Positions 1-64,000 of a stretch of 64,000 nucleotides of DNA are shown here, piece by piece. How positions within the stretch are numbered: the first letter of the stretch is position 1; every line of letters starts with the position of its first letter. The notes below the pieces were generated by a model, which made no database searches, had not been told where the DNA came from, and worked only from the letters and a program-made list of their open reading frames with translations. This DNA is from a virus (taxonomy: Duplodnaviria > Heunggongvirae > Uroviricota > Caudoviricetes), in the IMG/VR virus record IMGVR_UViG_3300029509_000119, positions 63,909-127,908 of that record; one strand, 5' to 3'. The translations under genes were made by a program, and so were the position numbers.

Positions 1-428
1 TGCCGGGGTGGTCATGCACGTCGGTATCCCCGTAGTCCGCCTCCTTGTCCGAAACGGCGGGACTGGCGGAGATTTCGTCATCCGGTTCGGCGAGAATGCC
101 CGAGATTTCGTCCCATGCGAACGGGAACAGTTTCCCCCGATGGCGCAGGTCGTCCAGTTCCCTGACGAGGATTTCACGCAGTCGGGGGCTGTCCGTCCCA
201 AGGTACGCGGATTCGACGGTTCCGGAATCGGCGTTGAGGTCTATATGGTTGGTCAGGAGGGCTTCTTCGGTGTCTTCGTCTATGACGAGGAGTCCTTCGT
301 CCTCAAGCTCCCGTCCTGCTCGCTCAAGCATTTCGGGGGTGTTGTCTCGGGAGTATGCGGAGATTTTCCGGAACGTCCAGTCGCAGACGCCGAGGGCGTT
401 GGTTTTCGGGTGTATTTGGAGTGTCATC
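1..428 (-). CDS. hypothetical protein, partial (C-terminal part lies before window start)
   Basis: Reverse-complement of the listed + ORF 8..445 in the same codon register gives a normal-composition protein (MTLQIHPKTNALGVCDWTFRKISAYSRDNTPEMLERAGRELEDEGLLVIDEDTEEALL...). ATG at 428..426 and no stop before position 1. The + ORF itself is G/V/F-rich and antisense-like. Confidence 0.45.
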
Positions 429-566
429 CAGAGGTGCTGTCCTAGGACGCTCAGATTGGTGAAGCGTCTGTCTAAGAGGATTTTCTGGTCGATGGTCTTT
501 CTCAAATTTTTCCTTTTGGTCTGGCCTGTGCAGTGGTTTCGTTGTTGTGTGTGGACGTTTTTATTT

Positions 567-592
567 TAGTCATACTGGACATACTCACAAAA
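567..592 (+). promoter_or_regulatory. variant copy of conserved promoter/leader motif (tagtCATACTGGAcATactCACAaaa)
   Basis: Matches the 26-nt consensus found more than 20 times in the window. An inverted partial copy (gtgtggacg = rc of cgtccacac) lies at 549..557. A weaker TGtCATACT element lies at 705..715. Sits upstream of the HTH gene at 813. Confidence 0.35.
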
Positions 593-812
593 TTGGGAGT
601 GTGTCCCGGTTCCATGCGTCGGCACGTGAATCGCTTTGCGGAGCCTGCTTGTTGCGGTCGGTCAGGGCTTGTTTCCCATGTCGTTCGGTTTGCATCCCTC
701 TCTCGTTTGTCATACTAAACAAGTGTTTGTATTTACAGACAATAGCATATAAAAATACACAGTCAAATCTAAAACAAAGCGTTTCGCGCCAAAAACCAGC
801 TATCATAAAAAT

Positions 813-1184
813 ATGGGAAAAAGAAAAAACCAAACCAGTGAGTTCAACCGCCGAATCAACCAACGCATCCTAGCGGAAGCCGGAATCCGACGACTCTCCG
901 CACGGGACATCGCACGGCAACTCGGCAAAAGCCCCAGCTACGTCACCACACGATACAACGAAACCGTCGAATGGCTCCCCGCCGACATCGAAGCACTCGC
1001 CCACGCATGGGACATGGAGCCAGAGGAGCTAATCGCTGGACAAAACGGCTACCAGACAAAACCCTCGACCGTGGAACAACAGCTGCAAGACGTACTACGC
1101 AGAATCAACACGGGAGACCTCACCTTGGCCGCGAACCACGACCCGAACAAACAGGCGGAAGCGGAAAGCGAGGACGATTGCTGA
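813..1184 (+). CDS. XRE-family helix-turn-helix transcriptional regulator (ImmR-like)
   Basis: ATG at 813. 'LSARDIARQLGKSPSYVTTRYN' is a typical HTH_XRE motif. Immediately upstream of an ImmA-like peptidase gene in the canonical order. Confidence 0.75.
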   Translation: MGKRKNQTSEFNRRINQRILAEAGIRRLSARDIARQLGKSPSYVTTRYNETVEWLPADIEALAHAWDMEPEELIAGQNGYQTKPSTVEQQLQDVLRRINTGDLTLAANHDPNKQAEAESEDDC

Positions 1185-1228
1185 ACCATCCCCCATTGGA
1201 CGGCAGAAACGTCACACTCGACAGACGT

Positions 1229-1705
1229 ATGAGCTACGAGTGCATGCGACGCGCCGTGGAACTCACCCGACCGGCACCACACATATTCGAAGAGGAACTG
1301 CCCGAAAACATCAACGGCGTATACGACGAGTTGACGCACATCATCATCATCGACCCACGGCTGAACGAACGGCAAAAACGATGCACGCTGGCCCACGAAC
1401 TGCTCCACTGGACGCATGGGGACGCCCGTTGCCAGAGCCAATACGACGACAAGGCCGAAATTCATGTGCGCAAGGAGACCGCGACACTGCTCATCAATCC
1501 GTTCGACTACATACAGTCCGAACGAGTGTACGAGGGTGAAGCGTTCCTCGTGGCCGTCGATTTGAACGTGACGGTCGGAGTGTTGGAGGACTACAGGTCG
1601 ATTCTGGAAGACGCTCCCACATTGGCGGTCGAACCGAAGGGTTGTCCTCAATCCAGTTTTTCAGCGAGTCCGACGCTTTCCGCAGCCTTGCGCCTGCACT
1701 CCTGA
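1229..1705 (+). CDS. ImmA/IrrE-family zinc metallopeptidase
   Basis: ATG at 1229 within ORF 971..1705 (the upstream part of that ORF is R-rich junk). HEXXH motif 'AHELLHWTHGD'. ImmA/IrrE-type domain paired with the upstream HTH. Confidence 0.75.
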   Translation: MSYECMRRAVELTRPAPHIFEEELPENINGVYDELTHIIIIDPRLNERQKRCTLAHELLHWTHGDARCQSQYDDKAEIHVRKETATLLINPFDYIQSERVYEGEAFLVAVDLNVTVGVLEDYRSILEDAPTLAVEPKGCPQSSFSASPTLSAALRLHS

Positions 1706-2370
1706 TAGAGCGGGATGATTGCCGTGACGGTCGCCGTGAACTGCTCCCAGTCGGGAGCGTCCTCCGTCTTTCGTCCGGCTGACCCGTCCAGCCATGCGGT
1801 GATTGAGGTCTCGTACTCGTGCTGGCGTTCCCTCAGCTTGATAAGACCATTGTTTTCGGCGGCGGCGATATAGGCGTCCACGAACGTTTCGACGGTTTCG
1901 TTGTCCTCGTTGCCGTGAATCCTCAAGCCGAGAGTATTGGCCAGTCCATCCACTTCCATGCGGAGCGCTTCGGGGATTCTCTGGCATGTCCGCTGGTTTC
2001 GGCGGCTTTTCGCCAATCGCATCGCACGACATGCTTCATCGGCCTTGCTGTCGGAACCATAGCCCATGACCCAGCGGACGGCTTTGATTTGCGCGTTTTC
2101 GTAGATGTTGTAGGCGCGGGTCTTCCCTACCTGCCGTCCGTCCTCATAGTAGGATGCGTAGGCGCTTTGGCGGGTGTGCCAGTCGGCGGGCTTCCGGCTT
2201 CCCGTCACTTGGATGACTGCTTTTCTGTTTTCGTGGGTGTAGGCGTATTTGTGGTGGAACAGTCCGTCGTTGTCGAATCCGTATTCCGTGACGCAGGTGA
2301 GTCCGAAGCCGGTGGTGTCGATGGTTTTCTTGTATTCCGGTGATTTGGGAGTGGTTTTTTCGCCAGACAT
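1648..2370 (-). CDS. hypothetical protein
   Basis: 240-aa ORF of normal composition. Preceded on the minus strand by a conserved promoter copy and a GGAGAG RBS. Its 3' end overlaps the 3' end of the ImmA-like gene convergently by 58 nt. Confidence 0.55.
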   Translation of the reverse strand: MSGEKTTPKSPEYKKTIDTTGFGLTCVTEYGFDNDGLFHHKYAYTHENRKAVIQVTGSRKPADWHTRQSAYASYYEDGRQVGKTRAYNIYENAQIKAVRWVMGYGSDSKADEACRAMRLAKSRRNQRTCQRIPEALRMEVDGLANTLGLRIHGNEDNETVETFVDAYIAAAENNGLIKLRERQHEYETSITAWLDGSAGRKTEDAPDWEQFTATVTAIIPLYQECRRKAAESVGLAEKLD

Positions 2371-2391
2371 TTTCTCTCCGTGACTTTCATT

Positions 2392-2418
2392 TTTTGTGTG
2401 AACAATCCCATTATAGTT
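2392..2418 (-). promoter_or_regulatory. copy of conserved extended -10 promoter/leader motif (minus strand)
   Basis: Reverse complement reads ggaaCTATAATGGGATTGTTCACACAAAAAatg, directly upstream of CDS 1648..2370. Confidence 0.5.
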
Positions 2419-2487
2419 CCTGACTTAGGAAACCACCGACACAAAAACAAAAAGGGCGGCAAAAAGCCGCCCAAAACCAAGAAAACG

Positions 2488-2700
2488 TCAGATGTCCACA
2501 ACCGCGAGAACCGCGACGACAGTCAGAATGACCACCGCCCATCTCAGGTTCCTGCGACTGCACAACTCCCCTAGTCTCGTATCACTATCCAACAGGTCTT
2601 CCACTGCGGACACGAGGAACATGAGCGCCAATATGATAGCTCCCACAGCCAATGCGATAAGCACATTCTGTTGCGATAATAGCGACAGCATTTTTTCCAA
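2488..2700 (-). CDS. small membrane protein
   Basis: 70 aa with two hydrophobic helices (LIALAVGAIILALMFLVSAV / WAVVILTVVAVLAVV). 4 nt downstream of the MTase gene, same strand. Confidence 0.45.
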   Translation of the reverse strand: MEKMLSLLSQQNVLIALAVGAIILALMFLVSAVEDLLDSDTRLGELCSRRNLRWAVVILTVVAVLAVVDI

Positions 2701-2704
2701 TCTC

Positions 2705-3661
2705 CTATACGAACGCGGGCTGATTCAGACGGTCTCGCAGACTCAATTCCAAATATTGTTCGTTTAAATCGACGCCGACATACCTACATCCCAGCATCGC
2801 AGCCGCCAACCCGGTGGTGCCGGAACCGTTGAACGGGTCGAGCGTCACGCCACCCGGCTTACAACCGGCCTGAATGCATGTGAGGGGAATATCCACCGGG
2901 AAAGCCGCAAAATGCGCTCCCGCATACGGGCGGGTCGGCAGCATCCACACGTCGCGTAGGTTTCGTCTGCCGTCCGATGCCACGTATTCCCTACGGTCTC
3001 TTCCCAAATCCTCGCGGACGCCACCATATGCGCTTTTGTTGCCGAACGTATGCCGGTGGGCTAAATCCTCGATGGTTTTCTCCGACTGCCGTTGTCTTAC
3101 GGACTGGTAGTCGTAATAGTATTTTTCGGTTTTGGAGAATAGGAAAATATGCTCGTAGCTTTTGCTTGGACGGTCTTTCACGCTTTCCGGCATGGGGTTC
3201 GTCTTCCCCCAAATGATATCCGAGCGCAATATCCAACCGTCATCCTGCAAGGCGAACGCCACTCTCCACGGGATGCCGAGCAGGTTCTTCGCCGGACGGT
3301 CTGGACGTTTCCTGCCGTTCGGTTTCTGCACATGTCCGTGCAATCCGATGCTGTTCTCCGACCCGTCGCCGCCGTCCCACAGGTTCGGCGTGGAGTACGT
3401 GTCTCCCAAGTTCAGCCAGAATGTGCCGTCATCGGCTAGGATTCGCCTGCATTCGCGGAATACTTTGCTGAGGTCTTCCACATAGTCGCCGGGTGTGGGT
3501 TCGCGTCCGATTTCCAGTTCGGAATCCGTGTATTGGCGCAACCCGTAGTACGGCGGACTGGTGACGATGCAATCGACTGTCCCGTCGGGCAAATCGGAAA
3601 GCACGGACGACGCGTCGCCCAGATAGAGCGTCAGCGTGTCGTCTTGGAACCAAGGCTTCAC
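2705..3661 (-). CDS. DNA methyltransferase, N6-adenine/N4-cytosine beta-class (orphan, no cognate endonuclease seen)
   Basis: Motif IV 'TSPPYYGLRQY' near the N-terminus and motif I 'DPFNGSGTTG' near the C-terminus, the beta-class order. Start overlaps the upstream gene stop (ATGA). Confidence 0.8.
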   Translation of the reverse strand: MKPWFQDDTLTLYLGDASSVLSDLPDGTVDCIVTSPPYYGLRQYTDSELEIGREPTPGDYVEDLSKVFRECRRILADDGTFWLNLGDTYSTPNLWDGGDGSENSIGLHGHVQKPNGRKRPDRPAKNLLGIPWRVAFALQDDGWILRSDIIWGKTNPMPESVKDRPSKSYEHIFLFSKTEKYYYDYQSVRQRQSEKTIEDLAHRHTFGNKSAYGGVREDLGRDRREYVASDGRRNLRDVWMLPTRPYAGAHFAAFPVDIPLTCIQAGCKPGGVTLDPFNGSGTTGLAAAMLGCRYVGVDLNEQYLELSLRDRLNQPAFV

Positions 3662-4101
3662 GCCGTTTGCTCCAGTCGTTCCAATAGTTCCCGTCCCGCA
3701 GGGAGCGGAGTCAGAGCGCCTGTTGCGATGTCGAGGTGAACCAGCTTGTCGTTCAGCAGTTCGACGGCGGCGTTTTCGAAACCGGCCTTGTATGCGTTGG
3801 CCGTTCCCTGTCCGGCTTGGCGGAGCAATGTTTCGCTGTTGCGCTCGTATAGTCGGATTGGACGGTCTCCCTCGCCTTGGGCGAGCGTGGATACGAGGCG
3901 CATGCCATCCTTGGTGAGGGACGGGGCTGATTGTCCGTTACGTCGGATGAGTCCGGCATCCAGCAGTCGTCTGCCGATGTTGCTTTTGAGGATGTCGGCG
4001 GTCAACCGTCCTTTTTCGACGCCGTACAGGATTCTGGTCTCGCCTTCGCTGATACCGGCCATGAGGACGCGGAAACGTTGGGTGGAGGATTGTTCGTCCA
4101 A
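3658..4101 (-). CDS. hypothetical protein
   Basis: 147-aa ORF, translationally coupled to the MTase gene by a 4-nt overlap. Normal amino-acid composition. Confidence 0.5.
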   Translation of the reverse strand: MDEQSSTQRFRVLMAGISEGETRILYGVEKGRLTADILKSNIGRRLLDAGLIRRNGQSAPSLTKDGMRLVSTLAQGEGDRPIRLYERNSETLLRQAGQGTANAYKAGFENAAVELLNDKLVHLDIATGALTPLPAGRELLERLEQTA

Positions 4102-4138
4102 TGCTGTTCCTTTCGGAGGTTTATGTTTTTTCTAAGTC

Positions 4139-4456
4139 TCAGAGGATGGTGACGGGAGTGTCGTTCAGGCAGTCCCAGTATTCGATTCGAGTGACGGGCG
4201 ATAGTGCCTTGAACGTTTTGACGATGCCTTCATGCATGGTTTTGGCTTGCCAGTATTCCTCACTGGACGATTCTGGATTGTCCATGACCTTGGCGGAGTA
4301 TTCTTCCATTTCCAACAGGTCGAGCCTACGGAGTCGGGCGGAACCGTTCTCGTCCAGTCCGATGTTCTCCGCCAACCACTCGCGGAGCATCCAACAATCG
4401 TTGACGAACAGGAGGATTCGTCCGCTTCTGCCGTCCCATAGCATCTGATAGTTCAC
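4139..4456 (-). CDS. hypothetical protein
   Basis: 105-aa ORF. Its start overlaps the stop of the upstream gene (4453/4456). Confidence 0.5.
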   Translation of the reverse strand: MNYQMLWDGRSGRILLFVNDCWMLREWLAENIGLDENGSARLRRLDLLEMEEYSAKVMDNPESSSEEYWQAKTMHEGIVKTFKALSPVTRIEYWDCLNDTPVTIL

Positions 4457-5184
4457 AGGACTCCGCCATCCTCGTAGCCGACCGTGTATTTTCCTGTAGT
4501 GCCGTGCTGCCCGCAGTTAATCTGCAATCCATCCAAAATGACCATGCGATGCGGGGAAAGTCGCACGTCCTCGCGCATATCCTCCAAACGCATGCCGTCG
4601 TTCAGTTTTCGCAAGGTCTGCCAGTAGGCTTCGTCCAACTGCCGCCAGTATTTCAAATGGGAGTCCTTCATTTGACGGAAAAGCAGGAACGCATGCACGT
4701 ATTGCCCCGTCCAATCCACGTCGTGCATGAGCCGTTCGAGCCGGTTCAACTGCACGGTGACGTCCTCCGGCGCGTGCGATTGGAACAACGTCCAGTATTC
4801 GTTCAACGCGTCCCGCAATTCCTGCTGCCGCATGGCACGAATGGGGGTTCCTCTGAACTGCGGACTGTTGGCAAGCCACACGGCCAAATCCCATGTTTCA
4901 TCCGCGTTCGCGTCGATATTCGGGTACGCGCAGTCGCGGAGGGTTGCCCAACTGTTGCACGCTTTGACGAATCCACGTATTCCCGCAACGGCGTTCAGGC
5001 AGGACAGGAGAAGGAACACGATTCTCCACACTCCGGCGAACGTGTTCGAATACGCGAGGAGCCATCCCGCGACGAACATGACTAAAACGTATACGACGCA
5101 TTGCGGCAGCACTCCCCTGCGGAAGATGGTCTTGAGCACGTCCTGACGGTTCCCGTTGGAGGCCAGAATGCTTCTTTCTGCCAT
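4453..5184 (-). CDS. membrane protein (two N-terminal TM helices, C-terminal soluble domain)
   Basis: ORF 4453..5721 trimmed to the internal ATG 'MAERSILAS...' because the first 179 aa are R/P-rich frame noise. TM segments VVYVLVMFVAGWLLAY and IVFLLLSCLNAVAGI. Confidence 0.5.
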   Translation of the reverse strand: MAERSILASNGNRQDVLKTIFRRGVLPQCVVYVLVMFVAGWLLAYSNTFAGVWRIVFLLLSCLNAVAGIRGFVKACNSWATLRDCAYPNIDANADETWDLAVWLANSPQFRGTPIRAMRQQELRDALNEYWTLFQSHAPEDVTVQLNRLERLMHDVDWTGQYVHAFLLFRQMKDSHLKYWRQLDEAYWQTLRKLNDGMRLEDMREDVRLSPHRMVILDGLQINCGQHGTTGKYTVGYEDGGVL

Positions 5185-5198
5185 ATCGTTCTGGTTGT

Positions 5199-5540
5199 TC
5201 AAGAGGTTAGGGCTTTCGACTCTCTGAGATATTCTTCCGGCTTGAATCGGCTGTTGACTCTGATGACCCAACCGGTGTCGCTGGTTCCGGCTATCTGGTA
5301 GCGTTCGCGCTTGCGTATGAGAAGCGGACGTAGATAGTTGTTGAGTCGGAGCTGTCCTACGGTGGGTGGGTCTCCCAGAAGCGTGGGGACGCGTTGGATG
5401 CCTTCGGCGGTGTCGAAGTAGAGAAGGATTGGCGTCTCGTCCTTGCAGGAGTCGAGGAATCCTCCTATGGTGTCGAGGTCTCGGCGTGGGCGGGAGCGTT
5501 GTTGGGGTTGACTGCCCGCATTGCCTGTTTCGATGGTCAA
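5199..5540 (-). CDS. hypothetical protein
   Basis: 113-aa ORF with a conserved promoter copy just upstream on the minus strand. Confidence 0.45.
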   Translation of the reverse strand: MTIETGNAGSQPQQRSRPRRDLDTIGGFLDSCKDETPILLYFDTAEGIQRVPTLLGDPPTVGQLRLNNYLRPLLIRKRERYQIAGTSDTGWVIRVNSRFKPEEYLRESKALTS

Positions 5541-5557
5541 GAAGAAACCTTCCTTGT

Positions 5558-5583
5558 TTGCGGCTGGTTCCAGTATAACGCAG
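5558..5583 (-). promoter_or_regulatory. copy of conserved promoter/leader motif (minus strand)
   Basis: Reverse complement is tgcGTTATACTGGAACCAGCCGCAAA, upstream of CDS 5199..5540. Confidence 0.4.
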
Positions 5584-5621
5584 TATTTTTAAAACAAGGA
5601 AGGTTTCGGAAAAAATATTCC

Positions 5622-5993
5622 TCAGCCGAGCTTGGATTCGGAATTGTCCATTGGTTGGGTGAGCGGCCTGCCGTCCGCGACCATCTGCTCGATGTCCTCG
5701 TAGTCGTCGCACGCCGCCCACAGCCCGAGGTCAGGGCTGAGGTGGTACATGGTTCCCGTCTTCGCGCCTTCGGCGATGTAGAATCCATGACTGCAAGTGT
5801 CGAGGATGTTGGTCGGCTGGGGGTCTTGCTCGTAATCGTCGAGGTTCCATGGGTCGCCTTCGGGGAGGAGCACGTAGTCCCCGACTCCTTCGCGCACGTC
5901 CCGCAGTCGCCGGTCGTATTCGTCTTGGAGGTCTTGCTCGCGGTCGAGCATGAGGTTGATTTGGTAGTCGATGCTGTTGAAGTAGTCGCTCAT
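5622..5993 (-). CDS. hypothetical acidic protein
   Basis: ORF 5622..6116 trimmed to 'MSDYFNSIDYQ...' because the upstream part is read-through of the promoter motif (MLYWKRS). D/E-rich. Confidence 0.5.
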   Translation of the reverse strand: MSDYFNSIDYQINLMLDREQDLQDEYDRRLRDVREGVGDYVLLPEGDPWNLDDYEQDPQPTNILDTCSHGFYIAEGAKTGTMYHLSPDLGLWAACDDYEDIEQMVADGRPLTQPMDNSESKLG

Positions 5994-6022
5994 TTTCGTC
6001 TCCTTGGTTTTGACTTTTCCTT

Positions 6023-6052
6023 TTTTGCGTGAACGTTTCCAGTATAGCATCA
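6023..6052 (-). promoter_or_regulatory. copy of conserved promoter/leader motif (minus strand)
   Basis: Reverse complement is tgaTGCTATACTGGAAACGTTCACGCAAAA, upstream of CDS 5622..5993. Confidence 0.5.
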
Positions 6053-6339
6053 TCTTCTGTTTTAGAAAACCGGCAACAGAGAAAGAAAAGGTTCCGCCGC
6101 CCCAAAATCCACACACGGGCGACGGAACCGCAAAAACACTCCCGCTAAGGAGTTCCAGCCGAGACCGGGGAAGAAACCAAGATGGCGGAAAACGGCCAAA
6201 AAACCGGTCTCAATCAACACATTAACCGACCTCGAACATTCGTCTGGCGAGGAACCGGAAAAACAGGAAAAAATTTTCTTTACCGTTTTTTTGTCGAGGA
6301 GGCCGCGTGAAGTCCGGCACCTGAGAATTGCCAACAAAA

Positions 6340-7365
6340 TCAGTTTCCGTCCGCAGCGCACTGTGCGAGGAACGATTTCGTCTCCGCCTTCTCCCACCCG
6401 CTCATGGACAGCTTGTACTTGTCTTTGATGTACACGCGTTTCGCCATGTACGAGCATTGGTACGTCTTGTTGGATGGAAGCCACACGCTTGGAGTGCCGT
6501 CCTGCCATTTGGTTTTGGAGCCGTTCAACGCCTCGTCCCTCACGAGGTTCACGCCCTGCTGTTTGACGTTGTTCGCCTCGCCTTCGGACGCGACGAGCAC
6601 TTCCGGGTCGTTCGCGTAGGCGATGCGGTCGCCTTTGCGTGAGTCCTTCCATAGGCCGCTGGCCCAAGCGTCGTTGACGGCGACCACGTGGTCGATTTGG
6701 ACGGCCATGCTGTCTCCGCCGGTCTTCCTTTGCTTGCCGTTGACGGTCTCGTAGGTGTCGCGTTGGAATCTGATGGTCTTGCCGGTGTACGGGTCTTGCA
6801 GGGTTCCGGTGAGTACCTTGCAGTTCTTGTCCATGGTCACGTCGGACATGTCGCGTTTGAGGATGTAGTCTCTCGTGGTGCCGTAGCCGCATAGTTGGCT
6901 GCTGTTCTGCCATGTGCCGAAGTCTTTTTTGCGGTCGTAGCCTTTGGTGTGAGGGGCGGCGGTTTCGATGTTGGAGAGCCTGTCGAGCGCCTGTTGCGTG
7001 GTGATGGGGCTTAAAGCGCCTTCAGGGACTCCTGTAGAGGCTGTTTGTTCCTGACTTGAGGAATTGTCCCCGTTTGGCGTCTGCGTCGATTCTGAGGGCG
7101 TTTCCGTGGCTTCTGGAGTGTTTGTCCGCGTATTGGGGTCGGACGGTTTCGAGGAAGGCTCCTTCAACCCCAGTTTCACATCAGGTTTGACCTTGGAATC
7201 CTCCCCCGGCATCAACTGGGACAAGTCATTGATTTCCGGCAGTCCGAAAATCTGCGACATGGGCTTCCACAATCCCAAGTTCACGATGAGCACCATGGCC
7301 GTCAACACGACCAGAATGCCGCCAATCAACGAACCGGCGGACATCCCGCCCTTCTTCCTAGCCAT
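6340..7365 (-). CDS. membrane-anchored DUF1524-type (His-Me finger/HNH-like) nuclease-like protein, extracytoplasmic
   Basis: Start at 'MARKKGGMSAGSLIGGILVVLTAMVLIVNLG' (N-terminal TM anchor). Low-complexity S/T/P/E linker. C-terminal 'IDHVVAVNDAWASG ... NNVKQQGVNLVRDEALN' resembles the DUF1524/GmrSD C-terminal His-Me motif. Confidence 0.55.
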   Translation of the reverse strand: MARKKGGMSAGSLIGGILVVLTAMVLIVNLGLWKPMSQIFGLPEINDLSQLMPGEDSKVKPDVKLGLKEPSSKPSDPNTRTNTPEATETPSESTQTPNGDNSSSQEQTASTGVPEGALSPITTQQALDRLSNIETAAPHTKGYDRKKDFGTWQNSSQLCGYGTTRDYILKRDMSDVTMDKNCKVLTGTLQDPYTGKTIRFQRDTYETVNGKQRKTGGDSMAVQIDHVVAVNDAWASGLWKDSRKGDRIAYANDPEVLVASEGEANNVKQQGVNLVRDEALNGSKTKWQDGTPSVWLPSNKTYQCSYMAKRVYIKDKYKLSMSGWEKAETKSFLAQCAADGN

Positions 7366-7391
7366 AAGCAACCTCCAAAAAATGTTCCGCT

Positions 7392-7526
7392 TCACAGGTT
7401 CAGGATGACGCTGATGGCAAGGCACACGATGAACGCTATCGCGATAATCGCGCCGGTCAGCGGGCCGTTGCTGTTGATGAACTCGGCGAACTTGTCGCCC
7501 TCATTGGGCTTGTTGCGTCCTGCCAT
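7392..7526 (-). CDS. small single-pass membrane protein
   Basis: 44-aa C-terminal part of ORF 7392..7730 starting at 'MAGRNKPNEGDKFAEF...IIAIAFIVCLAISVILNL'. The upstream part of the ORF is R/P-rich noise. Confidence 0.35.
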   Translation of the reverse strand: MAGRNKPNEGDKFAEFINSNGPLTGAIIAIAFIVCLAISVILNL

Positions 7527-7545
7527 TTTTCTTCTTCCTTTCGGA

Positions 7546-8805
7546 TTAGTCGTTCGGACCCTCATTGGGGTCTCCGGTGACGGAACCATCGTCTGAATTC
7601 TGGGTTGGGCTGTCGCCGTCATCGGATGGCTGGCCGTCGGACGAACCGGAGTCGCCGACACCGTTGGTGGAATCCGACGAACCGGAATCGGACGCCGCAT
7701 CCTCCTCGTCGTCACTGCCGGACGAGCCAATCAGCGAACGGTCGATGGCATTGTTGAACGCCTTCAACGTGGTCAGACTGCCCTCCGCGCCCCAGTCAAC
7801 GATTTTCGCGCTGCCACGGGTCGGATTGTGGATAAGAACCGTGACGCTCGTATCCACGTTGCCCACCGACTTGATGTCCGCGCTTGGATTGTTCGCGGCA
7901 CTCGCGTCAACCTTCTTCTCATAGGGTTTGAACGAGATGCTGACGCTCGCCGCAGCCCATTCGGGATTGTCGGACTTGTTCTTCTTGTCAACGACCTTGC
8001 CGTCCTTGGTGCATTGCACCAGCCATTCGACGGACGAGTTCAGATACGAACCCAAGCTTGCTGGCTGGTACACGTGCTCGCTGTTCGGGTCTCCGACAAG
8101 TACGGTCAACGCGTTGGGGTCTTTGCCGACGTACGCCTTTGCCCACGCGCCGACCACGGTCGTCAGGCTCGTGTTCTGGTCAAGCTGAACGTACCCGTCG
8201 GGACGATACGTGTCGGTGCCGCTGTCCGAAGTGACTGTCTTGGGCAGCACGGTCGGCGTTCCCACCGCAGTAGCCACTCCGTCCGTGACGGCGACAAGCT
8301 GGGTGATGTCCCTCGTGCTTCCGTCCGACTTGTCGGTAAGGGACATCTGATGGCTCCAATATTGGGTGACTTCCCCATCGGAACCGTCCGAAGTGGAAGT
8401 GCCCACTTCAGTGGCACCGTTCCACCACAGGTTCGCATACCCGTATTGGAACGCGCCATTGTCGTCATCCAACCAACCGTATACGGATTGCAACGCGACC
8501 TGCTTGCCGGGCTTGTCGCCGTTAACCTCCTTGAGCTTCGAACTCATATACGAACCCATGTCGGTCAACGTGTTGATTGCACGGACGGAAATCATCGGCG
8601 CGACCAGTCCGGTGCAGACGAACAGGACGATGAGAACCTTCCACTTCCGAGTGTTCTTCAACGCCTTCTTCCAAGCGGTGAGTTCTATTTCGTTCTTGCG
8701 TTCCTTCTCGTCGGCGAACAGGTCGGTCTCATCGTTCGGATTCTGCCACGCCTTCTGCTGTCCTATCGGCTGATTGCCGTTCTTGTCTTTCTTGTTTCCG
8801 AACAC
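7546..8805 (-). CDS. membrane-anchored surface protein with S/D/G-rich acidic tail
   Basis: 419 aa. Cytoplasmic N-terminus, TM 'WKVLIVLFVCTGLVAPMISV', large extracellular domain, low-complexity 'SGSDDEEDAASDSGSSDS...' C-terminus. Confidence 0.55.
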   Translation of the reverse strand: MFGNKKDKNGNQPIGQQKAWQNPNDETDLFADEKERKNEIELTAWKKALKNTRKWKVLIVLFVCTGLVAPMISVRAINTLTDMGSYMSSKLKEVNGDKPGKQVALQSVYGWLDDDNGAFQYGYANLWWNGATEVGTSTSDGSDGEVTQYWSHQMSLTDKSDGSTRDITQLVAVTDGVATAVGTPTVLPKTVTSDSGTDTYRPDGYVQLDQNTSLTTVVGAWAKAYVGKDPNALTVLVGDPNSEHVYQPASLGSYLNSSVEWLVQCTKDGKVVDKKNKSDNPEWAAASVSISFKPYEKKVDASAANNPSADIKSVGNVDTSVTVLIHNPTRGSAKIVDWGAEGSLTTLKAFNNAIDRSLIGSSGSDDEEDAASDSGSSDSTNGVGDSGSSDGQPSDDGDSPTQNSDDGSVTGDPNEGPND

Positions 8806-9039
8806 AGTCCCGCTCCGAATCCGTTTTTCGTCTGACTTGCATCCTCCAGTCTACCGTTCGTCGGAGGTTGCTTTCACCGTCTTCGAGGTTTTCTGAAACG
8901 TGTCTGCCGCCGGTGTCGGCTTCTCTGTTTTTCTTTTTCCGGAACTTTTCTTTTTCTCTCTTCCGTCGAAAGCATTCGGACATGCCTAAACGTTCACGTG
9001 ACCTGATTTTTTCTAAAGCATTGAGGATACCCTTTAAGC

Positions 9040-9200
9040 GGGTTTAGGCCTGCCCAAACGTGGAATCTGAAAAATGGTTTTATTCTGATTTTTTGATTTT
9101 TTGCTTCTTTTTGAAAAACCTGTTTTTTTAAAAAGAAGGGAATACAAGGGTTATTAATATTTTGTAATCTTTTGTATACCTTTTGCAGGTGTCGGAATCC
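9040..9200. other. AT-rich tract, probable DNA-unwinding element of the plasmid origin
   Basis: About 70% A+T in a ~60% G+C background (gattttttgattttttgcttctttttgaaaaacctgtttttttaaaaag). Directly 5' of the iteron array and the rep gene. Confidence 0.4.
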
Positions 9201-9233
9201 CTTATGGGAGTAGGCGTTTCAGGTCGAAAGCGT

Positions 9234-9398
9234 GTCGAAAGTTCCAACTTTCCGTGTCAGAAGTTCCAACTTTCCGTGTCGAAAGTTCCAACTTCTGTGG
9301 CAGAAGTGCCCACTTAGCGTGGCAGAAGTTCCAACTTTCCGTGGCAGAAGTTCCAACTTTTTATGCAGGGCGTGCCAGAATTGCCCACCTATAGCGGC
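9234..9398 (+). repeat. iteron array: six to seven directly abutting 22-bp repeats (AGAAGTTCCAACTTTCCGTGGC)
   Basis: Units at 9234, 9258, 9280, 9302, 9324, 9346 and a degenerate one at 9370. The 22-nt period equals two helical turns. Located between the AT-rich tract and the rep gene. Confidence 0.7.
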
Positions 9399-9539
9399 AC
9401 TTTCTCACGCGTGCCCGAAGAGGTTGACTGCAACAGTGGAGAGGTCGGAAGCTCTAACTAGAATCAGAGAAAAGAAAACCCCGCGCTGCGGAACCAGCCG
9501 GGGTAACGGTAACCATCAACCTTAAGGAACCATGGTCAC

Positions 9540-10409
9540 ATGACCTATGATAGCAAAGACCTCGACAAGTCAAACGCATACCGCTACGCTCCATCCGTGA
9601 TGTCGAAGCTGAGCTTCCTGCCACAGTCGAAACCTGACTCGCCATCCGTAAGGAAGACGAACGGGAACTCGTCAATCACCATTTCGGCCTCCAACGGGGA
9701 ATGGGCTTACGGTGCTGCCCCCAGAATGTTCCTCCTCCACATTCGCTCTCTTATCAAGAACGGGAGCGACTGCGTGGACGCGGAACATCACACCGTCTAC
9801 TTGGATAACACGTACAACTCGTTCTGCAATAGCGTCGGAATTAAATACTCCGGGTCAAACAAGGATAAGGTCATAGAGATGGTCAAGAACCTAGCCACCA
9901 CTTCCATCGTCCTCAAAAACTGGTCAGCGGACAGATTCATAGCCCGCTCGTTTTTCGTCGCAAACACCGTGGCGCTCAACTATGGGACTGACGAAAAAGA
10001 GAAGTCGTTCATAGAGTTCTCTCCTCAAATGTGGGCGCTGCTGACCGAGAACTGCGTGCCACTCAACCCGTCCATCGTCCGCCAGCTGCGCGGCGACGCC
10101 CTCTCGTTGGACGTGTACCAGTGGCTCGCGTTTCGCGCCAACTCCACACGCTATGAGACGCACGTAACATGGGAAGCTCTGTTGATGCAGTTCAAGTATG
10201 ACGGGTATCCGATGCGTGAATTCAAACGCAAGTTCAAGAGGGCGTTGGAGAAGATTCGGCTCGCGTGGCCGGAGCTGAAAGTCGAAATCACGGAAACCGG
10301 CGTCATAGTCCGTCCTAGTCTCCCTTCCATCCAGTCGGCTAACGATGATACCGACACGGACACGGGCGTGGCAGATAATGAAGAGCCGATAAACCCGTTC
10401 ATATCCTGA
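9540..10409 (+). CDS. plasmid replication initiator (iteron-binding Rep)
   Basis: ATG at 9540 with an AAGGAAC RBS. 289 aa with an acidic C-terminal tail. Position immediately downstream of the iterons and the AT-rich element. Family assignment (RepA_N-like) is from memory only. Confidence 0.6.
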   Translation: MTYDSKDLDKSNAYRYAPSVMSKLSFLPQSKPDSPSVRKTNGNSSITISASNGEWAYGAAPRMFLLHIRSLIKNGSDCVDAEHHTVYLDNTYNSFCNSVGIKYSGSNKDKVIEMVKNLATTSIVLKNWSADRFIARSFFVANTVALNYGTDEKEKSFIEFSPQMWALLTENCVPLNPSIVRQLRGDALSLDVYQWLAFRANSTRYETHVTWEALLMQFKYDGYPMREFKRKFKRALEKIRLAWPELKVEITETGVIVRPSLPSIQSANDDTDTDTGVADNEEPINPFIS

Positions 10410-10518
10410 ATGTGTTTAGAGAAACCAATGGGGCGTACGCTCTGTTATGAGTGCCGCCCCATCTGGAAGACTTCGATGAAGTTCTTTTTTGTTCATCCGA
10501 ATGCTAGTATACCGGAAT

Positions 10519-11043
10519 CTAATCCTTCTGCTCGTACTTGTCGATGAGAGACTGGTCGAAGTGTCCCTGCTGGAAGCAGTAGTCCATCGCGGCGTTCAAC
10601 AGGACAGCCTGTTTCGTCCCGTATTCGATGCTTCTCATCTTCCATGCACGCCAGTTCTCGACGGTGACGTTGCTTCCGATTCGTTTCTCTTTCGGCGGCT
10701 GGTGTGTTTCCGGTTGCATGGCGGCGGTTGGTTCCGGTTGGGCTTGGATTACGTTGGCGACGGCTGGCTGCGGTTGTTGTTGAACGGCTTGTGTCGGCTC
10801 CACGTTTTGAGGCATGGATTGTGTGACGACCGGCTGGACGGGCGTCTGCACGGTTGTCGGAATGTTCTGCGATTCCATCGGAGCCTGTGGATGGACCATG
10901 ACCGTCGGCTCCTGCACCGACCGTCCGGACTGTGGTTCCACAATCGGCGCCGATTGTGGAACCTCCGGCGACTCCAATGGACGCATGTCACGCTTGTCCT
11001 GCAAACCCGTGGCGAAAGCGTTGCGTCTGATGTTCTTGACCAT
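10519..11043 (-). CDS. putative centromere-binding partition protein (ParG/ParB-equivalent of a type Ib par locus)
   Basis: Directly downstream of parA on the same strand. Disordered P/Q-rich N-terminus with a folded ~50-aa C-terminus (ENWRAWKMRSIEYGTKQAVLLNAAMDYC). Confidence 0.45.
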   Translation of the reverse strand: MVKNIRRNAFATGLQDKRDMRPLESPEVPQSAPIVEPQSGRSVQEPTVMVHPQAPMESQNIPTTVQTPVQPVVTQSMPQNVEPTQAVQQQPQPAVANVIQAQPEPTAAMQPETHQPPKEKRIGSNVTVENWRAWKMRSIEYGTKQAVLLNAAMDYCFQQGHFDQSLIDKYEQKD

Positions 11044-11071
11044 GATTGTCTACTGCTCCCCTGCTCCCGTT

Positions 11072-11734
11072 TTATTCTTCCACCAGATTGATTGCCGTCA
11101 GATAGTCGATAAGTTCATGCACGACGCTGGAATACTCCTTGTTGTCGATTTCGGTCGTGCCGTACATGTTCTTGACGGCCTCACGTTCCGTGATGACGGT
11201 TTCGAATCGTGCGATGCCTTCCTCGTCGAGTTCGCCGATGCTGTTGCGGGCGAGTTTCGTTCGCGGTTTCACACGGGTCAACAGGACGATGCCGTTTCGT
11301 GCCGCCGCATACGTGCGTCCGGCATGGGTCAAATCGGAGATGGACGGCTGGCATGGGATTATCACCACGTCTCCCGCGTTTATCGCCGCCTGTACGACAC
11401 CGGCGTCGGATGGCGGGGTGTCGATGATGACCCAGCCGGAATATTTTTCACGGATGAGTTCGGGATTGTTGAGGATGGCTTCGTTGGTTTGTATGACGGG
11501 GAAACCCAACTCGTATGGTTCCGCGTCCGGATTGTCCTGCCGACGTCTGCGGTTTTCCTGTTCGACATACATTTCCCACATGGTCGCGCCGCCCGTGTTG
11601 TCGGAATCCAAGACCGTGACTTGTTCGCCGCGCTTGTGCAACAGTTCGGCCAATGCCATTGCCGTAGTGGTTTTGCCTGAACCGCCCTTGATGATGGCGA
11701 CGGTGATGATGACCGTATCGTTTTTGATTCTCAT
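11072..11734 (-). CDS. parA: ParA-family partition ATPase
   Basis: ORF 11072..12061 trimmed to 'MRIKNDTVIITVAIIKGGSGKTTTAMALA' (deviant Walker A KGGSGKTT). 221 aa, small Ib-type ParA. Confidence 0.8.
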   Translation of the reverse strand: MRIKNDTVIITVAIIKGGSGKTTTAMALAELLHKRGEQVTVLDSDNTGGATMWEMYVEQENRRRRQDNPDAEPYELGFPVIQTNEAILNNPELIREKYSGWVIIDTPPSDAGVVQAAINAGDVVIIPCQPSISDLTHAGRTYAAARNGIVLLTRVKPRTKLARNSIGELDEEGIARFETVITEREAVKNMYGTTEIDNKEYSSVVHELIDYLTAINLVEE

Positions 11735-11981
11735 GCCTGTGTTCCTTTTTCGGCTTTCGGTGTGGACGAAACCATAGTGGGGGTATGGATTCGTAATCAA
11801 GGATAACAACGTGGAACAGTCGGCACGCCGAACCATAAAACCATTTCCATCAACGTTCCGACAAAACGGCGAACCGGCATACAGGCTGAACGGCGAAACA
11901 ATGATGGTAAAAGGAAGTAGTAATACGGCAGTCTTCCAATCAGAAAAACGGACACGGCATCCAAAAAAACAGCGACGAAAA

Positions 11982-12335
11982 CTACTCAGTCGCCGTGAAC
12001 ACCAACCGGCGCAAAAACTCCATGAACAGCGAGCCGATATCCGGCAATTGAGCCGCGACATCCTTCATCCACTGACGCACCGGCAATCCCATCACCTCCA
12101 GCACGCCGGTGATAATCCACACGAACAGCAGGAACGCGCAGATGGTCAACGCTGTCATCAACGCGCGAGTGCTTTTCTGCAAGATGGCGAATACGACGCT
12201 GCCAGCGCAAATAATAATCATCAACAGTGTGAGGATTGCGCCAGTCGGCGTGAACACCCATGAGAAGAACACGGTGAGCACGTCGCCCAACGTTCGTCCG
12301 GCGGTGTTGGCGGCTTGGTTTCCTACCTCTTCCAT
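11982..12335 (-). CDS. small polytopic membrane protein (conjugation-associated?)
   Basis: 117 aa with three hydrophobic helices. Lies between the VirB6-like gene and par. Confidence 0.5.
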   Translation of the reverse strand: MEEVGNQAANTAGRTLGDVLTVFFSWVFTPTGAILTLLMIIICAGSVVFAILQKSTRALMTALTICAFLLFVWIITGVLEVMGLPVRQWMKDVAAQLPDIGSLFMEFLRRLVFTATE

Positions 12336-12438
12336 TTTCTAATCTCCTTGACAGTTGGAAGGTTTGCGAAAGGGAAACCGGCGTCGAACGCTGCTGAAGA
12401 TTTTCAAAAAACATTCGACGCCGGATGGTCAAACCGAC

Positions 12439-12545
12439 GTCACTTCATGAACGGCGGCTTGGATGTCGGCTGTCCAAATCCCGTCGATTTCGACGGGATT
12501 AAAAACCAGTCACTTCATGAACGGCGGCTTGGATGTCGGCTGTCC
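12439..12545. repeat. perfect 37-bp direct repeat (12439..12475 and 12509..12545) flanking an 18-nt perfect palindrome (12480..12497)
   Basis: 'gtcacttcatgaacggcggcttggatgtcggctgtcc' occurs twice. The second copy encodes the last 11 codons plus the stop of CDS 12510..16418. 'cccgtcgatttcgacggg' lies between the copies. Confidence 0.6.
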
Positions 12546-15500
12546 TCCGGTTGGCGGTTTCTTCATACGAAGATTGCCTACGACGGGGAAACCTGTCAGG
12601 TTTGACGGGTTGGCGTCCACCGGCGGTTTGACGGTCGAAGACGGTGTGGCTGACGGTTGCATTCGAACCGACGGCTGCTGTCTTACCTGAGCTTGTGGCT
12701 GCGGTTGAGGCTGCTGTTGCGTCTGACCGGAATCAACCGTGAATTCTCTACTCGGCTGAATCCCATTCGGGTTCATGGCACGTTCCGCACTCGCAGGCAT
12801 CATATCGCCCGGAAGACCCGTCGTCCTAGTCCACTCCTCCTGCGCCATACGCAAATGCTCCTCTGGGGACTGCTGTACCGGATTCTCACGCATGTGCGCC
12901 TGTTGCAGCGCATTGTTCACCGATTCAGGCATTGGAGTCGTGTTTCCGGTCGCGTTCTGCCAAGTGGAGGCGGCGGACACGGCGGCGTCCATTGTTCCGG
13001 ACGGCAGAGTCTCACCGACAATCTCGCCCGTCTCGGTGTTGTACACCGGCTGGTTGGCGTCCGCTTCAGGTTGGGCGGTCACATTCTCATTGGAGGATTG
13101 ATTGTTCTGTCGCATGTACGCTTGGACGGAATTATCTACCTCCCCGGAGGAGACGGCCTCTTGGAACGCTTGTTCCGCTTCTTCTTGGGACATGTGCTGA
13201 TTGTTCGTGAAATCCGCCATCATTCCCTCGCGAACCTGATTGAACGCGGACTGTTCGGTCAACACCGGAGCCTGTCCTTGAGCGTCGGCTGGAACCGATT
13301 CAGTTAGAGTGTCCACCGGAATCGTTTCCGTCTGACCGTCAGTCGAGGAAGGCATAGGACTGTCACCATCGGCGGAACCACCGTCACCGGTGCCGGAGAA
13401 CGGAGACGACAACGGAGTGTCACCATTAGCCATGCCCAACACGTCGCGACGCCACTGGTCACGTTTCTTCATACTGCCGGGAGCGGCGTTCCTGATGTCG
13501 CGGATTTTGCCCATCGCGGCTCCCGCACCCACCGCTAGACCATGATGGAGGTTACGGTCGGCGGCCAGCTTCCCGGCGGCGACCAATCCCAACGGTGCGG
13601 TAATCGGATTGGAGAACAAAGCTGCGGTGGCGGCGGCCTTAGCAGCTACCTTCGCACCGCGTGCGGCGACATTACGCAAAGGAGCGTTCTTCGCGGCGCG
13701 TACGGCGAACGCGAGACCGGCTCCGCCCATTGCGGCACCCGCCCCTGCGACTCTGGCCGCACCTTGAAGCGCACGTCCAGCATTGTTCAGATGATTCATC
13801 ATCTCCGCCCTACGCTGAACATTGTCGAGAGACATGCCCGGATGACGTTGCGCGATACGATGCGCGAACGCTTCAGTGTTGTCCGCTCCCCTGAACTTGG
13901 AGGCGGCGGCGTTCAACCGTTGCCGGAACTTGTCGTGGGACTCTTCCATGTGGAGTCGCGCACCGGCAAGACTTCCCCTCACCGTGTTGGCGTCCATTCT
14001 TGCCCACGTCCTGCTCTTGCGTCCATGGGATTGAATCGCTTCGAGTTCGCTCTGACTACGGTTCAGCAGGTTCCTGTCGCCGTTGGACAACGCCTCCTGC
14101 TGTGCGCGGCTCATCTTGCTCAGGACGGTCGCGCTCTGACGTGCTCCGCTATGCGCCATGCCAGCGCCGGTACCGTTCGTGGACAAGCGTCCGGCACTAT
14201 CGCCTCCGTGACGGAAGCCGCCACGCATGGCTTGCATCATACGGTGCTGTCCAATCATGCGCATGCCGGTGCGGATGCCGGAAGCCATGGAGGTTCCTCC
14301 CGCCATGCCCATCAGAGCGTTGATACTGAACGGATTACCGCACTTCAACACCTTTGAACAGAACATGCTTATGGACGCCAGTGCCAACAGTGGACTCACT
14401 CCCGCAATCAGCTGGTAGGTGAACGAGCCGCTACTGGCGGACGTGAACTTCAACGTCAGACCGCAGATGAACGTGGCGAGAGCGCCCAACGCTCCATACA
14501 ATGCGCCGACCATACTCAACTGGCATGTGTATGCGGTCCAATTCTTCAACGCCTTCTTCGGCTTCTCGCCTATAGGGAACGCTTGGATGAGGAACGTGAC
14601 CACGAGGAACAAAGCCATCATTATCAGCATGAGTTTCGTCAGGATGAGGATAAGACTCAACAATCCCCAGACCACAAGATTGACGATGCCGCCAAGGAGA
14701 CTTCCGCAAGCCCCCAACGTGTCAACGTTGTTGTTCCCGTACATGTAGTCGAGGGTTTTCTTCGCACCGCCCGTGACGGTGGAATCATCCTGAGCGTCAC
14801 GAAGATTGGCTTCGCTCCAAGTTCCGGAAACGTTCGGCACGTCGAAACGCCAGCCGACCGTTGCGGAATCACCCCAATTGGTGTTGTTCTGCTGGTCTTT
14901 GTAACCGCCGTCATCATTCTTGTCGATGTCGGAGCTACGGGCGAAGATTGCGGAATCCTGTTTGAGAATCGTCTGGCAGACCGATGTGGTCTGTTGGATG
15001 GTCTCGTTTTCGTTTCCGTTCTGTTTGGCGTCCATCAAACCTGTGCCACCGTTAGTCGGTTTCACATTGTCCAAGTCGTTAATCTTGACACGTACCTTCG
15101 TACTGCCGTTCTTGATGTCTTTGGTTCCCGCGTCGCCAAGATTGTTGATGAGAGTGCCCCAGCCGGAACGTGCGTAGATTTCCTGATTGCGTTTCGTCCC
15201 GCATGTCTCCCAGAACACTCCCGCACGGCTGAGATACGTCGCATTCTCCCTTTCCAACGGCTTGTCGGTGAAGTAAGGGTGACGGGGGTCAACCCAACCG
15301 TCCACGGAGAACAGCCATTTAGCCCTCTGGTCGCTGATGTGCAACGACATGGCCTTGTTGGTCAAATCCTTTTGGATGGTGGTGTTCGTATTGGCTTTCA
15401 TTTCCAACACGTGGCAGTATCCCTGCCGTGCGTTCTCCGCGATTCGGAACGAGGATGTTCCGGTGGCCTGCGGGTTTCCATACTGCATGGTCACCCACGA

Positions 15501-16418
15501 GCGAAGAGACGTCTCCTCCCAAATACGGTTGATGGCCTTGGTGATGTTGCTCGTATCCTGATTGCCATGGGACGCGGCCTGTTCGTCATACGCCTGATGC
15601 ATGTAGTACAGGTAGTCCTGACAGTTGGTTTTGGCTCCGTTTCCGCTATGGTAATAGGCCATCATATTCTTATCGCCGTCGGCCATGCCGTCAAGGTCAA
15701 GATTGACCGACAGTTTGTTGATGGTGTTGTTGATGGTCTGCACGACCCACCATGGGCTTCCGGTCGCAGGTTCCGTGGCGTTTCTCCCTGTCTTCGCGGC
15801 TCCCGCGCCAAGTATCGTGATTGAAGCGAAGCAGAGAACCATGATGATGATTCGTTTGCTCGCTTCTTTGACGGTGCCGATTTGGAATCCGGCCGCGCCA
15901 ACCCAAGCGACGATGCCCAGCACTGCGATGGTGGCGGGAATCCCGCCGTCCATCAGACTCGTTACCAGAGTGGCCACTGCGGAGTCAATGTTCGCGCCAG
16001 CCTGTTTCATCGGTTCGAACGAAGCGGCGAACTGGCTGATGGACAATGCGGATGACCAGCAGACCTGAGTCAACATCATCAGAACATTGGGAAGAACGAC
16101 ATGCATCTGCGAATTGATGGTCTGCTTGACATTGGAGAACCAGCCCGCGACGTCACTACCACTGTACGGTTCGGTACGTGAAGTGATTTCGCCGACATAG
16201 TTTCCCCAACGTCCGGAAGGAAGACAGCTTGCGATGTCCGACGTCGCACCATCCGTCCCACCGTTGGCGCATGTCGCCGTCGTTGTCGAACCGTCGGACG
16301 GCGCGGCGAACACGCTGTCAGGTAATACGAACAATGTCATGACCATGCACAACATCAGAATGACGAGCAGGTTCCTTCCACCAGCCCGTCTCACTGGGTC
16401 TCGATATTTTGTATTCAA
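12510..16418 (-). CDS. large polytopic membrane protein, VirB6/TrbL-like T4SS channel component with A/G-rich and P/Q-rich C-terminal extension
   Basis: 1302 aa. Signal-like N-terminus, two clusters of TM helices separated by a ~400-aa Asn-rich loop, then A/G-rich and P/Q-rich tails. Start overlaps the upstream gene (ATGA). Neighbours are T4SS ATPases. Confidence 0.5.
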   Translation of the reverse strand: MNTKYRDPVRRAGGRNLLVILMLCMVMTLFVLPDSVFAAPSDGSTTTATCANGGTDGATSDIASCLPSGRWGNYVGEITSRTEPYSGSDVAGWFSNVKQTINSQMHVVLPNVLMMLTQVCWSSALSISQFAASFEPMKQAGANIDSAVATLVTSLMDGGIPATIAVLGIVAWVGAAGFQIGTVKEASKRIIIMVLCFASITILGAGAAKTGRNATEPATGSPWWVVQTINNTINKLSVNLDLDGMADGDKNMMAYYHSGNGAKTNCQDYLYYMHQAYDEQAASHGNQDTSNITKAINRIWEETSLRSWVTMQYGNPQATGTSSFRIAENARQGYCHVLEMKANTNTTIQKDLTNKAMSLHISDQRAKWLFSVDGWVDPRHPYFTDKPLERENATYLSRAGVFWETCGTKRNQEIYARSGWGTLINNLGDAGTKDIKNGSTKVRVKINDLDNVKPTNGGTGLMDAKQNGNENETIQQTTSVCQTILKQDSAIFARSSDIDKNDDGGYKDQQNNTNWGDSATVGWRFDVPNVSGTWSEANLRDAQDDSTVTGGAKKTLDYMYGNNNVDTLGACGSLLGGIVNLVVWGLLSLILILTKLMLIMMALFLVVTFLIQAFPIGEKPKKALKNWTAYTCQLSMVGALYGALGALATFICGLTLKFTSASSGSFTYQLIAGVSPLLALASISMFCSKVLKCGNPFSINALMGMAGGTSMASGIRTGMRMIGQHRMMQAMRGGFRHGGDSAGRLSTNGTGAGMAHSGARQSATVLSKMSRAQQEALSNGDRNLLNRSQSELEAIQSHGRKSRTWARMDANTVRGSLAGARLHMEESHDKFRQRLNAAASKFRGADNTEAFAHRIAQRHPGMSLDNVQRRAEMMNHLNNAGRALQGAARVAGAGAAMGGAGLAFAVRAAKNAPLRNVAARGAKVAAKAAATAALFSNPITAPLGLVAAGKLAADRNLHHGLAVGAGAAMGKIRDIRNAAPGSMKKRDQWRRDVLGMANGDTPLSSPFSGTGDGGSADGDSPMPSSTDGQTETIPVDTLTESVPADAQGQAPVLTEQSAFNQVREGMMADFTNNQHMSQEEAEQAFQEAVSSGEVDNSVQAYMRQNNQSSNENVTAQPEADANQPVYNTETGEIVGETLPSGTMDAAVSAASTWQNATGNTTPMPESVNNALQQAHMRENPVQQSPEEHLRMAQEEWTRTTGLPGDMMPASAERAMNPNGIQPSREFTVDSGQTQQQPQPQPQAQVRQQPSVRMQPSATPSSTVKPPVDANPSNLTGFPVVGNLRMKKPPTGGQPTSKPPFMK

Positions 16419-16837
16419 CGGATTTCCATTTCCTGAAGGTCGATGATGTTTTCCGGCTGGGTGGAATTCGGATAGAAGACCTGTCCTTCAATCTTGCGGC
16501 TCTTCATGTCCTGCAAGGTTCTTTTCCACCGTGTCTGCTGGGTGCGGTCTCGAATGGTTCCCACTGCGAAGAACGGGGCCAACGCGCCGCCCAACAGTAC
16601 GAAGAACGAGCTGAACATGTATCCAAGCAGCGGAGCGAACATGAGGCAGAGCGCCAAGCCCGCCAATGCTCCGACGATGACGGAGAACACGGTTTTGGAA
16701 CGCGCTTCGGTGTTCTTCGTTATCTGGAACGTGTTCTTCCGTTCGATTTCCTCCGGGCCGGACACTTCGGTGATGTCGTCCATCGTCAATCTTGGATGCA
16801 ATGGGCCTTTATATCCTTCGTCTTCCTCGTCGCTCAT
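16415..16837 (-). CDS. small membrane protein (T4SS-associated, VirB3-like?)
   Basis: 140 aa. Acidic N-terminus, then two TM helices (VFSVIVGALAGLALCLMFAPLLGYMFSSFFVLLGGALAPFFAV). Confidence 0.5.
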   Translation of the reverse strand: MSDEEDEGYKGPLHPRLTMDDITEVSGPEEIERKNTFQITKNTEARSKTVFSVIVGALAGLALCLMFAPLLGYMFSSFFVLLGGALAPFFAVGTIRDRTQQTRWKRTLQDMKSRKIEGQVFYPNSTQPENIIDLQEMEIR

Positions 16838-16942
16838 GATTCAACCCTTTTCGTATGCAAAGCTTGTAAAAGAAAACCGGAGTGGGGACAGAATAGGAAA
16901 GGTTCTTTTCATGTATCCACTCCGGCATTACTTCTGCGGACG

Positions 16943-17287
16943 TCAGATTCCCAGATAGGACTTTCCACTGCCGCCGAGCGCGTCAACGAACCAGTCGAGC
17001 AATTTCAGGAGTCCCGGAATGGTGAAGGTCGGGCCTGCAAGGATGAAGCCGACTGCGAGAATGACGAGAACACGACCGACGGTCGGACAGAACATCTGGA
17101 CCAGTTTGTTCTGACGTCCCAACGCCTTGCAGATACCACCGGCGATAAGACCGAGAGCGAGAATCACTGCCGCAGCAAGACCAATATTGGTCAGCACGGT
17201 TCCCGCGCTACTGCTCAAAATAGTGTCGAACATCCTATGATAGGTGTTCTCAAGACTGCTTCCAGCCAAGGTGACGGTTCCACCCAT
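16943..17287 (-). CDS. small membrane protein (pilin/VirB2-like?)
   Basis: 114 aa with two hydrophobic helices. First gene after the terminator downstream of the coupling-protein gene. Confidence 0.45.
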   Translation of the reverse strand: MGGTVTLAGSSLENTYHRMFDTILSSSAGTVLTNIGLAAAVILALGLIAGGICKALGRQNKLVQMFCPTVGRVLVILAVGFILAGPTFTIPGLLKLLDWFVDALGGSGKSYLGI

Positions 17288-17385
17288 TTTTGAGTTCCCT
17301 TTCGTTTTTCCAAACGGAACTCTCCTGCGTTCTTCATCCTATCAACCTACACGGCTGTTTCCATCTATAACGGGGTTTTTAGGAT

Positions 17386-17423
17386 AAAAAAATCCGTCCG
17401 GAAGCTAGATGTTCCGAACGGAT
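17386..17423 (-). terminator. rho-independent terminator (minus strand)
   Basis: aatccgtccggaag...cttccgaacggatt hairpin (12 of 13 bp) followed on the minus strand by a T7 run. 30 nt after the stop of CDS 17456..20116. Confidence 0.55.
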
Positions 17424-17455
17424 TCACTTCAACTTGTCAAGCCTGAATCTGACAG

Positions 17456-20116
17456 CTAGTAGTCCTCATCCACGTCGCCATCACGATAGCCGTCGTCGAA
17501 ATCATTCACATGGACAAGGAACGTCGGCTGCAACTGCTCCTGAGTGCGCGTTCGCACAGCCGCCGCATAACGCGGAAGGTTCATGACCGCGCCGGAACGC
17601 CAACCATCCTCGCCATCATTGTTCGTCAGACGTTTCGCCGTCATGTCGGCTATACGGGGAATCGTCGTATTGTATGTGATGAACGTCGAATAGCCGATGA
17701 ACGAATCCAACATCGCGTCGGACAACTGGGTCGGATACTGGGTGGCGAACACGAGAAGAAGGCCGAACGAACGACCCTGCTCACGCAATGCGGGCATGAT
17801 ACCGTCATTGCCGTTAGCCAACAAGCTCAACTCGTCGCATACGAGCATCGTCCACTTGCCAGCCTTGTCCCAATCCTTGCAATGTGCGAACACCGTATTC
17901 CAGAAACGGTACATGAGCCAGCCGCCGAGAATCTTATCCATACGTTCCGGCAACGAATAACCATTATGCGGTGCGAGCACAATGTGATAATCGCCAGCAT
18001 GGTCGAGAATGTTCGTCCAAGTCACCTTGCCACGACGTGCCGTGAACATGTGTTCGATGGGGAGGAACTGGTTCACCTTGTTCAACGAGGCGTTCGTCTT
18101 GGCGAGAATGTCACGGTCGGAACGAACCGTATGACCAGCCGCGTCCGGACGGCCATACAATTGTTCGGCGGCACGGGCGGCATACGTCATCTCATCGAAC
18201 ATGTAGCCGCTTTTCAATTCCATGCTCAACGCGCGGCACACATGCCCCAACGCTTTGGCGGAACCGGCCTGACCGTCGGAACCGCATAATGCGACGACGG
18301 CCCATCCGATTGGACTCAGCTGCATTCGCAACTGTTCCGCACCCGGATAGGATTGTTCGAGCTGATGGCAGCGTTTCACAATCTCGCTTTCCCAATCCTT
18401 GTTCGCGGATTCGGGATTGCGTTTGCGTTCCTCCTGCACGTAACGGTCAACCGCCACGCCGATGGTCAACGCTTGGGTGATGATGTTCTGCGAGTCGTTC
18501 AGAATGTCGCCGTCGTCGAACGAGTAGCGCATGGTCTTGGCAACGCTCGCCGCAGTCTCCATCGCATTGTTCCCGTCCTTCATGCCAAGCATGTCCAAGC
18601 ACACACTGTTCGGGTCGGCCAAATAGACGACGCGCTGCGGACTGGTGAAACCGTGGTGTTTGCGGTAACGTTCCAACACGTTCACTCCCGTATCATCCTT
18701 CATCCAGAAGTGAATGATACGCGAGTCGCGTCCCCAGATTTTCGGACTGGTGGTCTCGCGTGCGCTGATGGCCCACTGGCTGATGCCGTGCGTGAGCACC
18801 GTCTTGCCGGAACCGGCCTCGCCGTTGATTGCGATACCGCCGAACAGTTGCGACGGGTCGAGATAGCAGTCACGTCCGGTATCGTCCTTTCCGAGGAAGA
18901 TGCCATCATGCGACAATACTTCCGGAACCGGATGTAACTCCTGTTTCATCGCCACTCCCTGAGTGACCGGGGTGAACACGGAGCTTACGATAATCGGAGG
19001 AAGAATCAACGTGGTCCTCTGTGCACCGTAAGCGGATACGCGCGACTCCTTCGTTCTGACGCCAAGACGCGTATGGTTGTCGGAATCGTTCGCGCCACGG
19101 TCGTTCGCAATCGCATAATATCTGCGCGGAGTCTGGAAAATATCATCCCACAACGTCCAGTTCCTCCAACGGATGAACGCGAATACGAGAAGAGGGATGA
19201 GAAGAACCGGAACGAACGTGGGGAGAGGAAGCAGCCCCAACAGAAGGTAAAAAGCGAAGGCGACGGACACTCCCGCAATCTGAGGCCGTGGAAGATAGAC
19301 GAACGGAATGCATGACAGCAGCATTAGGAGCAGGAACGCTACCAATGTCACGGCAAGCAGTGGAAGAGCCACGCCGAAACCCCAAGCGGAATGAAACAAC
19401 GGGAACACGCCATCCATCACGTATCCTCTTGCAAGACCGCACACGCTCCAAATCAAAGACAACGCTTCCAACAACATGCCGACGAACAGCAGCCCGAACT
19501 TCGGACGGCTCGTATGACTTGACATGTTGGATATGAGCGGACAGATGGTTTGGCCAATCTTCTGCGCAAGCTGCCGGTTACGGGAAGCCTGTCTACAGCC
19601 GAAACTCACTCGGGCGCACATCGTGTTGGTTGAAGCGAGTTTGCTTGAATCCTCGACGGTATTGTATTCGTCGCTAATCCAATTGCGGACGCGTATCTGT
19701 TCGAAGTATCCCTGATTGCGGAGGGTGACGCTCACGTAACTGTCCGGCGGCATGACCTGCTCGATGCTTGTGCGAATGCCGGAATAGTTCGTCCGCATTT
19801 CTTCCATGTCGTTTTTTCGATTCAACCGGGCACGGAACGGGACGAGAGGATGCGCCGCACTGTTCACACCGTCCGGCAACACCGGCTCATCATCGTCTTC
19901 GACCAGTTTCGCGTCGAATCCAGCCAACTGTCCGGCGTTGATGATTCCCTCGCCGTCGCCGTAAATGTATTCCTTGACCGGCTCCTCGCCTTTCTTGATG
20001 AGGAGCAGTGTGCAACCGTCCAGTTCGGCGGGAATGCTCTCCACTTTCGAACGTTGCTTGTCCGCGTCAAGCTGTTGCAATGTTCTGGTTATCTGATACC
20101 AGTTCTGGCCGCTCAT
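17456..20116 (-). CDS. type IV coupling protein (VirD4/TraG/TcpA-like ATPase)
   Basis: 886 aa. Three to four TM helices around aa 200-330, Walker A 'INGEAGSGKT', Walker B 'MLVCDELSLL'. Confidence 0.7.
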   Translation of the reverse strand: MSGQNWYQITRTLQQLDADKQRSKVESIPAELDGCTLLLIKKGEEPVKEYIYGDGEGIINAGQLAGFDAKLVEDDDEPVLPDGVNSAAHPLVPFRARLNRKNDMEEMRTNYSGIRTSIEQVMPPDSYVSVTLRNQGYFEQIRVRNWISDEYNTVEDSSKLASTNTMCARVSFGCRQASRNRQLAQKIGQTICPLISNMSSHTSRPKFGLLFVGMLLEALSLIWSVCGLARGYVMDGVFPLFHSAWGFGVALPLLAVTLVAFLLLMLLSCIPFVYLPRPQIAGVSVAFAFYLLLGLLPLPTFVPVLLIPLLVFAFIRWRNWTLWDDIFQTPRRYYAIANDRGANDSDNHTRLGVRTKESRVSAYGAQRTTLILPPIIVSSVFTPVTQGVAMKQELHPVPEVLSHDGIFLGKDDTGRDCYLDPSQLFGGIAINGEAGSGKTVLTHGISQWAISARETTSPKIWGRDSRIIHFWMKDDTGVNVLERYRKHHGFTSPQRVVYLADPNSVCLDMLGMKDGNNAMETAASVAKTMRYSFDDGDILNDSQNIITQALTIGVAVDRYVQEERKRNPESANKDWESEIVKRCHQLEQSYPGAEQLRMQLSPIGWAVVALCGSDGQAGSAKALGHVCRALSMELKSGYMFDEMTYAARAAEQLYGRPDAAGHTVRSDRDILAKTNASLNKVNQFLPIEHMFTARRGKVTWTNILDHAGDYHIVLAPHNGYSLPERMDKILGGWLMYRFWNTVFAHCKDWDKAGKWTMLVCDELSLLANGNDGIMPALREQGRSFGLLLVFATQYPTQLSDAMLDSFIGYSTFITYNTTIPRIADMTAKRLTNNDGEDGWRSGAVMNLPRYAAAVRTRTQEQLQPTFLVHVNDFDDGYRDGDVDEDY

Positions 20117-20133
20117 GCGCTACCTTCTTTCTG

Positions 20134-20574
20134 TTAGTCGTCTGTGCTTTGCTGATATAACGGCGCATATGGGAAGCCTTCCGGCTTTTGGAAAGTGGAA
20201 AGCCTCTCACGTAACGACAATTGGAGAAGCCACGTCGTCATCCGGACGGTTTTCTCCTTCGACTCCAACGCCCAGCCCAAAGTCACGTAACCGTCGTTCA
20301 CACTCGAACCATCGTTGATGGTCTCACGCATGATGCGGATGGTTTTGTTCGCAACCCGTCTGGAAGTGTTGAACATTATCGAGTCCAATTGCCAGAGTCG
20401 TATTTTCCGTAATGCGGGAACACGTTGCATGTTCGCCATCAGAAACGGAATGACCAAATGCCTGCGTCCCGTCTCGCATAATGTCTGAACCTGTTGCAAT
20501 GCTCGCGCCCGTTCCAGTCTCGCCGTATCCAACGCTTCTTGTGTCTGTTGAAATGATTCCTCAGTGGAGGCCAT
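20134..20574 (-). CDS. hypothetical protein
   Basis: ORF 20134..20610 with the start moved to 'MASTEES...'. Sits in an operon between the ATPase genes. Confidence 0.45.
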   Translation of the reverse strand: MASTEESFQQTQEALDTARLERARALQQVQTLCETGRRHLVIPFLMANMQRVPALRKIRLWQLDSIMFNTSRRVANKTIRIMRETINDGSSVNDGYVTLGWALESKEKTVRMTTWLLQLSLRERLSTFQKPEGFPYAPLYQQSTDD

Positions 20575-21757
20575 CACAATCCTTTCCGATGAAACCGTAG
20601 AAGCCGCCACGGTATGCTTCCGGCATCGTCCAACCGGAAACGTCCCAACCCCAATCCTTTTTTATGATGTCCCGTGTCACGTCCCAACCCCATTCGCTGA
20701 CTTTGCGAACGTCACGGACATGCGGAGTGTATTGCGTCCACTCGTCGGAGAAAATGTTGCGCCGGATTCCGCTCATGTCCGTATATTCACCGAACCTGTC
20801 GGTCGGAATTCCATGTTCGAACCATTCATCCCAAACCGCGACTCCCATTCGTTGCGACACGGTCGGATTGCCCACGACCATTTCCGTCATGCCTTGCGTG
20901 CGTTGTATCACCGCGTTGAACGATTCGTAACCTTCGTTCGCTTTGGGTATCTGCAACCATACGCAGACGAGGCCGCGACGTTTCATTGGAGAGTAGGCGA
21001 GCATCTTCGCCCAGTTCTGCATCTTTCTGTCCAGTTCGCTGTTCGACGTTTGTATTTCGATACCGGCAAGCACGTTGTTGCGGCACAGTGTGACCACGTC
21101 GGTTGCGCACGCCTTGCCGACTTTCGACTCGGCAACCGCCTGCGGGTCAACGCTACGGAATTTTCCCCAACCGTCGCCGGAAGAAAACCTGACGCGGGAG
21201 TCGCGTGCCAACATCAATCCCGCGTGCGCAGCATAAGTGTTATGCCGAACATGGAAACGATTCCCCGCGTAATAGGAAACCGCCATCGTCTCACGCATCC
21301 ACTTTTCCATCCCGTACAATTTCATCGCACGGTTGATAAGACGTGGACTGTTCGACGGTGAAAGCCAAACATGATTCACGGTCTGACCGTACAATCGTTC
21401 CGCCTGACTGAAACCGACGTTGATGATTCCCAAACGGTTCATCGCACCATACAGGTTCGGTTCGTCACGCTCGAAAGCGGGAGCGCCTTTGATGGAAAGT
21501 CCCGCACGCAGTTGGTCAACCGTGCATGTCTTCCAAGTGAACAATGCTCCGAGGATACTCGAAACGAGTTCGCTGTTCGCTTTCACCATTGTCTCCGCGA
21601 ACAGTTTGTTCGCAACGAACCACGGGTGGGTCTGCGCGAACAATCCGGGATGCTCCATCTCGAACATGTCGTTGCCTTTATACCAGTCGGCAATGCTTCC
21701 GGTCTTCCAAAGATTCTCGTCGTTCGGGTCGAAAAGAAAACGGTCATCGAATGTCAC
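20561..21757 (-). CDS. hypothetical protein (398 aa)
   Basis: Normal composition. No 3-His relaxase motif or P-loop recognised. Translationally coupled to the upstream ParA-like gene (ATGA overlap at 21754..21757). Confidence 0.5.
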   Translation of the reverse strand: MTFDDRFLFDPNDENLWKTGSIADWYKGNDMFEMEHPGLFAQTHPWFVANKLFAETMVKANSELVSSILGALFTWKTCTVDQLRAGLSIKGAPAFERDEPNLYGAMNRLGIINVGFSQAERLYGQTVNHVWLSPSNSPRLINRAMKLYGMEKWMRETMAVSYYAGNRFHVRHNTYAAHAGLMLARDSRVRFSSGDGWGKFRSVDPQAVAESKVGKACATDVVTLCRNNVLAGIEIQTSNSELDRKMQNWAKMLAYSPMKRRGLVCVWLQIPKANEGYESFNAVIQRTQGMTEMVVGNPTVSQRMGVAVWDEWFEHGIPTDRFGEYTDMSGIRRNIFSDEWTQYTPHVRDVRKVSEWGWDVTRDIIKKDWGWDVSGWTMPEAYRGGFYGFIGKDCDGLH

Positions 21758-22968
21758 TTACGCCCACGACCTTTCTTTCCTTCACTGTTCTTAGCGTTCG
21801 GATTGAATCTTCCCGGATTGAAACCACGGTCGGGCAAAGCCCAGTTAAGAATGTTCTCCCTAGCAAAAGCAAGACCGGGGTCATCCCATCTGACATCACC
21901 GTTGGCGATATGGTTGCTTGCCTCGACCGTCTGATATTCGGTTCCGAGAAACGTTCCGTATCTCGTATAGTCGAGTCGCCTGTAACCTTGCAATCCGACC
22001 GGAACAGTGTCCTTGATGCCGATGAGTTCCTTCGGAAGATGATGTTCCGCCAATGCCGTCAGCAGATTCAACGCGTCTATCTGCGTCTGCCTTCCAGCCT
22101 TGACGATAACCAGACAAGGGTCTCCCGATTGAATGTATGGAAGCAGTAAACCGTTGGCGATATTCTCCCTATCATCCAAATCGTCCGCGCTGATTCGGTC
22201 AAGGTCGAGCACGACGAAATCCCACAGTCGGCGTGCCGCTTGGATGTACTGACGGTATATCTGCCAGTCCACTCCGATACCGGCTGGAGGTGCGAAACAG
22301 ATATCGTATGGAACCCCAAGGTCACGTCCTCGATTGGCTCCAACCTGCACCTGCATGCCCGGTCGCCAGTCGGCTATCGTATGCAATGGCTTGTCCTGTC
22401 TCGGGTCAAAAAAACTACGTTGGCTGGACTGCCGGATGTTCCCGTCGATGAGTAGAACACGCAATCCGACTTGCGACGCACGGTCTGCCAACTGTCGGCT
22501 GGACGTGGTCTTCCCCACTCCTCCGGTGTTGGATGTGATGGGTAGGAGAACCGCAGTCTCCTTCACTTTGTTTTGGAGGATATCGACTACGAGACGCTTG
22601 TCCGCAAGCTGGATTCCCCAATAAGTCCGTGCGAAATCAGCCACGCTCATGCGTAACATCTGTTCGCTCATGCCCATGGCTCCGACCGGTATCTGACCGG
22701 TGTTGCACCAGTAGACCATGTATCCGGCGTTGGCTATCGGAAGCCAGTTTCCAGCCCTGTCGGTGAAGATGATTCCTTTGAACCCGGAGGGCACCGGATG
22801 TCTTACCAGATAGTCGGCCTGTGCTTGAATATTGTCTGCGGCGGGCACCTGCCAACGCATGTTTCCGGCTCTCGTAAGGGCCTTTTTGATGGTTGTGAGA
22901 AGCCCTCCGGAGCCGATTATCAGGGAAATCGTTCGTTTTTCCAATAAGACCGCCTCCTGATGGGTCAT
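21754..22968 (-). CDS. ParA/MinD-superfamily ATPase with N-terminal extension (CpaE/TadZ-like)
   Basis: 'ITSNTGGVGKTTSSRQLA' is a deviant Walker A in the C-terminal half. ~150-aa N-terminal domain. First gene of the minus-strand operon. Confidence 0.6.
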   Translation of the reverse strand: MTHQEAVLLEKRTISLIIGSGGLLTTIKKALTRAGNMRWQVPAADNIQAQADYLVRHPVPSGFKGIIFTDRAGNWLPIANAGYMVYWCNTGQIPVGAMGMSEQMLRMSVADFARTYWGIQLADKRLVVDILQNKVKETAVLLPITSNTGGVGKTTSSRQLADRASQVGLRVLLIDGNIRQSSQRSFFDPRQDKPLHTIADWRPGMQVQVGANRGRDLGVPYDICFAPPAGIGVDWQIYRQYIQAARRLWDFVVLDLDRISADDLDDRENIANGLLLPYIQSGDPCLVIVKAGRQTQIDALNLLTALAEHHLPKELIGIKDTVPVGLQGYRRLDYTRYGTFLGTEYQTVEASNHIANGDVRWDDPGLAFARENILNWALPDRGFNPGRFNPNAKNSEGKKGRGRK

Positions 22969-23029
22969 GTTCCGTTGTTTTCATCGGAACGTTTACGGTT
23001 TTGTCCGAGTTCTGGCATTTATAGTTTTT

Positions 23030-23640
23030 GATATTTAGTTTTTTGTTGGTTCTGCTGTTGCTTTTTCATTGCATTGGCTGTTCCTGTATTGATGTTACCT
23101 TGTTTTGATTGTTGTTGACCCTGTTGGTGTGACTATTGACCTTTTTGTTGTCTGGCTGACCGTGTGGGGTGTTGTAGTGATTGTGATGTGGTTGCTGTCG
23201 TACCGGTTCTTTCTTCTTTGGGTTTGACACTGTCTTATGTGGTGCGGCTTCTGCTGTTTGCGTGTTTCTGCTGTCGCGTTTTTTGTAGTCTGTTCTTCTA
23301 TTTTTCTCTGTGTGGGCTTTTGTCTGTTGCGTCCTGTTGTCTTATGGTGGCTGGTTGCTCTGCGTTTGGTTCTTTAGTTACGTTGTGACCTGATTTACGG
23401 CATGGATTATTCTTCTTGTTCTGTCGTTGTTCTCTATTTTCGGTTCTTTCGTACTGGTGTTCTTTCTTGATTGTGTTGCTGTGTCTTCTTTTCTTCTGAT
23501 GTGGTCTCTTCTTTCTGTCTGGTTTTATTCTTTTGTTTCTTCTTTTTCTTGGTTCTTCTTTTTGATGGCATAGGGTTCTTGGATTTTTGTTTTTTGGAGT
23601 GGTTTCTTCTCTCTTTTTTTGAAGTCCGCTGTTCATGCTG
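23030..23640. other. ~600-bp pyrimidine-rich, A-depleted tract on the + strand (T about 55%, A about 3-8%, by hand count)
   Basis: Hand counts of two 60-nt lines gave T 32-35, A 2-5, C 10-12, G 11-13. Low-complexity TTC/TTG-type runs. Lies in the 940-bp divergent intergenic region between CDS 21754..22968 (-) and 23911..24594 (+). Confidence 0.6.
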
Positions 23641-23910
23641 GCCACCGGCGCGGCGGACGGCTTTGGCCTGTTCTTCTTCAGGTGACGCTCTAATCGTCGT
23701 TCCTGTTTTCCTTTCCCGTCATTGGACTCTTTTTTCTTGGTTACGTTTTTCGGATGGAACCTACCGGCTCGGGCGGGAGGGCTGTTTCCTGTTTTCTCTG
23801 TTTTGGAATGGCGGAATCAGTTACACTCGTAAATTGAAAATACAGAACACCTCGTTCTGACTGCTAACAGCCTGTCTGACCGGAGTGTTCGCTGGCTGAC
23901 GAAAGAAGGT

Positions 23911-24594
23911 ATGATGCCAGACTTCACCAATTGGGGTTTCAACAACAACCAACAGTCGGAGCAGGACAACGGTTATGGTTCCGGCAATTATTTCGAACCG
24001 GAACAGCCTGAGTCCGGGCTTGTTCAGGACGGCGTGGATTCCGCCGCTGAGACTCCGACTCCAGCCGACGATGAGTCTGTTGGCACGACTGACGAGCCGA
24101 CCGAAACGGGAGACAAGCCGAAAGGCAAATCCAAGGTTCGTGCAAACCGTAAGCCTCGTGAAAAAACCATGCCGCATATCGAGGAACAGTTCGGAAAGAA
24201 ACTCATTCCTCTCATCAAATCGTTGGATGATGAACGTGTGATTGCTCTCGCCAAGGCGTTGACCGACACGAAGAAAAGCACTCCGGAAGCCGTGTTGGAT
24301 GCGTTGACCGAGCCGAAGAACCAACGTCGAATCTCTGATTTCACGTCCGCCTTAGAGGGTTTGACCACCGCCGAGCCGGGCATGATTGCAGCGGAGGTGA
24401 CGCTTGTGTTCGCACAGGGCAAGGATATGACGAACCTGCTGTTCTCCGTGTTGAACGCGGTCGCTCCGGAGAAGAATTTCGGACGTCCGGTTGACGACCA
24501 GTCTCCTATCGGAATGCGTAAGAACCTGAGCAAGATTGTCGATAACTGGGGTGACGGAGTTGACCTTTCCGTCATTGACGAGCTGAAAATCTAA
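23911..24594 (+). CDS. hypothetical protein with acidic low-complexity N-terminus
   Basis: ATG at 23911 with a GAAAGAAGG RBS. 227 aa. The antisense ORF 23821..24324 is G/V/R-rich. Confidence 0.5.
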   Translation: MMPDFTNWGFNNNQQSEQDNGYGSGNYFEPEQPESGLVQDGVDSAAETPTPADDESVGTTDEPTETGDKPKGKSKVRANRKPREKTMPHIEEQFGKKLIPLIKSLDDERVIALAKALTDTKKSTPEAVLDALTEPKNQRRISDFTSALEGLTTAEPGMIAAEVTLVFAQGKDMTNLLFSVLNAVAPEKNFGRPVDDQSPIGMRKNLSKIVDNWGDGVDLSVIDELKI

Positions 24595-24615
24595 GTTTCC
24601 AACTCCAACATCATT

Positions 24616-24648
24616 GAGGGGAGCCGACCGTGATGGCCGACTCCCCTC
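24616..24648. terminator. bidirectional GC-rich hairpin between convergent genes
   Basis: gaggggagccgacc-gtgat-ggccgactcccctc (12 of 14 bp). Between the stop of 23911..24594 (+) and the stop of 24657..25427 (-). Confidence 0.5.
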
Positions 24649-24656
24649 TCTTGCAT

Positions 24657-25427
24657 TCAAGACCGGTTTTTACGGCGTAAACGTACCGCATCTTCGGACG
24701 AGTACACGCCGAACGGGCTGATGGTCACACTGTATTTCGTCATCCGGTACGTCCACTCGGTCTGACTGTCGTTCAACTCTTTGAACCTCTTCAACAGGCT
24801 TTGCGCGGAAAGGCTCTGGCTGCTCGCCGGAAGCAATGATGGAAGGTCCTCACGTTCGATGATGAGACGATGGTTTTCCGGACAATACAATGCGGACAAC
24901 ACGAGCAAGTCTATACCGATGGCGCTTCCCGCGTTCGGATACAGGCACTTCAGCGGGAGCTGGCGGACGTTTCTTGTCATCATGCGGACGAACTGCTCCG
25001 TGAATGTGATTCTACGATGTTCGACTGTCAGGAAATCCGGGCTGATGTCCGTATGCGACACGGGAATTATCTTATTCCCATCCATGTCGGTGAACTGTAT
25101 TTCGGTGAGCATGAGCAGCCGGTCACGTACCGTGGTTCGTCCGTCGCCGCCACTGTTCAACCCGCATTTGTTCGCCAGATAGAAGAAGTCCTCTCCGATG
25201 GTGAGGGTTCTGGTTTCCGCATTCCATTCACGGCTAGGAGTGTTGACGAGCGTGGTGATGATGATGCTTAACAGACGTGGGGCTCGTCCCGAGAACGTCT
25301 GCTTGTCTTTCGCACGGTATGGGGCGAACAGTGGGTATGATTCCGCTGTGACGTATCCGATGTCGTAGCCGAGTATCGTATGATAATCGACTTTCAGGGT
25401 TTCCAACCCGTAGGTTCCTTCGTTCAT
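24657..25427 (-). CDS. hypothetical protein (256 aa)
   Basis: Normal composition. Last gene of the minus-strand operon that begins at the promoter copy at 28526..28553. Confidence 0.5.
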   Translation of the reverse strand: MNEGTYGLETLKVDYHTILGYDIGYVTAESYPLFAPYRAKDKQTFSGRAPRLLSIIITTLVNTPSREWNAETRTLTIGEDFFYLANKCGLNSGGDGRTTVRDRLLMLTEIQFTDMDGNKIIPVSHTDISPDFLTVEHRRITFTEQFVRMMTRNVRQLPLKCLYPNAGSAIGIDLLVLSALYCPENHRLIIEREDLPSLLPASSQSLSAQSLLKRFKELNDSQTEWTYRMTKYSVTISPFGVYSSEDAVRLRRKNRS

Positions 25428-25571
25428 GGTGTCTCCTTAATGATGTGGACGGAGTGTGGTTTCCGTCGATAAGACAATCATACCCCCACGTTAAGGTTGG
25501 AAGATGAAAAAAGCCGGTGGTCAATATCAACCACCGGACTAAAAATCCTAGATTTTCCTCCTATCCGCCTT

Positions 25572-25850
25572 TTAAGCAGACGTGTCGTCCACGTCAGGTT
25601 TTTTATCCTCCGAAACAGGTCTGCACGAATTTCGACCCGACTTGCCGGACGCCCTGCGTTCCAATCGAAGCTGGTAGCGGATACGCTCCAACGTCTTGGA
25701 CGTGTCCGTTATATTGCCCTTGCGGGCTTCACGAATCCACAACTGGCAGCCACGGTCAAGCATGGCAATGTCCGATAGTTTCGGTTGCCTGTCAGAACGT
25801 TTCAACGACTTCGACGGTATTTGTTTTCGTTGTTGTCCATCGTCTTGCAT
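25572..25850 (-). CDS. possible small basic protein
   Basis: ORF 25572..25901 (GTG start), tentatively trimmed to 'MQDDGQQRKQ...'. S/R/K-rich. Could instead be non-coding intergenic sequence. Confidence 0.25.
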   Translation of the reverse strand: MQDDGQQRKQIPSKSLKRSDRQPKLSDIAMLDRGCQLWIREARKGNITDTSKTLERIRYQLRLERRASGKSGRNSCRPVSEDKKPDVDDTSA

Positions 25851-25905
25851 TCCACCCGCCTTTCCTGTTCGTCGGCGTGGGCGTTTTGACGATTCGCCCA
25901 CTTTT

Positions 25906-26913
25906 TCACAGGTTTGGAATCTCCTTTTTCAAAGAGTCAAAAGCTTTGAGAAGCGTTTCCGTGGGAATGGTCTCCGACCCGGAAATCAAAGCGTTACGAG
26001 CCAAACCGTCTACGGTTTGGACAAGCAGGGATGGGCTGACGCCGGACATGTCGAAATCGGCTGGGACGTCAGATTTGACGTTCAGTTCCTTAAGACGACG
26101 GACGACGATAATCCTTGAGGCGGGCTTGTCCGTCATGTTCAACCGGATTCTCACGTCGAACCGTCGCCATGCGGCACGGTCAATGAGACTGTTCATGTTG
26201 GTCGCGCAGACGAGCACGCAATCGTCGGGCAGTGAGTCGATTCTTTGCAACATGAGATTGGTTGCGCGGCGCATCTCCGCCACATCCTGAACGTTGTCTC
26301 TACGGGCGAGAAGCATGTCGCATTCGTCAATGAAAAGAAGCCGACGTTCCGCGTGGAGCCGGTCGAACACCAATGCGATGTTGTCCAAGGTCTTGCCGAG
26401 CTGACTGCTTATCACACGGTCAGCACGAAGAACGATGCCGGGCAATCCGAGACGTTCGGCGAGTATGGATGCGAACGTGGTCTTGCCCGTGCCGGGCGCT
26501 CCGGTAAGGATGATTTTGTTCCGTGGGGCGAGATTGTGCGAAACCAATACGTCGGAATGGCAGTGCTCCTCCACGAGTCCATCCAGCGTCTCCTCTATGG
26601 TCTTGTCCCATACCGGCTTGTGTGTTCCATCCAATACCGGCAGCGGTTCGGTCAGCCCGTCCACCGGGGTCAGGTTCGGATTGGATGACTGTCCTTTCGC
26701 CTGTTCCAGCTCGGCGAGCCGACGCAGCCTGTCAGCGGAGGCGGATGATTTTCCGTTCTCGTAGGAGTCGGCCAATAATCTGATTTGCCGTGCGAATCTC
26801 AGATGGTCTTCGTCGCATGCGGCTTTGACCAGACGCAGCATCTCTGTTTTGTTCAATATGTTCCACCTTTCGGGAATTGGCTCACATGCCATCGTGGAAA
26901 ACCGTGGGGTCAC
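25906..26913 (-). CDS. classical-clade AAA+ ATPase
   Basis: Walker A 'ILTGAPGTGKTT', Walker B 'LLFIDECD', second region of homology 'CATNMNSLIDRAAWRRFD' with the arginine finger. ~120-aa N-terminal non-ATPase domain. Start overlaps the upstream gene by 4 nt. Confidence 0.75.
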   Translation of the reverse strand: MTPRFSTMACEPIPERWNILNKTEMLRLVKAACDEDHLRFARQIRLLADSYENGKSSASADRLRRLAELEQAKGQSSNPNLTPVDGLTEPLPVLDGTHKPVWDKTIEETLDGLVEEHCHSDVLVSHNLAPRNKIILTGAPGTGKTTFASILAERLGLPGIVLRADRVISSQLGKTLDNIALVFDRLHAERRLLFIDECDMLLARRDNVQDVAEMRRATNLMLQRIDSLPDDCVLVCATNMNSLIDRAAWRRFDVRIRLNMTDKPASRIIVVRRLKELNVKSDVPADFDMSGVSPSLLVQTVDGLARNALISGSETIPTETLLKAFDSLKKEIPNL

Positions 26914-27143
26914 TGGTAGAAAGACTTGTTGTACGCGATAATGGCTACGACCGAGACAGTCAACACCAACAGTGAAATCACGGTCATCAGCCGATAGTTG
27001 AACAGGTCGGAACGGGACTTCTCATCAGGCATACGGCTCATGCGCCCAAGGGAAAGACGAGCGTAATGGACCATTGCGGACAAGCTTAGAATGGACAGCA
27101 GTATGAGAAGCAGTGACACTTGGGAACGCTCGTCGGACAACAC
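26910..27143 (-). CDS. small two-TM membrane protein
   Basis: 77 aa: 'VSLLLILLSILSLSAMV' and 'LMTVISLLVLTVSVVAIIAY'. GTG start. Confidence 0.45.
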   Translation of the reverse strand: MLSDERSQVSLLLILLSILSLSAMVHYARLSLGRMSRMPDEKSRSDLFNYRLMTVISLLVLTVSVVAIIAYNKSFYQ

Positions 27144-27532
27144 TATTCATCCTTGCGAATCCACCGGTCGGGATGGTCTAGATACGGGTAGAGTTCAGGA
27201 ATTCTCTTTACCGCTTCGCTGACCCAACCGTTGCGGCAGATGCGTTCCAAATAGTCCAACGGCTTGCGTTGGAGGTATTTCGATTTTGCCTCTCGGGTCT
27301 TTCCGATGGCTTCCACGGCTTTCGCGTTGGCCTGTTCGGATGTGATTAGTCCACTGTCTTTGCTGGCGGAAATGGCAGTCAACTGTCTTCTGAGCCGACT
27401 GACTGCCTCCATGTCGTTAGCGTACGGTCGTGCTGGAGTGGAAGTCCTGCCCTTATTCTCTTTGTTGGACTCGTTCTCGCTCAACCCTTTTGCTTCCTTT
27501 TCTTCTTGCGATGTCCTCGATGCTTGTTCCAC
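27143..27532 (-). CDS. hypothetical protein, paralogue A of a tandem pair
   Basis: The C-terminal 'LERICRNGWVSEAVKRIPELYPYLD' matches 'LCKLCRNGWIREAADEMKIVYPDLD' in the upstream gene. Homology extends upstream of the internal ATG, so the GTG at 27532 is the probable start (uncertain). It would overlap the upstream gene's end by 52 nt. Confidence 0.45.
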   Translation of the reverse strand: MEQASRTSQEEKEAKGLSENESNKENKGRTSTPARPYANDMEAVSRLRRQLTAISASKDSGLITSEQANAKAVEAIGKTREAKSKYLQRKPLDYLERICRNGWVSEAVKRIPELYPYLDHPDRWIRKDE

Positions 27533-27819
27533 TGTTCAAGAGAATCCAAGTCGGGGTATACGATTTTCATTTCATCCGCCGCTTCACGAATCCAGCCGTT
27601 GCGGCAGAGTTTGCAGAGACGAACCATTGGGCCGCTTGTCGCTTTCGGCATTCCTCCGTTTGCTGTCACCACGGCTTCGACCGCCAGATTGTTGGCTTCG
27701 TCGTAGGGAATTGACCCTTCGTTTTTCCCGTCCGCTATCTCGCAAAGCCGTTCTCGTAGTTGGAAAAGCTTCCTTGTTTTTTCCAATGTTGGATGGTATG
27801 TCTGTATCGGCTCCGGCAT
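27481..27819 (-). CDS. hypothetical protein, paralogue B of a tandem pair (basic K/R C-terminal tail)
   Basis: ORF 27481..27906 trimmed to 'MPEPIQTYHP...', which has a GGGAGAACA RBS. Paralogous to 27143..27532. Confidence 0.45.
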   Translation of the reverse strand: MPEPIQTYHPTLEKTRKLFQLRERLCEIADGKNEGSIPYDEANNLAVEAVVTANGGMPKATSGPMVRLCKLCRNGWIREAADEMKIVYPDLDSLEQWNKHRGHRKKKRKQKG

Positions 27820-27850
27820 TGTTCTCCCGTGGGTCTCCTCTTGGTTGCGC

Positions 27851-28231
27851 TCACAGTCCGGCTTGCTGAATACGTCCCAGCCAGTACTTGCGGTCGGCGG
27901 ACGCATACGTTTCGTTGATGGTGGAGGCGAGTTCCTGATAGCGGATGGTCAAATCTGGCTGGTATCGTGCCGTCGCCGGTGGAACGACCGTGGTCATCGA
28001 ACCATGGTTGAACAGCAGGACGTCACGGTCTGCGCTTTCGTGTTCGAGCTTGCTGTCGATTCCTTCGAGCCACTGTCGGGTTTCGTCGTCGTTAGGCAGT
28101 CTGCCCTCGCCAATCATTCGGCTTATCGTGTCTTTGAGGTCGAGCAGCGCGTCCTGCATGCGCTCGTTTTTTTCTAGGAGTCGGTCGAGTTCGGTTTTCG
28201 GTTTCTGTTCCGTTTTGGTTTCGGTTTCCAT
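27851..28231 (-). CDS. hypothetical protein (charged, coiled-coil-like)
   Basis: ORF 27851..28261 with the start at 'METETKTEQK...'. E/K/L-rich. Confidence 0.45.
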   Translation of the reverse strand: METETKTEQKPKTELDRLLEKNERMQDALLDLKDTISRMIGEGRLPNDDETRQWLEGIDSKLEHESADRDVLLFNHGSMTTVVPPATARYQPDLTIRYQELASTINETYASADRKYWLGRIQQAGL

Positions 28232-28303
28232 GCGTGTTGCCTTTTTTCTGTGTGATGACATGCCTGTGCCCCAGTCTTTTTCAGGCTGGGGTATTCTGTT
28301 TTG

Positions 28304-28480
28304 TTAGGCGTCCAATCCGTTGAGGAAGTGGGCGAGCAGGGCGGCTGAGCTGAGTAGGAATGTGATGCTGGTGATTGCCATGACCACGTGTCCGTAATCC
28401 TGTCTCCACATGAGGAATGCGCTGACGATTGTGATGAGTGTCAATGTCAGGTTGATGTTGTTTTCCGTCTGCTTGCTCAT
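28304..28480 (-). CDS. small membrane protein (59 aa)
   Basis: 'MSKQTENNINLTLTLITIVSAFLMW...ITSITFLLSSAALLAHFL'. RBS AAGAAGAAACC. First gene after the promoter copy. Confidence 0.4.
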   Translation of the reverse strand: MSKQTENNINLTLTLITIVSAFLMWRQDYGHVVMAITSITFLLSSAALLAHFLNGLDA

Positions 28481-28525
28481 GGTTTCTTCTTTTTTCCCGG
28501 CGTGGCTGGGAGTGTGTGGCTCCCT

Positions 28526-28553
28526 TTTTTTGTGGACGATTCCAGTATAACAA
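28526..28553 (-). promoter_or_regulatory. copy of conserved promoter/leader motif (minus strand)
   Basis: Reverse complement is TTGTTATACTGGAATCGTCCACAAAAAA. Upstream of the 8-gene minus-strand operon 28480..24657. Confidence 0.5.
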
Positions 28554-28680
28554 AGAGTATTGCCATACGCAAGCCCGGAACCTCGCGACCTTCCGCCGTT
28601 TGCATACCCCCACATAATGTGTTAAGCTGGACGCGCCCACATACAAACCAGTCAACAGGACAAGGAAAAAGACGCAGACA

Positions 28681-28905
28681 ATGAGCGTAAGTGAATACTG
28701 CAACGGCAATACAAACACCCTGCAAGCCATCGACAACGAGTCCGACAACAAGCTCACCATCATCCAATCCACCGCCTTCGGCAAGGAACTCATGTTCACT
28801 ACCGTCGGAGACGGAACCGCGTCCAGCGTCATCGTCAACAACGCGGAAGACCTCCGGAAAATCAGAGACTACATGGACGAAAGCCTTCGCTGGATGGAAG
28901 ACTGA
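28681..28905 (+). CDS. hypothetical protein
   Basis: 74-aa ORF with an ATG start. The antisense ORFs in this region are G/V/R-rich. Confidence 0.45.
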   Translation: MSVSEYCNGNTNTLQAIDNESDNKLTIIQSTAFGKELMFTTVGDGTASSVIVNNAEDLRKIRDYMDESLRWMED

Positions 28906-28908
28906 ACA

Positions 28909-29451
28909 TTGGACGAAGACACCTGCACCATCCGCATCTACGACGACGGGCAACCCACGGTATTCGTCAACGGCCACCTCATACACGGGCGGATGCCCGA
29001 CAAAGACGAACGTCCCCTATACGTTCTGACAGTCCCGAAGACAAGACTCGTCACCGGTCTCGCGCCAACGATTCCGGACTTGGATTGCACGACAGTCCTC
29101 CCCTTGGAATCCTTCGCGGAATGGCTCGCCAACGGAGACGTGGGATTCAGCTCCCTCGCCATCGTCCAACGACTTACCGGCATCACCATGACTGCGAACG
29201 GCGTACGGAAAAACGGATGTGAGGATACGCCGAAAGACCCCGGCGACATACGCCGGATACTGAGAATGTTCGACATGGTGCCCGCCGCCCGAGCGTATCT
29301 GAGCCTCATGAGCGACGTGTCAGCCGACTGGGAAACCATCGTCAGACATTGGGGTGAAATCGAAGAACAGTATCGGCAGGAGGAACACAATCCCTCCGGT
29401 TGCGCTCCGAAAACCTACCGGATGCTGAAACACTTGAAAGAAATTGGATGA
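28909..29451 (+). CDS. hypothetical protein
   Basis: 180-aa ORF starting 4 nt after the previous stop. Normal composition. Confidence 0.5.
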   Translation: MDEDTCTIRIYDDGQPTVFVNGHLIHGRMPDKDERPLYVLTVPKTRLVTGLAPTIPDLDCTTVLPLESFAEWLANGDVGFSSLAIVQRLTGITMTANGVRKNGCEDTPKDPGDIRRILRMFDMVPAARAYLSLMSDVSADWETIVRHWGEIEEQYRQEEHNPSGCAPKTYRMLKHLKEIG

Positions 29452-29584
29452 CTGCCGTATTTATATTTCCTTCTACTCATCAAGGCATAGGACAAATGGC
29501 GTGAGGGAACGACGGTGAAACTCCTCAGATTCCCGCCAACCGAACAATTCCCCGACGCAATCTAAAAGAAAGGAACCGTCAGAA

Positions 29585-29953
29585 ATGGCCGAAAAGACCA
29601 AACCAAGCCTATCGAAAAAACTCTCCTCCAAGGAAGCATTGGAGTTGGCGAAACGACCGGAAGTCGAAGAAGTGCTCAACACCCGTCGCGGCTGGTGGAT
29701 TATCTTCACCACCGAATTCCAAGACGAAGTGACCCTCCGATACCTGCGGGGAGAGAAACCTTCCATCATTTTCCGCAGCCACAATCTCGGACCGGAAATC
29801 CTCGGATACAAACGCATCGAACGTTGCATCTACCATTGGGCTAGCCACCCATGCGACAGTCGGGCAAGCCGATTGGAGGAGGAACACCGATGCTACGCGG
29901 AGTTGAGAAAACATCGGAAGCATATCGCGGATAAGGGGAATTCCGACAAGTGA
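29585..29953 (+). CDS. hypothetical protein
   Basis: 122 aa. RBS AAAGAAAGGAAC. Its stop overlaps the dnaB GTG start. Confidence 0.45.
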   Translation: MAEKTKPSLSKKLSSKEALELAKRPEVEEVLNTRRGWWIIFTTEFQDEVTLRYLRGEKPSIIFRSHNLGPEILGYKRIERCIYHWASHPCDSRASRLEEEHRCYAELRKHRKHIADKGNSDK

Positions 29954-31290
29954 GCGACACCACTCCAATCCATAAGGACATGCCCGAACAGGTCGTGCTC
30001 GGAGCCATGCTCCAAGACCCTGAGACCTTGGACAAGGTCATCGGACAGTTGTCCGAACATGATTTCTACCAGCCGAACCATCAGGAAATCTTCTGCAACA
30101 TCAAGGAACTGGCAGCCGAAAACAATCGTGTGGACGCGCAAATGCTGTCCTCGCACATGATGGACAACGGCAAGTTGGAACAGGTCGGCGGCATCGACTA
30201 CATAGCCCAGCTTGTGAGCGCCGCACCATCCACAAGCAACAGCGGCTATTTCGTCAAACAGGTCAGGGACGCGGCAATCCTACGCCGTATCAACATCGTC
30301 GGACAACAATTGCAGCAGATGAGCGGCGTAACCGACGCTTCAGCCGAAGACGTGCTCCGCAAATCCTTGGAGGCCGCGTTCGCCTTGGAGGACGCAAGCC
30401 GGAACGAAGACGACGAACTGAAGACCGCATACCGGTTGTCCGACGAAATGCTCCAACAGTTGGACGACATGCAACGGCATCCGAACGACTTCGGAACACC
30501 CACCGGCTTCCGCAATATCGACGCTTTGACGCATGGGCTGCAAGCCGGACAGATGGTCATTGTCGCCGGACGTCCGGGCATGGGCAAAAGCACGCTCGGC
30601 ATGGACTTCGCCCGCAACGCCGCACTGCACAACAACCTACCCACCGTGATATTCAGTCTGGAAATGGGCGGACACGAACTCATGCAACGCATGTTCGCCG
30701 CAGAAACAGGCATCCGGCTCGCATCCTTCCAACACCCCGAACACTTGAACCGGAACGATTGGGACAAGCTCAACAACCTCTGCCATCACGTCGAACACGC
30801 ACCATTGTGGATTGACGATTCCGCCATCATCAACATGAGCACCATCCGAGCGAAATGCCGCGCCCTGAACCGCAAGGTCAACGGGCTGAAACTCGTCGTC
30901 ATCGACTACCTGCAACTCATGACTTCAGGCAAAAACGTCGAGAACCGCCAGCAGGAAGTGTCGAACTTCTCCCGCCAATGCAAGATGCTCGCCAAGGAAC
31001 TGCAATGCCCCGTGGTCGTGCTCTCCCAGTTGAACCGCAACTCGGAACAACGCGCCGACAAAAGACCGGAACTGTCCGACCTGCGCGAATCCGGCTCCAT
31101 CGAACAGGACGCGGACATGGTGTTCCTCGTGCATCGTCCCGAATACTACGACCGTGAGGAACGTCCGGGCGAGGCCGACGTGATTCTCGCCAAGCATCGC
31201 AACGGTCCGACCGACACGTTCAACCTCGCATTCATGGGCGAATGCTCCAAGTTCGCGGACATGGCCGCAGACTTCGGAGCTGAAATCTGA
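29950..31290 (+). CDS. dnaB: replicative DNA helicase DnaB
   Basis: 446 aa. N-terminal DnaB domain. Walker A 'GRPGMGKSTLGMD', 'LVVIDYLQLM', 'LSQLNR', 'DLRESGSIEQDADMV', all canonical DnaB motifs. Confidence 0.9.
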   Translation: MSDTTPIHKDMPEQVVLGAMLQDPETLDKVIGQLSEHDFYQPNHQEIFCNIKELAAENNRVDAQMLSSHMMDNGKLEQVGGIDYIAQLVSAAPSTSNSGYFVKQVRDAAILRRINIVGQQLQQMSGVTDASAEDVLRKSLEAAFALEDASRNEDDELKTAYRLSDEMLQQLDDMQRHPNDFGTPTGFRNIDALTHGLQAGQMVIVAGRPGMGKSTLGMDFARNAALHNNLPTVIFSLEMGGHELMQRMFAAETGIRLASFQHPEHLNRNDWDKLNNLCHHVEHAPLWIDDSAIINMSTIRAKCRALNRKVNGLKLVVIDYLQLMTSGKNVENRQQEVSNFSRQCKMLAKELQCPVVVLSQLNRNSEQRADKRPELSDLRESGSIEQDADMVFLVHRPEYYDREERPGEADVILAKHRNGPTDTFNLAFMGECSKFADMAADFGAEI

Positions 31291-31340
31291 AAACAAGTTT
31301 TGTTATAGTGGGTTCGCCCACAAAAAGAGAAAGGAAAAAC

Positions 31341-32720
31341 ATGCCGACAGCACTCATCATCGGCGCGGTAGTGGCAGTACTTGTCGTACTTCTCGCAACC
31401 GCAAGCTACAAGGTCTGCCCCGCCAACAAGGTCATGGTCATCACCGGTCCCGGCGGAAGACGCTTCGTCTCAGGCGGAAGCGCGTTCATCATCCCGTTTA
31501 TCATGCGCGTGGACTGGCTGAGCTTGGGCGCGGTGCAATCCCTGCTGTCAACCGATACGGCGATTCCCACCAAGGACGCCATCCTCATCGACGTGAACGC
31601 CGTGGCGAACTTCCAGATAGCGTCGGAAACCACGACCGTGGACGAGAACGGCAAACAAGTCAAAGCATTGGAGAACGCCGCCAAGAACTATCTCAACCAG
31701 TCCAAGGAGCGCATGGAGAAGGACGTCACTCAGGTGCTCCTCGGCAAGCTTCGCGAGGTCATCGGCAAGACCGAGCTGAAGGAACTGATGGAGAACAGGG
31801 ACACATTCGCCGAAACCGTGGCCGAATCCGCGCGTGTGGACATGGAACGGCTCGGACTGCAATTGACCACGTTCAACATTCAGGACTTCACCGACCGGCA
31901 AAGCGTCATCGCCAACATGGGCGCGGAGATGGCGGCGGAAATCAGCCGAAACGCGAAACTCGCGTCCATCAACGCGGAACAGGATGTGGCCGTCCGCCAG
32001 AACCAGCTTGACCTGAAGCGTGCGGAACTCCAGTCCATCGCCGACAAGGCTCAGGCCGAGGCAGACGCGGTGAAGGGCATCACCAGCGCCGAACAGTCCA
32101 AGACCCTCAAGGTCAAGGAGCAGGAGGCTGAAATCGCCGCCGCCGAGAAGAGGGCCGTGCTCGAACAGAAGAACGCTGAAATCGAAGAGCAAAAACTGAA
32201 CGCGACCATCCGCAAGAAGGCCGACGCCGACCGTTACGCCGCCGAACAGCAGGCCGACGCGCAAATGTATACAACCCAAAAACACGCCGACGCGGAACTG
32301 TACCTACGCCAGCAGGAGGCTCAGGCCATCCAATCCACAGCCGACGCGGACGCGCACGCGACCGAGGTCAAAGGCAAGGCCGAGGGTTCCGCCGCACAGG
32401 CGAAGGGTGTTGGCGAAGCCGAGGCAATCCGCGCTCAAGGACAAGCCTACAATGCGATGAACAACACGTACATCCTCGCCCAACAGTACATTCAGGTTCT
32501 CCCCGACATGGTTCGAGCCGCTGCCGAACCGCTCACCAAGGTTGACCACATCACCATGTACGGCGACGGAAACAGCACGAAGCTTGTGGGCGACACGGTG
32601 AACAGTGTGAGCCAGTTGAGCGAAGGCTTGTCGCAATCCTTGGGCATTGACCTGAAAGCGTTGCTGAACGGCGTCGTCGCCGGACATGCCGCCGGAAAGT
32701 CCATGCGGGACGCCGAGTAG
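31341..32720 (+). CDS. flotillin-like SPFH/band-7 protein (YqiK/FloA-like)
   Basis: ATG at 31341 with an AAAGGAAAAAC RBS. N-terminal TM 'ALIIGAVVAVLVVLLATAS', SPFH domain, long A/E/Q-rich coiled-coil (EAEIAAAEKRAVLEQKNAEIEEQKL). Confidence 0.8.
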   Translation: MPTALIIGAVVAVLVVLLATASYKVCPANKVMVITGPGGRRFVSGGSAFIIPFIMRVDWLSLGAVQSLLSTDTAIPTKDAILIDVNAVANFQIASETTTVDENGKQVKALENAAKNYLNQSKERMEKDVTQVLLGKLREVIGKTELKELMENRDTFAETVAESARVDMERLGLQLTTFNIQDFTDRQSVIANMGAEMAAEISRNAKLASINAEQDVAVRQNQLDLKRAELQSIADKAQAEADAVKGITSAEQSKTLKVKEQEAEIAAAEKRAVLEQKNAEIEEQKLNATIRKKADADRYAAEQQADAQMYTTQKHADAELYLRQQEAQAIQSTADADAHATEVKGKAEGSAAQAKGVGEAEAIRAQGQAYNAMNNTYILAQQYIQVLPDMVRAAAEPLTKVDHITMYGDGNSTKLVGDTVNSVSQLSEGLSQSLGIDLKALLNGVVAGHAAGKSMRDAE

Positions 32721-33055
32721 CCCGTTCGTCTGTTTTCGTATCGGAAGAAGTGAACCATGGGCTTGGGTTTTCTGTCGGGTCGCCGTCTGGTCAGGGCTTA
32801 TGACGGTAGGCTCACGTTCAGACAGGCCGCCGACCAAACCTTGAGGCGCGTCGAGGAACACTCGAAGGCATTGAGCAAAGGCTTCAGCGCGTTCCGCGAC
32901 GTATGACAGGCGGATGTGAGCGGACCGAACCTTGAATCCATACGCGCCGCCCGTCTGAACGCGGGTCTGAGTCAACGCGCCGCCGCGTGCGCGTCAAACG
33001 TGTCCGCCTGTACGGGGAGGCTGTGGAACATGCGATTCCACGGCCTCCCCTCTTG

Positions 33056-34222
33056 TCAATTCTTGGCAGTATTCCAATCTTCGACTATGTTGTCCCGCAT
33101 CTGCAAGTATGCACCATGCTCCCGCAGATAGTCGCGCAAGTATGGCATCTTGAACGCGACCTCGCCATAGCCGACCGGTTCAATCAAATCGTTCTCAATC
33201 AGCTTCGTCCGATACACGTTGGCGAACTGCGGGGAACGGTTCAACCGTCTGGCAATCTCACCCGTGTTGGACACCGTATCGTCAACCGACATGGCGAGCA
33301 GATAGTTGACCGCATGCGAAGGCAGACCATGCAACGCCGGAGCGTGCACCATGTCACCCAGTTTCGCTTGGGCTTTTTCGATTCCCTGAACCGCATCCTC
33401 CTCCGTCACTCGGCTTTCATGACCGTTGATGTCGGAGACGCGCCAAACCCAATAACCGACCAGTTGAATCATGAACGGATATCCGTGGGTGGCGTTCGTC
33501 AACCGTATCAGGGTTTCCATTCCCGTTTTCTTCTCGCCGCCGAAGGATTCCTCGAACGCCTGCAACACCTTTTCCTTGGGGACGGAACCCAAATGGTATC
33601 GTTCCGCCCGTTGGAGGAACGTGATGGCGTTGTCCGACAGTACGTCGTTCACGGCGGACGGCAGTCCGGCGAATACGAAGGCGATGTTCCGTCCTTCGCG
33701 GATGAGGTGTTGCACGGCGGTAGACAATGCCCTGATTTCGTCTATGGAACCGGACTGCACTTCGTCTAATGTGATGAGGATTCCCTGCTTGGATTCGTTC
33801 ATCTTGTCGAGACGATTACCGACCGCTTGGCGTAGTGTCAAGGAACGTTCCTCGTTGCGTTCGAGTTCGATTCTCCCCAAGCTCAGTTCGAGGTTTCCGA
33901 CGCTTCCCGTTAATCCGACTTTGGGCATGTCGTAGGCGGATATGCGGGTGGTGTCCTTGCCGGTGAGCGCGTCCACGAGTCTTCGGGTGAAGCCTTTGTC
34001 GGCGCTTTCGTTGTAGACCAGCCAACCATGTTCACGGGCGTGTGCTCCCAACGTGTCCAGCATGACGGTTTTCCCGACCCCTCTTGCTCCGGTGAGGAAT
34101 GTCAGCCGTCCGGGGCTTCCCACGCCGTCCTTCAGTGCGTAGTCGAAGTCCTCGATGATTTCCTCCCGTCCGACGAGGACAGGTGGGATGCGTCCTGCCG
34201 TGGGTTTGAATGGGTTGGTCAT
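33056..34222 (-). CDS. ATP-binding protein, Arch_ATPase/AAA+ (ORC/Cdc6-like P-loop with C-terminal winged-helix-like domain)
   Basis: 'LVGREEIIEDFDYAL...LTFLTGARGVGKTVMLDTL' P-loop and 'ILITLDEVQ' Walker B. 388 aa. Divergent from the + strand array. Confidence 0.65.
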   Translation of the reverse strand: MTNPFKPTAGRIPPVLVGREEIIEDFDYALKDGVGSPGRLTFLTGARGVGKTVMLDTLGAHAREHGWLVYNESADKGFTRRLVDALTGKDTTRISAYDMPKVGLTGSVGNLELSLGRIELERNEERSLTLRQAVGNRLDKMNESKQGILITLDEVQSGSIDEIRALSTAVQHLIREGRNIAFVFAGLPSAVNDVLSDNAITFLQRAERYHLGSVPKEKVLQAFEESFGGEKKTGMETLIRLTNATHGYPFMIQLVGYWVWRVSDINGHESRVTEEDAVQGIEKAQAKLGDMVHAPALHGLPSHAVNYLLAMSVDDTVSNTGEIARRLNRSPQFANVYRTKLIENDLIEPVGYGEVAFKMPYLRDYLREHGAYLQMRDNIVEDWNTAKN

Positions 34223-34299
34223 GCCGGTCGGCTCCTTCTCGTTTTACAATAATTAAAATAATTATAATGCTTTAAAATCTCGCTTGGTGGGAAGCTGAT

Positions 34300-34345
34300 T
34301 TGATGTTCTCCTACATTCTAGTTATACTGGAATCGTTCACACAAA
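34300..34345 (+). promoter_or_regulatory. conserved promoter/leader motif copy with recognisable -35 (TTGATG-17nt-TATACT)
   Basis: TTGATG at 34300..34305, TATACT at 34323..34328, then GGAATCGTTCACACAAAA. First promoter of the + strand gene array. Confidence 0.55.
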
Positions 34346-34373
34346 ACATGCTTGGAAAACAAAGGGAACAAAA

Positions 34374-34862
34374 ATGATTAAGACCATCACCAACCTCAAA
34401 ATCACCACATCCCACAACCTCTTCGACCAAAACGACACAATCGAATACCTCACCATCGACTACTTGGACGAAGACGGCAACCAGAAACAAATCAAAAACC
34501 TCCCCCATGAAGAGGATGCCGGAATCTACGACGTCAAAACCGACTCTTGGGAAGACATACTCGAAGACTGGCGTCTCACAAAACCCGCCTACATATCATC
34601 CTCAGACAAAGGCTGGGAACTGCTCGAAAGCTATCTCCAACACCTCACCAACACCCAATCTCAAGAATTGGAGGACCGCCAGAACAAACTGTACGAAGCG
34701 GACAAGGTGGCGGATATTCTGCGCAACATCAGCCGTCTCAGCGACGTCGGCAAAGCCGCTTTCGAGGAAATGCTGAACGTTGATTCCGAAAACGTGCGGG
34801 ACGTGTACGCAAAACAGTGGAACCGCATTACGTCGCATCGTTCAGGCAACGGGGAAGACTGA
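34374..34862 (+). CDS. acidic hypothetical protein (162 aa, about 22% D+E)
   Basis: ATG at 34374 with an AAAGGGAACAAAA RBS. First gene downstream of the strongest promoter copy. Confidence 0.55.
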   Translation: MIKTITNLKITTSHNLFDQNDTIEYLTIDYLDEDGNQKQIKNLPHEEDAGIYDVKTDSWEDILEDWRLTKPAYISSSDKGWELLESYLQHLTNTQSQELEDRQNKLYEADKVADILRNISRLSDVGKAAFEEMLNVDSENVRDVYAKQWNRITSHRSGNGED

Positions 34863-34877
34863 GAAAAAGGAGGAAGC

Positions 34878-35093
34878 ATGAGCGTCAAGTTCAACGGATT
34901 CGACTACATCAGCGACAACGACGGCATGGGCATTCATGTCGTCGCGGGAGCCGACGACATCTGGTTGCCGGTCGATGACCGTGAGCGCGTGAGGTTCGCA
35001 CTCGCCGTGCTGGACGGGTTGGAACCCAAGGAGCTGGACGAGGTCGCCTGTCAGTTCGCCTTGGAGAGGAGACGCGGACATGGTTCGCTGTGA
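34878..35093 (+). CDS. hypothetical protein
   Basis: 71 aa. RBS AAGGAGGAAGC 5 nt upstream. Confidence 0.4.
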   Translation: MSVKFNGFDYISDNDGMGIHVVAGADDIWLPVDDRERVRFALAVLDGLEPKELDEVACQFALERRRGHGSL

Positions 35094-35183
35094 CGCCAAA
35101 GGGGCCGTGCTGCGAAGCGACGGCGAACACGAGTTTGTGGATTCCGGTTGCGAATACCGGTATTAACGAAAGAAAGCACGACG

Positions 35184-35363
35184 ATGAGAACCAAAGCCAA
35201 GGAACTGCCAGCCATCCTCACCATCGCAGACACGATGGCCTACCTCTCCTGCTCACGACAGCACATATACGACCTGCTGAAGGCCGGTCGCATCCGCACC
35301 TACAAAATCGGACGACGCCGGTACATCGACGCCGATTCGCTCGCCCACCTGTTCTGGAGTTGA
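35184..35363 (+). CDS. excisionase/AlpA-like HTH_17 DNA-binding protein
   Basis: 'LTIADTMAYLSCSRQHIYDLLKAGRIRTYKIGRRRYIDADSL' matches the MerR-type HTH_17/Xis family. ATG at 35184. Confidence 0.6.
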   Translation: MRTKAKELPAILTIADTMAYLSCSRQHIYDLLKAGRIRTYKIGRRRYIDADSLAHLFWS

Positions 35364-35367
35364 CGCG

Positions 35368-35517
35368 ATGCCGAACGTGAACCGTGTGGTCATGTTGCCC
35401 GCCGAACTGTACCGGCAGACCATGCAGTATGCCGAGCGACATGAAGTCTCGTGGAACGATGCAGTCCGATTGTTGGTCGAACAGGCGCTCGGAGAAGATG
35501 GGGGTGAAGACTTGTAG
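35368..35517 (+). CDS. possible ribbon-helix-helix (CopG/antitoxin-like) protein, 49 aa
   Basis: Not in the ORF track (shorter than 60 aa). MPNVNRVVMLPAELYRQTMQYAERHEVSWNDAVRLLVEQALGEDGGEDL has an RHH-like beta-strand plus two helices. Starts 5 nt after the HTH gene stop. Confidence 0.4.
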   Translation: MPNVNRVVMLPAELYRQTMQYAERHEVSWNDAVRLLVEQALGEDGGEDL

Positions 35518-35558
35518 CCAGTATGTTCCGTGCTTGTTGTGGAGTTGGAACTTTATGT

Positions 35559-35585
35559 ATGCTATACTGGAAATGTCCACATAAA
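35559..35585 (+). promoter_or_regulatory. copy of conserved promoter/leader motif
   Basis: aTGCTATACTGGAAATGTCCACATAAAA. Confidence 0.5.
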
Positions 35586-35612
35586 ACAGGCGGAGCCAAC
35601 CAAGGAGAACGA

Positions 35613-35921
35613 ATGAACGACACCAAAACCTACTACCAGCCAATCTTCCACGATAACGGCACCATCAGCGTGGTCGCCGGAGACAACACCTACGACCACG
35701 CCTACGCAGACAGGCCCATGAACGAAACTATCGTGGAAACCTCCCACAGCAAGCCCAATCCAATCAACTGGAAGCACGTCGTATCCAACTGCGACGAACG
35801 TTGGAACCTCATCAAGGGCGACGCATGCTTGGCGGTTCTGAGCGGCAATTGGGACGTTTTCGAAAGCCGTCACGAAAACAGAATCATGCTCGTCACCCGC
35901 AAGGGAACCCGAATCCTCTGA
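35613..35921 (+). CDS. hypothetical protein
   Basis: ORF 35523..35921 trimmed to 'MNDTKTYYQP...'. RBS AAGGAGAA. The upstream part is promoter read-through. Confidence 0.5.
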   Translation: MNDTKTYYQPIFHDNGTISVVAGDNTYDHAYADRPMNETIVETSHSKPNPINWKHVVSNCDERWNLIKGDACLAVLSGNWDVFESRHENRIMLVTRKGTRIL

Positions 35922-36003
35922 CCCACACCAAAAAGCTCGGGGAGAAGTGGCATCCAGACCACTTCTCCCCTCTCTCATATCCGAAAAAAGAAAGAAAATA
36001 AAT

Positions 36004-36723
36004 ATGAAGGAACGGAATATCTTACTGGAAAACGACCTCATGATGTTAGGTCAGAAACCAATGGACGAACCCGACTCGTCCACCACCATCGAACTGCAAG
36101 AAATCGTAAAGAAAACGGAACGAAAAATGCTGAACCCACCGGCACCACCATTGAAATTCGAACCGAAAACAGCAGACAAGTCCACCGAAAACACCGACGA
36201 AACCGCCAGCAAGACGAGCAAGAAACCCGCTCCAACGGTAAACGAAACCGCTCCGAAAGCCTACAAGCCCGCCACACGAAAAACCAACAAAACCGCACCT
36301 CCGACACCAGTCCCCGCCAATCCGTACGCGCCCGTCGAATACGACTGCAACGGCAAATGGCGTCAACTGTTGACGGGAGTCGCCGTCATCGGAATTCTCG
36401 TGGCGGCAATCGCATTGCTGGTGGGAGCCAAAACATGTTGGCGGTTCATCGCCGTAGGCGCATTGACCGCATTCGCCATGCTCCCGCTCTACGGCTGGTT
36501 CGACGAACTCGAACGGGACATGGCGGTCAAGGCAGTCGAAAAGGATTACGGGATTCGTATTCTGCAAACAAACGGAGGCAATGGACTCGCGGAAGTGCAT
36601 TACATGTTCCAGCAGAATCCAACCGTCGAAGCCGGTATGGTCTCCTATGGTCATGGCTTGGCATGGTTGCGGAGCGCGGGCGGCAAGAAGATTGTCGGAC
36701 GAAAGCAGCAGGTGGAAAGGTGA
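36004..36723 (+). CDS. membrane protein with low-complexity P/T/K-rich N-terminal region
   Basis: ORF 35947..36723 trimmed to 'MKERNIL...'. Two TM helices (LLTGVAVIGILVAAIALLVGA; FIAVGALTAFAMLPLYGWF). Confidence 0.5.
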   Translation: MKERNILLENDLMMLGQKPMDEPDSSTTIELQEIVKKTERKMLNPPAPPLKFEPKTADKSTENTDETASKTSKKPAPTVNETAPKAYKPATRKTNKTAPPTPVPANPYAPVEYDCNGKWRQLLTGVAVIGILVAAIALLVGAKTCWRFIAVGALTAFAMLPLYGWFDELERDMAVKAVEKDYGIRILQTNGGNGLAEVHYMFQQNPTVEAGMVSYGHGLAWLRSAGGKKIVGRKQQVER

Positions 36724-37097
36724 TGTCCAGCACGGTCAAGGCCGCACGTTTTCCCGCGTTCTTTTTCAACGGCGTGCGGCAAGGGCTTAAAACCGCGCTT
36801 ATGCCGCACGCTTGCATATCCGACCCGTTGCCTCCCATGCCGACCGTACGCGATTGGCTTCAAGCCCACGGCGGCACCGGCATGGACACGGACGCATTCG
36901 ACCGGTGCGAGAGCGAATGGTATGAACTGCTGGAGCTGCGCGAACGGCAGATGAACGTGTTTTTGGCTGGCTTGTTCGTGGGCACGCTGGTGTATGCGAT
37001 TGCGGCGCTTGCATTGCTGGCGCTTATTGGCTGGTTGTTGTATTCGTTGGTTCCGTTTGATGGTTTCGGACGTTTTGTCGATTGGGTTCGGGGTTGA
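36723..37097 (+). CDS. membrane protein
   Basis: ATG at 36723 overlapping the previous stop (TGATG). C-terminal TM helices 'FLAGLFVGTLVYAIAALALLALIGWLLYSL'. Confidence 0.45.
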   Translation: MSSTVKAARFPAFFFNGVRQGLKTALMPHACISDPLPPMPTVRDWLQAHGGTGMDTDAFDRCESEWYELLELRERQMNVFLAGLFVGTLVYAIAALALLALIGWLLYSLVPFDGFGRFVDWVRG

Positions 37098-37112
37098 GCG
37101 TTTCTCTATTCT

Positions 37113-37140
37113 GTGCTATATTGGAATTGTTCACACAAAA
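37113..37140 (+). promoter_or_regulatory. copy of conserved promoter/leader motif
   Basis: cTGTGCTATATTGGAATTGTTCACACAAAA. Confidence 0.5.
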
Positions 37141-37167
37141 GAGTCGTTCTCACACACAGGAGAAAAA

Positions 37168-37632
37168 ATGCATAACACCTACAAGGAAACCCTCACAGTC
37201 TGGCCTGTCAACGACGCAACCGGACTGCACCTCTTCAGCACTCCGGAAGCCGCCGAAACCTACGCGGACGAACATCAAGGCGACATGTTGGAGCCAATGC
37301 CCGTCATGTCAGCCCGAACCGTCTGGCATTGCGTGGGATTGAGGTTCATTGGTCGAACCTTCGACTGGAACACCTACACCGTCGAGGAACTCGGATACTC
37401 CACAAAGGAACGTCCGGCCACCGCCACTCGTCCTTCTGTTCGGGTCTTTCCTCTAAATGGCGAGGACTTCGTGTTGGAAGTGTGCGCCGAAACCGAAGAA
37501 AAAGCTCACGAATTGGCTGCGTTCCTTGGTGATTCGGTGGTTCGTTGGGTTGCTAAGGAGGGGAAGCAGAAGCCATCCTTGAGCCATCGTCTTGAGCTTG
37601 CCTTAAAGAATTACGTTGAGGGTCGTGTCTGA
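37168..37632 (+). CDS. hypothetical protein
   Basis: ATG at 37168 with an AGGAGAAAAA RBS. 155 aa. Confidence 0.5.
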   Translation: MHNTYKETLTVWPVNDATGLHLFSTPEAAETYADEHQGDMLEPMPVMSARTVWHCVGLRFIGRTFDWNTYTVEELGYSTKERPATATRPSVRVFPLNGEDFVLEVCAETEEKAHELAAFLGDSVVRWVAKEGKQKPSLSHRLELALKNYVEGRV

Positions 37633-37652
37633 TTTCCTTTTCTCTGCATTTT

Positions 37653-37682
37653 TGTGCTATACTGGAATTGTTCACACAAAAA
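37653..37682 (+). promoter_or_regulatory. copy of conserved promoter/leader motif
   Basis: TGTGCTATACTGGAATTGTTCACACAAAAA. Confidence 0.55.
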
Positions 37683-37704
37683 CAGAAAACCAAAAGGAAT
37701 GAAA

Positions 37705-38631
37705 ATGAGCGACAACATCAACTGGAACGAAACCGCAATCTGCGACTTCCTCCGCTTCGAACACAAACCAGAACTCCAAGCGGCATACGATGACAGGAAC
37801 CTCACCAAACTCGCCAACGCCGGACTGGTACAACGCAACGAAGAAAGACACATGTGGACGCTCACCCAAAAAGGAGAAAAGAAACTAGCCGACATCAGAC
37901 AGCATTTCAACTCCGGCAAACTCTCCGAACTCCCGCTCACGCTCCGAAACTACTACTTCGACTGGGGCGAATACGAGATTCACAACCTGCCGGTCAACGC
38001 ACTTTACCAAGTGGCCCTGCAAGACAAGAGCGCGGAGATTCGCAGAAAAACCGCGGAACTGCTCGACAAGTACGACAAGCTCGACAAGGAAACATCGAAC
38101 GCCCTATCCCACGACAAGGATTGGGAGGTTCGTTATATCGCGGCAAAGAAAGCCGACGTCCACAACTTCTTCAAGGAGGATGACGTGCGCGTGGTCAAAA
38201 ACGTCATCCGCAACCATGACATCGATAAGGAATGCTTGTCCCACTGGCTGGAAAGCCCCTACAGTGGGATTCGCGTACAAGCGGCCCTCTTGTCCGATGA
38301 CAGCGAGGTGGACGAAGTGTTCGAACGACTCGAACCGCCAGACGTGGCCCATGTGCTGGACGTTAAACCTCGGTGGGCGACCCGTGAAATCATTATGAAA
38401 GCGTGGGAGGCGGCCGACGAGTCGGAGCGTTGCGAACTGGTTGAGAATATGAGAGACATGCCGGATTCTTTCATCAATCAGGCGTTTAAGGGCGAAGCTC
38501 GATGGACTCTTCGTCTGCGTATGGAGGATTATCGCAAGGCAGTTCGTCAAGTGTTGGAGTTGGGTGCGATGTTCTCCGAGGACAGTGAGATTCGCCGGAA
38601 GATTTGGGAGCGTGCCAAGCGCGAGATTTAG
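37705..38631 (+). CDS. HEAT/leucine-rich-repeat-variant (LRV) repeat protein
   Basis: ATG at 37705 (RBS AAAAGGA). Repeated '..D.DWEVRYIAAKKAD..' and 'SPYSGIRVQAALLSDD' units are typical of LRV/PBS-lyase HEAT repeats. Confidence 0.55.
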   Translation: MSDNINWNETAICDFLRFEHKPELQAAYDDRNLTKLANAGLVQRNEERHMWTLTQKGEKKLADIRQHFNSGKLSELPLTLRNYYFDWGEYEIHNLPVNALYQVALQDKSAEIRRKTAELLDKYDKLDKETSNALSHDKDWEVRYIAAKKADVHNFFKEDDVRVVKNVIRNHDIDKECLSHWLESPYSGIRVQAALLSDDSEVDEVFERLEPPDVAHVLDVKPRWATREIIMKAWEAADESERCELVENMRDMPDSFINQAFKGEARWTLRLRMEDYRKAVRQVLELGAMFSEDSEIRRKIWERAKREI

Positions 38632-38670
38632 CTAAGTGGAGTGTGTGCCGTTTTGGGATGTCTTCATTCA

Positions 38671-38700
38671 TGTGGTATACTGGAATTGTTCACACAAAAA
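38671..38700 (+). promoter_or_regulatory. copy of conserved promoter/leader motif
   Basis: TGTGGTATACTGGAATTGTTCACACAAAAA. Confidence 0.55.
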
Positions 38701-38723
38701 CATAAGAAAAGGACAAAACCGAA

Positions 38724-39014
38724 ATGTTCACCGCAACCGAATTCACCACCGGCGCGAAGGTCATCGTCAACCCAATCGCCATCCACCGCCCGAACGCCGC
38801 ACATGAGATGCTTCTTATCGCTGACAGCAACACCGGCAATGGTCTGTGGTTCGACCCCAACGACTGCGAATGGTACATTAACCTGCAAGGCGACAGCAAC
38901 CTCATGTATGACGCTGAAGTAATCGAGGGCGTGTACGGTGCGGACGAAAACCGAATGGGAAGCCGCGGCAAACGCGAGGCTTGCCGCATATGGTTTCCAG
39001 TTAGGCGAATTTGA
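38724..39014 (+). CDS. hypothetical protein
   Basis: 96 aa. RBS AAAAGGACAAAACC. Confidence 0.5.
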   Translation: MFTATEFTTGAKVIVNPIAIHRPNAAHEMLLIADSNTGNGLWFDPNDCEWYINLQGDSNLMYDAEVIEGVYGADENRMGSRGKREACRIWFPVRRI

Positions 39015-39060
39015 CGAAGCGGCTGGAGACCGATGGGAGCTGGTAGAAGCGTGATATTCT

Positions 39061-39084
39061 CCCCCGCCTCATGAGAGGCGGGGG
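39061..39084 (+). terminator. GC-rich stem-loop (I-shaped terminator-like, no U-tract)
   Basis: cccccgcctc-atga-gaggcggggg, a perfect 10-bp stem, 47 nt after the stop at 39014. Confidence 0.4.
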
Positions 39085-39110
39085 CTTCCTGCTCAAGAAA
39101 AGGGGTAACA

Positions 39111-39410
39111 ATGCGAAAAGCGACATTCGTTAGAAAATACCACGGGCACGGATACGACACCCATATGGTCTATCTTGTCTACAGCTATCGCGGGCACGAA
39201 TACACGGTGTATGAGAACCTAGCCCAAGGCAACGAGCCCCTCGCGTGGCAACACCGCAATGAGCAAAGCCAAATAGACCAGTTGATAGAGCAGGAAGAGG
39301 AAGAAAAGAACGCGAAGCAGAAGCCAAGCCGTTATGAGGACACCGCGCAATATGCCTTCGACCAGTTTTATAACTTTCTCGATGGTGAACCGTCGGACTT
39401 TGACCAATAG
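39111..39410 (+). CDS. hypothetical protein
   Basis: 99 aa. RBS AAAAGGGGTAACA. Confidence 0.5.
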   Translation: MRKATFVRKYHGHGYDTHMVYLVYSYRGHEYTVYENLAQGNEPLAWQHRNEQSQIDQLIEQEEEEKNAKQKPSRYEDTAQYAFDQFYNFLDGEPSDFDQ

Positions 39411-39498
39411 TGGGGAAAATTTCCAAGTCGTGTGGATGCTTTTTGCATTTGCGCGGCTTTTTGTTTTTTTTTTGCGCTTTTGCGCTTTCTTTCAAATA

Positions 39499-39526
39499 TG
39501 ATATACTGGAATCGTTCACACAAATA
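39499..39526 (+). promoter_or_regulatory. copy of conserved promoter/leader motif
   Basis: aTGATATACTGGAATCGTTCACACAAATA. Confidence 0.5.
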
Positions 39527-39543
39527 TGAGAGAAAGAGCCAAA

Positions 39544-39852
39544 ATGAACGAGTATTTCGCACGATTCGGCGCAGCAGACTACAACATCTTCCACAATGGC
39601 AATGCCTCCTATGTCATGTTGCGTGTCGTGGACGAGGACATGACCTACTTCGCCTTGTTCGAGCACATCGAGGGGCATGACGGCGTTGGCTGTAGGATGT
39701 TCAATTCTCCGACTGAGGTGGTTTTGGATGACGCCGTTGACGAGACGTGCTCCGACGAGCAGCTTGCCGACTTTGTTGGACAGTCTGACACCGCTTTCGT
39801 CCACAACATCAATATCCGTAGGATTCTGTATCGCTCCGGCTTTCTGAACTAA
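39544..39852 (+). CDS. hypothetical protein
   Basis: ORF 39526..39852 with the start moved to 'MNEYFARF...'. The first ATG lies inside the conserved leader. Confidence 0.45.
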   Translation: MNEYFARFGAADYNIFHNGNASYVMLRVVDEDMTYFALFEHIEGHDGVGCRMFNSPTEVVLDDAVDETCSDEQLADFVGQSDTAFVHNINIRRILYRSGFLN

Positions 39853-39960
39853 AAGCATGGGAATACGCCCGCAGGAAAACCGTGTGGGTGTATTCCTTTT
39901 TTCTTATGGGCGGGGATTGCGTCTTCTTTTTTGGTTTGCGTTGTGCTTTACCCCAACTTG

Positions 39961-39987
39961 TGTTATATTGGAATTGTTCACACAAAC
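39961..39987 (+). promoter_or_regulatory. copy of conserved promoter/leader motif
   Basis: gTGTTATATTGGAATTGTTCACACAAAC. Confidence 0.5.
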
Positions 39988-40016
39988 AAGGTCGAGAAAA
40001 CCAAGGAGCACACAAC

Positions 40017-40274
40017 ATGTACGTAATCCACTACATCGGCGGCGCAATAAACGTCAAGAAAATGCCCAAAGCCCAAGCAGTCGAATACGCAAAACAAATC
40101 AACGACAACCCCACAGGCGTATTCCCCGAAAGAGTGAAACTCGCACAAAGCGCCGAAGCCCGCGACATCATGCAAAAAAGGCTCTTCGCCCAAAGCATCT
40201 TCCACCGCCACAGCGACGTGTACGGCATGAGCATGAGCGAACTGGTCAACACAGTCAACGAATACTGCTGCTGA
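40017..40274 (+). CDS. hypothetical protein
   Basis: ATG at 40017 with an AAGGAGCA RBS. 85 aa. Confidence 0.5.
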   Translation: MYVIHYIGGAINVKKMPKAQAVEYAKQINDNPTGVFPERVKLAQSAEARDIMQKRLFAQSIFHRHSDVYGMSMSELVNTVNEYCC

Positions 40275-40316
40275 CCGCGCTGGCACCTCCCGTATGCGAC
40301 CGAAAGAAACAATGAA

Positions 40317-41171
40317 ATGGCAGACAAGCAACACAGGGAACGAATCGAAGAACTGCGCAAGGAAATCGAAACCGGCGTAAAGGAGCTGCGAAACTCCGGT
40401 ACTTGGCAGCGCTACCTCGACTTCATGGGACGTTTCCACCAATACAGCTGGAACAACATCCTGCTAATGCTAATGCAATCGAACGGCAACTCGTCGCTGG
40501 TCGCCGGATTCCGCCAATGGCAGACACGCGGGCGCGTCGTGCGCAAAGGCGAACACGGCATGAAAATCTTCGGCTTCAGCACCAGAACCGTCAAAGACGA
40601 AGACGGCAACCCACAGCTAGACGAGAACGGCGACCCTATCCAAAAAGTCTGGTATCCCATCTTGACGGTGTTCGACGTATCCCAGACCGACCCCATCGAT
40701 AAGGAGACCGACCCCATCGAACAGATGAAGCCGTCCGAACTTGAAGGCGCAGACGCACTCGGCCTCGTCGGGCACATGATCGCTTGGCTCGAATCCAAAC
40801 ATTGGCGGGTGGGACACGAGCCGATGGGAAGGGACGTCAAAGGCTATACCACGATGGACGGAAGCAGACGAATCATGCTCAACGAGAAGAATAGTCCGAG
40901 GCAGGACGCCAAGACCATCCTGCATGAAACGGCACACATGCTTCTCCATCAGGGTTTGCCGGAAGGCGAATATGGTCGGCATCGCGGCATCTATGAGACC
41001 GAGGCGGAAAGCGTCGCGTACGTGGTGGCCAAATACATGGGAATGGACACCGGCGAGTATTCCATCCGATATGTGGCGGGTTGGAGCGATGCTGACCCCA
41101 AGCTTGTACGTTCCACTGCCGAGCATGTCCGTAAGGCCGCTGATGAAATCATCAACGCGTTGCATGGCTGA
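40317..41171 (+). CDS. ardC: ArdC-like anti-restriction protein (N-terminal ssDNA-binding domain plus C-terminal zincin-like HExxH metalloprotease domain)
   Basis: 'RFHQYSWNNILLMLMQSNGNSSLVAGFRQWQTRGRVVRKGEHGMKIF' matches the ArdC N-terminal (DUF1738) signature. 'ILHETAHMLLHQ' is the HExxH motif. Confidence 0.75.
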   Translation: MADKQHRERIEELRKEIETGVKELRNSGTWQRYLDFMGRFHQYSWNNILLMLMQSNGNSSLVAGFRQWQTRGRVVRKGEHGMKIFGFSTRTVKDEDGNPQLDENGDPIQKVWYPILTVFDVSQTDPIDKETDPIEQMKPSELEGADALGLVGHMIAWLESKHWRVGHEPMGRDVKGYTTMDGSRRIMLNEKNSPRQDAKTILHETAHMLLHQGLPEGEYGRHRGIYETEAESVAYVVAKYMGMDTGEYSIRYVAGWSDADPKLVRSTAEHVRKAADEIINALHG

Positions 41172-41304
41172 AACCGTCCACCGGCGTCTCACGGGTTCTC
41201 CAAGGGGCTGTCCTTTGGCGGACGCTGCCACGAAGTGTCCGCCAGCAAAAATTCTCGGCTGGGGTCAAGTAGGGCGTGTGCTGTTTTTAGGTTTGTCATT
41301 TATA

Positions 41305-41333
41305 TGATATACTGGGATTGTCCACACAAACAA
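41305..41333 (+). promoter_or_regulatory. copy of conserved promoter/leader motif
   Basis: aTGATATACTGGGATTGTCCACACAAACAA. Confidence 0.5.
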
Positions 41334-41364
41334 GGGTTCGCCCCATACAGAACAAGGAAAAAGA

Positions 41365-41727
41365 ATGTACTTGAAAATCAACGAAGACACCTACCGGAAA
41401 CTCATCGACAAGCTCTCCGAAATCCCATACGTGACCGGAGCGCACGCCACTCACGCCATCTTCGGAGATGGAATCGAAGTCGCATTCCAATGCCCATACA
41501 TGGGCAAGATGTTCGAATACTACCTTGTGGCAGACTCGCAACGCAACGGCAAACGTTCCTACCGTTGGAGTGGAGGAGTATACACGGTTTCGGTCGAGCA
41601 TTGGATTTTCGACGACGGGGAATACACTCCCGTGGATTTGCCGTCGCATAAGCTGGAATCGTTGGACGTTGACGGACTGTATGACGCGATTGTCGAAGAC
41701 TTGAACAAGGCGCGAAAAGAATTGTAG
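41365..41727 (+). CDS. hypothetical protein
   Basis: 120 aa. RBS AAGGAAAAAG. Confidence 0.5.
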   Translation: MYLKINEDTYRKLIDKLSEIPYVTGAHATHAIFGDGIEVAFQCPYMGKMFEYYLVADSQRNGKRSYRWSGGVYTVSVEHWIFDDGEYTPVDLPSHKLESLDVDGLYDAIVEDLNKARKEL

Positions 41728-41748
41728 GAGCTTGTAAGCTCTAAACAC

Positions 41749-41982
41749 ATGTCGGCGGACTTTCCCTGTTGGAGAGTCTGCCGACCAAACGTCGAAAGTG
41801 GAACCTTGCACATTCATACCGTCTCCGAACAGGAGATTGAAAAGAACCTACCGGAACTGCCCCCTCATATGGAGGATGGTTTCAGCCTAAAACAGTTGGA
41901 AATCCTGCATGACTATGCGGTGGAAGCATTCACAGCCGGAATCGCATACGCAAACAAGCACTCCAAAGGAGCCAATCGATGA
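41749..41982 (+). CDS. hypothetical protein
   Basis: 77 aa with a weak RBS. Its stop overlaps the next gene's start. Confidence 0.35.
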   Translation: MSADFPCWRVCRPNVESGTLHIHTVSEQEIEKNLPELPPHMEDGFSLKQLEILHDYAVEAFTAGIAYANKHSKGANR

Positions 41983-43010
41983 ATGGGAAACCGTGGGTCA
42001 TTTCCATCCCACCGTTCAAATGTCCGGACAATTTGACCGGAATCCCCGACTATTACATTCAAGCGTGGGAAAAATACGTGGGCAAAGTCCAACCGGAAGG
42101 AGGGAACCGAGAGGATTGGATTGAACTCTGCGCCCGTCTTTACTGGGGCACCCGCAATCTAGGAGATGACGCCATCGTCCGTATTTGCGACAGGGATGAC
42201 GTCAACCCCCGCGACCTGATTGGACTCCCCCACTTCGGTCCGGTGTTGAGAATGCCAAGCATCGACCAGATTGGCGACCCTTCCAAAGCGGACATGTACG
42301 CCATCAATCCGAACGTGCGTATGCTCATGCACCGTAAGACACGACTCAGTTCGGTTCACGAGGATGATGTCAGTCAAGCGTTCAATTCCCTTATCGGCGA
42401 AGGGGTATCCGACTTCTTCGTCAAATACACGCACCGGAGCAAACGACTGCCGAACCTGAAACTGTCCGGCACCGACGTTGACCAGCTCGCCCAGCAGGTA
42501 CATGACTGGGGCGAATGGGCGTTCATCATGGCGGACGACGACCCGAACGCACTGCTTATCCAACAGTATGCGGACATCCGATACGAATACCGCATGTTCA
42601 TGGTAGGCGACCAGCCCGTATGCGGCGCTGGCAATATTGGCATGAAAACCCCTATCGACAACATGCATACAAGATTCGACCCTCAAGTACAGGAGCATCG
42701 TGATGACGGTACGGTGGATAATGTCGTAGTCAAACCTGAATTGGTTGAACGGTATCGCGAGTTCGCGGTAAGAGCCGGACGCATGCTCTCACACTGCGGC
42801 TACGCCGCGTATGTCCTCGACCTGTGTCTTATTGATGATGAGGTTTCCATTGTCGAATTGAACGGCATGATGAACGCCGGACTGTTCGCATTGAACATGA
42901 ACGACTTGACCATCGCTTTAAGGCTTAACTGGGAGCAATGCGTTCCGCCCGTTCTGGCTTCCCCCACCGACTCCATTCGTAGGAGGAAGCCAAGGGAAGA
43001 AAGGAGATGA
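41979..43010 (+). CDS. ATP-grasp domain protein
   Basis: The C-terminal half carries 'EYRMFMVGDQPV' and 'VSIVELNGMMNAGLFALN', characteristic of the ATP-grasp fold. 343 aa. Confidence 0.6.
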   Translation: MNGKPWVISIPPFKCPDNLTGIPDYYIQAWEKYVGKVQPEGGNREDWIELCARLYWGTRNLGDDAIVRICDRDDVNPRDLIGLPHFGPVLRMPSIDQIGDPSKADMYAINPNVRMLMHRKTRLSSVHEDDVSQAFNSLIGEGVSDFFVKYTHRSKRLPNLKLSGTDVDQLAQQVHDWGEWAFIMADDDPNALLIQQYADIRYEYRMFMVGDQPVCGAGNIGMKTPIDNMHTRFDPQVQEHRDDGTVDNVVVKPELVERYREFAVRAGRMLSHCGYAAYVLDLCLIDDEVSIVELNGMMNAGLFALNMNDLTIALRLNWEQCVPPVLASPTDSIRRRKPREERR

Positions 43011-43014
43011 TAGT

Positions 43015-43380
43015 TTGCTTGGCGGACGAATACGATTCGACGACCACCCGACTCGCGCTGTGTTCGACACCGTGGAACTTCCCACGAACGGTTCCTACGC
43101 GCTCTACCGCGTGTACCTGCGTTCTTGGCAACGACACTCCTGCCGACCGGAAGCGGAGAATGCTCCCATGTTCGACGCGATATGTCCGAAGGGATGGTGC
43201 CGGTGGATGGTGCACATGAGCATCCTGAACTATCTGGATGGGATAGGCCGGTTGGGGTGGCCTAAAACAGGCGGAGTCGTTTGGCAACATAGGACAATCG
43301 ACCCCTATGCTTGCCAACTTTCCGCTGGCTCCCGTATCCCGATGGTTGATTTTCGCGCGGACGCATCGAGTTTCAGGTGA
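43015..43380 (+). CDS. hypothetical protein
   Basis: 121 aa. TTG start 8 nt after an AAGGAG RBS. Confidence 0.4.
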   Translation: MLGGRIRFDDHPTRAVFDTVELPTNGSYALYRVYLRSWQRHSCRPEAENAPMFDAICPKGWCRWMVHMSILNYLDGIGRLGWPKTGGVVWQHRTIDPYACQLSAGSRIPMVDFRADASSFR

Positions 43381-43433
43381 GCAAACGTCAAATCCATCTG
43401 GAAACAAGCAGGAATCAACGAAAAGAAAACAAA

Positions 43434-43754
43434 ATGAAACTCACATACCCCATCATCATCATCCCCGACCATGAAAACCTCGGCACTTACGCCGTTGAAA
43501 TCCCCGACCTCCCCGGATGTACTACCGGAGGCAACAGCCTAGCCGAAGCGTTATCCATGGCCGAAGACGCGGCCAGCGGATGGGTTCTTACCGAACTAGA
43601 GGCGGGCAATCCGGCACCCAAAGCCAGCGACATGCGTTCCATCAAAACTGATGAACCAGATGCAATGGTCAGTATCATCATGCTTGACGTCAACGACCGC
43701 AATGATGAGCATTGCGGCTTGTCCCCGTCCGGCAGTGCCAGTGAACGGCTGTAA
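43434..43754 (+). CDS. HicB-family antitoxin-like protein (UPF0150/YcfA fold)
   Basis: ORF 43377..43754 trimmed to 'MKLTYPIIIIPDHENLGTYAVEIPDLPGCTTGGNSLAEALSMAEDAASGWV'. This is the canonical HicB N-terminal motif. No hicA seen. Confidence 0.6.
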   Translation: MKLTYPIIIIPDHENLGTYAVEIPDLPGCTTGGNSLAEALSMAEDAASGWVLTELEAGNPAPKASDMRSIKTDEPDAMVSIIMLDVNDRNDEHCGLSPSGSASERL

Positions 43755-43756
43755 CC

Positions 43757-45075
43757 GTTCTCCTACCTTTAATTGACGGAACATCATAGGGTGGTTGACT
43801 ACACCCTTACGCCGTCAGTCATGCTGGCGGCGTACTGCGAGTTCAAAAGGTCGTAGCCTTTGTGTCGCAGGTTCATCGCGGCTATCCGGTCGTCGTTGGA
43901 CCGGTATCCGCAGTTGCGGCAGACATACAGGTGGCGTTTCTTGTCACGGTTGGCTTTGCAGATTTTCCCGCATTTCGGGCAGGTCTGGCTTGTGTAGGCC
44001 GGGTCAACGAACACGACTTTCTGACCGTTGCGTTTCGCCTTGTATTCGACCATCTGCCGGAATTGGTGGAAACTCCAACTGACCTGAACATACCTGTCCT
44101 TGACCTTGACCTGTTCGGTCGCATTGCGGATTCCCGTAAGGTCTTCGAGAACGAACATCGTATCCCTGTCGTAATGGTTGACGAGTGCCTTAGACGCCTG
44201 ATGGTTCACATCGGTCATCCAACGGTTTTCTCTGTCGCCTATGGTTTTGAGTCGTCTGCGGGCGCTTCGGGTGCCGCGTTTCTGCAACTGTTGACGGAGC
44301 CGCTTGTATTTGCCGCGCTTGCTTTTCACCTCCCCTCCATGTTGGAAGACGGTGGTTTCGCCGTCATAACTGGTGGCGAGCATTCGGATGCCCAAGTCCA
44401 CGCCCACTATGTTTTTGGGGCTTGGGGTTGGGTCGGGAACCGGTAGGATGATGGGAATATGCAGGTACCATTTGCCTCGTTTCGATATCAGTCGGGCGGT
44501 ACCGAAACGTGCCGTACGGTATTCGTCTGGTATTCCCTTCCATTGGGCTTTGACCTTGATTCTCCCGTCCATGACGGGAAGGCTGAACATTCCGGTCTTG
44601 GACGAATAGGAGTAGTCACGGTTCCACAACAGGTCAACACCAGCGGACGAGTATTCGGGTTTGACGGAATAGCACGCCGTCCCTCTTCCTTTGGGCTTGC
44701 CTTCGTTTCGGCGTTCCATGCGCGAGTGAATTGCCTTGTAGGACGCGATGACCCGCCGTATCGAAGATTGGGTCATCTGGGCCAACAGTCCGTATTTGTC
44801 GCGTAGCGGGTGATAGACAGCCTCGTTGATTTTCCTCTGGCTGAGGGTGTGGTGTTCTCCAATCCAATCGGATACTTCGTTGCAGCAGGAGGTGTAATTG
44901 TCACATAGGCGGTTGAGGGCTTCGGACTCGTGTTTGTTGGTCGTGAGCTTGACTTTCATGGTCAATGCGAGTTCCACCATATGCTTCACCTCCAATAAAA
45001 AACATTGTATCATAATGTTAGTGGAAAGGAAAGGCATTCACCCACGACCACAAGGGTCGTGGTACCCTGCCCAAA
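43757..45075 (-). mobile_element. IS200/IS605-family insertion carrying only tnpB (IS1341-like); ends approximate
   Basis: tnpB ORF plus subterminal hairpins: 'agggtggttgactacaccct' at the 3' side (43779..43798) and 'ccacgaccacaagggtcgtgg' at the 5' side (about 45047..45068). Interrupts an otherwise uniform + strand gene array. Confidence 0.5.
43799..44983 (-). CDS. tnpB: TnpB (OrfB) RNA-guided endonuclease-type transposase accessory protein
   Basis: ORF 43799..45037 started at 'MVELALTMKV...'. OrfB_IS605 core. C-terminal zinc ribbon 'CPKCG...CRNCG' and RuvC-like 'DVNHQASKAL...VVFVDPAYTSQTC'. Confidence 0.8.
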   Translation of the reverse strand, partial: HMVELALTMKVKLTTNKHESEALNRLCDNYTSCCNEVSDWIGEHHTLSQRKINEAVYHPLRDKYGLLAQMTQSSIRRVIASYKAIHSRMERRNEGKPKGRGTACYSVKPEYSSAGVDLLWNRDYSYSSKTGMFSLPVMDGRIKVKAQWKGIPDEYRTARFGTARLISKRGKWYLHIPIILPVPDPTPSPKNIVGVDLGIRMLATSYDGETTVFQHGGEVKSKRGKYKRLRQQLQKRGTRSARRRLKTIGDRENRWMTDVNHQASKALVNHYDRDTMFVLEDLTGIRNATEQVKVKDRYVQVSWSFHQFRQMVEYKAKRNGQKVVFVDPAYTSQTCPKCGKICKANRDKKRHLYVCRNCGYRSNDDRIAAMNLRHKGYDLLNSQYAASMTDGVRV

Positions 45076-45158
45076 AAATCATGGACGCCTACGCCGCCAA
45101 ATATGGTAAAAAAGCCGTGCGTAAGAACGTCAAGCATAGAACAAAATAGGAAAAACGT

Positions 45159-45554
45159 ATGTCCAGCAAACAGAATATTCCGCGATTCTCAATCGAAGGC
45201 GTCACCTATACGAAACACCACAACAATGCGGCATTATCCATGCGTCCATTGGACGATGCGACCATGAGAGAACTGGGGTTCACCGACCGTCGGAAAGGAT
45301 ACTGGTATCTCTGCCGACGCGTATCAATCGACTCCGACGTAACCCTGAATGTGCGAATCGCCAAGGATGGGCACGACTGGCAGATAGACGTGTTGGACGA
45401 ATGTTTCTGCCAACCCTACGACTACCAGTATTTGCTTAGTGTCAATCCGACCTTGGATTATGCGAACAACGTGGCCGACGAATGTGAGAAATGGTATCGC
45501 AGACTGTCCGAATGGGGACTGCTGTCCGGCTGGCATGAAGGCATGTACGTCTAA
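45159..45554 (+). CDS. hypothetical protein
   Basis: 131 aa. RBS AATAGGAAAAAC. Confidence 0.5.
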   Translation: MSSKQNIPRFSIEGVTYTKHHNNAALSMRPLDDATMRELGFTDRRKGYWYLCRRVSIDSDVTLNVRIAKDGHDWQIDVLDECFCQPYDYQYLLSVNPTLDYANNVADECEKWYRRLSEWGLLSGWHEGMYV

Positions 45555-45588
45555 GACGTAGAGAAAAACAGAAAGGAAGACAAGAAAA

Positions 45589-45858
45589 GTGAGCATTCTC
45601 ACCGAGGAACTGGAAGAACGCTATCCCATCGAGGAAGGCGAATGCATCACGCTCACGCGCGAACAGCTCGCCTTGCAGTTGCGCCGAGCATACAAGGCTG
45701 GTGCGACCCGCGATTTCAGGCGTACGGCGCACGGGAATTCGGAACTGTTGAAGGTGTGCAGTATTTTGCAGGAGTCCCGCTTGCTGTCCGATGGAACGGA
45801 TGTCGAGGACGTGGTGAGAACCGTGTTGGACGGTCGGCTCGAAACCATCACGGCTTAA
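45589..45858 (+). CDS. hypothetical protein
   Basis: GTG start with a GAAAGGAAGACAAG RBS. 89 aa. Confidence 0.4.
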   Translation: MSILTEELEERYPIEEGECITLTREQLALQLRRAYKAGATRDFRRTAHGNSELLKVCSILQESRLLSDGTDVEDVVRTVLDGRLETITA

Positions 45859-45859
45859 G

Positions 45860-45884
45860 TGTTATAATGGAGGTGTCCACACAT
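45860..45884 (+). promoter_or_regulatory. copy of conserved promoter/leader motif (TATAAT variant)
   Basis: TGTTATAATGGAGGTGTCCACACATC. Confidence 0.45.
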
Positions 45885-45908
45885 CTTTCCTTGCAGAGGA
45901 GACCGCCG

Positions 45909-46493
45909 TTGAGTTGGGATAAACGCCAAAGCCGAGACCCCAGAAGAATCGACCCACTGGAAACACCGCTCTACGATTACGTGGTCGTGGACACCGAAAC
46001 CACCGGATTCAAACCATCGGACGGTGCCAAACTCATTGAAATCGGAGCCGTGAAAATCCACGGAGGAAAACTCGTGGACAGGTACGAACAATTAATCGAC
46101 CCGCACCAGCATATCCCCGAACGCATCACCTCCCTCACCGGAATCAACGACAACATGGTTTACGGTCAGCCCGACGTAAGTCAGGCGATATGCGAATTCG
46201 ACCGTTGGCTTGGTCCGAGAACCATCATCATGGCCCACAACGCGACCTTCGACCTGAGTTTCTTGGACGCGGCCATGAAAACCGTGAACGGTGGCATGTT
46301 CTTCTTCCCCCACCGGTTCGTGGACACGTTGGAAATGAGCCGGAAAATCCATCCTGAAAAACCGAGCCACAAGGTGTCCGTGCTTATACGCGATTACGGT
46401 ATAGGCGACGTGGAGGAGCATCGCGCCTTGTCTGACGCGACTCAGGAGAACATGCTGTACGAGGCCATGCGCAGAGAGGAATTTGGCCGCTAA
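45909..46493 (+). CDS. DnaQ-like 3'-5' exonuclease (DEDDh, DNA pol III epsilon family)
   Basis: Exo I 'YVVVDTETTG', Exo II 'AHNATFDLSFL', Exo III 'HRALSDA'. Probable TTG start at 45909, 7 nt after GAGGAG. The in-frame ATG at 45867 lies inside the promoter. Confidence 0.7.
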   Translation: MSWDKRQSRDPRRIDPLETPLYDYVVVDTETTGFKPSDGAKLIEIGAVKIHGGKLVDRYEQLIDPHQHIPERITSLTGINDNMVYGQPDVSQAICEFDRWLGPRTIIMAHNATFDLSFLDAAMKTVNGGMFFFPHRFVDTLEMSRKIHPEKPSHKVSVLIRDYGIGDVEEHRALSDATQENMLYEAMRREEFGR

Positions 46494-46751
46494 ATGGGAT
46501 ACGAGGACATGTTCAGTCCCGAATGCAGGGACTATCTGAAATCACGCAAGCCGTCGCAACGGGAGCGGGAAATAGTGAAGCTTGAGAAACAGGCCGACAA
46601 CAAGCACGACATGTATGGCGACAAAAGCCTCTATGAGGTTTCCGGAGAGGTTGCTGCCATCTACGAAAGCCAGAAGGCGTTGCGGTTGCGGCTGGACAGC
46701 ATCGAGGAAAAACTGGACAGACTGTTGGGAACCAGAGAGGAACAGCTGTGA
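46494..46751 (+). CDS. hypothetical protein
   Basis: 85 aa. ATG immediately after the DnaQ-like stop. Confidence 0.45.
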   Translation: MGYEDMFSPECRDYLKSRKPSQREREIVKLEKQADNKHDMYGDKSLYEVSGEVAAIYESQKALRLRLDSIEEKLDRLLGTREEQL

Positions 46752-47326
46752 AAAATCTGCTCACCTGCCCCTGTTGCGGTGGAACCCCGAAATTCAGATA
46801 TCAGGCCAAAACCGAAATACACGGAATGTGGGACGGGTCTCCGGTCTACCGGCCTAAAGGCTGGGAATACTCCCATCTATGTCCGGCTGAACGCGATTTG
46901 CAGACGGCTGGAGGAAACGGATTCGCAACACTGCACGAGGCGGAACGCGACTGGCAGTACAAGGTGGGAAGCTTCCTGCGGAACCCGATGAACAGTTTCC
47001 ACCCATTCATCGAAACCGGCGCTGAACTACTGACCGAATTGGATGATTGTCTCGTCGGAGAACGATTGCACCTTGGAGACAAAGTAACATTAAGTCGGCG
47101 TTCCATGACTGTTCGTGGTGTTGTGCAGTTCATCCAACGGACTTCCGTCGGACAAATCAGTATCATTCTCCGCGACACGGATACCATCAAGTTCGTGATT
47201 TACACACCGGTCAGAGAGCGCCGAAAGTACATGTTCTCTTATCATGTCGAAAGGCGGTTTCATTGGATAAAAAGCCGAAAGGCTCCTCTGCGACGCATAC
47301 CATCGTGGACGACTAGCGGAGGTTAA
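46748..47326 (+). CDS. hypothetical protein with N-terminal CxxC pair
   Basis: GTG start overlapping the previous stop. 'LLTCPCCGGTPKF'. Confidence 0.45.
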   Translation: MKNLLTCPCCGGTPKFRYQAKTEIHGMWDGSPVYRPKGWEYSHLCPAERDLQTAGGNGFATLHEAERDWQYKVGSFLRNPMNSFHPFIETGAELLTELDDCLVGERLHLGDKVTLSRRSMTVRGVVQFIQRTSVGQISIILRDTDTIKFVIYTPVRERRKYMFSYHVERRFHWIKSRKAPLRRIPSWTTSGG

Positions 47327-47491
47327 CGAACATAATCAGGACGCGGCTATGTCCCTTATCGATAACGGGTATGCCGACTATTGGCGTACTCTGTTGGGAC
47401 ACGAGGCCATCAGGCTGACCGACCATGGGCTTGGTGCCGCACGGAGGTTGGAGTCGGATTACTGAGTTCTTAGCGTTTTCCAAATCTCTAT

Positions 47492-47517
47492 TGTTATAGT
47501 GGAACAGTGGGCACAAT
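47492..47517 (+). promoter_or_regulatory. degenerate copy of conserved promoter/leader motif
   Basis: TTGTTATAGTGGAACAGTGGGCACAATA. Confidence 0.35.
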
Positions 47518-47555
47518 ACCGTGCTCGCTGTTTTTCTTTTTTAGGAGAAGTCGGA

Positions 47556-47816
47556 ATGCCCCAGCACGACGATAAGCACCACAAGAACAAGAAAATCGTG
47601 GTCATCGAGAAGGTGCGCGACAAATATGGTTCCGTCATCGCTTTGAAGGTCGTTCTGTATCGTCGGCATGATACTGAGAATGGGAAGGTTTGGGATATGA
47701 AGCGTTCTCATACGTTCAGTGCGGCTTTCAGTCGTCGTGCTTGTAGGGAACAGGCGAAGACGTTGGCTCGTCAGTGGGCTGATAAGTATGGTGCGAAGGT
47801 TGTGAAGAGGGGGTAG
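47556..47816 (+). CDS. hypothetical basic protein
   Basis: ATG at 47556 with a TTAGGAGAAG RBS. 86 aa. Confidence 0.5.
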   Translation: MPQHDDKHHKNKKIVVIEKVRDKYGSVIALKVVLYRRHDTENGKVWDMKRSHTFSAAFSRRACREQAKTLARQWADKYGAKVVKRG

Positions 47817-47836
47817 TTGTCCTCTTTGAGAGTTTA

Positions 47837-47862
47837 TGTTATACTGGGGGCGTTCACATAAG
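47837..47862 (+). promoter_or_regulatory. copy of conserved promoter/leader motif
   Basis: aTGTTATACTGGGGGCGTTCACATAAGG. Confidence 0.5.
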
Positions 47863-47888
47863 GCCCAGTTGAAAAAAAGGAGAACACC

Positions 47889-48179
47889 ATGCAGAACATC
47901 AACCTCTACAGACTGATGTCAAAACTGTCCGCCCGACCCGAAGTCAGGACCGCTGACATCGTGAGCTGGGAAGGCACCATCAAAACGGTCATGCGCAACG
48001 GCACGGTCGTCGCCATCGGCGTGCAGGACGAATATCCGGCGGTCGCACTGTACACCATATACGCCTCCGACGAGGACTACCGAAACAAGGAGCCTCTGAC
48101 CGAAGGCTTGCACTACGACTTCGAAGAAGACCACGACTACAAGGACGGCGTGGAAGCCATCATCAAAGAGGCGTACTGA
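47889..48179 (+). CDS. hypothetical protein
   Basis: 96 aa. RBS AAAAAGGAGAACACC. Confidence 0.5.
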   Translation: MQNINLYRLMSKLSARPEVRTADIVSWEGTIKTVMRNGTVVAIGVQDEYPAVALYTIYASDEDYRNKEPLTEGLHYDFEEDHDYKDGVEAIIKEAY

Positions 48180-48182
48180 CCC

Positions 48183-48572
48183 ATGGATACCATCATCTTC
48201 GTTAAAGACCGCAACTGGCCCGGCGCAAACAGCCGCATCTATGAGATTCCCTCAGCTGATTTAGGCTTGAAGGCGATGACCAGCTGGAGCAGGATAGAGG
48301 ATATGCAGGCCGCCGGATATTCGCTTCCCGGCGAAGCATTGCAAAACCGGTATTTCGCACTGTCCAACCGTGACGACGCCACTCAAGCCGAATGGGATGA
48401 ATTCATAGACGCCCTTTGGAATGTCGTGCATTCCATGACCCCGGAAGCGCTGGCCGACTGGTTCATCCAACTGAACGACCCCGTGACCGTCAAAGCGCAC
48501 TACTGGGTTCACGACGGCGTCGAATACTTGGATGCCGCGCACACCCTGCCAAGAGACGAGGCGTCGCGATGA
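48183..48572 (+). CDS. hypothetical protein
   Basis: 129 aa. Starts 3 nt after the previous stop. Confidence 0.5.
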   Translation: MDTIIFVKDRNWPGANSRIYEIPSADLGLKAMTSWSRIEDMQAAGYSLPGEALQNRYFALSNRDDATQAEWDEFIDALWNVVHSMTPEALADWFIQLNDPVTVKAHYWVHDGVEYLDAAHTLPRDEASR

Positions 48573-49057
48573 TTGACCTGACGAACTGGGCGGCGGGTCA
48601 TAAGGGAGGCATCGACGGCATTCTGGCATTTCTGGTATTGGCCATGGGAAGCATGTGTGCAGTCGCCGTGGTAATGCGGTTGTGCTCTCGCCTCTGGCGT
48701 CTCATGCGACACCGTTCGGGAGAGGCCCTCAAACCCCTGCTTGAGGACGAGAGCTTCGTCTTCGAGCTGTGGGGCGCAATATTCCTCTGCACGGTCGCCA
48801 CGTTGACACCGAATGTCTTCGCCCCGTTCACCACCCCGCAGACCACGTTCACCGGACAGGTCGCGAAACAGGCTGGATTGAGGGCGCTGTCATGCCCGAC
48901 GTTGGACGATTCCGACCGTATGCCCCGTCAGGACAGGTACGAGTGCGAATACGTGGACGACAAAGGGCGTGCACACGACATGAGCCTGCTCGTCGCATCC
49001 GGCGGCAAGGTATGGCTCTACGACCATCAAGGCAAACCGTTGAAGGTGGAGAAATGA
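48569..49057 (+). CDS. membrane protein
   Basis: ATG at 48569 overlapping the previous stop. TM helices 'GILAFLVLAMGSMCAVAVVM' and 'LWGAIFLCTVATLTP'. Confidence 0.45.
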   Translation: MIDLTNWAAGHKGGIDGILAFLVLAMGSMCAVAVVMRLCSRLWRLMRHRSGEALKPLLEDESFVFELWGAIFLCTVATLTPNVFAPFTTPQTTFTGQVAKQAGLRALSCPTLDDSDRMPRQDRYECEYVDDKGRAHDMSLLVASGGKVWLYDHQGKPLKVEK

Positions 49058-49464
49058 CCGGTTTTATTGCCGTCGATATGCTGGCTGAAATCAGCAAGGC
49101 CCTCGAATGTGAAAACGACTGGACTCAACTGAAGGACGGCGTGCTGGAATGCCGACTGCGAGACCAGTATGACGGTGAGCACACCGGACTCGCCCGCGTC
49201 ACCGTGAATAAGGCGGGCAAGGTGTCCGTTATGGCATGGTCGGACAATCCGTATGAATACGCGACCATGCCCGACCCCGACTGGATGCATGACTACGATT
49301 CAGCCGACCCGGAGGCCATCGCAGAAGACATTTGGAACCGTTGCCCGTACTGCGGGCGGGAATCCGACAGGTGCGTGTGCGAACGTTGCGCGGGCTGCGG
49401 TGCTCTTCTGGACTGGGGCAACAGGGCGGGCGGCGGCTACGGCTACTGCGAATACTGCCATTAG
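49054..49464 (+). CDS. hypothetical protein with C-terminal Cys-rich zinc-ribbon-like tail
   Basis: ATG at 49054 (ATGA overlap). 'CPYCGRESDRCVCERCAGCG...CEYCH'. Confidence 0.45.
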   Translation: MTGFIAVDMLAEISKALECENDWTQLKDGVLECRLRDQYDGEHTGLARVTVNKAGKVSVMAWSDNPYEYATMPDPDWMHDYDSADPEAIAEDIWNRCPYCGRESDRCVCERCAGCGALLDWGNRAGGGYGYCEYCH

Positions 49465-49483
49465 AGAAAAAGGAGAAACGAAA

Positions 49484-50104
49484 ATGTTGAAAATCGAGAA
49501 GACGCTGAAAGAACTGCGTGACCTCCAAAACACCTTGCTTGACCTCGGAATCGAAATGTCTATCAAGGATGCGGATGACGAAACGAAAAACGATTACGAG
49601 GATGCGGCGATGACCATTGACATATTTGAGCCGTGTCGTTGTTTCGCATGGGTCGGCATGGACGGCGTGATTCATATGAGGTGGAATTCGTATCCCGATG
49701 CCTTCGCGTGGTTTCGGATGAACCTGCTTTTGGACCTCGCTCGCGGCTACATGCTGAAAGCGGACAACATCACGAAATCCTGGACGCACCTTCGCAGGAA
49801 TCTCGACGGTCAGGATGCCGAGATGCCTCTCCCCGACAAGCTGGCCGGAAGGAAAGCAGAATACGAGAATGCGGCAAACCGACTGCGCGACCTCATCAAA
49901 GCCGACCCGATTGCAATGGATTTATCCCCTTACGAATGCGAACGCCTTGAAAGGTTCCTCCGCGACCCGCAGAAGGAACGTCTTCTGGAGTATGACCCGG
50001 ACGACCCGTTTTACAGGAACATGTTCAACAGGAGCTTGATTGACCGCGACGGGCTGACCGAACTGGGACGGAAGGCCATGGAACATTACATTGAGTCGGT
50101 CTGA
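49484..50104 (+). CDS. hypothetical protein
   Basis: ATG at 49484 with an AAAGGAGAAACG RBS. 206 aa. Confidence 0.5.
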   Translation: MLKIEKTLKELRDLQNTLLDLGIEMSIKDADDETKNDYEDAAMTIDIFEPCRCFAWVGMDGVIHMRWNSYPDAFAWFRMNLLLDLARGYMLKADNITKSWTHLRRNLDGQDAEMPLPDKLAGRKAEYENAANRLRDLIKADPIAMDLSPYECERLERFLRDPQKERLLEYDPDDPFYRNMFNRSLIDRDGLTELGRKAMEHYIESV

Positions 50105-50403
50105 CCGTCACGTCCATAGTCGGACAATCCGCGCGAATACGCGGCCTCCCGTTCGCTGAGGGCCTGTTCTCGTTCACGCGCGGGGCTGGACTGGACGTGG
50201 CCTTCACTGTCGAATCGGCTGTGGATTCGGGGACGCATGGCTCCAACAAGAACCTCAAGGAGCAGGAGCCGACCATGAACATTCCCCGCAAGTCCACGGA
50301 AGAGAAAGCCGATGAGCGCCAAACCACGCCGCAACCACGGAATCAAGCTTGACGAACACGGCAACGAAATCATTCACGATGACAGAACACAGGAAGAGGA
50401 ATC

Positions 50404-52158
50404 ATGAGGATAAGCGATGGCACGGAGACAATGGAGGTCTCCGTAAAGGAATACGGAGACCACTCCGACAAGGAAATCACCGACCGGGCTCTGCCTCAAC
50501 TGGTCGATTGGGCGGAAACCCCCGGTATCGTAAGAAATGTGCGACGAACATCGCATCGCCTGATGGAACTCTTTGCGAACGATGGGGCGGACGCCCGCAC
50601 GATTCTCGGACACACCCCTTATGGAATGAAGCTGGGACTCAGTATCCGCCTGCACGCACCCGACATTCAGGACGACGAACGCGGCCTGCCGGACGACATC
50701 GGGCTGACGCGATACATGCGCGTCGGCAAGCCAAGCCCGGGCGTCATCGTGGAGACCGAGCTTTATCGCTTGGGAAACGTCCTTCGAGGCCGCAATCTGA
50801 GTGGACTCGACCTGCGATACCTCGACTTTTCCGGAGTGGACCTTTGCGACGTGAACATGTCAGGAGCCGATTTGAGAGGTTCTTTGATCGACTCGGGCAC
50901 ACCTCTCGGCCGCACCGTATTCAACAACGCAGACATGCGTCGCATGAGGTTCGTCGGAAGGCTGGATCCACGCCGTCCCGTCTATCTGGAGGACGCCGAC
51001 CTGCGAGAAGCCGATTTCAGCCGTGCCAACGTAAGCTGGTTCCAGTTCAACGGTTCCGACATGTCGGGCGCGATACTGCGAAACGCCGTCTTCGAATGCA
51101 CGAACATGGAGGGCGTGAACCTTGCCGGGGCCGATGCGACCGGAGCCAGTCTGGGCGACATTGACCTGCGGGAGGCGAATCTGACCGGCGCGGCGATGGA
51201 CAGGGCTTTCTTGGACAGGACGGTGATGGCCGATGCGACCGTAGGCAGGACGAGCGTTCACGGGCTTCGCATCCGCAGGGGCAATGTCCGTCGAGTGGAC
51301 TTCGGACAAGCCCACGGGGCGGGGAGCATGTTCTTCGAGAACACGAAGACAAAGGGGAGCATGCTTCCCGGAAGGTTCGTCAACCATTATTATGACGCCA
51401 GTCTCATAGCCCGGGGGAACGGCTGGAGGCTGAACTACCGCAACAACGGCCTCGACTGTGTGCTTACCTTCGACTGGCGCAACGGATGCCCCGACCCCCG
51501 CACGCTTGGCCACACGCCGGAATGGGCGGACATGGACTACCGCGACAGGGTTGAGGAAATCCGCTTCGTGCCGGGTTCCAAGGCACCGGAGGACATGAGT
51601 GCCTTCTTCGAGGACATGTTCGCCCTGCGCCGGGTGGACTTCACGAATCTGGACATGTCGAAGACCGTCAGTCTGGCATGGATGTTCAACAATTCGGGCT
51701 TCAGGGACGTTGAAATCGTCAACCTGAAGGCCCCGAACGCAAAGGACTGCGAGCGTCTGTTCCGACTTGGCCCCGACGTGACGAGCCTGAAGGTGCCCGG
51801 ATTGGACGTGAGCGGCGCGGAGGTCGCCCGCGAGATGTTCGCCTCGTGGAATCGGATTGCCGAACTGGACCTATCGGAACTGCGGCTGCCGCAGGCCAGG
51901 GACATCAACCGCATGTTCATGTGCTGCGAGCGGCTTCGCAGACTGGACATCTCCAATCTGGAGCTTCCCCCCGACGTGGAGATGGACAACAGGGGGCCGG
52001 CCATGTTCTCCGACTGCGTCTCCCTTGAGCACGTGGACATGCCAACGAAGGGTGCGCTGGCCGACCGGTACGGGGAGACGATGAAACGGTTCAACGCGGG
52101 CGACCGCGGCGTGTTGGAGGCACGGCCGTATCCGCGTGTCACCGTACTCGCCCTGTAA
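50404..52158 (+). CDS. pentapeptide-repeat protein fused to a BspA-type leucine-rich repeat domain
   Basis: The middle region is tandem A(D/N)LxG-type pentapeptides (LSGLDLRYLDFSGVDLCDVNMSGADLRGSLIDSG...). The C-terminus has 'AWMFNNSGFRDVEI', 'REMFASWNRIAELDL', 'NRMFMCCERLRRLDI' and 'AMFSDCVSLEHVDM' LRR_5/BspA-like units. Confidence 0.65.
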   Translation: MRISDGTETMEVSVKEYGDHSDKEITDRALPQLVDWAETPGIVRNVRRTSHRLMELFANDGADARTILGHTPYGMKLGLSIRLHAPDIQDDERGLPDDIGLTRYMRVGKPSPGVIVETELYRLGNVLRGRNLSGLDLRYLDFSGVDLCDVNMSGADLRGSLIDSGTPLGRTVFNNADMRRMRFVGRLDPRRPVYLEDADLREADFSRANVSWFQFNGSDMSGAILRNAVFECTNMEGVNLAGADATGASLGDIDLREANLTGAAMDRAFLDRTVMADATVGRTSVHGLRIRRGNVRRVDFGQAHGAGSMFFENTKTKGSMLPGRFVNHYYDASLIARGNGWRLNYRNNGLDCVLTFDWRNGCPDPRTLGHTPEWADMDYRDRVEEIRFVPGSKAPEDMSAFFEDMFALRRVDFTNLDMSKTVSLAWMFNNSGFRDVEIVNLKAPNAKDCERLFRLGPDVTSLKVPGLDVSGAEVAREMFASWNRIAELDLSELRLPQARDINRMFMCCERLRRLDISNLELPPDVEMDNRGPAMFSDCVSLEHVDMPTKGALADRYGETMKRFNAGDRGVLEARPYPRVTVLAL

Positions 52159-52231
52159 AAGCGCTCGGACGCACGCCGATATGACAATTGACCACGGGGA
52201 CGCATCTGACGAACGGAAAGGAGAATAAGGA

Positions 52232-52909
52232 ATGACTGAAAGACCGTTCATCGTCATCGACTTGGACAACACCTTCGTCGACTACACGACCGCGTTCAAG
52301 GAATGCCTGACCCAAATGGGCTACGACGGCTACGCTGACGCGCCCGACCCGTCGGACTATTCCTTCGCATGTGACGACTGGTTCGAAGACGAGGACACGT
52401 TCTTCCCATTGCACCAGCGTGCCGTGGAACTCGGCCTGTATCTGCGCGAACGCCCCTACGCGGGCGCGTTGGACGTGGTATCCGATGTGGCGCGGCGATA
52501 CTCCGTCCTGTTCGCCACCAGCCGCGAGCGGGATGAGACGGACAGTCTGCGGTGGCTGCACGCCTACGGGTTGGACGCGACCCCGAACTGGAATCTCGAC
52601 CTTTGGCGCGACACGTATCCCGAAACGTTCGAGTGGACCATAAGGGATTCCTGCCGCCGTGATGGAAGCGGAATCCGCTTCTGCCACATCTGGGATAAGA
52701 CGTTTCTGGACGCCGACCTGACCGTCGAGGACAATCCGCATACGCTCGACTGGCTTATGGACAAAGGGTTGCGCGTGCTGGTCAAACGGCACGCCTACAA
52801 CCTGCCCCAATGCGAACGCGCCGAACAATCCGGCTTGGGGTTGTCATTCGACGATTGGACGCAGGTGCCCGCATTGGCGAAACGACTAGTGGAGGAGAAC
52901 GCGAAGTGA
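52232..52909 (+). CDS. HAD-superfamily phosphatase-like protein (possible nucleotidase or polynucleotide 3'-phosphatase)
   Basis: N-terminal 'FIVIDLDNTFVDYT' is the HAD motif I (DxDxT). No P-loop. 225 aa. Confidence 0.5.
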   Translation: MTERPFIVIDLDNTFVDYTTAFKECLTQMGYDGYADAPDPSDYSFACDDWFEDEDTFFPLHQRAVELGLYLRERPYAGALDVVSDVARRYSVLFATSRERDETDSLRWLHAYGLDATPNWNLDLWRDTYPETFEWTIRDSCRRDGSGIRFCHIWDKTFLDADLTVEDNPHTLDWLMDKGLRVLVKRHAYNLPQCERAEQSGLGLSFDDWTQVPALAKRLVEENAK

Positions 52910-53169
52910 ATCTTGCACCATGCCCGTTCTGCGACGGCACCGTGCATCTCGTGTTCGACCGCGATTTCCGGCGCGGCGTCCGCTATGGAATCGTCCACGA
53001 ACGGCCTTGCTCGCTTTTGCCGACCTTATGGGCGGCGTACGGGGTTGAATCCGATACGCTCGCCCGCTGTTGGAACCAACGGTATGGGGTGGCGAACCGG
53101 CTGCGAGCATTGGGTGAGGATGGGCTGGCTGACAAGCTGGCTTACGAGGGGGTTGGTTTACCTTCGTGA
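52906..53169 (+). CDS. Lar-family restriction-alleviation protein-like
   Basis: GTG start overlapping the upstream stop. 'LAPCPFCDGTVHL ... ARCWNQRYG' resembles the Lar N-terminal zinc-ribbon signature (CPFCG). Confidence 0.5.
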   Translation: MNLAPCPFCDGTVHLVFDRDFRRGVRYGIVHERPCSLLPTLWAAYGVESDTLARCWNQRYGVANRLRALGEDGLADKLAYEGVGLPS

Positions 53170-53176
53170 CCGAATG

Positions 53177-53204
53177 TGTTATACTGGGGGTGTTCACATA
53201 AAAA
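53177..53204 (+). promoter_or_regulatory. copy of conserved promoter/leader motif
   Basis: gTGTTATACTGGGGGTGTTCACATAAAA. Confidence 0.5.
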
Positions 53205-53247
53205 CCAGTCAGAAAAGAGACCACCATCCCGATTTGGAGCAGCAACA

Positions 53248-53874
53248 ATGCATAGCCTATACAAGACCGCAGGTAAATGCACTCTCAATCGAAACAAAGT
53301 GCGTTACCCCAACCAAAAGGAAGCCCAACTCGCCTTGGCTGTCATCAAAGGACGAGGCAATCCGAAACACACGGAGAAACGCGCATACCATTGCCCCGTC
53401 TGCCACGGATGGCATCTGACCAGCGCCGAAACCGTGAACGACACCATCCTGTCCGGAAGCGTACTCCAGCATACAAATCCAAACGCGTTCAACACCGGCA
53501 TGGAAGCGTTCAAATCCGGTTCCAGACAAGGCAGATACTCCATCAGCAAGGCAAGCCTGACCCGGCGTGTGCGACACCTGCTCCACCTGTTCGCAGCCAA
53601 CGACATTCCGGAGGATTCGTGGGACAACCCATGGTTGTGGGCCACCCTCCGATTCCAAATCATGTGGCATGGCGGCGATGAAAAAGCGGAACAACTGCTG
53701 TCCACTTCGAAAAAGACCGTCAAAATCGCGGGAGACATGCTCGCAGAAGACAAGACGCCGTTCCTTCGCGTGGCTGAAAACCGGAAGGAAGCAAGACGAT
53801 TGCATGATACGCCACTGCCCGCATGGTTGGCCGTGGCATTATTGGCGGATAAAGGAAAGGAACAGGAAAGGTGA
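53248..53874 (+). CDS. hypothetical protein with 'YHCPVCHGWHLTS' zinc-ribbon-like motif
   Basis: ORF 53176..53874 started at 'MHSLYKT...'. 208 aa. Confidence 0.5.
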   Translation: MHSLYKTAGKCTLNRNKVRYPNQKEAQLALAVIKGRGNPKHTEKRAYHCPVCHGWHLTSAETVNDTILSGSVLQHTNPNAFNTGMEAFKSGSRQGRYSISKASLTRRVRHLLHLFAANDIPEDSWDNPWLWATLRFQIMWHGGDEKAEQLLSTSKKTVKIAGDMLAEDKTPFLRVAENRKEARRLHDTPLPAWLAVALLADKGKEQER

Positions 53875-54044
53875 ATGAAGAAGAGCTGAAAGAGAGGGCT
53901 ATCCGTTCCCTTCTCCAATCGAGCCTCGGCAAAGTCTCCCCGGCGGAAGCGTTCGTCATCGGATGGCGCAAAGGCTGGGATGAGGCGTTAGACGTGGCTT
54001 TGGAAATCGTTCGCAAGGAACTCGACGGCGAGGAAGAGTGCTGA
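53871..54044 (+). CDS. possible small protein (57 aa)
   Basis: GTG at 53871 overlapping the previous stop, with an AAGGAAAGG RBS. VNEEELKERAIRSLLQSSLGKVSPAEAFVIGWRKGWDEALDVALEIVRKELDGEEEC. Not in the ORF track. Confidence 0.3.
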   Translation: MNEEELKERAIRSLLQSSLGKVSPAEAFVIGWRKGWDEALDVALEIVRKELDGEEEC

Positions 54045-54086
54045 ATCACCTATCCAGCAGCAACAATTAGAAAGGAACTAAAACAT

Positions 54087-55142
54087 ATGGTTCGAAAAAT
54101 GGTGAGCGTGCAAGCCATCGAAGGCGTGTACCCAATCAAGGATGCAGACCGTATCGAGAAAGCGAAAATCGGAGGATGGATTGTCGTAGTCGCCAAGGAC
54201 ATGGGATTGAAACCCGGCGACCATGTGGCCTATTACGAAATCGACTCCATGCTGCCCGCCGACGACCCACGGTATGCGGAATTGCAGAAACGTGGACAGC
54301 GCACCGTGCCAGTGTCCAACACGATTACCGGCGAAGAACGCGAAATCACCGGACACGTGTTGAAGACCGCAAGACTGCGAGGCGTATACAGTCAGGGTTT
54401 GGTCATGCCGCTCTCGACTATTGGCGTGCCGGAGGATACTCCGGTCGGCACCGACGTCACCTTGCAGGCGAACGTGTGGAAATTCGAGGAACTACCGCCT
54501 TTGAAAGGCGGGGATATGGTTGGCGTGTTCAACGCGCCATGCTCCAAGTCGGACGCTACGCGAGTGCAGAATCTCACCGCGTATTGGGATGAAATCAAAC
54601 GGATTGCGTGGACGCCAACCGTGAAAGTGGATGGCACCAGCACCACAATCTACCGTGACATGGATGATATGGTTCACGTCTATTCTCGAAATTGGGAGTT
54701 GAAGCCGGAATGCACGAACATGCAAGTGGCGGTGAAAACCGGATTGGTTGACGCGTTGGAGAAAGGCATGGTCTGCCAGTTCGAGCTGTGCGGACCAAGT
54801 GTCAACAGCAACAGGTTGAAGCTCGCCTCCTATCGTCCATTCGTGTTCGCCGTATGGCGGGACGGCATGAAACTCGACCGCGAGGATTGGCCGAAAGCCA
54901 TGCTCGACAATGCCGCTCCCCTGTTGGACGAGGACGAATGGAAGCCGACCGGCGATGTGATGGACATGATTGCCAAAGTGGACGGTCTGCGCGGCAACGT
55001 GACCCGCGACTTGTTGGATGAAGGTATCGTCTGGCATGCGAAAGCGGGCGAACGGTTGAGCGACGACCTATATGACGAGCTTGGCGGCAACCGTTGCTTC
55101 AAAATCATCAATAATAAGTATCTGACCAAGCACGGTCTGTGA
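54087..55142 (+). CDS. ATP-dependent RNA ligase (DRB0094/Rnl-like, KxDG adenylyltransferase)
   Basis: Nucleotidyltransferase motif I 'TPTVKVDGTS' (lysine in KxDG). N-terminal 'IEGVYPIKDADRIEKAKIGGWIVVVAKD' resembles the DRB0094-family N-domain. 351 aa. Confidence 0.6.
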   Translation: MVRKMVSVQAIEGVYPIKDADRIEKAKIGGWIVVVAKDMGLKPGDHVAYYEIDSMLPADDPRYAELQKRGQRTVPVSNTITGEEREITGHVLKTARLRGVYSQGLVMPLSTIGVPEDTPVGTDVTLQANVWKFEELPPLKGGDMVGVFNAPCSKSDATRVQNLTAYWDEIKRIAWTPTVKVDGTSTTIYRDMDDMVHVYSRNWELKPECTNMQVAVKTGLVDALEKGMVCQFELCGPSVNSNRLKLASYRPFVFAVWRDGMKLDREDWPKAMLDNAAPLLDEDEWKPTGDVMDMIAKVDGLRGNVTRDLLDEGIVWHAKAGERLSDDLYDELGGNRCFKIINNKYLTKHGL

Positions 55143-55149
55143 TGCGGAA

Positions 55150-55179
55150 CAGGGCTATGGGGTTTTCCCTCAAGCCCTG
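55150..55179 (+). terminator. stem-loop immediately after the RNA ligase stop
   Basis: cagggct...agccctg, 7-bp stem with a 16-nt loop. Followed directly by a promoter copy. Confidence 0.3.
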
Positions 55180-55182
55180 TTC

Positions 55183-55206
55183 TGTTATATTGGGAGTATT
55201 CGCACC
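55183..55206 (+). promoter_or_regulatory. degenerate copy of conserved promoter/leader motif
   Basis: cTGTTATATTGGGAGTATTCGCACC. Confidence 0.35.
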
Positions 55207-55229
55207 GTCAGATGGATTAGAGGTCGGTC

Positions 55230-55628
55230 TTGCCAATGCAACCAGAAAACACCGGAGAACTCACCACTGTTATCGACCCCACGTCCATCACACGCATGGC
55301 GTCCAGCCGTCCGGACAATAGGGAAACCACTATGTATGGCAGACACGGCAAACATGATGGCAAGCCAGTAAGAATCAGAAAGACACGCGTTAAACCCGAT
55401 AGACCAAAACGTCCCGTGGAGCAAATCATGCCGTTTATCATGCTCACAATCAGCATCGTATATATGGCTGGAATGGTGCCACTTCTTTGGCTTATGCCGG
55501 TTTCAGAACCGGAGAATATGATTGTTCGTCCTATCCTGACCGGTTTGGTCGGTATGGCGGCGGTTTCCGCCGACGTTCCGGCTTGGGTATATTTCGCTGG
55601 TTGGCGTCGGAATTCGCGGAAAAGCTGA
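55230..55628 (+). CDS. membrane protein
   Basis: 132 aa with C-terminal TM helices 'IMPFIMLTISIVYMAGMVPLLWLM' and 'PILTGLVGMAAVSA'. Confidence 0.45.
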   Translation: MPMQPENTGELTTVIDPTSITRMASSRPDNRETTMYGRHGKHDGKPVRIRKTRVKPDRPKRPVEQIMPFIMLTISIVYMAGMVPLLWLMPVSEPENMIVRPILTGLVGMAAVSADVPAWVYFAGWRRNSRKS

Positions 55629-55643
55629 ACCTGAACTTTTTCT

Positions 55644-55668
55644 TGTTATACTGGAATCAGCCACATTT
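55644..55668 (+). promoter_or_regulatory. copy of conserved promoter/leader motif
   Basis: tTGTTATACTGGAATCAGCCACATTT. Confidence 0.5.
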
Positions 55669-55689
55669 TAGTAAAAGCAAGGAAAACAC

Positions 55690-55959
55690 ATGCCTAGAAC
55701 CACATTGGCCGATGTCGCGTCCGACTATGTGCGCAAACATCAGCACGAACGACAATGCCGACAACTCGACTCCAACAGCCGCGTCACGCTCACAGTAATC
55801 CAAAACCAGTGGGCGAAACTCGCCGGACAGGAACCCATGACCATTTTCGACGCGCCGGAAGTCGTAATCAGAAGCATCGAAAACACGCAACGCGGACACG
55901 AACTGTTCGACCGGACGAAAGAATCAAACGGCGTCGTCTACTACGGGCTGAAGAAATGA
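55690..55959 (+). CDS. hypothetical protein
   Basis: 89 aa. RBS AGCAAGGAAAACAC. Confidence 0.5.
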   Translation: MPRTTLADVASDYVRKHQHERQCRQLDSNSRVTLTVIQNQWAKLAGQEPMTIFDAPEVVIRSIENTQRGHELFDRTKESNGVVYYGLKK

Positions 55960-56357
55960 AAGGGAAAATGTCGGGCACCATTGAAACCTTCGTGCAAGTC
56001 AAGCTCATATTGGCGGACAATCCAGAGGATGGCGGATATTGGCGTACCTGTTGGGACTTATCCGACAATGGGTACGCCATGGACGAATTGCTGAAATCGG
56101 GAAAACTGGAATCAGGTGAAACCGTCCTTCTGTCCACCGGACTATTGCGCAACATGCTTGTCAAAGCGCAAAAAGACGCTCGCGGATTCCAGAACACTCC
56201 TCTAAGCGAATGCTCGCACGGCAGTGAGGCGGAACGGAAAAAGCAGGCTTACAGGTTCGCGGAAATCCTGAACCATGCCCTCTGCGAGGGTTCTCCGGCT
56301 TATTGTTCGGCAGTCGAGCCGAACTTGGATTTGTCGTTCCCGGATTTCGAGGATTGA
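55956..56357 (+). CDS. hypothetical protein
   Basis: ATG at 55956 (ATGA overlap). 133 aa. Confidence 0.5.
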   Translation: MKGKMSGTIETFVQVKLILADNPEDGGYWRTCWDLSDNGYAMDELLKSGKLESGETVLLSTGLLRNMLVKAQKDARGFQNTPLSECSHGSEAERKKQAYRFAEILNHALCEGSPAYCSAVEPNLDLSFPDFED

Positions 56358-56363
56358 GTCGCA

Positions 56364-56873
56364 TTGGGTAGACATTCTAAAAAGAAACCCCGTACGGTTC
56401 CCGCCTCCACCGAGGAGCAGTCGTTCTATGGCATCATCGCCGCCGGTGTGCGGGATGGTGAACTCTGGGTTAGAAAACGTGTGAGACGGTTTGTCGCTAC
56501 CGTTTTGTCTCTGCTTGTATCCATCGCCCTCTGCTGTTGCGGGACGTTCCTTTGGTGGGATACTCAAGGCAAGGTGAAACGCGCACGTATGGAAGCGGAG
56601 AACTCCTGTATCCAGCAGGTCGGCAGCATGACGGAATCATACAATGAAGCGTTCCGCCTGTACGGTCAGGTTGCTTCCAAGTTCGGTGAATTGGACGAAT
56701 CGTATGATTTGGACGCTTTGGCCGCTTTGCAGGACAAGAAGCCGGAGGGATATAAGCTGCTGCATTGCGATACGGATGTGGATGGGGATGTGAGGGAGGC
56801 CAAGGCTTTGAAGCGTTCCTTCGACCGGTTGGCTGTTGAGTATCGCAAGGCTTTGACCCCCGTCGGAAAATAG
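56364..56873 (+). CDS. membrane-anchored hypothetical protein
   Basis: Non-ATG start (uncertain). TM 'FVATVLSLLVSIALCCCGTFLWW'. 169 aa. Confidence 0.4.
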   Translation: MGRHSKKKPRTVPASTEEQSFYGIIAAGVRDGELWVRKRVRRFVATVLSLLVSIALCCCGTFLWWDTQGKVKRARMEAENSCIQQVGSMTESYNEAFRLYGQVASKFGELDESYDLDALAALQDKKPEGYKLLHCDTDVDGDVREAKALKRSFDRLAVEYRKALTPVGK

Positions 56874-56921
56874 TTGCCATAGCGCTGGGGTTGATTCCCC
56901 GCCTACCTTTAAACACTCTCG

Positions 56922-56948
56922 CGTTATATTGGGTTTGTCCACATATGG
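56922..56948 (+). promoter_or_regulatory. copy of conserved promoter/leader motif
   Basis: gCGTTATATTGGGTTTGTCCACATATGG. Confidence 0.45.
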
Positions 56949-56960
56949 TAATATGAGGTC

Positions 56961-57494
56961 ATGACTGGCATAACCCATGAAAAAGAAATCCTGATGATTA
57001 GAATCGGATACGCACCCCGACGAGGCCGCGTATACTTCCAACCGCGAACCGTAATGCAGGAATACCTCCGATTCAGCGAACAGCACGACGACCACATCCT
57101 CTGGAAATGCGGCATCATCGGAGTCATGCGAAACGTGGAGCAGGTCATCCTGTACGCGCACGACGAAGACCTCATGCTCATAGGCGAAGTCGCCGGTTTC
57201 GGAAGCCCCTACAATCCACGGACATGGGACGAGGGAAGCTTCTACCAATGTCCTAAACCTTGGTCGATGGAACCCGCGAAATACTGGATAGCGTTGGATA
57301 ATTTGAGACCGTTGGAGGACTTCGACCCCGACATGTACGAACTCGCAGCCGGTAAGGACGAAGGCAAGCCGCTGTCTCTCGTGTTCGAACGGAAGGTGCC
57401 CATGCTCACCATGGCGGATTCCGAAGGCAATCGCAGGAAGGTGACGACTTCCCGTCGTTCCGTCCTTACGCGCGTCCGACTCCGAGAAGTGTGA
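56961..57494 (+). CDS. hypothetical protein
   Basis: 177 aa with an ATG start. The antisense ORF 56637..57515 is antisense-like in composition. Confidence 0.5.
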   Translation: MTGITHEKEILMIRIGYAPRRGRVYFQPRTVMQEYLRFSEQHDDHILWKCGIIGVMRNVEQVILYAHDEDLMLIGEVAGFGSPYNPRTWDEGSFYQCPKPWSMEPAKYWIALDNLRPLEDFDPDMYELAAGKDEGKPLSLVFERKVPMLTMADSEGNRRKVTTSRRSVLTRVRLREV

Positions 57495-57527
57495 ATGATT
57501 CCAGTATTTGGACATATTTTACGCAAA

Positions 57528-57554
57528 CCACTATACTGGAATCAGTCACATAAG
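57528..57554 (+). promoter_or_regulatory. copy of conserved promoter/leader motif, preceded by an inverted copy of its core at 57489..57520
   Basis: ccaCTATACTGGAATCAGTCACATAAG. Upstream 'gtgtgaatgattccagtat' is the reverse complement of the core (17 of 18 identical to the + copy), giving an ~18-bp inverted repeat with a ~25-bp spacer. Confidence 0.5.
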
Positions 57555-57568
57555 AGTAAGGATATACC

Positions 57569-58096
57569 ATGACGGAAACAACACTCATGGACAGACGAGC
57601 GGTATTCATGCGAATCAGCACGGAATCCGACCTCATCGGCAAAGCGAGCGTCAAACCCGACAAGAACACCATCATCCGCTACAACTGGCGCGAAGCGGAC
57701 AGCATGCTGGACGAAATCGTCAAACATGCGGAACAGAACGACGGCAAGGTCATCATCCCGTTCGACAGCATCGTCTCCGTCCGTTCATTGGACATCTGCT
57801 CCCGATTCATCCTCTGGCGCACCGATGGAAAATATCTGGTCGGAAAACTGTTCGAATCCGGAGAGAACTACAAGCACGGGATGGACGATAGGGACGGCTA
57901 TACGACCCCGAAAGCGTTGCGGGCCAAAGCGGCGTCCCGCTGGGTGAAGCTCAGCGAAGTCCAGAATGGAGAGGACTTCCCGTTCGAGGATTGGTATATC
58001 GAAGCGTACCGTCACCGCTCCCACAGCAAAACCCCTTTGGGAGAGGCTTTGCAGCACAGCCATATGAACGTCATGTTCGCATACGAGGAGGATTGA
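57569..58096 (+). CDS. hypothetical protein
   Basis: 175 aa. RBS AGTAAGGATATACC. Confidence 0.5.
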   Translation: MTETTLMDRRAVFMRISTESDLIGKASVKPDKNTIIRYNWREADSMLDEIVKHAEQNDGKVIIPFDSIVSVRSLDICSRFILWRTDGKYLVGKLFESGENYKHGMDDRDGYTTPKALRAKAASRWVKLSEVQNGEDFPFEDWYIEAYRHRSHSKTPLGEALQHSHMNVMFAYEED

Positions 58097-58097
58097 G

Positions 58098-58415
58098 ATG
58101 CCGAAAATCATCATACCGGGCAAACGCCTCACAGCCGACGTCACCCATAAGATTCAACCAATGATTAAAGTCACCGACACGGAAGGGAAGGAATGGTTCG
58201 CACGGGCCATGTTCCTCAATCTGAACCGTGGTACGGGAGACAAGTGGGAGGTTGAAGACCTGAGCCTGTCCATTGCGGCGAAACCAAATTACGCGTTCTA
58301 CAAGAATCCGAAGCTTGGCGTGGACATCAGTCTGGAACAGAATCCGGAACTCAAGGAACTGGTTGACGAATACATGCTCGTAGTCAAAAGGGACACCGCT
58401 CAGGCAGGAGCCTAA
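58098..58415 (+). CDS. hypothetical protein
   Basis: 105 aa. RBS GAGGAGGATTGAG. Confidence 0.5.
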   Translation: MPKIIIPGKRLTADVTHKIQPMIKVTDTEGKEWFARAMFLNLNRGTGDKWEVEDLSLSIAAKPNYAFYKNPKLGVDISLEQNPELKELVDEYMLVVKRDTAQAGA

Positions 58416-58439
58416 CCCCTTATAACAGCAAGGACGGCA

Positions 58440-58486
58440 CCTCCGTTTCGTGTAAGGTTGTTTACAGCGAAACGGAGGTTTTTCTT
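58440..58486 (+). terminator. rho-independent terminator
   Basis: cctccgtttcg...cgaaacggagg, an 11-bp stem, followed by TTTTTCTTTC. Confidence 0.6.
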
Positions 58487-58488
58487 TC

Positions 58489-59673
58489 ATGGTGTACAAT
58501 CCGTCAGAACCGCGCGACCCGCTGGGCAAATGGGTCAAAGAGCATGGTGGCGCTTCGATTGAGGATGTCGTCTCCAAAACCAGTACGGTCGATTTGGAGA
58601 ACATGGCCTTGGACGATAGGACTCCGACAGCCGTGCTGAACAATCTCGCCACGACCGAATACGGGTTCAACCATCCATTCGACGAGGACATGACCTATCC
58701 GAATGCGAACGGCGAACCGCCAAAAGACAAGCGGGAGAACCGGTACAATTACGAGCAACAATCGGTCAGATACGACACTAAGGTTCGCTGCACGGCAATC
58801 GAACGCGGTGCCGACGATACCGCGTTGAGCGTATGCCGGTTCGACGACAATCCGCAAATCCGCAATGCGGTGGCCCGTAACACCGAGGACGCGCACACGC
58901 TGGACGTTCTCTCGTCCGACGAGTCGTGGAAGGTTCGCGGTGCCGTGGCGGGCAATCCCCATACTCCGAAAAACGTGACGGAAAGACTGTTGAACGACAA
59001 TGAGGCCATCGTCCGTGCGGAAACGTTGAAACGTTCGGATTTGAGTTCCGAACAGATTCGAAAAGCCGTGAATGACGCTTTGGAGCCAACCTCCCATAAG
59101 TCGGGTGCCGTGACTGATGACATGACGAAAATCATCCGTGCCGCGTCCGGCAATTGGCAGGCCGACGCCGATACGCTTCACGAATGTCTTCGTTTGAATG
59201 ATTATGAGACTCAGCGGAATGTCGCGGAGCATGAGCATACGTCTCAGGAGGATTTGCACCGGCTGGCTTCCAGCGAGGATAGCGCTGTCCGCGAGCAGGT
59301 GGCGTTCAATCCCCATGCGTCATCGGCTACGTTGAGCTTTTTGTCCTACGATGATTGGACTCAGACCCGTGTCAACGTGGCGGGCAATCCTAACACGACT
59401 CCCGATACGTTGGAGTACATGTCGAACCAGTGGAGTCCGCATGTGAAGCGTGCCATCGCCGTGAACTCAAACGCCCCCGTAGATACGTTGAGAAAGCTGT
59501 CCCACGATTCAGACAAGACCGTGAGACGATTGGCTTATTCCGGACTGAAGCAAAAAGGTGAGAAACCCATCGACAAGCCGTTCAAACCGGACAAGCCGGT
59601 CGAAGACGACAATCCCGGAAAATACATGAGCGCCGATTTCGACCCCTTGGAGTTCTTCGGTTTGGATAACTGA
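58489..59673 (+). CDS. leucine-rich-repeat-variant (LRV)/HEAT-like repeat protein
   Basis: Tandem ~24-aa units of the form '..D.NPQIRNAVARNTEDAHTLDVLSSDESWKVRGAVAGNPHTP..'. 394 aa. Confidence 0.6.
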   Translation: MVYNPSEPRDPLGKWVKEHGGASIEDVVSKTSTVDLENMALDDRTPTAVLNNLATTEYGFNHPFDEDMTYPNANGEPPKDKRENRYNYEQQSVRYDTKVRCTAIERGADDTALSVCRFDDNPQIRNAVARNTEDAHTLDVLSSDESWKVRGAVAGNPHTPKNVTERLLNDNEAIVRAETLKRSDLSSEQIRKAVNDALEPTSHKSGAVTDDMTKIIRAASGNWQADADTLHECLRLNDYETQRNVAEHEHTSQEDLHRLASSEDSAVREQVAFNPHASSATLSFLSYDDWTQTRVNVAGNPNTTPDTLEYMSNQWSPHVKRAIAVNSNAPVDTLRKLSHDSDKTVRRLAYSGLKQKGEKPIDKPFKPDKPVEDDNPGKYMSADFDPLEFFGLDN

Positions 59674-59687
59674 AAACACGTTCCAAA

Positions 59688-59735
59688 AATCCCTCCTCAA
59701 ACATCCATCCCAGAGGAGGGATTTTTCCGTTTTTA
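59688..59735 (+). terminator. rho-independent terminator
   Basis: aaatccctcctc...gaggagggattt, a perfect 12-bp stem, then TTTTCCGTTTTT. Confidence 0.55.
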
Positions 59736-59818
59736 GAAGGTTTATAACATTTGGAGCCGTTAGAGTCGAAACCAGCAATGTAGAAAAATTCCACAAAATC
59801 GAAAGCGATTGACCCGAA

Positions 59819-62479
59819 ATGGCAAGAGACGGCTTCTATCGTCCGGAAAGCTTCATTAGTCCCGGCAGTGAATACGGTCTGCTTCGAGCGGCCACGCCGG
59901 ACAGGACCGTATGGCTGTATGCGAAGATTCCTTGGACGAGCGCACTGTTGGACGGTGCCGGTGATTCGAAACGCAAGGAAGCCGAACAGGGTTTCATGGC
60001 GTTCTTCGACGGATTGGCCGGTGAGGTCAGCGTGGCTGGCATGCGCTACCGTGACATTCTGAAAAGCGAATACAGGGAATTCCACCTGCTGACCGGTTCC
60101 ATGCCCATCCCCTACCGTCCGCCGGTCATGCAGCAGGATGATTTGAAAAGCTATCAGGCGTACTATTACCGTAATCTGAACGTGTGCAAGCAGTTCGCCG
60201 TAATCGGGGTTCCGTTGAAACTGGGTGGCGAGGGCGGAAGGAAGGGACGCAAACAGTCCCTCCTACGCAGAGCCACCACGAAATTCAATCAGCTTAGCTT
60301 CTCCATGGCGAACGGTTACGCCATGTTCGAGGAATACCTGCCCGACGCGCACCGTATCGAACGCATCATGCTGAACGCCGGTCTCATACCTTTCACCGTC
60401 ATGGAGGAAAGCGAACGGGAACAGCTGGTCGCGATGATGGAGACATGGTGGGTGAGCCGCGCGTCCGCATCAGCCCTTCCCATCATAGCCGAGAACGACC
60501 ATCTGCATTTCTTCCCCAACAGCAAGGTCTGCCAGAACGCGAAACGCCTGTACGATGAGGGAATCGACTGCGACCAGTGGAACATCGACAGTGAGTATCC
60601 GGCGTCAATCTGCTTCGCCAGAACCACCCAATTCGCCCAATCGGACATCACCGACCCGTCGAATCTTTGGATTGCGAAATTGATGGAGGTCGCCACTGCC
60701 GGTGGGGCGAACGCGGTCGGAACGTCAATTCGAGGAAAGGTCGAACCCGGCAAGGTGACCGCCGACACGATTCGCCGTAACGCCCGCACGATTGACGAGA
60801 ACATCAAGGAGCGTTACCAGCATGGGCGTGAGGCGTCCGCCGACATGACCGATTTGAAATATCGGTTGGACTATAAGAAAGCCATCTACAATTCGCCTGA
60901 AATGCCGCCGAGCATCATTGATTTGAGCGTGGCCGCCTGTGTGGCCGGTAACGCGCAGATGGCCGTTGACTCGTTGCAGAACATCCAGAACTTCGAGTTC
61001 ACGAATCTGACCACCGCCAACGAACAGTTGATGGCGTTCAAAAGCATGCAGGCGTGTTCGCCTGTCCGTATGACACCTTATGAGATTCACTGGTCGGCGA
61101 CCTGCGTGGCCGGTGGCGGCGTAAGCAGTTTCGCCAAGGCCGGTGACGATACGGGCGCGTTGGTCGGATTGACGGAAGCGAACCGGCAGCCCGTGTATGT
61201 GGGCACCACGACGGTGCAGGACAAGGACACGCGACCGGGCATTCTGGTCATCGGCGAGACCGGTTCCGGCAAGTCCATGCTGCTGGTGAGCCTGTTTTTG
61301 CAGTGGATGCTGATTGACTCGCGTAGCGGCAAAGGTAAGACGCCCTGCATTCTCGTCAATCCGAAGGAAGGCAACGATTTCGAGGACGCGGTACTGTCCC
61401 GCAACGGAACCGTGCTCAGAATGGACTCCGACATCGCCGATGGCACATTCGACCCGTACAACGTGCTCCGCAGCGAGGAGGAGGCCAAGGATATGGCCGC
61501 CATCATGATTTCCGACATCCTCAAACCCGACGGCGACACCTCCTACGAGCTGACCGTCAAGGCGATGCTGGACTACGGGTACAAGAAAGGCGGTCGTTGC
61601 TGCGGAACGATTCTCTACAAGGCCGCGACGGACTTCCGCGCCCTCCAACAGGCGGGCGAGGACCCTTCCAAATACAATCTGTATCCGGACACGTTGGAAG
61701 TGTTCAAAATGGTTACGATGAGCGTCAACACCAACCAATCATTGAGGCTCATCTTCGGCACCAACGACAACGTGACCCCGTTGCGGGTCAGCCAGAACTT
61801 GACCCTCATCAACGCGGGCGACCGTTCCATGATTCCAGAACGAGGTGCCGAGAACACCGTCACCGGACGTATCCAACGTTGGGTTCTCCGCATGATTGTG
61901 TTCGGAGCCGGTGCGGCGGTGAGTGAACGAGACGGCATGGTCGGAATCGACGAGGCTTGGGCGATTCTGGGCGAGGACAAGGGTGCCGCCAAGGTGAACG
62001 AGTGGATGCGTACCGCGCGTTCCCGCCGTTTCACTCCGGTGTTCGCCTCGCAGAAGGTCAAGGAGTTCATCAACGCGGGCATGACGGGCGGTATCGGCCG
62101 AGCGTTTCTGCTGGCATTGGACGACCCGATTCAGGATTCCCCGGCGCGAGACGCATTGCGGCTGTTGCAGATTGAGGATTCCGGCAATCGTATCCGCTCC
62201 CGCATGAGCATGGGCGACACGAAGGAGAATGACGACCCGAACTGGTCTGGCATGAGGCGTCTGCGCGTCAAAGACAAGGAGACCGGCAAAGACAAGACCA
62301 TTCGCGGTGCCATCGCCTATTTCAAGGATTCCAGCAAACAGCCCGTACCCGTCGAGGTCATCATCCCGACTGACCTGTTGAAGGAAATCTCCACGACGGC
62401 GACCGACAAGATTCGTCGCGAGGAGGAGAAGAAGAAAGCAATGCAAGCGTTTGAAACGCAGGAAGGACAAGAACAGTGA
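59819..62479 (+). CDS. VirB4-like type IV secretion ATPase (TrbE/CagE/PrgJ family)
   Basis: 886 aa. Walker A 'VIGETGSGKSMLL'. Walker B 'MVGIDEAWAIL' (DEAW is typical of VirB4). Confidence 0.75.
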   Translation: MARDGFYRPESFISPGSEYGLLRAATPDRTVWLYAKIPWTSALLDGAGDSKRKEAEQGFMAFFDGLAGEVSVAGMRYRDILKSEYREFHLLTGSMPIPYRPPVMQQDDLKSYQAYYYRNLNVCKQFAVIGVPLKLGGEGGRKGRKQSLLRRATTKFNQLSFSMANGYAMFEEYLPDAHRIERIMLNAGLIPFTVMEESEREQLVAMMETWWVSRASASALPIIAENDHLHFFPNSKVCQNAKRLYDEGIDCDQWNIDSEYPASICFARTTQFAQSDITDPSNLWIAKLMEVATAGGANAVGTSIRGKVEPGKVTADTIRRNARTIDENIKERYQHGREASADMTDLKYRLDYKKAIYNSPEMPPSIIDLSVAACVAGNAQMAVDSLQNIQNFEFTNLTTANEQLMAFKSMQACSPVRMTPYEIHWSATCVAGGGVSSFAKAGDDTGALVGLTEANRQPVYVGTTTVQDKDTRPGILVIGETGSGKSMLLVSLFLQWMLIDSRSGKGKTPCILVNPKEGNDFEDAVLSRNGTVLRMDSDIADGTFDPYNVLRSEEEAKDMAAIMISDILKPDGDTSYELTVKAMLDYGYKKGGRCCGTILYKAATDFRALQQAGEDPSKYNLYPDTLEVFKMVTMSVNTNQSLRLIFGTNDNVTPLRVSQNLTLINAGDRSMIPERGAENTVTGRIQRWVLRMIVFGAGAAVSERDGMVGIDEAWAILGEDKGAAKVNEWMRTARSRRFTPVFASQKVKEFINAGMTGGIGRAFLLALDDPIQDSPARDALRLLQIEDSGNRIRSRMSMGDTKENDDPNWSGMRRLRVKDKETGKDKTIRGAIAYFKDSSKQPVPVEVIIPTDLLKEISTTATDKIRREEEKKKAMQAFETQEGQEQ

Positions 62480-63246
62480 GCTATAAGGATTTCTTCGGCG
62501 AGAACCGTCCGACCCCCAGCAAAAAGCGGGACGAGCCGAACATGACCCCATTGTCCCCACCGAAGTTCGATACCACGCCAGTGGTGGAGAAATATGACGT
62601 CATGGCTTTCCAAGGTTTCTCCAGCGGCAGACCGTTGCTGTTGGAGAAACCCACCAAGTATGTGAACCGTATCGTCAATTCGATGAAGCAGATTATCGCC
62701 GTTCCGGAGAACGACCAGCATGGCGGCGTCGAGGGAAGAGTATACCTGTCCCCTATTTTCACGCTTCCCGTGGCATTGCTCCATGAGGGAGACAAAATCG
62801 GCGACGAGACCGTGAACCGATACCCCTACCTGCATTTCCCGTCGAACCATGTTTGGGACGCCGACGAAATCAGTCTGGATGAATACCTGCTCGCCATCGA
62901 ATACATGTTCGTCATTCACGACGTCGCGCAGGAGGACACCGCTGGAAACCTGCTCACCTATGGCGTGGACGGCGATTACACGATGGACGACGACGCGTGG
63001 AAGACCGCTTGCGAATGGTCTAGGGAAATCAGCAAACCATTGTCCGACCTCAACCGTGGCCGACTGTTGGGATTCGCAATCAACAGTCAAAGCGAACGGG
63101 AGGTGGATACGGTTGCCGACCTGTTCGACCTTTGGGGAGAGGAAAGGGAGCCGCAGCAGATTCTCTCCGACGCGCAAACCGCTGCGGGCGATGTGGAAGA
63201 CCTTTACGATATGGTGTTCAGCATTCCCTTCGAACCATTCCACTGA
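62476..63246 (+). CDS. hypothetical protein (T4SS operon member)
   Basis: Start overlaps the VirB4-like stop. 256 aa, acidic. The antisense ORF 62317..63243 has antisense-like composition. Confidence 0.5.
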   Translation: MSYKDFFGENRPTPSKKRDEPNMTPLSPPKFDTTPVVEKYDVMAFQGFSSGRPLLLEKPTKYVNRIVNSMKQIIAVPENDQHGGVEGRVYLSPIFTLPVALLHEGDKIGDETVNRYPYLHFPSNHVWDADEISLDEYLLAIEYMFVIHDVAQEDTAGNLLTYGVDGDYTMDDDAWKTACEWSREISKPLSDLNRGRLLGFAINSQSEREVDTVADLFDLWGEEREPQQILSDAQTAAGDVEDLYDMVFSIPFEPFH

Positions 63247-63278
63247 TTTTCCTCCACCTATGGGAAAAATTCTGTTAA

Positions 63279-63315
63279 CTTGGAAGAGACGGCAAAATTC
63301 TCTTCCAAGTTTTTT
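63279..63315 (+). terminator. rho-independent terminator
   Basis: cttggaagag-acggcaaaatt-ctcttccaag, a perfect 10-bp stem, then TTTTTT. Confidence 0.5.
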
Positions 63316-63347
63316 GTAAGGCGGGCACGGTGCGAAGTTTCGGAAAA

Positions 63348-64000
63348 ATGGCGGCTATGGGAATGGCCGGACTGCTGCTCTTCGACCTGACGTTGGCTGT
63401 CGGCGTGGCCAGCATGAGCACGGTTTCCAATACGGCCATGATGTCGATACGTTCAAACGGATGCACTCCGACCTCCGTTAAAGACGATTCGGACTCCGAG
63501 GGTGCCGGTTCCTCTTCCGACTTCAAATCCAACGATGTCGCCACCAGAATAGCCGAAGCGTTCGCTTCGGCGGGATTCTCCAAAGCGGCAACGGCTGGTG
63601 TACTGGGCAACGTGTATGCCGAATCCGGTTTCGTGGCAGACAGAAGCAGCGGCGACAATGGCTATGGTCTTGGACAATGGACTCCCCGAAGCAAAATCCG
63701 CGCTTGGATGGACGCTAACGGGATGGGGGATACTCCCGATTCCGATGAGGCCGGGCAGATAAAAATGCTTGTCGCAACAGCCAAAAGTTCCTTCAACAAC
63801 CATTACCTGTCAAATGCGAAATCGGAGATAACCGTCAAAAACGACAGCCTGTATGATACGTGGCATGATGCCAGCGACCCGGAAGTGGCCGCAGTCGCGT
63901 GGATGGCCGGATGGGAAAGGCCGAATTGGGCGTCCCGGAATGAGGACGTTCGCAAACAGGTTGCCAAGGATTACTACGACAAAGGATTGAACGGCGTCTC
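63348..64000 (+). CDS. conjugation-associated peptidoglycan hydrolase, phage-tail-lysozyme-like domain (partial, continues past window end)
   Basis: ATG at 63348. N-terminal TM/signal 'MAAMGMAGLLLFDLTLAVGVASM'. 'AATAGVLGNVYAESGF...GYGLGQWT' resembles the phage tail lysozyme / CwlT-type motif. No stop before 64000. Confidence 0.55.
   Translation, partial: MAAMGMAGLLLFDLTLAVGVASMSTVSNTAMMSIRSNGCTPTSVKDDSDSEGAGSSSDFKSNDVATRIAEAFASAGFSKAATAGVLGNVYAESGFVADRSSGDNGYGLGQWTPRSKIRAWMDANGMGDTPDSDEAGQIKMLVATAKSSFNNHYLSNAKSEITVKNDSLYDTWHDASDPEVAAVAWMAGWERPNWASRNEDVRKQVAKDYYDKGLNGV

What the first reader, a model, noticed from the sequence alone, without database searches (positions are those of the whole stretch)
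52232..55142. RNA ligase with a HAD phosphatase-like gene and a Lar-like gene: a possible RNA-repair (anti-anticodon-nuclease) module
CDS 54087..55142 carries the covalent-AMP motif KVDG ('TPTVKVDGTS') and a DRB0094-like N-domain, the hallmarks of ATP-dependent RNA ligases. Three genes upstream is a HAD-fold DxDxT phosphatase (52232..52909), which could be an end-healing 3'-phosphatase. Between them lie a Lar-like restriction-alleviation gene and a Zn-ribbon protein. Phage T4 uses Pnkp plus Rnl1 to reseal tRNAs cut by PrrC-type anticodon nucleases. A plasmid-borne healing/sealing set would be an analogous counter-defence. No 5'-kinase (P-loop) is evident, so the pathway may be incomplete or use a different chemistry.
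Basis: partly seen in the sequence, partly recalled or inferred. Interest (0 to 1): 0.65.

Follow-up and report, generated by a model that had tools for sequence, protein, structure and literature searches.

The report
Plasmid RNA ligase cassette beside unrelated phosphatase
A Bifidobacterium conjugative megaplasmid carries an intact nick-sealing RNA ligase of a known family, but the phosphatase gene next to it is a nucleotidase-type enzyme that usually travels without the ligase, so the proposed heal-and-seal RNA-repair module is not supported as a unit.

Summary
CDS 54087-55142 is a full-length, catalytically intact Rnl5-family (DraRnl/NgrRnl-type) ATP-dependent RNA ligase. CDS 52232-52909 is a HAD phosphatase with all four motifs. 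A weak Lar-like gene and a Zn-ribbon gene lie between them. No polynucleotide kinase is present in the 64 kb.

- The HAD belongs to the capped NT5C (5'(3')-deoxyribonucleotidase) type, not the Pnkp or SAK-HAD RNA-repair type.
- The locus is two separate cassettes joined at 53149/53150: [HAD-Lar] and [promoter-like site, Zn-ribbon protein, 57-aa protein, Rnl5].
- In the ligase's own lineage the Zn-ribbon and 57-aa genes accompany it in 29/29 loci, and HAD+Lar in only 3.
- Of 32 HAD-centred loci, 3 carry the ligase.
- dN/dS is about 0.1 for the ligase and Zn-ribbon gene, but 0.33-0.5 for the HAD.

An RNA-repair role for the ligase itself stays plausible. Relatives sit beside tRNA arrays (pMP7017, Curtobacterium pS16 with a SAK-HAD, three actinophage groups). 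One 82%-identical copy neighbours an RlaP gene.

Verdict: a new member of a known ligase family inside a plasmid accessory and anti-restriction array. Interest is modest.

The parts
54087..55142 (+). [quoted passage not shown] N-terminal OB domain plus nucleotidyltransferase domain, with no C-terminal appendage.
   Evidence: Domain hits. NgrRnl structures match at 5e-34 and 3.3e-73 over the full length. The active-site equivalents of NgrRnl R4, D53, K121, R149, K170, D172, E227, E312 and K326 are R3, D53, K132, R159, K180, D182, E233, E312 and K339. All are invariant or nearly invariant in 23 homologs (residue list from PMC7261155). dN/dS is 0.09-0.11.
53871..54044 (+). 57-aa protein of unknown function. 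Its start overlaps the stop of the Zn-ribbon gene. It always accompanies the ligase in this lineage.
   Evidence: phrog_33887 at 2.2e-10, function unknown. Present with the Zn-ribbon gene upstream of the ligase in 29/29 loci and in L183, at 62% identity where the ligase is 80%.
53248..53874 (+). Zn-ribbon protein (208 aa from ATG 53248; the ORF is open from GTG 53176), function unknown. It is the constant partner of the ligase.
   Evidence: Invariant CPxCxGWHLTS motif. The family is very narrow, 12 clusters. dN/dS of 0.10-0.11 matches the ligase. The AF2 model is poor (pLDDT 63) and has no informative fold match.
53157..53185 (+). Promoter-like site (TTTACC, 17-nt spacer, TATACT, preceded by TG) at the left edge of the ligase cassette.
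   Evidence: This is a consensus match only; the site count in the region is not above chance. It lies just right of the 53149/53150 junction.
55157..55180 (+). Weak terminator-like hairpin 15 nt after the ligase stop codon.
   Evidence: 9 pairs, 3 G-C; not above chance.
53149..53150 (.). Recombination junction between the two cassettes.
   Evidence: By blastn, L006 lacks window 50093-53149 but keeps 53150 onward at 98.8% identity. L089 shares sequence up to 53149 and then continues into the homolog of gene 55230-55628 without the ligase cassette.
52906..53169 (+). Lar-like small Zn-ribbon protein (87 aa), translationally coupled to the HAD gene by a GTGA overlap. It belongs to the HAD cassette, not the ligase cassette.
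   Evidence: PF14354 at E 0.0024, below the cutoff. phrog_599 at 2.2e-4. Overlap seen. It co-occurs with the HAD in 13/32 HAD-centred loci.
52232..52909 (+). NT5C-like HAD phosphatase (225 aa). It is a neighbour of the ligase cassette, not a conserved partner.

Best explanation
The window is part of a pMP7017-like conjugative megaplasmid of Bifidobacterium.

Identity. Gene 54087-55142 encodes an intact Rnl5-family RNA ligase.

Chemistry (by homology to DraRnl/NgrRnl; inferred, not shown here):
1. Lys180 reacts with ATP, using Mn2+, to form ligase-AMP.
2. The AMP is transferred to a 5'-phosphate.
3. An RNA 3'-OH attacks, sealing a nick in a base-paired RNA or RNA:DNA duplex.

Gene organisation. 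The ligase is the last gene of a self-contained three-gene cassette: Zn-ribbon protein, 57-aa protein, ligase. The cassette has its own promoter-like site. It sits as an optional insert in the plasmid's variable array of accessory and anti-restriction genes (ArdC, Lar-like, DEDDh exonuclease, orphan methylase), upstream of the transfer genes. The adjacent HAD is an NT5C-type nucleotide monophosphatase. It is translationally coupled to the Lar-like gene and forms a different cassette that is usually found without the ligase.

Most likely role of the ligase (inferred): direct resealing of 3'-OH/5'-PO4 breaks in structured RNA, probably tRNA, made during conflict between the plasmid and its host or rival elements. 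Such ends need no end-healing enzyme. A role in sealing ribonucleotide-terminated nicks in plasmid DNA is the main alternative.
For: Ligase identity and intact active site: with PMC7261155.

Purifying selection on the ligase and the Zn-ribbon gene (dN/dS about 0.1), against 0.33-0.5 for the HAD.

Cassette boundaries and the shared junction at 53149/53150.

Co-occurrence:
- Zn-ribbon and 57-aa genes with the ligase in 29/29 loci of this lineage, HAD+Lar in 3.
- The same three-gene cassette in L183 (ligase 80% identical) with no HAD or Lar within 6 kb.
- The ligase in only 3/32 HAD-centred loci with at least 5 kb on both flanks (3/23 with at least 9 kb).
- No recurrent partner, and no HAD/NT5C/PNK, among 150 neighbours of Rnl5 in 39 diverse genomes.

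HAD is NT5C-type.

Plasmid and anti-restriction context: RepA_C, ParA, DnaB, VirB4-like, ArdC, HicB, methylase. pMP7017 relatives.

RNA-repair leaning of the ligase family:
- pMP7017-type ligases follow an 18-tRNA array.
- Curtobacterium pS16 has the ligase inside a 30-tRNA plus tmRNA array, with a SAK-type RNA-repair HAD two genes upstream.
- Actinophages Mimi, Cece and A3Wally carry it at tRNA arrays.
- RlaP (PF10127, 7.6e-16) lies 410 bp downstream of an 82%-identical ligase in L181.
Against: - No biochemical or genetic data exist for this protein. The physiological substrates of Rnl5 enzymes are unknown (PMC4408790, PMC5397189).
- This window has no tRNA gene and no Rfam match in 64 kb. 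Its close relatives have none within 6-10 kb either. The tRNA link is therefore borrowed from more distant relatives.
- In the sister pMP7017 lineage an NT5C-type HAD lies directly downstream of the ligase in 14/14 loci. A distant HAD homolog lies about 4.4 kb upstream of the ligase in B. canis, B. cuniculi and the related metagenomic contig L095. Some functional link between this HAD family and Rnl5 therefore cannot be excluded.
- The promoter and terminator calls are not above chance.
- The only phenotype known for an Rnl5 is radiation resistance in D. radiodurans, which points to DNA repair rather than RNA repair (PMC5397189).
Confidence: 0.7

Rival explanations
1. The HAD phosphatase heals 3'-phosphate or 2',3'-cyclic-phosphate ends and the ligase seals them. 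Together with the Lar-like and Zn-ribbon genes this forms one plasmid-borne counter-defence module against PrrC/RloC/colicin-type anticodon nucleases, analogous to T4 Pnkp plus Rnl1.
For: - The genes are co-directional and within 1.2 kb of each other.
- A diverged member of the same HAD family (about 30% identical) is the immediate downstream neighbour of the ligase in pMP7017-type plasmids, in 14/14 loci. Another lies about 4.4 kb upstream of the ligase in B. canis, B. cuniculi and the related metagenomic contig L095, although no other flanking gene is shared.
- An independent precedent for a stand-alone HAD next to Rnl5 exists on Curtobacterium pS16 (SAK-HAD).
- The HAD also gives a weak hit to phrog_415, annotated 'polynucleotide kinase' (6.6e-6, motif I-II region only).
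Against: - The HAD is NT5C-type with a cap. There is no hit to HAD_SAK. HAD_PNKP scores only 17 bits, partial, in one homolog. hhalign against the pS16 SAK-HAD gives probability 0.1.
- HAD and ligase are separated by a recombination junction and occur independently: the ligase without the HAD in L006, L183 and 26/29 lineage loci; the HAD without the ligase in 29/32 loci.
- Their evolutionary rates differ.
- There is no 5'-kinase in 64 kb, so 5'-OH ends could not be sealed.
- Rnl5 is a duplex-nick sealer and is feeble on single-stranded RNA. Loop breaks are the province of Rnl1 and Rnl4 (PMC4408790).
Confidence: 0.12
2. The ligase acts on plasmid DNA rather than on RNA. It would seal nicks whose 3' end is a short ribonucleotide patch or an RNA primer. 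Such nicks could arise during complementary-strand synthesis after conjugative entry, or during repair of nicked or restricted plasmid DNA when dNTPs are scarce. This would aid plasmid establishment.
For: - DraRnl accepts DNA in the 5'-PO4 strand and the template strand.
- DraRnl is encoded on a megaplasmid.
- DraRnl is needed for radiation survival in a ligase-activity-dependent way, which its authors interpret as DNA repair (PMC5397189).
- The cassette sits in an array with ArdC, Lar-like and DEDDh exonuclease genes just upstream of the transfer genes.
- DraRnl's operon partner DR_B0095 is DEDDh-like (PMC5397189). A DEDDh exonuclease lies 7.6 kb upstream here, and 3-4 kb from the ligase in L097, L183 and L069.
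Against: - There is no direct evidence for this role.
- The recurrent placement of relatives at tRNA arrays, next to RlaP, and near SAK-HAD or RtcB points to RNA rather than DNA substrates.
- The transfer origin and the leading end of this plasmid were not located.
Confidence: 0.22
3. The ligase is selfish cargo with no role for the plasmid in this host: a passenger gene recently acquired from a phage.
For: The cassette is an insertion/deletion polymorphism. Rnl5 genes are common in phages, with 331 records. These megaplasmids are even catalogued as viral contigs.
Against: - Purifying selection is strong (dN/dS about 0.1 out to 80% identity).
- All catalytic residues are intact.
- The identical protein is found in 138 collection blocks on contigs of 50-200 kb.
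- The gene is retained across at least four diverged bifidobacterial element lineages.
Confidence: 0.05

Closest known systems
Rnl5 nick-sealing RNA ligases: Deinococcus radiodurans DraRnl (DR_B0094) and Naegleria gruberi NgrRnl (PDB 5cot)
   Same: The architecture is the same: an N-terminal OB domain plus a nucleotidyltransferase domain, about 340-350 aa, with no C-terminal module. All ATP- and metal-binding residues are conserved. The profile match to NgrRnl is full length (3.3e-73). Like DraRnl, it is encoded on a megaplasmid.
   Different: It is about 30-35% identical to NgrRnl by eye in the alignment, and it falls below the TIGR02306 equivalog cutoff. It sits on a conjugative plasmid of a gut anaerobe, in a cassette with a Zn-ribbon protein and a 57-aa protein rather than with a DEDDh-like gene. 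Its activity has not been tested.
Phage T4 Pnkp + Rnl1 tRNA healing-and-sealing pathway against the PrrC anticodon nuclease
   Same: A mobile element carries an ATP-dependent RNA ligase, and a DxDxT HAD phosphatase gene lies nearby.
   Different: There is no kinase. The HAD is a capped NT5C-type enzyme, not the Pnkp phosphatase domain. The ligase is Rnl5 (duplex nicks), not Rnl1 (anticodon-loop breaks). The two genes are not co-inherited.
pMP7017 (B. breve JCM 7017, KM406416) genes B7017_RS00815 (RNA ligase family protein) and B7017_RS00820
   Same: It is the same plasmid family in the same genus. The ligase is 61% identical, and the neighbouring gene is a homolog of the window's HAD at about 30% identity.
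   Different: In pMP7017 the HAD is the immediate downstream neighbour, and the pair follows an 18-tRNA array. Here the HAD is upstream, in another cassette, and no tRNA genes are present in 64 kb. RS00820 is annotated as an IspD-type cytidylyltransferase, which the Pfam NT5C match contradicts. The pMP7017 transcriptome paper does not mention the ligase (PMC10832533).
Curtobacterium sp. MCSS17_016 megaplasmid pS16: SAK-type HAD plus Rnl5 inside a tRNA/tmRNA array
   Same: It is an actinobacterial megaplasmid with an Rnl5 ligase (38% identical) and a stand-alone HAD two genes upstream.
   Different: The pS16 HAD belongs to PF18143, the HAD_SAK_2 RNA-repair family, and shows no detectable similarity to the window's HAD. 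In pS16 the pair is embedded among 30 tRNA genes and a tmRNA.
NT5C family 5'(3')-deoxyribonucleotidases (human cdN 6g2n; Staphylococcus 3bwv)
   Different: The window protein itself scores below the NT5C threshold (15.4 bits). It carries a lineage-specific, poorly modelled insert at residues 113-148. Its substrate is unknown.

Membership tests
Rnl5 (DraRnl/NgrRnl-type) RNA ligase | N-terminal OB-fold domain specific to this clade (PF21189) | tested here: met
   PF21189 at E 3.1e-20, residues 5-109, covering the whole profile.
Rnl5 (DraRnl/NgrRnl-type) RNA ligase | Nucleotidyltransferase domain with the motif I lysine (KxDG) and the motif III, IV and V residues that bind ATP and the catalytic metal | tested here: met
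   K180, D182, E233, E312, K339 and R159 align with NgrRnl K170, D172, E227, E312, K326 and R149 (PMC7261155). They are invariant in 23 homologs.
Rnl5 (DraRnl/NgrRnl-type) RNA ligase | No C-terminal specificity domain; the protein ends just after motif V | tested here: met
   The protein is 351 aa. The profile alignment runs to residue 338 of the 340 in NgrRnl.
Rnl5 (DraRnl/NgrRnl-type) RNA ligase | Score above NCBI's equivalog cutoff for TIGR02306 | tested here: not met
   97.7 bits against a cutoff of 151.15, although the match is end to end (7-348 on 4-341). This is a naming threshold, not a structural feature. NCBI calls the pMP7017 homolog 'RNA ligase family protein'.
Rnl5 (DraRnl/NgrRnl-type) RNA ligase | Seals 3'-OH/5'-PO4 nicks in duplexes only when the 3'-OH strand is RNA; Mn2+-dependent | not testable with these tools
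   Requires a biochemical assay.
T4-type healing-and-sealing RNA repair (Pnkp + Rnl1) | 5'-OH polynucleotide kinase (P-loop) | tested here: not met
   No PNK-like P-loop protein in the 64-kb window. The rest of the roughly 180-kb plasmid was not seen.
T4-type healing-and-sealing RNA repair (Pnkp + Rnl1) | Polynucleotide 3'-phosphatase of the Pnkp-HAD type | tested here: not met
   There is no HAD_PNKP or PNK3P hit for the window protein. One homolog gives 17.3 bits, partial, against a cutoff of 27.6. The best folds are capped nucleotidases.
T4-type healing-and-sealing RNA repair (Pnkp + Rnl1) | Ligase specialised for breaks in RNA stem-loops (Rnl1/Rnl4 architecture) | tested here: not met
   The architecture is Rnl5. 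Rnl5 is feeble on single-stranded RNA (PMC4408790).
T4-type healing-and-sealing RNA repair (Pnkp + Rnl1) | Healing and sealing genes inherited together | tested here: not met
   3/29 ligase-centred and 3/32 HAD-centred loci carry both genes. A junction at 53149/53150 separates them.
NT5C 5'(3')-deoxyribonucleotidase-type HAD | Four HAD catalytic motifs (DxDxT; S/T; K; D/E-D) | tested here: met
   D10, D12, T14, T96/S97, K156 and E166-D167 are invariant or nearly so in 18 and in 10 sequences.
NT5C 5'(3')-deoxyribonucleotidase-type HAD | Pfam PF06941 above the gathering score | tested here: inconclusive
   The window protein scores 15.4 bits, below the cutoff of 24.8. Its family members in pMP7017, L095 and B. 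cuniculi score 30.7, 34.8 and 31.8 bits over nearly the whole profile.
NT5C 5'(3')-deoxyribonucleotidase-type HAD | Rossmann-like core with a helical cap inserted after motif I, as in cdN/mdN | tested here: met
SAK-HAD (Swiss-army-knife RNA-repair HAD; PF18143, and PF10307 as recalled from memory) | Sequence membership in the SAK-HAD families | tested here: not met
   No HAD_SAK model appeared among the Pfam hits at E up to 0.1. hhalign against the pS16 SAK-HAD gives probability 0.1.
Lar restriction-alleviation protein | Pfam PF14354 above the gathering score | tested here: inconclusive
   18.5 bits against 28.6. phrog_599 at 2.2e-4. The CPFC and WNxR motifs are visible in the sequence. No functional test was possible.

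The most novel reading that the evidence does not exclude
The NT5C-like HAD could be a non-orthologous replacement of the SAK-type RNA-repair phosphatase. On this reading, [HAD + Rnl5] on actinobacterial megaplasmids is a minimal, kinase-less tRNA repair kit that works alongside plasmid-borne tRNA arrays to defeat tRNA-cleaving defences. In pMP7017 the pair sits next to the tRNA array. In this window the pair has been loosened by cassette shuffling. If true, this would give Rnl5 ligases their first physiological substrate.
Probability: 0.15. Interest if true: 0.65.

Novelty: new member of a known kind. Interest (0 to 1): 0.33.

Why it matters
The ligase itself is an ordinary new member of a biochemically well-described family, and its pMP7017 homolog is already annotated. 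The proposed four-gene repair module does not hold together.

What is worth keeping is a lead on an open question. Papers from the laboratory that characterised Rnl5 ligases state that their physiological substrates are unknown. Here, Rnl5 genes on actinobacterial mobile elements repeatedly sit at tRNA gene arrays, sometimes with recognised RNA-repair partners (SAK-HAD, RlaP, RtcB).

This window shows the ligase travelling as a compact cassette with two unknown small proteins, inside an anti-restriction gene array of a gut-commensal conjugative plasmid. That makes a genetic test feasible in a tractable plasmid system: ligase-dead allele, tRNA integrity, transfer into defended recipients.

Tried and rejected
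- Nucleotide identity: megablast of 50-58 kb against PLSDB and against phage records found nothing. Protein-level searches were needed.
- HAD against solved structures by sequence: the single sequence and the profile both gave nothing usable. A fold comparison was required.
- Wider HAD profiles over all ligase-centred genome loci found the family only in bifidobacterial elements, plus one weak hit in an unannotated stretch of Gordonia phage Mollymur.
- Zn-ribbon protein: the homolog search found only 12 close clusters. The AF2 model was poor (pLDDT 63). The BFVD fold search gave no match at E <= 0.001; only the N-terminal helix plus ribbon resembled small uncharacterised actinophage proteins. 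Its function remains unknown.
- The afdb50 fold library was unavailable.
- PADLOC scan of ten locus proteins: only the DEDDh exonuclease matched, so there is no sign that the ligase is part of a known defence system.
- tRNA and Rfam scans of the window were empty.
- Extending beyond the window: the upstream look-up failed. The 10 kb downstream holds transfer genes and no tRNAs.
- The extra genes found between the 57-aa gene and the ligase in the majority variant (L194) gave no informative Pfam hit.
- The Burroughs and Aravind 2016 RNA-repair survey could not be opened. What is said about SAK-HAD and RlaP therefore rests on Pfam descriptions and on PMC7824862.
- DNA ligase or other nucleotidyltransferase identity for the 'KVDG' protein is rejected: only Rnl5 structures are hit.

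Full report
**What the window is.** The 64 kb carries plasmid replication and partition genes (RepA_C 9540-10409, two ParA-like genes) and DnaB. It also carries an orphan N6/N4 DNA methylase, a GmrSD-like gene, a TnpB and a VirB4-like ATPase (59819-62479). An ArdC anti-restriction homolog (40317-41171) and a HicB antitoxin are present too. The exact ligase protein occurs in 138 blocks of the assembly collection, on contigs of 50-200 kb. One of these, ERZ1303581 NODE_14, is 100% identical to the window over 15 kb. The closest named relatives are Bifidobacterium proteins. The complete plasmids with homologs are pMP7017 of B. breve and its B. longum relatives, with a ligase 61% identical. Downstream of the window lie a CHAP lysin and an FtsK/SpoIIIE protein. 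The window is therefore part of a pMP7017-like conjugative megaplasmid. The finding lies in a long co-directional array of small accessory genes upstream of the transfer genes.

CDS 54087-55142 has the PHA02142 OB domain (3.1e-20) and the RNA_ligase domain. It matches TIGR02306 end to end (5.9e-28, though below the equivalog cutoff) and phrog_968 RNA ligase (7.8e-44). Among solved structures it matches only Naegleria gruberi RNA ligase (5e-34; a profile of 23 homologs gives 3.3e-73 over residues 5-338 of 340). [quoted passage not shown] They correspond to R3, D53, K132, R159, K180, D182, E233, E312 and K339, all invariant or nearly invariant in the homolog alignment. dN/dS against relatives of 80-95% identity is 0.09-0.11. 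It is an intact Rnl5 ligase, not a DNA ligase.

CDS 52232-52909 has all four HAD motifs, conserved across its family. The Lar-like gene starts at GTG 52906, overlapping the HAD stop codon. It matches Lar models only below threshold. The Zn-ribbon protein has an invariant CPxCxGWHLTS motif. No PNK-like kinase exists in the 64 kb.

**What kind of HAD.**
- The window protein has only a weak NT5C hit. Its family is narrow and carries no precomputed Pfam domain, apart from one weak, partial hit that bears unrelated domains (47 clusters).
- The family's more distant members, in pMP7017, B. cuniculi and the related metagenomic contig L095, pass the Pfam NT5C threshold over nearly the whole profile. 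HAD_PNKP scores 17 bits on a fragment.
- No HAD_SAK model (the 'Swiss army knife' RNA-repair HAD) was among the Pfam hits.

The protein is therefore a capped, small-molecule-type nucleotidase by every test available, not an end-healing phosphatase type.

**Two cassettes, not one module.** Nucleotide comparison with close relatives locates sharp boundaries.
- L006, with an identical ligase, lacks window 50093-53149 (pentapeptide gene, HAD, Lar) but keeps 53150 onward at 98.8% identity.
- L001 and L004 lack only the pentapeptide gene. Their HAD is just 65% identical, while Lar, the Zn-ribbon gene and the ligase are 99-100% identical.
- L089 and L092 have the HAD (48%), Lar (82-85%) and the homolog of gene 55230-55628, but nothing corresponding to the Zn-ribbon gene, the 57-aa gene or the ligase. 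Their homology with the window stops at 53149.

The same junction, 20 nt before the Lar stop codon, thus bounds both kinds of variant. Immediately to its right lies a promoter-like site (53157-53185). A weak hairpin follows the ligase (55157-55180). Neither class of site is more frequent than chance in this region.

**Counts.**
- In 80 ligase-centred loci from IMG/VR, the 30 loci of the window's own lineage (ligase at least 83% identical) have the Zn-ribbon and 57-aa genes upstream in 29 of 29 with upstream sequence. HAD plus Lar are present in only 3.
- A locus whose ligase is 80% identical keeps the Zn-ribbon gene (71%) and the 57-aa gene (62%) and has no HAD or Lar within 6 kb.
- In 80 HAD-centred metagenomic loci, full-length HADs with at least 5 kb on both sides number 32. 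The ligase is present in 3. Lar is present in 13 and the 55230 homolog in 16.
- The Zn-ribbon gene evolves like the ligase (dN/dS 0.10-0.11). The HAD does not (0.33-0.50).
- Across 39 diverse bacterial genomes, the two genes on each side of Rnl5 (150 proteins) show no recurrent partner and no HAD, NT5C or kinase family among the listed families.

**What still speaks for a link.** The same HAD family, at about 30% identity, is the immediate downstream neighbour of the ligase in pMP7017 and in all 14 pMP7017-type loci sampled. A distant HAD homolog lies about 4.4 kb upstream of the ligase in B. canis, B. cuniculi and L095. No other flanking gene is shared between these contexts. The 14 loci are close relatives, so this amounts to few independent events. 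HAD-centred loci of those same sub-lineages mostly lack the ligase. I rate a real functional partnership at roughly 0.12-0.15.

**Family-level clues to the ligase's role.**
- In pMP7017 the ligase follows an 18-tRNA array. 12 of 14 loci of that lineage have tRNAs within 6 kb.
- On Curtobacterium megaplasmid pS16 an Rnl5 (38% identical) lies among 30 tRNA genes and a tmRNA. Two genes upstream is a stand-alone HAD of the SAK RNA-repair family (PF18143, 3.5e-11). That HAD has no detectable similarity to the window's.
- In Arthrobacter phage Mimi and Microbacterium phages Cece and A3Wally the ligase sits in, or at the end of, arrays of 9 to more than 20 tRNAs. Cece also has an RtcB-like ligase nearby.
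- In L181 an RlaP gene (PF10127, 'RNA repair pathway' Pol-beta family, 7.6e-16) lies 410 bp downstream of an 82%-identical ligase.
- Counter-examples exist: PAK_P3, Microcystis phage Mic1, and Arthrobacter and Glaciihabitans plasmids.
- This window and its close relatives have no tRNA genes nearby.

**Known biochemistry.** Rnl5 enzymes seal 3'-OH/5'-PO4 nicks in duplexes whose 3'-OH strand is RNA. NgrRnl is feeble on single-stranded RNA. Rnl1 and Rnl4, not Rnl2 or Rnl5, are the loop-break specialists. The physiological substrates of Rnl5 are unknown (PMC4408790). The only phenotype known is radiation sensitivity of a D. radiodurans knockout. There the gene lies on a megaplasmid in an operon with a DEDDh-like gene (PMC5397189). 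The pMP7017 transcriptome paper discusses the Lar homolog, the tRNAs and a tmRNA but never mentions a ligase.

**Conclusion.**
- Shown: the identity and integrity of the ligase; the NT5C-type nature of the HAD; the two-cassette structure; the lack of co-conservation; the absence of a kinase in the window.
- Inferred: that the ligase seals 3'-OH/5'-PO4 breaks in structured RNA (tRNA) during conflict between mobile elements and hosts. Such ends would need no healing enzyme. This rests on the contexts of relatives.
- The main alternative is sealing of ribonucleotide-terminated nicks in plasmid DNA.
- The PrrC-type scenario is chemically incomplete here: there is no kinase, and the ligase class is wrong.
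- This is a new member of a known family in an ordinary accessory array. The tRNA-array association of Rnl5 on actinobacterial mobile elements is the most useful by-product.

Noticed in passing
L087 (pMP7017) 4472-11680; L189 (Curtobacterium pS16) 276-10311; L099, L185, L186 (phages Mimi, Cece, A3Wally); L219-L231 and L244; L254; L260: Rnl5 ligase genes on actinobacterial plasmids and phages repeatedly sit inside, or at the end of, large tRNA gene arrays of 9-30 tRNAs. pS16 also has a tmRNA and a SAK-type RNA-repair HAD two genes upstream of the ligase. This window and its close relatives have no tRNAs nearby. The pMP7017 transcriptome paper does not mention the ligase.
   Followed up: partly
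L181 7469-8191: An RlaP gene (PF10127, RNA-ligase-associated Pol-beta nucleotidyltransferase, E 7.6e-16) lies 410 bp downstream of a ligase 82% identical to the window's. The otherwise identical locus L182 lacks it. RlaP homologs also occur near GmrSD-like and RepA genes in L141, L143-L146 and L171, without a ligase nearby. No RlaP is found in the window.
   Followed up: partly
L087 11126-11680 (pMP7017 B7017_RS00820): The gene annotated '2-C-methyl-D-erythritol 4-phosphate cytidylyltransferase' in RefSeq for pMP7017 and the B. longum megaplasmids is an NT5C-type HAD phosphatase (PF06941, 30.7 bits, above the cutoff). This looks like a misannotation.
   Followed up: yes
window 40317-41171: An ArdC-type anti-restriction protein (ArdcN plus a Peptidase_M78/IrrE-like domain). 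With the Lar-like gene and an orphan N6/N4 methylase (2705-3661, minus strand), it marks this plasmid region as rich in anti-restriction functions.
   Followed up: no
window 45642-46493: A DEDDh (RNase_T) exonuclease, also matching the PADLOC Cas-associated DEDDh model (5.4e-36). DraRnl's operon partner DR_B0095 is DEDDh-like. Homologs lie 3-4 kb from the ligase in L097, L183 and L069.
   Followed up: partly
window 50404-52158: A 584-aa protein with pentapeptide repeats and a DUF285/BspA-like C-terminal region. It is an insertion/deletion polymorphism: window 50181-52192 is absent from L001, L002, L004 and L005. It is often found upstream of the HAD in other elements.
   Followed up: partly
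window 41979-43010; L194 7350-8348; L183 7731-8771: An ATP-grasp protein of the R2K clade (scores just below threshold). In most variants of this plasmid lineage a homologous ATP-grasp gene lies one gene downstream of the ligase. In the window it is 11 kb upstream.
   Followed up: no
window 43377-45037: A HicB-like antitoxin (43377-43754) next to a TnpB/IS605-family gene (43799-45037, minus strand). No HicA toxin partner was looked for.
   Followed up: no
L191-L231, L243-L245 (IMG/VR contigs of 100-217 kb): Bifidobacterial conjugative megaplasmids of this family are catalogued as viral contigs in IMG/VR. They carry RepA, ParA and type IV secretion genes rather than obvious virion genes in the parts seen.
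   Followed up: no
window 12510-16418 (-), 17456-20116 (-), 20561-21757 (-): Three large ORFs (1302, 886 and 398 aa) have no Pfam match. The 886-aa protein has a Walker A motif at residue 432 and may be a second conjugation ATPase.
   Followed up: no
window 52460-52711 (inside the HAD gene): The central part of the HAD gene is too diverged from L001 for blastn to align, while its flanks are 87% and 99% identical. The gene appears to be a mosaic, and its dN/dS is elevated (0.33-0.50).
   Followed up: partly
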